Shown: in pieces, positions 1-32,000 of the stretch
Position numbering within the stretch: position 1 is the stretch's first letter
Layout: the number at the start of each line of letters is the position of its first letter
Source of the DNA: Granulosicoccaceae bacterium
GTDB taxonomy: Bacteria > Pseudomonadota > Gammaproteobacteria > Granulosicoccales > Granulosicoccaceae
Direction: 5' to 3'
DNA length: 32,000 bases
Assembly (NCBI GenBank): GCA_965224675.1
Contig: CBDDAA010000004.1
Coordinates: 1,387,770 to 1,419,769, forward strand
Program-made: the position numbers and the translations under genes
Notes under the pieces: generated by a model
Database searches by the model: none
What the model was told of the DNA's origin: nothing
What the model saw: only the letters and a program-made list of their open reading frames with translations

Positions 1-395
1 TGAGGGTTCTCTCCTTATCGATAAAAAACGGGGTTAACGTACTGGACGCTTTAAGGGGCTGCAGAGATATTGTGGATAACAGTATATATAAGCAATTTCT
101 TGATGAAACTGCGGATCTGGTGGAGAATGGTTCAGGCATTAGTGCAGGTTTTAATAAGAGTCCTCTCATTCCTGACCTTGTGAAACAAATGGTTGCCACT
201 GGAGAGGAGACAGGTAAGTTAGCTGTTGTGATGTCTCGTATTGCAGAACATTATGAAGGCGATTTGAATAAGCGGATTGTACTCATATCCAAGCTCGCCG
301 AGCCATTGATGCTGCTGTTTATGGGCGCTTTTGTGGGTTTATTGGTGAGTTCACTGATATTGCCAATTTTTCAACTGTCTCGGGCAGTGCATTGA
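1..395 (+). CDS. GspF/PilC-family inner-membrane platform protein, C-terminal fragment (5' end outside window)
   Basis: The frame is open from base 3 with no stop. The C-terminal pattern is typical of GspF/PilC: '...VATGEETGKL...HYEGDLNKRI...LAEPLMLLFMGAFVGLLVSSLILPIFQL'. It lies directly upstream of a prepilin gene. Confidence 0.8.
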   Translation, partial: RVLSLSIKNGVNVLDALRGCRDIVDNSIYKQFLDETADLVENGSGISAGFNKSPLIPDLVKQMVATGEETGKLAVVMSRIAEHYEGDLNKRIVLISKLAEPLMLLFMGAFVGLLVSSLILPIFQLSRAVH

Positions 396-558
396 ATGAA
401 TGCCCACAGATTCAGATCTTATGCCAGTGAGGAATTGAAAAAATACACTTTATTTTGGCTTTTTTCGTTAAATAAGGCATTTTCTCTAAACTGATTTATG
501 TATACGTCGATAAATACAATAGCAATGAAGCCAAATTTTAAAAATGGAGTTTTAGAGT

Positions 559-1062
559 ATGTCTGTTTCAAAAAGAGCCATTCAATCCGGTTTTACTCTT
601 GTGGAACTGTTAATCGTTGTCATAATACTCGCCGTTCTCGCTTCGGTCGCGATTCCACAATTTTCAAGTTCCACCGATGATGCCAAAGAGGCAGTACTCG
701 ATGCGACACTTTCGGAAATGCGTAATGCGATAGAGCTGTATTATCATCAACACGGTGAGTATCCGAGCGCGAATCTCGATGGTGATGGTAATGCGGCAAA
801 TTCATCCGCAGCATTTCTGAGTCAATTGACGAGCTATACAGATACTAATGGCGATGTCGCAACCATAAGAGATGTTACACACAAATATGGACCCTATCTG
901 AAAAAACAGGAATTACCGAAAAATCCAATCGATGGTTTGGGTGCGATGGTAATCGGCACAGGTGGTGATCTAACGACAGCCGGTACGAATGCGGGTGGAT
1001 GGTGGTTCGATAATGCATCTGGGAAGTTTATCGCTAATCTGAACACTCACAATACACGCTAG
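559..1062 (+). CDS. Prepilin-type N-terminal cleavage/methylation domain protein; GspG-like (pseudo)pilin
   Basis: The leader 'MSVSKRAIQSG|FTLVELLIVVIILAVLASVAIPQF' gives a class III signal peptide (GFTLVE at 589-606). 'GPYLKKQELPKNPIDG' resembles the GspG 'YL..lP.DPWG' region. There are no Cys residues. A GGAG RBS sits about 7 nt upstream. Confidence 0.9.
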   Translation: MSVSKRAIQSGFTLVELLIVVIILAVLASVAIPQFSSSTDDAKEAVLDATLSEMRNAIELYYHQHGEYPSANLDGDGNAANSSAAFLSQLTSYTDTNGDVATIRDVTHKYGPYLKKQELPKNPIDGLGAMVIGTGGDLTTAGTNAGGWWFDNASGKFIANLNTHNTR

Positions 1063-1381
1063 CTGTTGTCATCGCGTATAGTCTTTGGTGGTTGTTTGTT
1101 AACAACCTATCATTACGAAGCAGGTTTGCGCATTGCTAATTGAAAATGAGATTATACTTATATCTAACGTGTTGTTTTTTTGATCAATGGCAGCCCATTT
1201 AAACACAGCATAGATTTGCATTAATGATGGATTGTGAACCAATTTCGAATTTTGATCTTATCAAGAGTAAGGTCCATTTTATCTGATGAGAATGCTGTGA
1301 TTCGGCTATCTGTTTACTAAAGAAATGTGAACTTGTTCCGTTATTTAAGAGTATTGATAATGGAATATCAGAGCACAAAAA

Positions 1382-2536
1382 ATGCTACTAACAGCCCCGT
1401 CTTCACCTTCCCGCAAACAATTGAAATCGCTTGGTAGACGCGTCCGAACGCTATCTGGCAGAATCGGTTTGGGGCCAATTGGATTTGACCTGGGTCGTGC
1501 AGAATTGCGAGCTGTTCAGATTCAACATGGCGACGAACGGGCAATATTGAAAGCTGCAGTGTCGGTTAAATACCCCTGCCCAAGACATGAATTATTTGCT
1601 GATCGAAAAAATCTGAAAAAATTTATTAATAATTCTCTTTCGCTACACGGATTTCGTGGAAACAGAATTGTCACTTGTACACCGTCAGAGAACTTTAAAC
1701 TTCTGTCTTTGGAATATCCTGCCGATGATGCGATGTCTGAGGATGAAATGATTCTCAACATACTGAAACAACGTATTGAGGAAGATCTCTCTGATATGGT
1801 TATCGACTACATTCCGGTACGTGATACGGGATCGTCTGAGCATCGAAAAGCCTTGGTTGCTGTTGCTAATTTGCAGAAACAAATTCATTACCTTGAGCTT
1901 CTACGCAGTGCAGGCTTGCGTGTAGTGGGGCTGGAGATCGGACCGATTGCCATTCGCCGTCTGGTGGAAAATATCTCTCGTGCTGAACAATCCCCTAATA
2001 CCCTGGTTGTTAATTGTGGAATTGAAAAATCCTATTTGACGGTTACCTCGGGCCGCCGATTATTGCTGGACAGGGGGATAAATTTCGGTGAAAAACATTT
2101 GCTTGAAAAATTATCGACTGCACTGGAAATGGAGCAACGCGATGCGCTTCATCTATTGTATCAATATGGTATGGATGCTACCAATACTTACATTGAATTG
2201 TTTGATGGAATTATAAACTCACAAGATATTGTTGGTACCCTGCTTGAAGTTATAACCCCACTCTTTCATGAGCTGGTTCGGGAAATAGACAAAGTTGTCG
2301 CCTATGTGCATTCACAACTTCACGGTGCTGATATTCAGCAAATTTACTTACTTGGTAGCATCGCTCAATGGCCTGGCGCTGACCGATATCTGAATAACCT
2401 TATGAACCGACCTATTCGAATTCTTAATCCATTTGGCAGTTTTCATATCGACTCCAACAGTCAACATGCTCTGGATTCAACAGCGCTTACAGGGATGGCA
2501 CTGGCCACCGGCTGTGCTTTGAGTGAGTTGAGATAA
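1382..2536 (+). CDS. PilM/MshI-like actin-fold pilus assembly ATPase-like protein
   Basis: 384 aa. It shows a 'IGFDLGRAELRAVQI' N-terminal strand-turn and 'VGLEIGPIAIRRL', 'LVVNCGIEKSYLTV', 'IYLLGSIAQWPG' actin/PilM-like phosphate and adenosine motifs. It is first in a PilMNOP-secretin order. Confidence 0.75.
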   Translation: MLLTAPSSPSRKQLKSLGRRVRTLSGRIGLGPIGFDLGRAELRAVQIQHGDERAILKAAVSVKYPCPRHELFADRKNLKKFINNSLSLHGFRGNRIVTCTPSENFKLLSLEYPADDAMSEDEMILNILKQRIEEDLSDMVIDYIPVRDTGSSEHRKALVAVANLQKQIHYLELLRSAGLRVVGLEIGPIAIRRLVENISRAEQSPNTLVVNCGIEKSYLTVTSGRRLLLDRGINFGEKHLLEKLSTALEMEQRDALHLLYQYGMDATNTYIELFDGIINSQDIVGTLLEVITPLFHELVREIDKVVAYVHSQLHGADIQQIYLLGSIAQWPGADRYLNNLMNRPIRILNPFGSFHIDSNSQHALDSTALTGMALATGCALSELR

Positions 2537-2537
2537 C

Positions 2538-3194
2538 ATGGACACATTTAACCTGGTGCCGGATGTCTATAGACGACGTTGTAATTTCTGGTTTGATCTG
2601 AAAATTACCGGCCTGTTGGCAGGATTGATTGTTCTCTCTGCTGCAATAGGCTCGATGCTGCTTAATCGCAATATAGAAAATCACAAAACACGCTTATTCG
2701 AAATTACACAATCACGCAAAGCGATTGACATAGCGCGTGCAGAAGTGGATTCGATCAATGCCAGAAAACAAAAACTTGAAGACAGATATACCTTGCTGAA
2801 AGCGCTTCGCGGGAACATATCTGTACGTGATCTGTTCGCAGCAATGGATGCCTCATTAAGTGCAGAAATTGAATTTGATGCACTCAATTTCGAACGTGCC
2901 GGGGAACCGATTGAGAGTGAGAAGCATAGCGCTGAATCATCATACTTTATCATTATTCCAAAGTATGACGGGCGCTTGAAAGATCGTTACGATGCCTGGC
3001 GGATTGACGCCAATCTGACGATCCGGGGGCGTGCAAAAAGCCATTCTGCAATGGCTGACTTTATGACGCAGTTGTCAAAGCAGGATACTATCGAGCATGT
3101 AAAATTATTGCGCACGGGAGGTAGTAGTGCTGATAAGGGCATTAGTTTTGAACTCTATATTGTGGTGAAAAACTATTTTGCACATTCATCATGA
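2538..3194 (+). CDS. PilN-like bitopic pilus assembly protein
   Basis: It has an N-terminal 'FNLVPDVYRRR' (PilN INLLP-like motif), then one TM helix, then a coiled coil. It starts 1 nt after the pilM-like stop. Confidence 0.55.
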   Translation: MDTFNLVPDVYRRRCNFWFDLKITGLLAGLIVLSAAIGSMLLNRNIENHKTRLFEITQSRKAIDIARAEVDSINARKQKLEDRYTLLKALRGNISVRDLFAAMDASLSAEIEFDALNFERAGEPIESEKHSAESSYFIIIPKYDGRLKDRYDAWRIDANLTIRGRAKSHSAMADFMTQLSKQDTIEHVKLLRTGGSSADKGISFELYIVVKNYFAHSS

Positions 3195-3757
3195 ATCTTG
3201 ATGCATTGATTCGTTCACGTTCCATAGTGGTGTCGATTATATTGACCTTGCTTAGTTTTTTTGTTTTTGCTTTATATTGGGTTCTACTGAAAGACTCAAT
3301 TGAGCAAAATATACAGCTTGTAAAGTCATTTAGTGAAGCCAAGAATCAACTGAAAACGTCTGATTCCAGTGCTCAACTTTCCCGCCAACTCAATGCAGGC
3401 GAGTTGGCAATTAAGTCACTCGGGCAGAAACTTTACTTGCAGAGTGAAGGCCGTGATAGTAACGTGATTGTACCTTTCGTAGTGAGTGCATTGGATGCAA
3501 TATCATATAAATACAACGTCAAACTTCGCGGTGTAATTCCACTTGAAGCAAAGCAGGTATTAATGCTTGAGGAAATGCCATTTGATATCACTATATCCGG
3601 ATCATACACACAGATCTATGAGTGGCTTATTGAGGCAGAGCAGGCACTGAATCCTATGGCCGTGAAAAATTTCTCGATAAATCCCTCCAATCGAGAGCAT
3701 GGAGTAACGATGAAAATGCGTGTTGTTTCCTACCGCTTACCTTTGGGCAAGGGATGA
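3191..3757 (+). CDS. PilO/MshJ-like bitopic pilus assembly protein
   Basis: It has a single N-terminal TM helix followed by a coiled coil and an alpha/beta C-terminal region. An ATGA start/stop overlap joins it to the upstream gene. The call rests mainly on position and topology. Confidence 0.5.
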   Translation: MNLDALIRSRSIVVSIILTLLSFFVFALYWVLLKDSIEQNIQLVKSFSEAKNQLKTSDSSAQLSRQLNAGELAIKSLGQKLYLQSEGRDSNVIVPFVVSALDAISYKYNVKLRGVIPLEAKQVLMLEEMPFDITISGSYTQIYEWLIEAEQALNPMAVKNFSINPSNREHGVTMKMRVVSYRLPLGKG

Positions 3758-4128
3758 TGTATAAGCAAATGGCTTTAATGGTAGCATTGTGCGTTTTATT
3801 TAGCAGTTCTGCTATTGCAGATCGTAACGTTTCTATGCAATTTAATCCTTTCGCATACGCAGATAAAAAGAAAATTTCAATAAGCAGAAAACCAACATCG
3901 GCACAAATTTCAAATAAGTTGCCTAAATCGATTTCCTGGAAACCTTCTTTGCTTGCCACTATTGTAGCAGGACAAAAATCGATGGCCAACGTTGAAGGCA
4001 GACTTGTACGTATTGGACAGAGCGTTAACGGCTTTACACTGCTATCGGTAGATAAGAATTCAGCGACATTTAAAAAGAATGCCAAAAAGTATGTATTGAA
4101 ACTGGCGATGAGAAGCAAACATAAGTGA
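3754..4128 (+). CDS. PilP/MshK-like small periplasmic pilus assembly protein
   Basis: It has a signal peptide ('MALMVALCVLFSSSAIA'). The C-terminal 'ANVEGRLVRIGQSVNGFTLLSVDKNSATFKKNAKKYVLKL' resembles the MshK/PilP/GspC-HR beta domain. An ATGA overlap joins it to the upstream gene, and it sits directly before the secretin. Confidence 0.45.
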   Translation: MMYKQMALMVALCVLFSSSAIADRNVSMQFNPFAYADKKKISISRKPTSAQISNKLPKSISWKPSLLATIVAGQKSMANVEGRLVRIGQSVNGFTLLSVDKNSATFKKNAKKYVLKLAMRSKHK

Positions 4129-4135
4129 TATTATA

Positions 4136-5617
4136 ATGATTAGAGTTATGAAAAGGATTTTTTTGTCAGTAATCATATTACAACTTTACGTATGCGGTAT
4201 GCCACCTCTAGTGGCGAATGAAAGTGACAACGGAGTAATTGAGTTGTCATTTGTTGAGACCCCCGTAAGTCAAGCATTTGAGATGCTATCGACACTCGGT
4301 GAAATCAGTATTATTTTGATGCCTGATATTTCGGGTAAAGTCACTGCACATCTATACGAAAAATCAATCGACAATGCTATAAGAACCATTGCCAATGCTG
4401 CTGGATATGCCGTGGAAAAAAACGCAGATGCCTATATTGTTATGAACCGGGACGAAGTCGGTAAGGATTCTCTGGGTGATATGACTTCAGTGCGTTCCTA
4501 CAAAGTGCAATACGTTGATCCGGGTAAAGCCGTAACACTTTTAGAGAAATACCTTTCACGTTATGGAAGCATATCGGTACTACAGGATCGCAAGCTGATT
4601 GTGGTTGCTGACAGACCGGATTTTCTGAACCGCATCGAACAGATTCTTTCAGAAATTGATATTAAGCCGCAGCAAATTTTGATAAAAGCAGAAATTCTTG
4701 AGATTACCCTGAATGAGGATGAGATTTACGGAATTGATTGGTCGAGTAAAAACAATAAGACAACTTTGGGTACAAACGGATTAAGCACTTTGGGTTCGAC
4801 TGGATTTTTTATGGATTACCTGACTGATGATCTTGATATTTTTCTAAAGGCATTATCTGAAGATAACCGCGTACGCACTTTATCGACACCTAAACTTCTC
4901 GTATTGGAGGACCAAAATGCTGAAGTTATTATTGGAGATCGCATCGGCTTCAAGGTAACCACGACGATCGATTCAGTGACCTCAGAAAGTGTAGAGTTTA
5001 TTGAGTCTGGCGTAATTTTGAGGGTTAAAGCCTCAGTAGATAATGATGATCGAATCATGCTGGATGTGCATCCTGAGGTAAGCTCGGGTAGTATTACTGA
5101 TGGCATACCTTCTGTCAGTACAACTGAAGTGACGACCCATCTGATTGCCGGGAACGGACAGCCGGTATTTATTGGCGGCCTGATTAAAAACACTAAACTG
5201 GAACGTGAAACAGGTGTGCCCGGTTTACGTTCCATTCCGCTGCTCGGTGCTCTTTTTTCTCAGACTGAAGAGCGTTATACAAAAACTGAAACCATCGTTG
5301 TTATCCGACCCTTTATTATTTCTGATGATAAAGAAAATGTGGCAACACAGGAGGTTGAGCGATCACAGACACTTGCTGATAACCTTCAACGGGAGGTTCT
5401 AACACAGGCGACGAAACAGGATCTGAACAACGCCTTGCGATGGCGGGATAATAGTATGCCGAGTGAAAATTCAAAAACAACTGAAATTGAAGATTTTGCA
5501 ACTCAGCACACTCAGGTAGAGCATTCAGATAGTAAGGACGGGAAGCAAAAAAAGCACTCAGCCACAGAAGGTCTTGGTTGGTTCTTCAGTGTGCTTGCAA
5601 TTATCGCTATATTATAA
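4136..5617 (+). CDS. Secretin (GspD/PilQ/MshL family) with non-canonical C-terminal extension
   Basis: It has a signal peptide. The secretin core includes 'VRTLSTPKLLVLEDQNAEVIIGDRIGF', 'GVILRVKASVDNDDRIMLDVHPEVSS', 'GQPVFIGGLI' and 'VPGLRSIPLLGALFS...TETIVVIRPFII'. The start may be ATG 4148 instead. Confidence 0.9.
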   Translation: MIRVMKRIFLSVIILQLYVCGMPPLVANESDNGVIELSFVETPVSQAFEMLSTLGEISIILMPDISGKVTAHLYEKSIDNAIRTIANAAGYAVEKNADAYIVMNRDEVGKDSLGDMTSVRSYKVQYVDPGKAVTLLEKYLSRYGSISVLQDRKLIVVADRPDFLNRIEQILSEIDIKPQQILIKAEILEITLNEDEIYGIDWSSKNNKTTLGTNGLSTLGSTGFFMDYLTDDLDIFLKALSEDNRVRTLSTPKLLVLEDQNAEVIIGDRIGFKVTTTIDSVTSESVEFIESGVILRVKASVDNDDRIMLDVHPEVSSGSITDGIPSVSTTEVTTHLIAGNGQPVFIGGLIKNTKLERETGVPGLRSIPLLGALFSQTEERYTKTETIVVIRPFIISDDKENVATQEVERSQTLADNLQREVLTQATKQDLNNALRWRDNSMPSENSKTTEIEDFATQHTQVEHSDSKDGKQKKHSATEGLGWFFSVLAIIAIL

Positions 5618-5654
5618 TTGATCGTTGATTCAACAGGCAACCAGATATGGCTTA

Positions 5655-5945
5655 TCAGGCGCCTTCCACTATTGCCAACGTACACTTGGCATTCTCATGA
5701 CGTATCGCTTTTACCGGCGCATATTCTTCAGAGTCTACAAACGCACGAGCGCTATCCATGTCGGGAAACTCGATGATTACGATGCGTGTGGGCGACCATA
5801 GGTCTGCTTCCCGAACATCCAATTCGCCACCTCGAACACGATAGATTCCACCATATTTTTCGGCAATTGGTTTTGCGAGTTTTTTGTAGTCTTCGTAGAC
5901 ATCTGGATTTTCAATCTTAGTGTCTACAAATAGGTATGCGCTCAT
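5655..5945 (-). CDS. DUF1330 family protein
   Basis: 96 aa. 'MSAYLFVDTKIENPDVYEDYKK...YGGIYRVRGGE...VIIEFPDMDSARAFVDSEEY' matches the DUF1330 (dimeric alpha-beta barrel) pattern as I recall it. Confidence 0.65.
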   Translation of the reverse strand: MSAYLFVDTKIENPDVYEDYKKLAKPIAEKYGGIYRVRGGELDVREADLWSPTRIVIIEFPDMDSARAFVDSEEYAPVKAIRHENAKCTLAIVEGA

Positions 5946-6007
5946 AGTGAATCTCCAATTTCATTGTGTATTTAAAGATATAGCATACACTGAGTATTCA
6001 GTATAAT

Positions 6008-7132
6008 TCAATCCACCAGGGCAATCAGTAAATCCATGACATTGGTACCAGTTGGGCCTGTAATCAACAGATCTCCAACCTCATTCAAATAGTCACCAGC
6101 ATTGGCTGAATCCAATGCCGCCTGGGCATTGCCTTCATGCCGAAATGTAAAACCATTAACAATTGCACCCGCAGCACGGGTTGGCCCATCGGTTCCATCA
6201 GTCCCGGCGACCAGAATGGTAATATTGTTTGTGCCTTTAATTTCCTTTGCAAGTGCGAGTGCCAGACTCTGATTGCGGCCACCATTTTTTGGGTTTTCAG
6301 GTAACTGTATAGTTGGCTCACCGCCCCAGAGATAAAGGCCTTTTTCTGAATTGCGTATAAATGTTCCAATTTTTTTGCTAAGACTAAAGACGTCATCATA
6401 GAGTGTTTCGATATTTTGCTTAACCGCTAAATTAAGTTCTAATGCCTCTGTAGCGGAAGCGTTACGTGCAATTGCATTGCTGGCAATTATGTTTACTTCT
6501 GCTTTAACATGTGTACGATTTATGTCGCCAATACCCGCACCGATAGTGGAAATACTATCACCCTCGACATCAGATATCGCAAAGACAATCACCTCTTTAC
6601 CATTGAAGTTTTCTAATAGTCTTCCATCCTTGATAAGCGAGACTTCTTTGCGTTTCTTATTTATAGCATTGATACTCAATCCAGAAGCAATCATTTGATT
6701 GGTTAGATTCTGCAACTCACTCAATGTTATATCCTCGCTTAAACACTCCGCCACGGCAGAAGCGCCACCTGATATGAGTAAAACAAGTGTACTGTTCCCA
6801 GTGAGTGTGGAAACAGTTCCAAGTATTTTTTTCCCGGCATTTAGTGAGTTGTCATCAGGTATTGGATGTGCCGCCTCTATCAGTGTTACATTTGGTTTTG
6901 TACAAAGGGTAGGATCGCTATGATGGTATTTTGTTACGACCAATGCAGGCACTGAATCACCAAATACCGCCAAAGCGCCCAGGCACATGCTACTGGCAGC
7001 CTTGCCGACGGCAATAATACAATCCGGTTTTAAATCGGGTAATTGCTTAAAGGCATTAATTACAGATGCCTTGCCAGAAACTGCGGCAATGCCTGCATTA
7101 AAAATTGAGATAAGCTGGTCTCGACTCTTCAT
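6008..7132 (-). CDS. Glycerate 2-kinase / TtuD-like (DUF4147 + MOFRL domains)
   Basis: The motifs 'LWGGEPTIQLPENPKNGGRNQSLALALA' and 'LVAGTDGTDGPTRAAGAIV' are characteristic of the MOFRL glycerate 2-kinase / hydroxypyruvate reductase-annotated family. Confidence 0.8.
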   Translation of the reverse strand: MKSRDQLISIFNAGIAAVSGKASVINAFKQLPDLKPDCIIAVGKAASSMCLGALAVFGDSVPALVVTKYHHSDPTLCTKPNVTLIEAAHPIPDDNSLNAGKKILGTVSTLTGNSTLVLLISGGASAVAECLSEDITLSELQNLTNQMIASGLSINAINKKRKEVSLIKDGRLLENFNGKEVIVFAISDVEGDSISTIGAGIGDINRTHVKAEVNIIASNAIARNASATEALELNLAVKQNIETLYDDVFSLSKKIGTFIRNSEKGLYLWGGEPTIQLPENPKNGGRNQSLALALAKEIKGTNNITILVAGTDGTDGPTRAAGAIVNGFTFRHEGNAQAALDSANAGDYLNEVGDLLITGPTGTNVMDLLIALVD

Positions 7133-7206
7133 ATTGTAAATAAAAATAACAAGTGCCTGATTGTGCCAAGCTTACCCTTGATTGGGTTCAGATAACCAGC
7201 TTTATT

Positions 7207-10191
7207 TCATTCATTATAATAGGGCCCTTGAAGACCATGCTTTGCATAAAACGAGGTTAATTGATTCGCCACCCTGGTCGCGTCAGCGATGTGTCGTTTT
7301 ACTAATTCGCTACGTTGTTCTGGATCTTTGCTCGCTTCTATTGATCCCCAAAAAGCAGCCAAATCTTCCGTGTATTTACGGATGTTCATTAGCTCATCCG
7401 CTGATAAGCTTGAGATATCATTCGTTGTTACGGCACCCACTCCGTTCACCGTGAGTGATTTACCATTTGTATAACCTGCAGGTAAATCACCTTTCAAATT
7501 AACAACTCTTTTAAACAGAATAACATCAAAAATCTGGTTAACCGCTTGTTTGGCACTTTCAACCCTGGAGAAATGCTCGGTATCTGCAGCGGCATGTGGC
7601 AGAAGCTCCATCTTATCAGCATGCCTGACAACTATATCCAAGTAAGGAACCATGGGTCCTGAGAGGGTGCCCGTTTTGCTATCTTTGAACAGATCTGCAT
7701 CAATTGCTGCGTAACTGATTTGACCTGAAGTAAGCGCGAGATCCAATGCTTTTGTACAAACCAGCTCCCCACGATCATAATTTATGACAACCGCGCCCGC
7801 ATTCAAGGCTGACAAAATCTCACCATTTATGAGACCCGCATTTGCATAAACGCCGGTTTTATTATTCATTACACCCAAACCGACATGAGGGCTGATCACA
7901 TCTGCGTTGGTGGCTGCTTCTTTGATTGTTTCTGCGTAGTCAAAACCTTCAGAAATTATCCATTGCTTATGGCGTGAGCGAGCGAACACACAAACACTCA
8001 TGCCAAAAGCTTTTGCCAGTCTGGCAACTTCCCGACCGATATTGCCATAGCCGATTATAGCTATTTTTTTACTCTCAATTTTGGCTGTTGGAAATTCCAC
8101 CAGATTTTCACCTGTATCGAAGTTACCTTCAACAACGCGCTTATGCAGTTCCGCTACCCGCAGATCAGGCATGACTTTGAGTAATGCCTTTATTGCAGTT
8201 TGTGCAGTTGCACGTGAGTTGAAACCCGGCGTATTCATTAATGGAGCAGAACCGCCTTCTCCATTTCCACCCCCCCAGCTATCTGAACCCATATTGCCGG
8301 TTCCGGCACCCATACGCACCCCACCCAGTTCAAACCGGGAGCCAGCAGGTAGAAAGGTTGCTGCTGTAATCACGGCATCATACTGACCACTATCAGTCGC
8401 TTCGAGAAGTTCTGCTTCGGTACTCATGCCGGGTTCATAGAAAAAGTGCAGACAACCTGTTTCCAGATCAGTTGTATTTTTTTCAGACCCTATATGGAAT
8501 ACGCCGTCTTTAGACTCAATGTGGGTTTGTACTTCACTAAAATCCGGCTTACCCGCATCGTTAAAACGCATGCCGATAAGATCGGTGATTAGAATCTTAT
8601 AGGCTTTATGCTTATCAATAGCGTGTGTTTGATTTGCAGTGCATGCATCAGAGGATTTAATAATTTCATCTGACTTTAGTAATTCCTGTTCTAACACCCA
8701 TACTTTAGCCCGATGGTAACAGTACTGAAGATTTTCGAGTAATGCTGTAATATCTTCGTCTGGTCGAATTCCACCTATCCAGGCACGATAATCGCCATCA
8801 GTGCCTGGAAATGCATTCACATAACGCGCAACATCCAGGCCCTTTTCGTGGCTGCCATCAGCATGCGTCAAACCTTCATAACCAAGCATTTTTTTGCTTT
8901 GAGCAATAATGCGTTCATGTAATGTTTCATCGATGATATCCTTGTCGATTACTTTTAATAGTGTCACTGCTGCACCGCGTGACTCGGGTTTTTTTACCCC
9001 TGACTCGAAAAGCGTGTTTGCTTGTATCCAGTCTGAAACAATTTGCCGATTTTTCATCGAGCGTTTATTAAGTGTTTTAACACTGCCCAGACGTTGCTCA
9101 TTTTGTAATATGGCAAAAGTTGTTTCTGCAAATGCAAGCGTGCTGTAGGTATTGATAATACCACCGTGCATTTTGTTTTCAGCGGGATCATAAATGGGTC
9201 CAAGATCAGTTTTTACCTCGCTGCTCAGCGGCCGCTTAGGGTCTACAGGAACCGCAATCTTGAGTTGGCGTGGAATCGCCCATGACGGATTTTTCATATT
9301 CTCATCAATCATCATAATTGCGTGTGCGGTCATCGAGAAAATAAAATAACCTGAGACACCACCGATGGCTTTTTGAAAAGGGGTGAACAAGCAGCATTTT
9401 TCCATCACGGATTGTATTATATCATCAGCCCAGGGCATCGCTCCCAACATGGATGTGCTGTCAATTACGGCATGGTGCTCTGTGGGGTTGATGTCAATCC
9501 AGGCCAACAGGTTTTTAATTTCTGCTTCTGTATAGGTCGTCGCACCTGTTGTCTCATGACCCACACCAAAAAACAGTTTGATCCCCAGTTCCTGGAGATA
9601 ATCTGCAGATGGGATACAGCCCTCATCATCAGTGAAGTGAAGACGGGCAGGGTCACCATTTTTTGAAAACTTGAGCATTTCGATAAGTTGTGAACCCCAC
9701 GACTGTCGGAAAAACCCCGATTTCTTAGCCGCTTCTGATTCGGGTTTAGGGGTATCAACAAAAATTTTTTGTTCTGGTTTTTCAGCCGATAAAAGATGCA
9801 TCACTGCGACAGTGAATCCGCTATGACCACCACCAAGCCCTATGGCTATTTTTGTTTTATCCGAGTAGTTGAAGTAACGGTGGATATGACTCATCATATC
9901 GAGTAATACCTTGTCGGCCGGGTAGCCTCGATGCATACTGCGGCCCAGTTCTCCGGTTGTGAAATTTCCAATAATATTGCCCTTGTCATCATATTTTGGA
10001 TAGTTAGTCTCTATCCATGAATTAAAAGCAAACCGTCGCTTTCTAGCGTCCATTTCGTCCATGGCCATATCAGTGATAGGCCCAACACCAAAAAATTGAT
10101 TTCTTGTTTTCGCCGGCGCACCGGCTGCAGTAAGATCCAGTGCATTCTGGTACGCCGTTTTTATATCTTTCAAGTTCATGTTGTCATCCAC
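7207..10191 (-). CDS. Fusion protein: SerC-like (class V) aminotransferase N-terminal half + D-isomer-specific 2-hydroxyacid dehydrogenase (SerA/HPR-like) C-terminal half
   Basis: The N-terminal half carries 'GLGGGHSGFTVAV', 'GHETTGAT', 'VIDSTSML' and 'TPFQKAIGG' (candidate PLP-Lys codon at 9370-9372). The C-terminal half carries the Rossmann motif 'KIAIIGYGNIGREVARLAKAFGMSV' (GYGNIG at 8035-8052), 'NYDRGELV', 'AAIDADLF' and 'LLPHAAADT'. Base 10191 is a GTG; ATG 10179 is an alternative start. Confidence 0.8.
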   Translation of the reverse strand: MDDNMNLKDIKTAYQNALDLTAAGAPAKTRNQFFGVGPITDMAMDEMDARKRRFAFNSWIETNYPKYDDKGNIIGNFTTGELGRSMHRGYPADKVLLDMMSHIHRYFNYSDKTKIAIGLGGGHSGFTVAVMHLLSAEKPEQKIFVDTPKPESEAAKKSGFFRQSWGSQLIEMLKFSKNGDPARLHFTDDEGCIPSADYLQELGIKLFFGVGHETTGATTYTEAEIKNLLAWIDINPTEHHAVIDSTSMLGAMPWADDIIQSVMEKCCLFTPFQKAIGGVSGYFIFSMTAHAIMMIDENMKNPSWAIPRQLKIAVPVDPKRPLSSEVKTDLGPIYDPAENKMHGGIINTYSTLAFAETTFAILQNEQRLGSVKTLNKRSMKNRQIVSDWIQANTLFESGVKKPESRGAAVTLLKVIDKDIIDETLHERIIAQSKKMLGYEGLTHADGSHEKGLDVARYVNAFPGTDGDYRAWIGGIRPDEDITALLENLQYCYHRAKVWVLEQELLKSDEIIKSSDACTANQTHAIDKHKAYKILITDLIGMRFNDAGKPDFSEVQTHIESKDGVFHIGSEKNTTDLETGCLHFFYEPGMSTEAELLEATDSGQYDAVITAATFLPAGSRFELGGVRMGAGTGNMGSDSWGGGNGEGGSAPLMNTPGFNSRATAQTAIKALLKVMPDLRVAELHKRVVEGNFDTGENLVEFPTAKIESKKIAIIGYGNIGREVARLAKAFGMSVCVFARSRHKQWIISEGFDYAETIKEAATNADVISPHVGLGVMNNKTGVYANAGLINGEILSALNAGAVVINYDRGELVCTKALDLALTSGQISYAAIDADLFKDSKTGTLSGPMVPYLDIVVRHADKMELLPHAAADTEHFSRVESAKQAVNQIFDVILFKRVVNLKGDLPAGYTNGKSLTVNGVGAVTTNDISSLSADELMNIRKYTEDLAAFWGSIEASKDPEQRSELVKRHIADATRVANQLTSFYAKHGLQGPYYNE

Positions 10192-10475
10192 TCGATTTTT
10201 TTCTGCTGTTCGAATCAGGTAAACCTCAAGACGCGCAGACGTGCATTGATAAATAGGAAAAGCTTTGATTTGAGACGGGTTGATGTTTCAGTGAAAACGC
10301 CAATTTAGGTGCATAATCAGCATGAATATAGCCAGAATGCGACGCTAAATTACGTTAATTGTCAAAAAATGTGCAGACGCTTCCGTTAGAGGCTGTTTTT
10401 TGAATTTGCAATGTTGATATTGCAGGTTCAGGATAACTATCAATCGGTTAAGAGGGGGCTATCAGAGGCGATAAT

Positions 10476-11573
10476 TTATCGTTGATCAAAATCCACCACG
10501 ACCTCGTCAGATACAGGATGTGCTTGACAAGTCAATATATAACCGGCATCAATCTCATGCTGTTCCAGCGCATGGGTTAAGTTCATGTCAACTTTTCCTT
10601 TCAATAGCCTGGCTTTACAAGTTGAGCAAACACCGGCTTTACAAGCGTAGGGTAGGTCGAGCCCATTATGCATACCCGCATCAAGTATATTCTCGCCCAC
10701 AACTGACAATTGAAAACGAATACTGCGACCATCATATTTCACCGTGACTGTGCTGCTTTTTTCTTCTCCATAGGTGGCAATTCGTTGTTGAGATTTTTCG
10801 AGTATTCTGTGCGTGTCTTCGAATGAATTGGCAAACAGTTCATAATGGATATGGGAATCATCAATCCCCGATGCACGAAATCCCCGGGAAACTTCAGACA
10901 TCATGGCCTCAGGTCCGCAAATAAACACATCGTCTGTTGCAAGAATATCGATTAAGCCACTTTTATGCAGAGCCGTACCTTTCTTATTATCAATAATGCC
11001 GTTGCCCAGATCATAACCCTGATCTTCAGCATTCAAGATGTTAATCCATGAAAAACGATCCAAAAAACGATTTTTGATGAAACCCAGATCTTCCTTGAAC
11101 ATAATCGAGTGACTTTGACGGTTACCGTATATTAAAGTGACATGGCTTTTTGTTTCGATGTGGAGAATGCTTTTAATAATGGAGAGTATGGGTGTGATGC
11201 CGCTGCCGGCAGCAATGCACATGTATTTTTTTTGCGTATTTGCATTGAGTTGGGTATGGAAATTTCCCTGTGGCGGCATCACGTTGATTGGCATACCCGA
11301 TTTGAAATGATCATTGGCATAGTTTGAGAAACTTCCATTACGCACTCGCTTGATTGCGACACGAAGCTGATCTTCATTAATGCCAGAGCAGATGGAATAC
11401 GAACGGTCGATCTGCTCCCCATTGATATTGCAGCGTAAGGTTAGAAATTGTCCTTGAGTGAATCTGAATGTCTCGGTGAGTTTATCCGGTATTGTAAAAG
11501 TGATGCAAATAGCTGATTCAGTTTCTGCCTGAACATCGGCCAACTTAAGTGTGTGGAATTTTTTTTCTGTCAT
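10476..11573 (-). CDS. paaE: 1,2-phenylacetyl-CoA epoxidase reductase subunit (FAD/NAD-binding + plant-type 2Fe-2S ferredoxin)
   Basis: It contains 'RSYSICS' (flavin RxYS), 'CIAAGSGITPILSI' (NAD binding) and C-terminal 'CKAGVCSTCKARL...CQA' (2Fe-2S). I used the ATG at 11573, because the longer ORF to 11708 overlaps paaD. Confidence 0.92.
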   Translation of the reverse strand: MTEKKFHTLKLADVQAETESAICITFTIPDKLTETFRFTQGQFLTLRCNINGEQIDRSYSICSGINEDQLRVAIKRVRNGSFSNYANDHFKSGMPINVMPPQGNFHTQLNANTQKKYMCIAAGSGITPILSIIKSILHIETKSHVTLIYGNRQSHSIMFKEDLGFIKNRFLDRFSWINILNAEDQGYDLGNGIIDNKKGTALHKSGLIDILATDDVFICGPEAMMSEVSRGFRASGIDDSHIHYELFANSFEDTHRILEKSQQRIATYGEEKSSTVTVKYDGRSIRFQLSVVGENILDAGMHNGLDLPYACKAGVCSTCKARLLKGKVDMNLTHALEQHEIDAGYILTCQAHPVSDEVVVDFDQR

Positions 11574-11583
11574 GATAACAACA

Positions 11584-12120
11584 CTATATCGATTTAAAGT
11601 AGTCAAAAGGTTCCAGGCAATCCTGGCACTGGTATAATGCTTTACAGGCGGTAGAGCCAAATTCTGATATCTGGCGTGTTTTGCTACCATGACATTTGGG
11701 ACACGCAATGCTTTCTAAATGACTTTGTCTGCCGCACTGCATATCAGGCGGGGTGATTCCAGACTCGCGCAGACGATTGCGTCCTTCTGGCGAGAGCGCG
11801 TTGCTACTCCATGCAGGCGAGAGCTGTATTTTAATTTCGACCTGTGGGTAATTATTTTCCAACAAAGTGGTGATAATGTCCTCACGCATGACTTCCATGG
11901 CGGGGCAGCCTGAATAAGTCGGGGTGAGAGTTACAACAACGGTGTTATTGTTGTATTCTATATTGGTCAGTACAGCAAGATCCCAAAGGCTTATAACCGG
12001 GATTTCAGGGTCACAGACTGCATCCAGCAGATCCCAAATCACCTTGTTTTTTGATGCTCTACGATGATTTAGCCGTGTCTCATAGAGCGCTGGCTTTTCA
12101 GTGTCTATGCGGTTTCTCAT
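11584..12120 (-). CDS. paaD: 1,2-phenylacetyl-CoA epoxidase subunit PaaD
   Basis: It has 'DPEIPVISLWDLAVL...TPTYSGCPAM' (a SUF/MIP18-like domain) and a C-terminal Cys cluster 'CPKCHGS...CQDCLEPFDYFK'. Its position between paaC and paaE fits. Confidence 0.9.
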   Translation of the reverse strand: MRNRIDTEKPALYETRLNHRRASKNKVIWDLLDAVCDPEIPVISLWDLAVLTNIEYNNNTVVVTLTPTYSGCPAMEVMREDIITTLLENNYPQVEIKIQLSPAWSSNALSPEGRNRLRESGITPPDMQCGRQSHLESIACPKCHGSKTRQISEFGSTACKALYQCQDCLEPFDYFKSI

Positions 12121-12121
12121 C

Positions 12122-12889
12122 TTACCACTGCAACCCTGGCATTGACCGATGCAGGAACTGTAACTCGGTGAGTAAATGGCCTAAATTCTCCGTATGATAA
12201 CCTGATCGGCCACCGCATACAGACCATTGTTGTGTCGGGATGATTAATGCCGCCTCATGCAGAATATCATGCAGCCGGGTTTCCCATTCATCTTTCAATG
12301 CCGTGTTATCAACAGCTATTTTTCTTGCAGCCAGGTTTTTTTCCAGCTCGTCCAGCTCAAACATTTCAGCGCTATATCCACAAAGTGAATCAACTGCTTT
12401 TTGCGTGCGGATATGACTCTCTTGAGTACCGTCTCCAAGCCTTACCACCCACTCTTTGCTACGTCGCAGGTGGTAGCGGGTTTCCTTGATCGCTTTTTCG
12501 GCAATACCTGAAAGCCTTTCATCTTTACACTCAAACAGGCGGGGAAGAAAAATGGCGTTGAACAGATCAACAAACAGCTGTCGTACCATTGTAAAGGCGA
12601 AATCACCGCGAGGTAATTCAACAATTAAGAAATTACGAAACTCTCTTTCGTCCCGCGTATAGGCAAAATCATCTTCAGATTTGCCATTGCCTGATAATTC
12701 TGCTGCGTAGCTGTAGAACATCCGTGCGCGGCCAATGTAATCCAACGCGACATTGGATAATGCGAGATCTTCTTCAAGAAACGGTGCATTGCTCGACCAC
12801 TCTGACAGCCTGTGACCCAAAATAAGGGCGTCATCGCCAAGACGAACAGCGTATTCCAGGGTCGCTTGTTTTTCCTCAATATCGTTCAT
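12122..12889 (-). CDS. paaC: 1,2-phenylacetyl-CoA epoxidase subunit PaaC
   Basis: 255 aa. 'LGDDALILGHRLSEW...APFLEEDLALSNVALDYIGRAR' is a typical PaaC ferritin-like subunit pattern, and the gene order fits. Confidence 0.9.
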   Translation of the reverse strand: MNDIEEKQATLEYAVRLGDDALILGHRLSEWSSNAPFLEEDLALSNVALDYIGRARMFYSYAAELSGNGKSEDDFAYTRDEREFRNFLIVELPRGDFAFTMVRQLFVDLFNAIFLPRLFECKDERLSGIAEKAIKETRYHLRRSKEWVVRLGDGTQESHIRTQKAVDSLCGYSAEMFELDELEKNLAARKIAVDNTALKDEWETRLHDILHEAALIIPTQQWSVCGGRSGYHTENLGHLLTELQFLHRSMPGLQW

Positions 12890-12972
12890 CTATACTGCGC
12901 TCTATATAAATCACTGGTATTTTTTTAGATTTGATTGATGCCAATTTAAAAAAAATTAACCGGATTTATTCA

Positions 12973-13260
12973 TCACATATTATCGACTTCATCAGGCAGT
13001 TTGTAGTGCCCTGCGTGACGATAAGGTTTGTCATTCGATGGCTCGTAAAAACTCTCTGCATCTTCTTCCTGTGAAGCGCATATATCCGCTGATTTTACAA
13101 CCCAGATACTGACACCCTCGCTGCGCCGGGTGTAGCAGTCGCGTGCGTATTTTAACGCCTGCTCATGATCCGCCGCGTGCAGACTGCCGAAGTGCTTGTG
13201 ATCCAGTCCGCGACGAGAGCGTATAAAAACTTCATATAATTCAAGATGATTGTTTGGCAT
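12973..13260 (-). CDS. paaB: 1,2-phenylacetyl-CoA epoxidase subunit PaaB
   Basis: 95 aa from ATG 13260 ('[29 protein letters not shown]...'). The 142-aa ORF-track version overlaps paaA heavily and is treated as an artefactual extension. Confidence 0.9.
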
Positions 13261-14215
13261 TGTTTTCTCTTTTAACATTGTTGTGCATAGAGCGCTGTTT
13301 CTTTTCTTCATAGGCATGCAAGGCTTCACGTACCCAGGCACCGTCCTCGTGTGCCTGGATGTGATGCTGTAAACGCTGTCGATTACAGTGGCCATTGCCA
13401 TTGATTACGCTATAAAACTCGTTCCAATCAATTTCACCATGATCAAAGTGGCCTCGTTCGTTGTTCCACTTTAGCTGTGAATCGGGGTGTTTAAGGTCAA
13501 GGTATTTAATCTGTGGTGCGGTTTGGTCAATAAACTTCTGGCGCAGATTATCGTTGGTTTCACGTTTTATTTTCCAGGCCATTGAACGAGAGGAGTGTGC
13601 CGATTCTCGATCATGCGGTCCGAACATCATTAGTGATGGCCAGTAAAAACGATCCAGTGCGTCTTGCGCCATTTGCTTTTGCTTTTCACTGCCTTGGCAT
13701 AATGCCAACATGATTTCATAGCCCTGGCGTTGGTGAAAGCTCTCTTCTTTGCAAATACGAACCATCGCTCTGGCGTAAGGACCATAGGAAGTTCGTTGCA
13801 GAGAAATCTGATTGACAATGGCGGCACCATCAACCAGCCAACCTATAGCCCCAATATCGGCCCAGGTTTGAGTGGGATAATTAAAAATAGAGGCATATTT
13901 TGCCTTGCCGCTTTGCAGTGCAGATATCATCGCCTGTCGACTGATACCAAGCGTCTCTGCAGCGCTATAAAGATATAATCCATGACCACCCTCGTCTTGT
14001 ATTTTTGATAACAAGACAGCTTTGCGTCTTAAGGAGGGTGCGCGGGTTATCCAGTTTCCCTCTGGCTGCATGCCAATGACTTCGGAGTGTGCATGTTGAG
14101 AAATTTGACGAATGAGGTTTTGCCGATAATCTTCAGGCATCCAGTCCCTGGGTTCAATGCTATCGTCTTGCTCAATTAACTTATCGAAGCGGGATTGTTG
14201 CGATGGTGTGCTCAT
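13241..14215 (-). CDS. paaA: 1,2-phenylacetyl-CoA epoxidase catalytic subunit PaaA
   Basis: It shows di-iron ferritin-like motifs: '[13 protein letters not shown]', '[12 protein letters not shown]' and '[11 protein letters not shown]'. It is first in the paaABCDE order. Confidence 0.93.
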
Positions 14216-14276
14216 ATCTGCGCGTCACCTGTATGCCGATCATAAATGAAAAAGAATGTTGTCTTTATGTAACTAT

Positions 14277-14320
14277 ATATGATACATAATTTCCTTTCAA
14301 TACTAATTTCATGTATCGTA
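14277..14320. promoter_or_regulatory. Candidate PaaX operator pair in the paaA/paaX divergent promoter region
   Basis: TATATGATACATAAT lies at 14277-14291. An inverted partner ATGTATCG lies at 14312-14319 (reverse complement CGATACAT). The half-site starts are 31 bp apart. The same TATGATACA core recurs upstream of paaF and paaK. Confidence 0.4.
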
Positions 14321-14433
14321 TTAAGAAGGGTTGAATTTTATGAATAAACTCTGTTGTGCTCACTTGAAAGAGTCGGGTTTATAGCCTGTTGCCTGTTCAA
14401 TTTAATGGCTGCTTCTGAGAATATATTAATTAA

Positions 14434-15366
14434 ATGCCCGATTCCTCGATCAAACAATTAGTTGAAAAACGCTTTGAGCAATTTAAAGGTGCGGATTTCA
14501 ACTCCACGCCTTACCTGATCATGACGCTTTTTGGTGATAGCGTCATTCCGCATGGTGGTGAGATATGGCTGGGTAGCCTGGTGCAATTGCTACAGCCGCT
14601 TGGCATTAGCGAACGCCGGATCAGAACATCCGTCTTTCGACTGACCAAGGATACCTGGTTGGAAAGCAGGAAGATCGGTAGAAAAAGTTATTACAAGCCT
14701 TGTCATGTCGGTGAAATTGAACGAAATGAACTGCGGATATACTATCAGCAGGAAAAATGGGATGGAAACTGGCGTCTGCTGTTGGGCGTTTCAACGGAAA
14801 AAGCCAAACCTCAACGCGATGAATTTAGAAAAATACTGCTTAAGAACGGATTCTGCGCAATAGCGACAGGCGTTTTTGGTCACCCGACCATTGCTTTTGA
14901 TGAGATAGACAGGCTGCTAAAAAATTATCAGCAAGCACATGCTTATATCGTTATGAGTGCGCGTAATCCAGATGGCTCTGCGCTTGATTTTCAGCGAGTG
15001 GGTCAGGTGATGCATCGCTGTAATATGGATCATTTGGAGCAAGAGTACCTGGCTTACATAAAGCGCTATCAAGCCATTTTTAATCTGCGCACTCAAGCAA
15101 ATCATTTAAATCGTGAGCAATGTTTTTTACTTAGAACACTGTTGATCAATGACTATCGTCATTTGCTTTGGCATGATGTTGTACGTTCTAATTTGCTGTT
15201 AGGTGAAGACTGGGCAGGCAAACATGCACGGCACATTGTTGCATCGATTTATTGTTGTATTGAAGAAAAGGCCCGTGAGTATTTTTGTGAAATAGGGGAG
15301 AATGATGCCGGACAACTTCCGGCGATGGCACCGCGATTCAGAGAACGCTTCAAGCATCTGATCTGA
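14434..15366 (+). CDS. paaX: Phenylacetic acid degradation operon repressor PaaX
   Basis: 310 aa. 'LIMTLFGDSV...GGEIWLGSLVQLLQPLGISERRIRTSVFRLTKDTWLESRKIGRKSYY' is the PaaX winged-helix N-terminus. The gene is divergent from paaA. Confidence 0.9.
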   Translation: MPDSSIKQLVEKRFEQFKGADFNSTPYLIMTLFGDSVIPHGGEIWLGSLVQLLQPLGISERRIRTSVFRLTKDTWLESRKIGRKSYYKPCHVGEIERNELRIYYQQEKWDGNWRLLLGVSTEKAKPQRDEFRKILLKNGFCAIATGVFGHPTIAFDEIDRLLKNYQQAHAYIVMSARNPDGSALDFQRVGQVMHRCNMDHLEQEYLAYIKRYQAIFNLRTQANHLNREQCFLLRTLLINDYRHLLWHDVVRSNLLLGEDWAGKHARHIVASIYCCIEEKAREYFCEIGENDAGQLPAMAPRFRERFKHLI

Positions 15367-15384
15367 CAGGCTGCTAATCCATAC

Positions 15385-16014
15385 TTACAGCACATACACA
15401 TAAATAGAAGAATAATGACTTACACTGCCGCCAATAACAAATAAGTGCCAGACGCCATGTGCATGTTTTACTCGATCACTCAGCAGGTAAAACACAATTC
15501 CCAGTGTGTACAAACCGCCGCCCAGGGCTAATAAAAATAAACCGTTAGCCGCGAGATTTTCTGCCAGCGGTTTTAATGGAATAATAGCCAGCCATCCCAT
15601 CGTTAAGTAAATTAGAAGCGGGATGGTTCGATGATCATTATTTGATAACTTTTTGCGCCTGGCATCAATGACTATGCCTATAATTGCCAAGCCCCAAACT
15701 ACCCCCAGAATTGACCAACCCCACACCCCACGCAGCGTAATCAGCATATAAGGCGTGTAAGTACCTGCGATCAACAGGTAAATGGAAATATGATCAAATT
15801 TTTGTAACAAATTTTTAAAGCGGCCGCTGTGTCCGTGATATACCGTTGAGCTGATATAGAGTAATAACAGGGTGGAACCATAAATACTTACGCTGATAAT
15901 TTTCCAGGAATCAGCCGTTCCCACTGCAAGAACAACGAGATAGATAAGCCCTGGGATGGCGGCCAATGCGGCCAGGAGATGGGTGATGGTATTAAATTTT
16001 TCACCGTGTTGCAT
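15385..16014 (-). CDS. Hemolysin III / PAQR family 7-TM membrane protein
   Basis: 209 aa and about 7 TM helices. It has N-terminal 'EKFNTITHLL', then 'SSTVYHG', 'DHISIYLLIAGTYTPY' and C-terminal 'HGVWHLFVIGGSVSHY', which are conserved HlyIII/YqfA His motifs. Confidence 0.85.
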   Translation of the reverse strand: MQHGEKFNTITHLLAALAAIPGLIYLVVLAVGTADSWKIISVSIYGSTLLLLYISSTVYHGHSGRFKNLLQKFDHISIYLLIAGTYTPYMLITLRGVWGWSILGVVWGLAIIGIVIDARRKKLSNNDHRTIPLLIYLTMGWLAIIPLKPLAENLAANGLFLLALGGGLYTLGIVFYLLSDRVKHAHGVWHLFVIGGSVSHYSSIYVYVL

Positions 16015-16278
16015 TTTTCTCGTTTATCCGTAGTACTGAAAGGTGTATTCGGCACTATAGCATTTATATTGCCCAACGGCTGCAATCGTTAAATATTCAC
16101 CCTGGCCATATTAGTGGATGATTAATAATAAGCAATTTTTTTGTCAGTGAAGCGCTGGCATATAGTTTTTCCAATTAAAATTATTTCAAAATCGGGTTTA
16201 AAAATATTCACATTACCCACGAGTGCTCTTTTCTATAAATTGCATAATTGTCTGATATTAAATAAATAAATTCTAATT

Positions 16279-16290
16279 GTGATCGATCAC
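16279..16290. promoter_or_regulatory. Perfect 12-bp palindrome GTGATCGATCAC in the hlyIII / ATPase divergent intergenic region
   Basis: Read directly from the sequence. It lies about 89 nt upstream of ATG 16379. Its function is unknown. Confidence 0.25.
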
Positions 16291-16378
16291 CGGGTTTATA
16301 TTCGATTAAAAATGGCTTGCGGTATTGGTATTTATAGCGTTTATGCTCTACATTACACCCTCTGACTCGGGAGTGGTT

Positions 16379-18967
16379 ATGAGTAAAAAAAACAAGAAAA
16401 CATGCAGGATTGTGGTTGCGGGCGACATCAGTATAGATTGGCTGCATTATTCTGTGTCTGGGGAGCCTATGTCCACAGATTCGGAAGCTAAAGCTTCTAA
16501 TTGGCGGTTGAATCCCGGTACACGGATGGTAGCAAAGCCTGGAGGCGCGTTATTACTGGCCCGTATGGTGAAGAGTGCGACTAAAGCCAAGATCGATGCA
16601 CCCAAGCTCGATAATCTCGAAAAAATATCGCCAGTAAAAACAGTACATTCTGTTGTTCAGTTAGATGCTTTTCCCGCTTCTAAATCCAATAACGATAAAA
16701 GTCCGGATTGTTTTCGAATTAAGCAAGAGTGTGGATTTGCGGGTCCTGAAAATGGCAATCCAACACCCCGTCAGGTCAATAAAAACATCAGCAATGCCGA
16801 TATTGTTATTCTCGATGATGCAGGTAACGGGTTTCGTGATAATAAACTAGTCTGGCCCCGGGCCTTGGCTAAAGGCAGGAAACCGATCATTATATTTAAA
16901 ATGAATCAGCCCATAGCACAAGGTGCATTGTGGCGCACTGTCCTGAATCGACATGCCGAGCGGACAGTTGTAGTTGTTAGCGCCGATGACTTGCGTGCTG
17001 AAGGCGTAAATATAAGCCAGCGCTTATCATGGGAGCGAACGGCCAAGGATTTCATGTGGCAACTGGTTCATAATCCAACACTTAAAGCACTACGCCACTG
17101 TCAGCATCTGATTGTTCGTTTTGGAATTGATGGTGCAATTTATAGTCGCCTGAAAGATAAGAGCGTGATTAAGTCGCAATTCTACTACGACCCTCTAATG
17201 GTCGAGAATGGTTTCGGTAATGAGTATCCCGGGGGAATGCTCGGTTTTAACTCAGCATTTGTAACCTCTTTGGCTGCATGGATTGCGCAAAAGAAAGGGA
17301 AAAATAAAAAGAAACTGGAAGGCATCGGCGAAGGCGTGAAAGACGCCATATACAGTGCCCGCCGACTCTATGTTGAAGGATTCGGACCGATCGATAAACA
17401 ACAACCGGATTATCCTTGTGGTAAAATATTTGGATCAAAAACCAGTCAAGACGCACTTCTAGCCTCTATTCCTATACCGATTCCTACAGATTTTGAATCC
17501 GTCTATCCAGAGTCCTGGGGAATCCTGGAGAATAAGAGTCGCTCCCAATTGGAGAAATTGGCCAGAAATATTGTTCTTAAGGGAATCAATAAATCGACGA
17601 AGAGGGCACCTATTGGCGAATTTGGTCTCTTGAAAACCCTCGACCGAACCGAGATTGAAAGCTTTTACAGCATCAAAAATTTGATTCTTGAGTATCTGCA
17701 GACCCCGACAACACAGCGACCTTTATCCATCGCCGTGTTTGGTCCACCGGGGTCAGGTAAGTCTTTTGGTGTTACTGAAGTGGCTAAAAGCGTGGCGCCG
17801 GGAAAGATTAAAACAATAACATTCAATGTATCGCAATTTCAGACACAGGATGATTTAAGCAAAGCCTTTCATAAAGTACGGAATATTGTCTTGGGCGGTG
17901 ACGTGCCTCTTGTATTTTTTGATGAGTTTGACTCGGCGAAAGATGAGAAACTCGGTTGGTTGAAATTCTTCCTCGCACCCATGCAGGATGGCGAGTTCAA
18001 AGATGGTGAGTCAATGCACCCCATTGGCAGGGCTATCTTTGTTTTTGCGGGCGGGACCAGCTCGCGTTATGAGGATTTTTGTTGTGGTAAAGAAACTGAT
18101 CCAGAGCAAGAAAAATATGTACAGCGCTTTGTTGAGGTTAAAGGCCCGGATTTTATCAGCCGGCTGCGTGGATATGTCAATATACTGGGAATAGATGCAA
18201 AAGATGATAAGCTCTATATGGTGCGCCGTGCTATTATTTTAAGATCCATATTGGAGCGTTTCTATCCGAATCTGATTGAAAACGAAACTAAAAAAGTTCG
18301 AATTGACCCGGCTGTATTGGCTGCAATAATCAACGTTCGAAAATACAAGCATGGTGTAAGATCTATGGGCGCCATACTGGAGATGAGCCTGCTAGTAGGC
18401 CGGCGTCGTTTTGAGCAAGCCTGCCTGCCATCTGAAGAGCAACTTAAACTACATGTTGATGCGACAGAATTTAAACGCCTGGTGGACCTTGACGTACTCA
18501 TTCCCAGTCTGCGTGAGAAATTGGGCAAAGTCATCCATGAACACTACAGGAAAAATCAAAAAGGTAAAAAGAAACATGATGATCCGTCAATGAAAGAGTG
18601 GAGTCAACTTGACCCGGGTCTTAGACGATCTAATCGACAACAGGCACGTGATATTCCAGAGAAACTAAGGAGTGTTGGATGTGCTTACATCCCGGTTATC
18701 GGGCGCAAAGTGAAACAATTCCATTTCACCAAGAATGAGCTAAATACCCTTGCTAAAAAGGAACACAAACGCTGGCTTAAAGAACGTATACAAGACGGAT
18801 GGGTTTATGGAGAGAAGAGATGCGTTAAAAAGAAAATCAGTCCCTACCTGATTGAGTGGGAGAAACTGGATGATGCGGTCAAACAAAATGACTATGATGT
18901 AATTGAGCATATTCCATTACTGATGGAAAGTGCAGATCTGGAAATTATACGATTGAATAACGAGTAA
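16379..18967 (+). CDS. Uncharacterised multidomain protein: degenerate PfkB/ribokinase-like N-terminal module + classic AAA+ ATPase + two C-terminal RyR-like repeats
   Basis: ATG 16379 follows a GGGAG RBS, while the track start at 16325 is a TTG. PfkB-order motifs are 'RIVVAGDISIDW', 'KPGGALLLARMV', 'ADIVILDD', 'VVVVSADDLRAEG' and 'LIVRFGIDGAIY', but the GAGD site reads 'PGGMLGFNSAF' (17219-17260). Walker A is GPPGSGKS (17741-17764) and Walker B is LVFFDEFD (17909-17932). The RyR-like 'EHKRWLKERIQDGWVYGEKR...PYLIEWEKLDDAVKQNDYD' and an upstream repeat span 18521-18940. Confidence 0.8.
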   Translation: MSKKNKKTCRIVVAGDISIDWLHYSVSGEPMSTDSEAKASNWRLNPGTRMVAKPGGALLLARMVKSATKAKIDAPKLDNLEKISPVKTVHSVVQLDAFPASKSNNDKSPDCFRIKQECGFAGPENGNPTPRQVNKNISNADIVILDDAGNGFRDNKLVWPRALAKGRKPIIIFKMNQPIAQGALWRTVLNRHAERTVVVVSADDLRAEGVNISQRLSWERTAKDFMWQLVHNPTLKALRHCQHLIVRFGIDGAIYSRLKDKSVIKSQFYYDPLMVENGFGNEYPGGMLGFNSAFVTSLAAWIAQKKGKNKKKLEGIGEGVKDAIYSARRLYVEGFGPIDKQQPDYPCGKIFGSKTSQDALLASIPIPIPTDFESVYPESWGILENKSRSQLEKLARNIVLKGINKSTKRAPIGEFGLLKTLDRTEIESFYSIKNLILEYLQTPTTQRPLSIAVFGPPGSGKSFGVTEVAKSVAPGKIKTITFNVSQFQTQDDLSKAFHKVRNIVLGGDVPLVFFDEFDSAKDEKLGWLKFFLAPMQDGEFKDGESMHPIGRAIFVFAGGTSSRYEDFCCGKETDPEQEKYVQRFVEVKGPDFISRLRGYVNILGIDAKDDKLYMVRRAIILRSILERFYPNLIENETKKVRIDPAVLAAIINVRKYKHGVRSMGAILEMSLLVGRRRFEQACLPSEEQLKLHVDATEFKRLVDLDVLIPSLREKLGKVIHEHYRKNQKGKKKHDDPSMKEWSQLDPGLRRSNRQQARDIPEKLRSVGCAYIPVIGRKVKQFHFTKNELNTLAKKEHKRWLKERIQDGWVYGEKRCVKKKISPYLIEWEKLDDAVKQNDYDVIEHIPLLMESADLEIIRLNNE

Positions 18968-19109
18968 TCCGGCAGTCTGTTAAGCTTGACCTTGTCAATT
19001 TTTATCAACTCTGAGCTATTTCTTGAATAAGTTGATATGTATTCGGCGTAGAAAAAAATAGAGGTGATTTTTCCTCCAATGCTGCTAAACAACTAAAAAG
19101 GATTGTCAG

Positions 19110-19475
19110 ATGAACGGTCATGAAAAAATCAATTATATTGAGTTTCCTGCAAAAGATATTGCAGCAACAAAATCTTTTTTTATATCTGTATTTGGCTGGC
19201 GTTTTGTGGATTATGGCCCTGAGTACACGGCATTTTTTGATGCAGGGATAGATGGCGGTTTTTTTAAATCCGATCTAACTGTATCAACTGACAGGGGCAG
19301 TGCTCTGATTGTGTTTTATAGCGCTGCGCTGGAAACCACCCTGACACGAATAGAAAATGCAGGCGGTGTGATTATAAAGCCTATATTCTCATTTCCTGGG
19401 GGCCGCCGGTTTCATTTTAAAGATCCAAATGGCAATGAATATGCGGTGTGGTCAGATATTGATGTTAAAAAATAA
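19110..19475 (+). CDS. VOC (glyoxalase/bleomycin-resistance/dioxygenase) family protein
   Basis: 121 aa. 'INYIEFPAKDIAATKSFFISVFGWRF' and 'GGRRFHFKDPNGNEYAVWSD' give the typical paired beta-alpha-beta-beta-beta VOC pattern. An AAGGA RBS is present. Confidence 0.8.
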   Translation: MNGHEKINYIEFPAKDIAATKSFFISVFGWRFVDYGPEYTAFFDAGIDGGFFKSDLTVSTDRGSALIVFYSAALETTLTRIENAGGVIIKPIFSFPGGRRFHFKDPNGNEYAVWSDIDVKK

Positions 19476-19512
19476 CAAGGCCCGAAAACAATGGCTGCGG
19501 ATATTTCTTTGA

Positions 19513-21543
19513 TTAGAGGTTTGCCACCATCGTCAATACATCATAGCGTGCAATTACCGCCTCATCCTGATTTGTTATTTCAGCATGCCAGCGCACCTCG
19601 CCATAAACCTCGCCAATGCGATCTGTTTTCTGCTTGCAGGTCAATGCGACTTTAAGATCATCGCCGGTATAGACCGGCAGCAAAAAACGTAGATTGTCCA
19701 CTCCATAATTAGCCAATACAGGCCCGGGGTTGGGTTCAACAAACAGGCCGGCGGCAAGGGATACAATAAGGTATCCGTGTGCAACACGGCCTGCAAAAAA
19801 CGGATTGGCTTTGGCCGCTGCCTCGTCCATATGCGCGTAGAAATTGTCGCCGGTAAATTCGGCAAAATGCTCAATGTCGTCCAGTGTTATGGTGCGTGAT
19901 TCAGAGGTTAAGCTATCACCAATTTTCAGCTCGTTAAATGTTTTTCGAAAAGGGTGCTGTTTTCCGTGATTGCGAGCCGAGCCGGGTATCCATTGACCGA
20001 TTAGGCTGCTGAGCTGATCCGGTGAACCCTGAAGTGCGGCGGTTTGCAGGTAATGTTTTATACTACGCAACCCACCCATTTCTTCGCCACCACCTGCACG
20101 ACCTGGCCCACCGTGTAATAACCTCGGCAGTGGTGCGCCGTGCCCCGTGGATTCTACGGCACAATCTCTGTTGAGTAGCAGTATGCGACCATGATGTGCG
20201 GCCAGGGCGAATACTGCATCTGCGGCGAAACAGTTATCATAGGTAGCAATGGACGCGACCAATGAGCCTTGGCCGAGTCTTGCCAGCTCCAGCATCTCAT
20301 TATTGTTTTTATAGGGCATGATTGTCGTGACCGGTCCAAAGGCTTCGATGTGGTGTACACGATGACTGCTTAGTGGATTTTCACAACGCAAGATTATCGG
20401 TGATAAAAAAGCGCCCTGTTGGCTATCCGCGTCGAGCACATCGCAGGAAAACGGGTCACCATAAATAATCTGTGCATCTTTTTGCAGCTCAGAGATTGCA
20501 TCACGAACATCCTCGCGCTGCTTGTGATTAATCAATGCACCCATATCCACCGCGCAATTGTCAGGGTCACCGATGCTAATTTTATCCAGCTCGTTGCGTA
20601 AAACCTCTGCAACTGCGTCGGCTAAATTCTCTGGAATGATTGCCCGGCGAATTGACGTGCAGCGTTGACCACATTTAATACTGATCTCATCGACAATCTG
20701 CCTTATATACAGCATAAATTCAGGACTGTCTGTATCGCTGTCCGGGCCAAGAATGGAGCAGTTTAACGAATCCGACTCCATCAGGAAGCGTATGGAGTTT
20801 GATTGAACAATCGGGTGATTCCTCAGCATTTGTCCGGTACTGGCCGAGCCGGTAAAGGCGATGCAGTCCTGGTAATCCAGATGCTCGAATAAGTCACCCA
20901 CGCTGCCACTGATAAACTGCAGAGAACCTTCGGGAAAAATGCCGGATTCGATTATTCGTTGGAACATCAAGGCTGTCAAAAAGGCCGAACTGCTGGCAGG
21001 TTTTACAATGCTCGGCACACCGGCGAGCAGTGAAACTGAAAGTTTTTCCAGCATGCCCCAGCAGGGAAAGTTAAATGCATTGATATGCATAGCCGCGCCT
21101 TCAATTGGAACCTGAATGTGCTGACCAACAAAGCTGCCGTTTTTCGACAAAGGCTCAGTTATGCCATCGACAATAAATCGGGCATTTGGCAATTCCCGAC
21201 GGCCGGTGCCTGAGTAGGAAAATAAAGCCTGAATACCGCCTTCAATATCGATCCACGAGTCACGCTGAGTGGCCCCGGTGGCGCTGGACAGTGCATAGAA
21301 CTCTTGCTTGTGTTCGAGCAGATGCAGTGCAAGTTGCTTTAGTTTTAGTGCACGTTCATGGAATGTTAATTTCTGTAAGGCATAACGGCCTTCGGTTCTT
21401 GCATGGTTTAATAATGCAGCTGTGTCCAGTCCACCGCTTTTAATTTGCGCAACGGGTTCACCTGTGATGGCGTTTTGCAGGATTGTTGCTGTACCCGTTC
21501 CTGAGATCCACTGCCCCTGAACGTAGCTTTGCAGGCATTTCAT
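19513..21543 (-). CDS. paaZ: Bifunctional oxepin-CoA hydrolase / 3-oxo-5,6-dehydrosuberyl-CoA semialdehyde dehydrogenase (ALDH + MaoC hotdog)
   Basis: 676 aa. The N-terminal aldehyde dehydrogenase part shows 'FTGSASTG' and 'ESDSLNCSIL...GQRCTSIRR'. The C-terminal MaoC part shows 'FAEFTGDNFYAHMDEAAAKANPFFAGRVAHGYL'. Confidence 0.92.
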   Translation of the reverse strand: MKCLQSYVQGQWISGTGTATILQNAITGEPVAQIKSGGLDTAALLNHARTEGRYALQKLTFHERALKLKQLALHLLEHKQEFYALSSATGATQRDSWIDIEGGIQALFSYSGTGRRELPNARFIVDGITEPLSKNGSFVGQHIQVPIEGAAMHINAFNFPCWGMLEKLSVSLLAGVPSIVKPASSSAFLTALMFQRIIESGIFPEGSLQFISGSVGDLFEHLDYQDCIAFTGSASTGQMLRNHPIVQSNSIRFLMESDSLNCSILGPDSDTDSPEFMLYIRQIVDEISIKCGQRCTSIRRAIIPENLADAVAEVLRNELDKISIGDPDNCAVDMGALINHKQREDVRDAISELQKDAQIIYGDPFSCDVLDADSQQGAFLSPIILRCENPLSSHRVHHIEAFGPVTTIMPYKNNNEMLELARLGQGSLVASIATYDNCFAADAVFALAAHHGRILLLNRDCAVESTGHGAPLPRLLHGGPGRAGGGEEMGGLRSIKHYLQTAALQGSPDQLSSLIGQWIPGSARNHGKQHPFRKTFNELKIGDSLTSESRTITLDDIEHFAEFTGDNFYAHMDEAAAKANPFFAGRVAHGYLIVSLAAGLFVEPNPGPVLANYGVDNLRFLLPVYTGDDLKVALTCKQKTDRIGEVYGEVRWHAEITNQDEAVIARYDVLTMVANL

Positions 21544-21551
21544 CGTGTGCC

Positions 21552-22154
21552 TTATACCTTGTTTTTTAGTGCGGCGAGGGTTTTGTAGTCAATTTTGATT
21601 TTACCGCGATTGGGTTCGGGTTTATGCAACGGCGTTGTTTCCTGCATGGACTGCTGACTGCGAATGGCGAGTTGTTGGTAGATTTCTGTGCCCTGGCTTT
21701 TCCAGTTGATCTCTTTCTCAGAAAGTTCACGGATAACTTTGGCGGGGGAGCCGACGATCAGACTGCGGGCGGCAAATTTATTTTCACCCTTAACAAATGC
21801 CATCGCCCCGACAATACAGTTTTCACCAATTTCTGCTTCATCCATAATAACCGCATTCATTCCAATCAGTGCATTTTTACCGATGCGGCAACCGTGCAAA
21901 ATTGCCCCGTGACCAATGTGGCCATATTCTTCAACCAGAGTGGTAATATTAGGGAAACCGTGCATCACACAGGTATCTTGCAGATTGGCGTTCGTTTGAA
22001 TCCTGATGGGGCCAAAGTCACCTCGTAATACCGCGCAGGGTCCGATATAACAACCCTCATCAATGATCACATCGCCGATTAAAACAGCCGTGGGATGTAC
22101 ATAGGTATTGGGCCGGACGACGGGTCGAATCCCGTCAATTTCATAACTGGGCAT
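21552..22154 (-). CDS. paaY: Hexapeptide-repeat (gamma-CA-like) phenylacetate pathway thioesterase/acyltransferase PaaY
   Basis: 200 aa. The left-handed beta-helix repeats include '[29 protein letters not shown]...[24 protein letters not shown]'. The gene is adjacent to paaZ. Confidence 0.85.
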
Positions 22155-22217
22155 AGAGGTGTCTCGTCAGGTTGAGCAGCTTGATATGTTACAAAAAAAG
22201 TGGAAATATTGCAATTA

Positions 22218-22226
22218 GTGTATCAT
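22218..22226. promoter_or_regulatory. Candidate PaaX operator half-site in the paaY/paaF divergent region
   Basis: GTGTATCAT at 22218-22226 is the reverse complement of ATGATACAC; in wider context it reads ATTATGATACAC. A weaker TGATATGT lies at 22182-22189. Confidence 0.3.
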
Positions 22227-22227
22227 A

Positions 22228-23055
22228 ATGAGGCGTATTTCATTGAGTATGACAATGTCTTCTACGTTCATCCCGTCTTCTTCCTGTCACGATATTGAAA
22301 TCAGTTCATCACTACCGGGCGTGGTTCAAATCAAGCTGATCAGGGCACAATCAAAGAACGCGTTGCGTAATCAGACACTATCGGAAATTGCCAGCGTACT
22401 GATTGATTCGAAGAATGATTCGTCTGTAAAATGTGTTGTGATCACTGGCAGTGAAAGCGTATTCGCTGCAGGGGCTGATATCAAAGAGATGCAGGCTTTG
22501 AACCCCCTGAGCAGTTTGATGAATTCACGTGCGAATGACTGGAAAACCATCAGACATTACCCCAAACCTTTGCTTGCAGCGGTGAACGGATATGCGCTGG
22601 GTGGTGGCTGCGAATTGATGATGCACTGCGATATCGTTATTGCCGGAGATAATGCATTGATCGGTCAACCTGAAATTAATTTGGGCATAATACCCGGTGC
22701 TGGCGGTACGCAGCGTCTGGTACGATCAGTAGGAAAATCATTGGCGATGAAAATGATTCTTACAGGAGAATTTATCGATGCTGAGCATGCGTTGCAGGCA
22801 GGTCTGGTCGCTGAAGTCTGTCCTCGGGAAGTGACCCTGAAACGATGTTTGGAAATTGCAGGATCAATCGCAAAAAAGGCACCTCTGGCGCTGCGTCTGG
22901 CAAAAGAAGCGGTGCTCAGTGCCTACGAGGTGCATCTGCAAGCTGGCCTGGAATTGGAACGCCGCGCATTTGCCATTCTTGCTGCCAGTAAAGACAGGGA
23001 GGAAGGTATCACGGCATTTATGCAGAAACGCAAGCCTGAATTTAAAGGTGAATAG
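22228..23055 (+). CDS. paaF: 2,3-dehydroadipyl-CoA hydratase (crotonase family)
   Basis: It contains 'VVITGSESVFAAGADIKEM' and 'AAVNGYALGGGCELMMHCDIVIAG...GQPEINLGIIPGAGGTQRL'. The start is uncertain: 22228, 22249 or 22255. Confidence 0.88.
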   Translation: MRRISLSMTMSSTFIPSSSCHDIEISSSLPGVVQIKLIRAQSKNALRNQTLSEIASVLIDSKNDSSVKCVVITGSESVFAAGADIKEMQALNPLSSLMNSRANDWKTIRHYPKPLLAAVNGYALGGGCELMMHCDIVIAGDNALIGQPEINLGIIPGAGGTQRLVRSVGKSLAMKMILTGEFIDAEHALQAGLVAEVCPREVTLKRCLEIAGSIAKKAPLALRLAKEAVLSAYEVHLQAGLELERRAFAILAASKDREEGITAFMQKRKPEFKGE

Positions 23056-23181
23056 AGGTTTACGCAAGAGTTCAATAGAAGATTATGTATTAACAAAATC
23101 AATGAGAGAATAGTTGCCAAATATGGGCTTCTTTCAGCTATCCATTTCTTAATGTGTATTTGACATGAGACAATACCTGAT

Positions 23182-23979
23182 ATGACAGAAATCTATAACA
23201 CAATAAAGCTTGAGTTCGATAACGGTGTTGCAATCTTGACACTAAATCGGCCAGAAAAGCTGAACAGCTTTAATCAGGAAATGTTTCGCGAAATCAGGGT
23301 TGCATTTAAACAGATAATGCAAGAAAATGGCGTACGTTGTTTATTGATTACGGGTGCGGGAAGAGCATTTTGTGCAGGTCAGGATCTGGCAGATAGAAGC
23401 ATAAAAGCCGGTGACGAACCAGCGGATTTAAGCCGATCTTTAGAGGAAAATTATAACCCCCTGATCAGAAAAATAACCCAACTTGAGATGCCGGTGATTT
23501 GTGCGGTTAACGGGGTGGCTGCAGGTGCAGGTTCAAGTTTTGCACTTGCCTGCGATATCGTATTTGCTGCCCGATCTGCCAGTTTCATTCAATCATTCTG
23601 CAAGCTTGGTGTTATTCCCGATTCGGGTGGGTCATGGTTACTACCGCAACTTGCCGGGCGAGCGCGGGCAATGGGCCTGGCCATGCTGGGTGAGAAACTC
23701 AGTGCTGATCAGGCTCAGCAGTGGGGATTAATCTGGCAGTGTATTGATGATGACAAATTAATGTCAGAGGCGACAAGTACGGCCCGTTTTCTGGCGACTC
23801 AGCCAACAAAAGGGTTAGCTTTAATTAAACGCGCAATTATAGCTTCAGCGAGTAACAGCTTGCATAAACATCTGGATTTAGAACGGGATTTGCAAGGCAT
23901 TGCCGGGCGAACTGATGATTATCAGGAAGGTGTTTCTGCCTTTATGCAGAAACGATCAGCAACCTTTACCGGCAAATGA
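23182..23979 (+). CDS. paaG: 1,2-epoxyphenylacetyl-CoA isomerase (crotonase family)
   Basis: It contains 'LLITGAGRAFCAGQDL' and 'CAVNGVAAGAGSSFALACDIVFAA...FCKLGVIPDSGGSWLLP'. It sits between paaF and paaH. Confidence 0.88.
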   Translation: MTEIYNTIKLEFDNGVAILTLNRPEKLNSFNQEMFREIRVAFKQIMQENGVRCLLITGAGRAFCAGQDLADRSIKAGDEPADLSRSLEENYNPLIRKITQLEMPVICAVNGVAAGAGSSFALACDIVFAARSASFIQSFCKLGVIPDSGGSWLLPQLAGRARAMGLAMLGEKLSADQAQQWGLIWQCIDDDKLMSEATSTARFLATQPTKGLALIKRAIIASASNSLHKHLDLERDLQGIAGRTDDYQEGVSAFMQKRSATFTGK

Positions 23980-25499
23980 CGGTGACTGCGATGACACCGT
24001 CACAAATTGTTGGGGTGGTTGGCGCCGGAACGATGGGTGCTGGTATTGCCCAGGTGGCTGCAAAATACGGGCACACAGTTAAGTTGTATGATCAATCTCC
24101 GGTGTCTGTGAAAAAAGGTCTTTCCAGCGTGACTGAAGGTTTGGAAAAACTGCAATCTCGGGATCGTATAAGCACGCAGGAAATTAAAACGTTATTGGCA
24201 AATATCGAATCATGTGACGCGCTGGAACAGTTGGCACAATGCGATCTGGTTATAGAAGCGATTGTTGAAGATCTGGCGTGCAAGCAAGCTTTATTCGTTC
24301 AGCTCGAATCGATCTGTAGCAATGATACAATCTTTGCAACGAATACTTCTTCAATCTCCATCACTGCAATTGCCTCAGTATTGCAGCGCCCTGAACAGTT
24401 GGCAGGCATGCACTTTTTTAATCCCGCGCCGGTTATGAAGCTGATCGAAGTTGTATCAGGCTTGGCTACGTCGGCTGATGTGGCCACGATAATTGCCAAT
24501 ACCGCCAGCGCCTGGGGGAAAAAAACAGTACAGGTGAAATCCTCTCCAGGTTTTATTGTCAATCGCGTCGCCCGACCATTTTATGCTGAAACACTACGGT
24601 TACTTGAAGAAGAGGTGGCATCACAGGCTACTTTGGATGCGATTGTGCGAGAGGGTGGTGGCTTTCGTATGGGGCCTCTGGAACTGATGGATCTTATTGG
24701 ATTGGATGTAAACTATGCCGTCACTGAATCCGTTTTTCATGCTTTTTATCAGGACCCGCGCTTTTTGCCATCCCTGTTACAAAAAGAGCGGGTCGATGGC
24801 GGGTTTCTGGGCCGCAAATCAGGCAGAGGATTTTACATCTATGGCGACAAGAGCGTATTGTCAGAGCCGCAAACACGGGAATCAGCGCTCTGTCCCCGGT
24901 CGGTTGAAATTCTTGGAGACTTAGGCATAGCAGCAGGTTTGATGCAGAAGCTCGAAGAAGCCGGGCTGCAAAAAAAACACGCAGATGGCCCAGGTCTGAT
25001 TCTATGCGGCGATGCCACTTTGGCACTCACTGATGGTCGAACTGCCACTCGCCGATCTTATGAAGAGGGGATTGAAAATCTGGTGCTATTTGATTTGCAG
25101 GGCGACTACGCACAACACACACATATTGCCATTGCTGCATCACTATCGGCCTCGAAAATAGCCCTTGAGCAAGCGATAGGATTTTTTACACGATTGGGGA
25201 AATCGGTCAGTGTATTGAAGGATACGCCAGGTTTATGCTTAATGCGTATTGTTTGCATGTTAGCCAACGAAGGAGCGGATGCGGTCAATCAAGGGGTTTG
25301 TAATGTAACCGCTGTTGATCGCGCCATGCGCTATGGCTTGAATTATCCGCAGGGACCCATGGCGTGGGCAGATAAAATGGGTCTGCAGAACGTTTGCACA
25401 GTACTGGGCAATTTACAAAAAAGCTACGGACTTGATCGTTATCGCACCTCGCTGTTACTACAGCAGTTATCACATGTAGGGAAGAAACTGTATGATTGA
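23976..25499 (+). CDS. paaH: 3-hydroxyadipyl-CoA dehydrogenase
   Basis: It has an N-terminal Rossmann motif 'VGVVGAGTMGAGIAQVAA', plus 'HFFNPAPVMKLIEVV' and 'PGFIVNRVARPFY'. It is the long form with a duplicated C-terminal domain. An ATGA overlap joins it to paaG. Confidence 0.9.
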   Translation: MTVTAMTPSQIVGVVGAGTMGAGIAQVAAKYGHTVKLYDQSPVSVKKGLSSVTEGLEKLQSRDRISTQEIKTLLANIESCDALEQLAQCDLVIEAIVEDLACKQALFVQLESICSNDTIFATNTSSISITAIASVLQRPEQLAGMHFFNPAPVMKLIEVVSGLATSADVATIIANTASAWGKKTVQVKSSPGFIVNRVARPFYAETLRLLEEEVASQATLDAIVREGGGFRMGPLELMDLIGLDVNYAVTESVFHAFYQDPRFLPSLLQKERVDGGFLGRKSGRGFYIYGDKSVLSEPQTRESALCPRSVEILGDLGIAAGLMQKLEEAGLQKKHADGPGLILCGDATLALTDGRTATRRSYEEGIENLVLFDLQGDYAQHTHIAIAASLSASKIALEQAIGFFTRLGKSVSVLKDTPGLCLMRIVCMLANEGADAVNQGVCNVTAVDRAMRYGLNYPQGPMAWADKMGLQNVCTVLGNLQKSYGLDRYRTSLLLQQLSHVGKKLYD

Positions 25500-25941
25500 A
25501 AAATCAGATAATCAATTGGCGCATGCCTGTACAGAGGCATTGCATGAAAATGATTTTATGGCGAAGCGCTCTGGCATGAATCCGGTTTCACTGGCCCCCG
25601 GTAAAGCGGTCGTTACCATGCACATATGCCGGGAGATGCTCAATGGGCATAAAAGCTGTCATGGAGGAATGATATTTGCCCTTGCCGATACAGCCTTTGC
25701 GCATGCTTGCAATAATCGTAATGAAGTTAATGTGGCGATGGATTGTAGAATTGATTTTATCAAACCCGCTTACGAAGGTGATGAGTTGACAGCAACGGCC
25801 TGTGAACTTCACAAGGGTCGTAGCAGTAGCTTATATCAAACCAGCGTTCGCAATCAGCATGGTAAGATAATTGCGCTATTCCAGGGTCGCTCCCACCAAC
25901 TCAATAAACCCGTTATTGAACCTGAAATATATGAGTGTTAA
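25492..25941 (+). CDS. paaI: Hydroxyphenylacetyl-CoA thioesterase (hotdog fold)
   Basis: 149 aa. 'LNGHKSCHGGMIFALADTAFAHACN' is the PaaI-type hotdog catalytic region. It overlaps paaH by 8 nt. Confidence 0.88.
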   Translation: MIEKSDNQLAHACTEALHENDFMAKRSGMNPVSLAPGKAVVTMHICREMLNGHKSCHGGMIFALADTAFAHACNNRNEVNVAMDCRIDFIKPAYEGDELTATACELHKGRSSSLYQTSVRNQHGKIIALFQGRSHQLNKPVIEPEIYEC

Positions 25942-25986
25942 TGCAATCTCGCAAGGGCAATTACTGTTTCAGGTTAATGAGTGATT

Positions 25987-27201
25987 ATGACAACAGAAGC
26001 TTATATATTTGACGCTGTTCGTACACCCATCGCCCGTTACGGTGGCGCTTTATCCAGTATCCGTACCGACGATCTTGCCTCTTTGCCGCTAAAAGCGTTG
26101 ATGCAGCGAAACCCGGATGTTGATTGGCACACTGTTGATGACATCATTCTGGGCTGTGCCAACCAAGCGGGTGAGGACAACCGGAATGTCGCAAGAATGG
26201 CGGGATTGCTCGCCGGTCTGCCCACGAGTGTACCCGCGAGTACTATCAATCGTCTCTGTGGCTCGGGTATGGACGCCATTGGCATAACTGCCCGATCACT
26301 TAAATCCGGTGAAACCTCATTGATGATGGCAGGTGGTGTTGAATCCATGTCGCGAGCGCCTTTTGTTATGCCTAAAGCGACTTCTGCGTTTAGCCGTGAG
26401 AATGAGGTATTTGATACTACCATTGGTTGGCGGTTCATCAATAAACTTATGCATGAACAGTATGGTACAGACTCAATGCCAGAAACGGCAGAGAATGTTG
26501 CAAATGATTTTCACATTTCCCGCAAGGATCAGGACGCTTTTGCCTGGCGAAGCCAGCAACGTACTATTGCTGCGCAGTCGGCAGGTTTTTTTGCCGAAGA
26601 GATAATTCCTGTATGGATTAAACAGCGCAAGAGTGAAGATTTACAATTTGCGCGTGATGAGCATCCAAGGGCTAGTGTTACTATGGCGGACCTTGCGAAA
26701 TTGTCAACACCTTTTCGTGTTAATGGTACAGTTACGCCAGGCAATGCTTCTGGTATAAATGACGGTGCCTGTGCACTGTTATTAGGCACTGCAGAGGCTG
26801 CGAAACAATTTAAATTTGAACCCGATGCACGTGTTGTCGCAATGGCGACGGTGGGTGTAGAGCCACGTATCATGGGTTTTGCACCTGCCCCGGCAATTGA
26901 AAGGGTGCTAAAGACAGCGGGGCTTTCATTGCAGCAAATGGATGTGATTGAACTCAACGAAGCTTTTGCAGCACAAGTGCTTGCCGTGTTGCGGCATTTT
27001 AAACTCGATGATGATGCTGAACATGTCAATCCTAACGGAGGTGCAATCGCATTGGGTCACCCGTTGGCTATGAGTGGTGCCAGACTTGTCACTACAGCCA
27101 TGAAGCAACTGCATCGTACACAAGGCAAATATGCGCTGTGCGCGATGTGCATTGGCGTAGGGCAGGGTATAGCCATGGTTATCGAAAATACCCGGCTGTA
27201 G
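25987..27201 (+). CDS. paaJ: 3-oxoadipyl-CoA / 3-oxo-5,6-dehydrosuberyl-CoA thiolase
   Basis: It contains 'IFDAVRTPIARYGGAL', 'INRLCGSGMDAI' (active Cys), 'NPNGGAIALGHPLAMSGARL' and 'CIGVGQGIAMVIE'. ATG 25987 matches the usual thiolase N-terminus; GTG 25981 is an alternative start. Confidence 0.92.
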   Translation: MTTEAYIFDAVRTPIARYGGALSSIRTDDLASLPLKALMQRNPDVDWHTVDDIILGCANQAGEDNRNVARMAGLLAGLPTSVPASTINRLCGSGMDAIGITARSLKSGETSLMMAGGVESMSRAPFVMPKATSAFSRENEVFDTTIGWRFINKLMHEQYGTDSMPETAENVANDFHISRKDQDAFAWRSQQRTIAAQSAGFFAEEIIPVWIKQRKSEDLQFARDEHPRASVTMADLAKLSTPFRVNGTVTPGNASGINDGACALLLGTAEAAKQFKFEPDARVVAMATVGVEPRIMGFAPAPAIERVLKTAGLSLQQMDVIELNEAFAAQVLAVLRHFKLDDDAEHVNPNGGAIALGHPLAMSGARLVTTAMKQLHRTQGKYALCAMCIGVGQGIAMVIENTRL

Positions 27202-27283
27202 ATTTATTATGATTTGTATGGAGGTACACTCCCATCGACAACTCTATGTTGTTAAAATATTATCAGTAATTCCAGCAGTAAAT

Positions 27284-27291
27284 TGATACAT
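27284..27291. promoter_or_regulatory. Candidate PaaX operator half-site upstream of paaK
   Basis: An exact TGATACAT lies in the 118-bp paaJ-paaK spacer, about 29 nt upstream of ATG 27320. Confidence 0.3.
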
Positions 27292-27319
27292 ACCTTGAAG
27301 CCAGCAACGGGAAAACGCT

Positions 27320-28612
27320 ATGAGTGACAACCATCCAGATCAGTTGGAAGCGATAGAAAAAGCCAGTGTTGATGAACTGCGTGGTTTACAGCTCGAGCGC
27401 TTGAAATGGAGTTTAAGTCACGCCTACAATAATGTTGCCTTTTATAAAAAACAGTTTGATGAAAATAATATACATCCTTCTGATCTTAAGTCTTTAGATG
27501 ATCTGTCTAAGTTCCCCTTTACCGTAAAAGATGATCTGCGTGACAACTATCCCTTCGGTATGTTTGCCGTGCCCCGCGAACAAGTTGTTCGCATTCACGC
27601 GTCTTCAGGAACCACTGGAAAACCAACAGTTGTCGGTTATACCCGCAATGATGTTGATACGTGGGCGACCGTTGTTGCCCGATCAATTCGTGCTGCAGGC
27701 GGAAGATCCGGTGATGTTTGCCATGTGTCTTATGGTTATGGATTGTTTACGGGTGGACTGGGTGCTCACTATGGCGCAGAAAAATTGGGCTGTACGGTTA
27801 TTCCAGTATCGGGTGGGCAAACCGCTAAGCAAGTGCAGCTGATTATGGATTTTGCGGCAAGAATTATTATGGTGACCCCATCCTATTGCCTGAATATAGC
27901 GGATGAGCTGGAACGCCAGGGGGTAGGGCCAGAGCAGTGTCCGCTACAGATTGGTATTTTTGGCGCTGAGCCGTGGACCAATGAAATGCGCATGCAAATT
28001 GAAAAGCGCCTGGGCATAGATGCCGTTGATATTTACGGATTGTCGGAAGTGATTGGTCCAGGGGTTGCACAAGAGTGTGTCGAAACCAAGGATGGGCCGA
28101 CAATCTGGGAAGATCACTTTTACCCTGAAGTGATAAACCCCGATACAGGTGAGCGGGTAGAAGATGGGCGGGACGGAGAGTTGGTTTTCACTTCATTGAC
28201 AAAAGAAGCCTTTCCTATTATCCGTTACCGAACCCGTGATTTAACCTGCCTGTTACCTGGAACCGCCCGGCCCATGCGACGTTTTAACAAGATAACCGGC
28301 CGCAGCGATGACATGATGATTATTCGTGGTGTAAATGTCTTTCCCAGTCAGATAGAAGAAATTATTCTACAACAAAATGGTATGGCGCCTTATTATCAGA
28401 TTGAACTGACCCGTATTGGAAATATGGACGCGATTACAATTAACGCAGAAGCGCTACCCGGTGTTTCAACGGACAAACGCAAGGAAATGGCAAATCAGGT
28501 GCAAAAAGCGGTTAAGGATTTTGTTGGCATTGCCGCACCCGTCATTGTGCATGAAGCCGGGCAGGTGGTGCGTTCAGAGGGTAAGGCACAACGTATCATC
28601 GATAATCGTTAA
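27320..28612 (+). CDS. paaK: Phenylacetate-CoA ligase
   Basis: 430 aa. It contains 'RIHASSGTTGKPTVVGYT' (AMP-binding P-loop), 'YGLSEVIGPGVA', 'YRTRDL' and 'GRSDDMMIIRGVNVFPSQIE'. Confidence 0.93.
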   Translation: MSDNHPDQLEAIEKASVDELRGLQLERLKWSLSHAYNNVAFYKKQFDENNIHPSDLKSLDDLSKFPFTVKDDLRDNYPFGMFAVPREQVVRIHASSGTTGKPTVVGYTRNDVDTWATVVARSIRAAGGRSGDVCHVSYGYGLFTGGLGAHYGAEKLGCTVIPVSGGQTAKQVQLIMDFAARIIMVTPSYCLNIADELERQGVGPEQCPLQIGIFGAEPWTNEMRMQIEKRLGIDAVDIYGLSEVIGPGVAQECVETKDGPTIWEDHFYPEVINPDTGERVEDGRDGELVFTSLTKEAFPIIRYRTRDLTCLLPGTARPMRRFNKITGRSDDMMIIRGVNVFPSQIEEIILQQNGMAPYYQIELTRIGNMDAITINAEALPGVSTDKRKEMANQVQKAVKDFVGIAAPVIVHEAGQVVRSEGKAQRIIDNR

Positions 28613-28640
28613 TGAGAGTCACTGCGCAGAAGGATCTGTT

Positions 28641-29840
28641 ATGACTTTTCCACCACGTTCTGTTGCAACAACACTGACCCTTTCTGCGCTTGTGGCATTG
28701 GGTCCTTTATCAACAGATATGTATTTGCCTGCGTTGCCACGAATTGCCAATGAATTTAATGAGAGCGTGGCCAATGTACAGTTAACCCTGAGTCTGTTTT
28801 TGTTTGGATTTGCCATAGCGCAATTGTTTTACGGCGTTCTATCCGATCGATTTGGGCGTAAACCTGTGTTGTTGAGTGGAATGGCAATATTCATAGTTGC
28901 GAGCATCGGCTGCTCATTGACTGAAAACATCTACGCTCTGATGTTTTTCAGGCTATTGCAAGCGCTGGGTGGTAGTGCAGGCCCGGTATTAGGCCGGGCA
29001 ATAGTCAGGGATTTTTACAAGCCGGCGGACGCTGGAAAAGTATTGTCTCAAATCGCAATGGTGATGGGGGTGGCACCAGCGGTAGCTCCCATTATCGGCG
29101 GTTTTTTTACTGTATATCTAGGTTGGCAGTCTATTTTTTGGTTTTTAGCGCTTTATGGGCTAATAGGTGCCTGGGTGTTTAAAGACAAAGTTGTTGAGTC
29201 TGCACCCGCTGAGTTCCGTCAATCGCAGTCAATGTCGATTATCCTGAAAAATTATAAGCAATTACTTAGTGATCGTGTTTATATGGGCTTTACTCTGGCT
29301 TGCGGTTTCTCTGCCGCCGGTCTATTGTCGTTTATCTCGGGCTCGTCATTCGTCTTAATCGATTTATTTGGTGTCTCTGAGCAGCGATTTGGCCTGTTTT
29401 TTATGTTAATGGTGGCAGGTTATATTATTGGATCTTACATAGGTAGCAGGTTAAGCCACACTAAAGGACACCATTTTTTGGTGGGTCTTGGCTGTGTTTT
29501 TTGTTATTTTTCTGGAGCTTTAATGCTTATTCTCTGCAGCCTGGAGAGCGTTGGCATTGCCTCCGTGATTGTCCCGATGATGCTGTTCGCCGCCGGTGTT
29601 GGCTTGGTCATGCCGCAATCAATGGCCGGTGCGTTGGCTCACTATCCACATATTGCAGGAACGGCATCTGGCCTGCTTGGATTTCTGCAAATGATGTTGA
29701 GTGGTATTGCTGGTGCAATTGTTGGTCATGCCTATAACGATTCAGCGGTTCCCATGGCATTTATGATTGCACTGATGGGTTTGTTCTCAATGCTGTCGTT
29801 TTTGCTGTTGGTGGCTATTAGAACCCGTGCTGGCAAATAA
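28641..29840 (+). CDS. MFS transporter, Bcr/CflA drug-resistance subfamily
   Basis: ATG 28641 follows an AAGGA RBS; the track ORF from 28416 overlaps paaK. 'LSTDMYLPALPRIANEF...QLTLSLFLFGFAIAQLFYGVLSDRFGRKPVLL' is the Bcr/CflA signature. It has about 12 TM helices. Confidence 0.85.
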   Translation: MTFPPRSVATTLTLSALVALGPLSTDMYLPALPRIANEFNESVANVQLTLSLFLFGFAIAQLFYGVLSDRFGRKPVLLSGMAIFIVASIGCSLTENIYALMFFRLLQALGGSAGPVLGRAIVRDFYKPADAGKVLSQIAMVMGVAPAVAPIIGGFFTVYLGWQSIFWFLALYGLIGAWVFKDKVVESAPAEFRQSQSMSIILKNYKQLLSDRVYMGFTLACGFSAAGLLSFISGSSFVLIDLFGVSEQRFGLFFMLMVAGYIIGSYIGSRLSHTKGHHFLVGLGCVFCYFSGALMLILCSLESVGIASVIVPMMLFAAGVGLVMPQSMAGALAHYPHIAGTASGLLGFLQMMLSGIAGAIVGHAYNDSAVPMAFMIALMGLFSMLSFLLLVAIRTRAGK

Positions 29841-30014
29841 TCAGTGCTGAAACATTACATTGGCGGATAAGGCAACTTGCAATTTTACTCAGATCTCTAT
29901 AAATTTGATTTCGATCAAAACATTTTTTAGAAGTGAAGCTTTAGTCTCCTCATACGGTGTTATGGTTCACTTCCAAGCGCTTAGCCCTTTGTTTTTGTAT
30001 TTTCACAGATTAAT

Positions 30015-30150
30015 AGCCTGTTGAAAAAGTCTCTGATGAGTATCAGGCAAGGCAAAATCAGACGAAAAAACGCAATTTATACGCAGTAAATGAGTATTTT
30101 GAGCCTGATTTTAACGCCGCATGATGCCGTCAGAGGGTTTTCAATGGGCT
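30015..30150. repeat. Imperfect 136-bp nested inverted repeat (REP/MITE-like element or structured RNA)
   Basis: There are three colinear complementary arm pairs. 30015-30027 pairs with 30138-30150 (11/13). 30031-30036 pairs with 30130-30135 (6/6). 30054-30061 pairs with 30105-30112 (8/8). The internal loops are a symmetric 17/17 nt. Confidence 0.4.
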
Positions 30151-30224
30151 GTTAGAAATAGTTGTTATCTGAAACCAGTATTTAATTCAACGTACAAAAA
30201 TATACTTAAAAAGAGGAATACATT

Positions 30225-31241
30225 ATGAATAGTGCTCGAATTTATATAACAGGACTCATCATCGCCTCCGGTGTCTTGTTTGCATCGACAGAAGTATTTG
30301 CTGAAAAGGTGATGCGCGTTGGCTCCTGGTTGCCACCTAAACATACGATGAATGCTGATGTTTTACCTACCTGGGGTAAATGGATTGAGGCAGCGACAGA
30401 AGGGCGGGTCACACTAAAAATAGAATATCCAGGTGGTCATCCCAAAGCCTTATTGGATCAAGTGCAAGATGGTGCGTTTGATGCGGCATGGACATTTCAC
30501 GGTTATTTTCCGGGGCGTTTTAAGCTCACTAAAATTGTTGAGCTACCTAATCTGGGTGCAGGCGCTGAGCAGGCATCTATCGCACATTGGCGGATTAATG
30601 AAAAGTATCTGGCCAAGGCGGGAGAACATAAGGGTGTAATTCTCGGCGCTTTGTTTACTCATGGGCCAGGTCAGATTCATTTGCGCGAACCGATTAAAAG
30701 CCTGTCTGAGATGAAAGGTAAAAAGATTCGTATCGGCGGTGGTGTGCAAACAGAAATTGCTAGCCGAATGGGTGTGGAAGGTGTCGCGGCACCAGGGTCA
30801 AAAGTTTACGAAATTCTCTCACAAGGGGTCGCAGATGGTGTTTTTATGCCCTTGGGTGAAAAACGAACACTGCGTCTGAAAGAGGTTGCGCCTTTTAGTA
30901 TTAAATTTCCCAATGGCATGTATCTAGGCAGTTTTGGCGTTTTCCTGAACGAAGGTTTTATGGCCTCTTTAGATGAAAAGGACCGCAATGCGATTCTATC
31001 AGTCTCCGGCGAGAAACTCTCTGCAATGGCGGGTAAATTCTGGGGGGAAGATGCCAAGGTGGGAGAGCAGGATGCCCGGGACTCTGGCAATACGATAATG
31101 GATGCGAGCGATGAGATGCTGGCGGACTTTGACAAAATGACCGACGATATGGAAGGCGAATGGCTGAATTCTGTCAAGGACAGGGGAATAGATGCCGAGG
31201 CAGCGCTGAAAGAACTTCGCCAAATTGCACGTTCGCTTTAG
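30225..31241 (+). CDS. TRAP transporter substrate-binding protein (DctP family)
   Basis: It has a signal peptide and a strong AGAGGA RBS. The DctP-like pattern includes 'MRVGSWLPPKH', 'KGKKIRIGGG' and 'GVADGVFMP'. DctQ and DctM genes follow it. Confidence 0.85.
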   Translation: MNSARIYITGLIIASGVLFASTEVFAEKVMRVGSWLPPKHTMNADVLPTWGKWIEAATEGRVTLKIEYPGGHPKALLDQVQDGAFDAAWTFHGYFPGRFKLTKIVELPNLGAGAEQASIAHWRINEKYLAKAGEHKGVILGALFTHGPGQIHLREPIKSLSEMKGKKIRIGGGVQTEIASRMGVEGVAAPGSKVYEILSQGVADGVFMPLGEKRTLRLKEVAPFSIKFPNGMYLGSFGVFLNEGFMASLDEKDRNAILSVSGEKLSAMAGKFWGEDAKVGEQDARDSGNTIMDASDEMLADFDKMTDDMEGEWLNSVKDRGIDAEAALKELRQIARSL

Positions 31242-31264
31242 TTTAGTAAAGAGACTCTGACCCG

Positions 31265-31798
31265 GTGGGAATAGAAGCGGATTCCGAAATAAGGCCAGTC
31301 AGGTGGCTGGCCTTTGCCCTGAAGTTTCTGGCTGGCAGCACACTTTTTGCGTTAATGCTGACAACCTGTATCGATGTTATCGGTCGTTATGTTTTTAATC
31401 GACCATTAACGGGTTCAACTGAATTGACTGAAATGGCTGTGGGAATTATTGTGTTCTCAGTATTTCCAATCATCTGTTGGCGTGAAGAGCATGTAGTGGT
31501 TGATATCTTTGATCGATTTGTATCACCCAAAGTTGGATTTGTCCGCACAATACTAATCAATATCTGTTCAGCGGTAGGACTCATCTTTGTAGGTTATCGG
31601 ATCATTGTGCTAGGCAACCGTTCACTGGGTTATGGTGAAGTAAGCGAGTATCTTGCAATACCAACCGGCTATATGATTAATTTTATAGGCTCCATGTGCT
31701 GGTTATCTGCATTTCTATTGTTGATGGTCAGCCTATACGGAGCTTGCCAATCCATGCAGTTTTTACGAAAACCGGCTAAAGGCGGCAGTAGCCAGTGA
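31265..31798 (+). CDS. TRAP transporter small permease (DctQ family)
   Basis: 177 aa and 4 predicted TM helices. 'DVIGRYVFNRPLTGSTELTEMAV' is the typical DctQ motif. The start is GTG 31265 and is uncertain. Confidence 0.8.
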   Translation: MGIEADSEIRPVRWLAFALKFLAGSTLFALMLTTCIDVIGRYVFNRPLTGSTELTEMAVGIIVFSVFPIICWREEHVVVDIFDRFVSPKVGFVRTILINICSAVGLIFVGYRIIVLGNRSLGYGEVSEYLAIPTGYMINFIGSMCWLSAFLLLMVSLYGACQSMQFLRKPAKGGSSQ

Positions 31799-32000
31799 GT
31801 GTGCCACTGATTGGATTTGCGTGTTTATTGCTGTTGATATTTGCACGTGTACCCATCGGGTTCGCGATGGCATTTGTGGGTTTTTTCGGATTCGCCTACC
31901 TGAACGATTTTAATTGGATACCCGCTTTATCCATGTCTGCCCGGCGCGTAATCGACACCTCACAAGACTACGGTCTATCGGTAATTCCGTTGTTTATACT
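31795..32000 (+). CDS. TRAP transporter large permease (DctM family), N-terminal fragment
   Basis: A GTGA start/stop overlap joins it to dctQ. It translates to 'VSVPLIGFACLLLLIFARVPIGFAMAFVGFFGFAYL...DYGLSVIPLFI', a typical DctM N-terminus, and the frame runs off the window. Confidence 0.75.
   Translation, partial: MSVPLIGFACLLLLIFARVPIGFAMAFVGFFGFAYLNDFNWIPALSMSARRVIDTSQDYGLSVIPLFI

Follow-up and report, generated by a model that had tools for sequence, protein, structure and literature searches.

What kind of protein joins a ribokinase-like head to an AAA+ ATPase and a pair of ryanodine receptor (RyR) repeats, and what might it do? A gene for such a protein lies on the forward strand of a stretch of 32,000 nucleotides of DNA (hereafter the window), and a reading made from the sequence alone had noted its three-part composition. 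That architecture (head, AAA+, RyR) is borne out by Pfam and by AF2/Foldseek, the full-length AF2 model of the 862-aa protein having a pLDDT of 86.1 and a pTM of 0.76. The open reading frame is present at 16379–18967 as described. The N-termini of homologues match the ATG at 16379 rather than the upstream TTG at 16325; a Shine-Dalgarno sequence, GGGAG, is found 5′ of it at 16369–16373. The gene presumably has its own promoter within 16015–16378; a promoter scan of this region did not locate one, returning sites no more numerous than in shuffled sequence. All motifs quoted by the sequence-only reading occur in the translation, and its coordinates for Walker A, Walker B and the repeats (18521–18940, aa 715–854) are right; only the start of PGGMLGFNSAF, given as 17219, was 9 nt early. 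The features, all on the forward strand, are as follows.

16015–16378 (+): AT-rich intergenic region of 364 nt with a Shine-Dalgarno sequence (read from the sequence)
16379–18967 (+): complete open reading frame, 862 aa plus stop, with ribokinase-fold head, AAA+ ATPase and tandem RyR/Repeat12 tail
16403–17398 (+): head domain, aa ~9–340, predicted ribokinase/PfkB-like fold with a non-canonical active-site region (AF2/Foldseek)
17228–17260 (+): PGGMLGFNSAF, aa 284–294, aligned by hand with the GAGD anion hole and catalytic Asp of PfkB
17291–17314 (+): KKGKNKKK, aa 305–312, lysine-rich insertion within the head, specific to the 862-aa protein
17399–17668 (+): linker and N-terminal extension of the ATPase chassis, aa ~341–430 (model secondary structure)
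17669–18478 (+): AAA+ ATPase module, aa ~431–700 (Pfam, Foldseek)
17741–17764 (+): Walker A, GPPGSGKS, aa 455–462
17909–17932 (+): Walker B, LVFFDEFD, aa 511–518
17993–18022 (+): predicted beta-hairpin before sensor 1, aa 539–548 (model)
18158–18175 (+): SRLRGY, aa 594–599, candidate arginine finger(s) R595 and R597 (motif analogy)
18350–18364 (+): HGVRS, aa 658–662, candidate sensor-2 arginine R661
18503–18694 (+): RyR repeat 1, aa ~709–772, divergent, without the GWxYG loop (hhalign, model)
18731–18952 (+): RyR repeat 2, aa ~785–858, canonical PF02026 (Pfam, RyR2 alignment)
18764–18766, 18773–18775 and 18890–18892 (+): contact residues H796, W799 and D838 of repeat 2

The protein had been called an orphan, but it belongs to a large and widespread family of fixed architecture: ribokinase-fold head, AAA+ module and tandem RyR/Repeat12 tail. 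Homologues of the whole protein form at least 1,843 clusters at 90% identity. An exhaustive search with a profile of the head alone returned at least 2,014 clusters at 50% identity, the best 150 of which are all members of the fusion family or fragments of them. The family is found in at least 405 species genomes, which span many bacterial phyla and several archaeal orders (together with one fungal sequence), and its distribution is patchy and crosses domains, with ~50% identity across phyla. A tblastn search of 50,697 phage records (E ≤ 1e-5) gave no match; 3 of 72,556 plasmids carry the gene, there adjoining a SIR2 protein or integrases. One genome has two copies (loci L035 and L046), and transposases lie directly upstream of the gene at L085 and L086. 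Some 50 of 381 retrieved relatives have no RyR tail, which indicates that the tail is not essential to the core activity. At L018 and L006 the gene is accompanied by an adjacent paralogue in which a TIR domain replaces the head on a homologous chassis (36–40% identity, aligning from aa ~356–386 onward). Such head-swapped neighbours are rare. The literature searched contains no description of a family combining head, AAA+ and RyR, and reports no cellular counterpart of the phage RyR domains.

The assignment of the tail to the RyR domains is upheld by a PF02026 match above the cut-off (aa 788–843, E 3.2e-12, 46.9 bits against 27.4) and by matches to RyR structures in the PDB (E ~1e-10 to 1e-15, one search reaching 5e-15). 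Repeat 1 is undetected by Pfam and by phmmer; its homology to repeat 2 comes from hhalign (96.4%, E 1.3e-9), an HMM of repeat 2 matches it in all 40 of 40 sequences, and the model lays it out as helix–helix–strand. The contact residues of repeat 2 hardly vary: H796 is present in 40 of 40 homologues, position 799 is W, F or Y in 40 of 40, and D838 is kept in 39 of 40.

These residues are shared with two phage RyR domains, RyDEP and RyR Tad, that, according to two preprints of 2026, bind or cleave the TIR-made signals 2′/3′cADPR (PMC13232231; 10.64898/2026.06.04.730250). The spacing (0, +3, +42) equates H796, W799 and D838 with H75, W78 and D117 of RyDEP and with H129, W132 and D171 of RyR Tad, a correspondence that rests on residue spacing given in the text of the papers and not on structural superposition. 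At the position of H100, the phosphate-contacting His of RyDEP, the family mostly has Ser (S29 H5 N4 T2). The Repeat12-type helical fold (PF02026) and the His-x-x-Trp ... Asp contact pattern are thus common to the tail and the phage proteins, and the RyR protein of Arthrobacter phage Xenomorph is a Foldseek match to the tail (E 1.5e-4). Nevertheless, RyDEP and RyR Tad are small (~120–180 aa), virus-encoded proteins with a homodimer pocket that serve as anti-Thoeris sponges or as a glycosidase, whereas here the two repeats are fused, are predicted to pair as an intramolecular pseudo-dimer, and close an 862-aa cellular protein that also carries an ATPase and a ribokinase-fold head. The second likeness is to the tandem, pseudo-symmetric Repeat1-2 of animal RyRs (6uhh, 9l9b, 9ls7), with which the tail shares ~190 aligned columns (Foldseek TM ~0.5–0.57, 22–25% identity). 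In animals this domain sits at the periphery of a 5,000-aa Ca2+ channel, where it is regulatory, and is the known site of ATP, ADP and dantrolene; in the present protein it closes a soluble ATPase at the C-terminus, and its repeat 1 is truncated and without the GWxYG loop. Repeat12 of RyR3 has been solved with ATP and with ADP (PDB 6uhh, 9l9b; PMC12627627). It was the head that had been proposed as the ligand sensor; given a fold solved with ATP/ADP and the binding of cADPR by phage relatives, the tail is the best-supported sensor instead. The gating by a nucleoside or sugar phosphate that had been proposed found no support.

The AAA+ module gives a Pfam match to PF00004 (26.1 bits against a cut-off of 21.2) and Foldseek matches to FtsH, ClpC, ClpB-D2, ORC2 and dynein (probability 1.0). 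Its profile matches in the PDB are weak (Mpa/ARC 2e-4, Torsin 3e-3), the best of them covering the Walker A–B half only. Judged by conservation, the catalytic residues are intact: Walker A and B, R595 and R661 are invariant. In Walker A this holds for G455, P457, G458, G460 and K461, and in Walker B for V512, F513, F514, D515, E516 and D518 (each 40 of 40 homologues); S594, R595 and L596 are likewise found in 40 of 40 and R597 in 39, and by analogy R595 and R597 may be the arginine finger(s). H658, G659, R661 and S662 are again in 40 of 40, R661 being the putative sensor-2 arginine. The label of classic clade, which implies neither a pre-sensor-1 hairpin nor a sensor-2 arginine, is doubtful: in the model, DSSP strands 539–542 and 545–548 lie between helix 526–537 and strand 553–557 (F540, H547 and P548 are invariant) and probably form a pre-sensor-1 hairpin, and R661 is invariant. 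The nearest sequence matches are nonetheless classic AAA proteins (Mpa, Rpt). In structure and sequence the module comes closest to these and to Clp/Hsp100-D2 and Torsin, which share with it Walker A and B, the candidate arginine finger and the candidate sensor-2 Arg; the matches are weak (best E 2e-4).

In the window the gene order is PaaE-A, PaaX, HlyIII, the gene itself, glyoxalase, PaaZ, PaaY, PaaF-K, and a Pfam scan of 29 window ORFs found no TIR, SLOG or STAND gene. Elsewhere the company differs. Among 136 immediately flanking ORFs at 80 loci RyR is the most frequent Pfam family (9), ahead of TrkA_N (6) and TIR_2 (5). Twelve loci have further RyR genes; of the 13 with the family gene called, 10 are its immediate neighbours (binomial P 9e-7). 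This offset test speaks only to the adjacency of RyR and TIR genes where they are present. The neighbouring RyR proteins have the architectures TrkA_N-RyR, RelA/SpoT-LSDAT(SLOG)-RyR, phosphatase-RyR and RyR-only (small genes of this last kind adjoin the family gene at L006, L026 and L066), and other neighbours encode SLATT proteins, TIR-STAND-TPR, MshEN-TIR and DUF4062-NACHT. For the closest relatives, five of six contexts contain TIR, DUF4062-STAND or SLOG genes within three genes. Immune-type neighbours (RyR, TIR, SLOG/SLATT, STAND) stand directly beside the gene in many non-clostridial lineages, whereas ~40 loci of Clostridium and Pelosinus type resemble the window in having ordinary neighbours (MCPs, histidine kinases, ABC transporters, HAD hydrolases), with no TIR, SLOG or STAND genes seen. 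The earlier description as a single-gene module fits the window and most Bacillota loci; at other loci RyR, TIR or SLOG genes frequently accompany it. PADLOC matches among the 136 flanking ORFs are sparse (mad8 3, SAVED_TIR 3, ThsB 2). The protein itself is, as expected, unassigned: no PADLOC model matches (the best is mad8, E 0.04), nor does NCBIfam assign it (QatA, E 0.087).

The neighbourhoods at other loci make the conflict or signalling role suggested from sequence plausible, and the family may represent a new type of receptor for nucleotide signals in microbes. Our preferred reading, to which we give a little less than an even chance, is that of a nucleotide-signal-regulated AAA+ ATPase of the NAD/ADPR-centred conflict (immune-type) networks of bacteria and archaea. 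The tail would bind an adenine-containing ligand (a TIR-made cADPR isomer, ADPR or ATP/ADP), as the conserved His, Trp and Asp and the known ligands of the fold suggest. Ligand occupancy would control assembly of the AAA+ module or its ATP turnover, conservation pointing to intact catalytic residues and the coupling being our supposition, and the ATPase would drive or release the head. In the window the gene would work alone: it has an upstream region to itself, is lodged among phenylacetate-catabolism genes, and finds no partner within the 32 kb. In favour of this reading are the folds, the intact ATPase, the conserved contact positions, the immune-type neighbours, the head swap and the patchy, cross-domain distribution with its duplicate, transposase-flanked and plasmid copies; against it are the ordinary neighbours in the window and at the ~40 loci of Clostridium and Pelosinus type, the few PADLOC matches, the relatives without a tail and the Ser at the position of H100.

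The logic may be like that of the ThsA-type effectors of Thoeris, in which a sensor for a TIR-made signal is fused to an effector: several loci have a TIR gene next to the family gene, and some paralogues bear a TIR head. In contrast to ThsA, the family lacks both a SLOG or Macro sensor and a SIR2 or TM effector; it matched none of the Thoeris models of PADLOC, the window has no TIR gene, and the TIR link is confined to a minority of loci. A bolder version makes RyR/Repeat12 a host receptor for TIR-made (cADPR-type) or related signals, alongside SLOG, SAVED, CARF and Macro, and the family a new Thoeris-like class of effector in which the signal switches an AAA+ ATPase carrying a ribokinase-derived output; the phage RyR sponges of 2026 would then be captured copies of host receptors. 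We consider this version possible and, on balance, rather improbable.

Because Repeat12 of animal RyRs binds plain ATP/ADP, the ligand of the tail need not be an immune signal. It could be that the protein is a housekeeping regulator of metabolic or energy state, the tail sensing ATP/ADP, the AAA+ module remodelling or chaperoning a client and the head sensing a sugar or nucleoside, with no part in conflict with mobile elements. The ordinary neighbours in the window and at most Bacillota loci accord with this, as do the structures with ATP and ADP (PMC12627627) and the ATP/ADP sensing proposed for animal Repeat12; identity of ~50% across phyla is unusual for fast-evolving immune genes, and the phage and plasmid counts given above point the same way. 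However, no neighbour or pathway conserved in any lineage was found, the distribution is patchy and cross-domain, in many lineages TIR, SLOG, SLATT, STAND and RyR genes closely flank it, and there are paralogues with TIR in place of the head. We regard a housekeeping role as unlikely, though deserving of serious attention.

Modelled alone, the head has a pLDDT of 88.5 and a pTM of 0.89, and its top 50 Foldseek matches in the PDB are exclusively PfkB/ribokinase kinases (E 2.4e-10 to 1e-6, TM ~0.45–0.55, identity 10–14%). The predicted fold, including the beta-sheet lid, is that of HldA, ribokinase, ketohexokinase and adenosine kinase, and by manual alignment an acidic pair ends the strand that in ribokinase bears the substrate-binding Glu. 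At the level of sequence there is no such signal: a Pfam scan gave no PfkB match (PF00294) at E ≤ 1, head profile A2 had 0 matches in the PDB at E ≤ 10, and hhalign against E. coli RbsK returned a probability of 0.8%. The ribokinase/PfkB fold is thus detectable by structure prediction and never by sequence; the PfkB-like assignment stands as to fold and falls as to profile support.

Nor is the head degenerate, as had been supposed: it is strongly conserved, with 31 positions of aa 1–345 invariant across 40 full-length homologues (47 in a separate alignment of 20 head sequences). They include G15, D16, G55, D146, D147, N150, R153, K174, D204, R206, S217, W218, E219, T221, D271, E276, M287, G289 and R328; D20 and G56 are kept in 39 of 40. 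The canonical catalytic Asp does appear to be missing, as claimed. Position 290, its GAGD equivalent in a register set by hand against a model helix starting at that residue, is hydrophobic (L16 F10 V5 I3 A2) with no acidic residue among the 36 of 40 sequences covered by this count of the five commonest residues, and within residues 283–294 only M287 and G289 are invariant. In the same manual fashion the segment equivalent to NXXE reads A-(D/N)-D-L-R; the Mg/phosphate motif is absent, and an invariant Arg replaces the Mg-bridging Glu (D204 and R206 are invariant). The lysine-rich KKGKNKKK, taken earlier for a linker, is an insertion between the last two model helices of the head (290–306 and 316–333), at a place where homologues lack it and read '..GL..(I/V)GEGV'; the real linker is aa ~340–385.

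Always carried on the AAA+ chassis, with a highly conserved pocket but without the canonical kinase base, the head would be a ribose- or nucleotide-binding effector or a second sensor, or possibly a non-canonical enzyme. It might instead be an active, highly divergent kinase or phosphotransferase whose substrate contains ribose, be it a metabolite or a signal (nucleoside, ADPR or NAD derivative), with AAA+ and RyR only regulating it. Sugar and nucleoside kinases do fill the Foldseek list, many of the invariant positions are charged (D16, D146, D147, R153, K174, D204, R206, E219, D271, E276, R328), the head keeps the GG dipeptide and the turn G249..G252, D271 and E276, shortly upstream of the lost GAGD motif, could supply a substitute base, and in the paralogues the same slot is held by an enzyme, TIR. 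Against this stand the hydrophobic residue at the catalytic position and the (D/N)DLR in place of NXXE, both in the manual register, and the failure of any PfkB profile to detect the head; with these, an active kinase seems distinctly unlikely.

The conserved residues of the tail also admit a function opposite to that of a receptor, namely that, like RyDEP and RyR Tad, it cleaves or sequesters signals of the cADPR type, and so resets or damps TIR signalling on behalf of the host. The counterparts of the catalytic dyad of RyDEP (PMC13232231) are H796 and D838, and the RyR-only genes at three loci would suit such a role. But the dyad is not diagnostic, because sponge-type phage homologues retain its residues without catalysis (PMC13232231); a sponge needs no 700-aa head plus ATPase, and some 50 of 381 relatives are without the tail. 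We think this improbable.

A role in phenylacetate catabolism or its regulation, which the position of the gene between paaX and paaZ (PaaX, HlyIII, the gene, glyoxalase, PaaZ) might suggest, is effectively ruled out by the absence of context conservation, no paa genes having been seen at 80 genome, 6 metagenome and 3 plasmid loci.

RyR-type domains were shown in 2026 to be tools with which phages soak up or destroy TIR-made immune signals. The present family supplies thousands of cellular proteins in which an RyR domain of the phage type keeps the contact residues and is joined to an ATPase. If the tail is indeed a signal receptor, it would define a new class of sensor–effector, explain the origin of the phage sponges and provide a tractable bacterial model for the nucleotide-binding Repeat12 of human RyR, the dantrolene site. 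A head without the kinase base poses a second question, whether it embodies a novel enzyme chemistry or a binding module put to another use. Even as a housekeeping ATP/ADP sensor, this would be a large unannotated family worth naming.

On the 862-aa protein the nSTAND5 profile (PF25199) scores 13.5 bits, under its Pfam cut-off of 34; some of the relatives without the RyR tail have a precomputed PF25199 match.

The gene in question is the sole long open reading frame at its position, and translation from the ATG at 16379, a start matched by the aligned N-termini of homologues, gives exactly the protein quoted in the sequence-only reading. A 364-nt AT-rich intergenic region precedes the Shine-Dalgarno sequence and the ATG:

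16325/16379-18967, plus strand: target open reading frame; the ATG at 16379 gives 862 aa
16369-16373, plus strand: Shine-Dalgarno sequence GGGAG, five bases 5' of the ATG, read from the sequence

All the peptide motifs quoted earlier are present, and the coordinates of Walker A, Walker B and the repeats are right; only 'PGGMLGFNSAF' was misplaced, beginning at 17228 and not 17219.

The protein had been described as an orphan. It is a member of a large family: at least 1,843 clusters at 90% identity (the best 120 of which are full-length and 45-58% identical to the target) and at least 405 species genomes. Bacterial carriers include Clostridium, Pelosinus, Planctomycetota, Aminicenantes, Gemmatimonadota, Chloroflexota, Desulfobacterota and Actinomycetes; archaeal carriers include Methanosarcinales/ANME-2, Methanobacteriaceae, Methanomassiliicoccales and Methanosphaerula. 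Database names of these relatives are limited to 'RyR domain-containing protein', 'AAA family ATPase' and 'Ryanodine receptor Ryr', and no NCBIfam equivalog matched the target. A cellular fusion of PfkB-like, AAA+ and RyR modules is nowhere described in the literature searched, coverage of which was incomplete. A phage origin was rejected: tblastn returned no match at E ≤ 1e-5 among 50,697 phage records, and BFVD returned generic AAA+ matches plus one small RyR protein. Clostridium magnum DSM 2767 holds two copies (L035 and L046) on separate contigs with differing neighbours. The complete head-AAA-RyR arrangement also occurs, at 31% identity, in one entry from the black yeast Hortaea werneckii (P0341; 869 aa, 35 member sequences), which is contamination unless the gene was transferred horizontally into a eukaryote.

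The module plan was surveyed by scanning 381 retrieved proteins with custom HMMs of the N-terminal head, the AAA+ chassis and the second RyR repeat. Head, chassis and RyR occur together in ∼270 (with extra repeats in a few), head and chassis without RyR in ∼50 (for example two archaeal copies, L058 and L063, and a Streptomyces plasmid copy), and chassis and RyR without a head in ∼9. Every protein in the survey that joins the head to an ATPase uses the same AAA chassis. Because this pairing is fixed while RyR is sometimes missing, the obligate core is head plus ATPase, to which an RyR tail is often added. A profile of the head alone found 2,014 clusters at 50% identity among 1.84 billion representatives; in almost all of the best 150 of these the head is N-terminal in proteins of ∼850-1,000 aa.

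The target is, as the first reading had held, a bona fide AAA+ protein: PF00004 matches at 26.1 bits against a Pfam cut-off of 21.2, and the ATPase residues are intact. Its placement in the classic clade is doubtful. In the AF2 model a beta-hairpin (539-548) separates helix 526-537 from the sensor-1 strand, and R661, at the putative sensor-2 arginine position, does not vary; both features would speak against that clade. Within SRLRGY, R595 is likewise invariant and R597 is kept in 39/40. The best profile matches, in which Mpa/ARC (2e-4) and Rpt subunits are mixed with Torsin (3e-3), are too weak for a clade assignment of any kind.

The head had been called a degenerate PfkB-like module. Its fold is borne out by structure prediction, whereas sequence and profile support is absent: no PfkB match was found in Pfam, nor in the PDB at E ≤ 10 with a 20-sequence profile; hhalign against E. 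coli ribokinase (RbsK) was null; and an exhaustive search with the head profile did not reach the canonical kinases. The head-only AF2 model (pLDDT 88.5, pTM 0.89) nonetheless has PfkB/ribokinase-family kinases as all of its top 50 Foldseek matches (E 2.4e-10 to 1e-6, TM ∼0.5, 10-14% identity), among them HldA, ribokinase, ketohexokinase, adenosine and nucleoside kinases and PfkB, and the fold assignment stands on that footing. 'Degenerate' does not describe a region with 31 invariant positions in aa 1-345 across 40 sequences, many of them charged. Nor is 'KKGKNKKK' a linker: it occupies aa 305-312, between the last two head helices, as an insertion peculiar to the target, and the true head-to-ATPase linker is aa ∼340-385.

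The tail is, as proposed, a pair of RyR repeats. PF02026 matches at 46.9 bits against a cut-off of 27.4 (E 3.2e-12), which makes the target a bona fide RyR-domain protein, and PDB sequence matches are ryanodine receptors and a Bacteroides 'putative ryanodine receptor'. Detection at the sequence level is limited to the second repeat (aa 783-862); the first (aa 703-782) lacks the ten-residue GWxYG loop, and profile-profile comparison across 40 homologues relates the two (probability 96.4%, E 1.3e-9). In the full-length AF2 model (pLDDT 86.1, pTM 0.76) the tail aligns over ∼190 columns to crystal structures of human RyR3 Repeat12, including ATP-, ADP- and dantrolene-bound forms. Two 2026 preprints on phage RyR-domain proteins report nanomolar binding of 2'/3'cADPR, or its cleavage, as a means of defeating Thoeris (PMC13232231; 10.64898/2026.06.04.730250). 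A pocket common to RyR3 Repeat12 and phage proteins has been noted for both RyDEP and RyR Tad (PMC13232231; 10.64898/2026.06.04.730250). Ligand contacts are H75, W78, H100 and D117 in RyDEP (PMC13232231), and include H129, W132, H154 and D171 in RyR Tad (10.64898/2026.06.04.730250). Mapped from the published residue numbering, without superposition, this spacing (His, +3 aromatic, +25, +42 Asp) falls on H796, W799, S821 and D838 of the target. Across the 40 full-length homologues H796 is present in 40/40, position 799 is W/F/Y in 40/40, position 821 is S29/H5/N4/T2 and D838 is present in 39/40: by residue spacing, a conserved putative nucleotide-contact triad. Repeat 1 has H720, Y723 and N752 at the aligned contact positions.

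Two homologue loci hold paralogues in which a TIR domain takes the place of the head:

L018 (Methanobacteriaceae MAG), 12709-14691, plus strand: TIR_2 + homologous chassis + RyR, 660 aa, directly after the orthologue
L006 (Desulfomonile), 2347-3906, plus strand: TIR_2 + chassis without RyR, 519 aa, directly before the orthologue

These show that an enzyme domain that makes signals or cleaves NAD can fill the head slot. The first is 40% identical to target aa 386-859 and the second 36% identical to the target chassis. Walker A, Walker B and arginine-finger motifs are decayed in both (GPPYSGKT, VVFFKNFD and SGLHGY in the former; GPPNTGQL and LVFWEGFD in the latter), a decay that points to pseudo-ATPase partners within mixed oligomers. 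The Methanobacteriaceae copy resembles its own neighbour most (59% identity), so a local duplication in which the head was exchanged gave rise to it; with only about three full-length clusters, the TIR-headed form is not a common sister family.

Neighbours were surveyed by crude ORF calling and clustering (1,102 ORFs, 80 genome loci). No single conserved partner gene emerged, the largest non-self cluster reaching 15 of the 80 loci, and neighbours at Clostridium- and Pelosinus-type loci are varied and ordinary. In a substantial minority of loci, belonging to other lineages, RyR, TIR, SLOG and STAND genes tightly adjoin family members. The commonest Pfam domains in the 136 immediately flanking ORFs are RyR (9), MCPsignal (6), TrkA_N (6) and TIR_2 (5). 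RyR genes other than the target itself were seen in 12 loci; of the 13 such genes with a called target, 10 are its immediate neighbour, mostly co-directionally (binomial P 9e-7, given that 140/950 ORFs have that offset). Neighbour types comprise TrkA_N-RyR, RelA/SpoT-LSDAT(SLOG)-RyR, dual-specificity-phosphatase-RyR and RyR-only (∼100 aa) proteins, as well as TIR-STAND-TPR, MshEN-TIR, DUF4062-NACHT and multi-TM SLATT proteins, the last with a head that is SLOG-like by eye. RyR seems to be a C-terminal module common to varied heads.

The theme is echoed around six of the closest relatives (49-58% identity), as read from precomputed Pfam: TIR-STAND-WD40, DUF4062-STAND-WD40 and TIR genes (L084); RelA/SpoT-LSDAT-RyR, DUF4062 and NACHT-TPR genes (L085); a faint LSDAT match directly upstream (L087); and an adjacent DUF4062-NACHT gene (L088 and L089). 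A transposase lies directly upstream in L085 and L086, and the Streptomyces plasmid copy is beside integrases. On Methylobacterium sp. FF17 plasmid pA a distant family member (30% identity) lies ∼1.4 kb from the following gene, with a transposase and an HTH gene in between:

L082, 302-6550, minus strand: 'SIR2 family protein', 2,082 aa

Several RyR neighbours deserve description in their own right. One of ∼860 aa, built as RelA/SpoT - TPR-like - LSDAT_prok (SLOG) - RyR, recurs beside or close to the family member (L022:11646-14225, L066:12538-15180, L019:12892-15618, L085:16277-18847) and unites in one polypeptide prokaryotic relatives of the ligand domains of TRPM and RyR channels with an alarmone-synthetase-like head. 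Others, of ∼600 aa in all, join hydrophobic N-terminal segments (by eye) to TrkA_N and RyR (L013:8573-10474, L011:2394-4205, L016:8657-10483, L075:5911-7707), and one of 346 aa is dual-specificity-phosphatase-like with RyR (L011:7619-8659).

We rate the target as a candidate nucleotide-sensor-coupled NTPase of conflict systems, with the caveat that a conflict-type context is missing from at least half of the family, the copy in the window included. Among PADLOC 2.0 models none matched (best E 0.04), as anticipated, and the target belongs neither to Thoeris nor to the STAND NTPases; with ThsA-type sensor-effectors it shares at most a similar mode of working. In the model that we favor, tentatively and at slightly less than even confidence, the tail would bind an adenine-containing signal, binding would control assembly or turnover of the AAA+ module, and the head would serve as output, or as a second sensor for a ligand that contains ribose, and would do so by means other than canonical kinase chemistry.

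RyR3 Repeat12 binds ATP, ADP and dantrolene (PMC12627627); that the family is a housekeeping ATP/ADP sensor is possible, if unlikely. Quite unlikely is an active, divergent kinase in the head, which falls outside the PfkB kinases on sequence and on catalytic motifs: in a register aligned manually onto predicted secondary structure, L, F, V, I or A stands where the PfkB kinases have their catalytic Asp, directly behind invariant G289 at the point where helix 290-306 begins, and the NXXE segment reads (D/N)-D-L-R. A role for the target as host signal terminator is very unlikely. A phenylacetate function is barely credible: the target lies within a complete paa cluster, but no paa genes were seen at the homologue loci surveyed (80 genome, 6 metagenome and 3 plasmid loci) and the link is therefore rejected.

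The housekeeping context of the window is thus not conserved. The gene order is PaaE-D-C-B-A (minus), PaaX (plus), HlyIII (minus), target (plus), glyoxalase-family (plus), PaaZ (minus), PaaY (minus) and PaaF/G/H/I/J/K (plus), with HlyIII, target and glyoxalase-family gene sitting between paaX and paaZ. Insertion by a mobile element was also rejected: the surroundings hold neither flanking repeats nor an integrase or transposase gene, and GC content does not shift clearly. The surrounding features are:

72-5617, plus strand: genes for type IV pilus assembly (a T2SSF fragment, prepilin-like gene, PilM, PilN, PilO, unassigned 124-aa ORF, PilQ secretin)
7207-10191, minus strand: 994-aa ORF with no Pfam match in its first ∼670 aa; D-2-hydroxyacid dehydrogenase NAD-binding and related NAD-binding domains at aa ∼678-832 are its only Pfam matches
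10476-15366 and 19513-28612, divergent blocks: complete phenylacetate degradation cluster, paaEDCBA (minus), paaX (plus), paaZ and paaY (minus), paaF/G/H/I/J/K (plus)
28416-31798: MFS transporter and TRAP transporter (DctP, DctQ)
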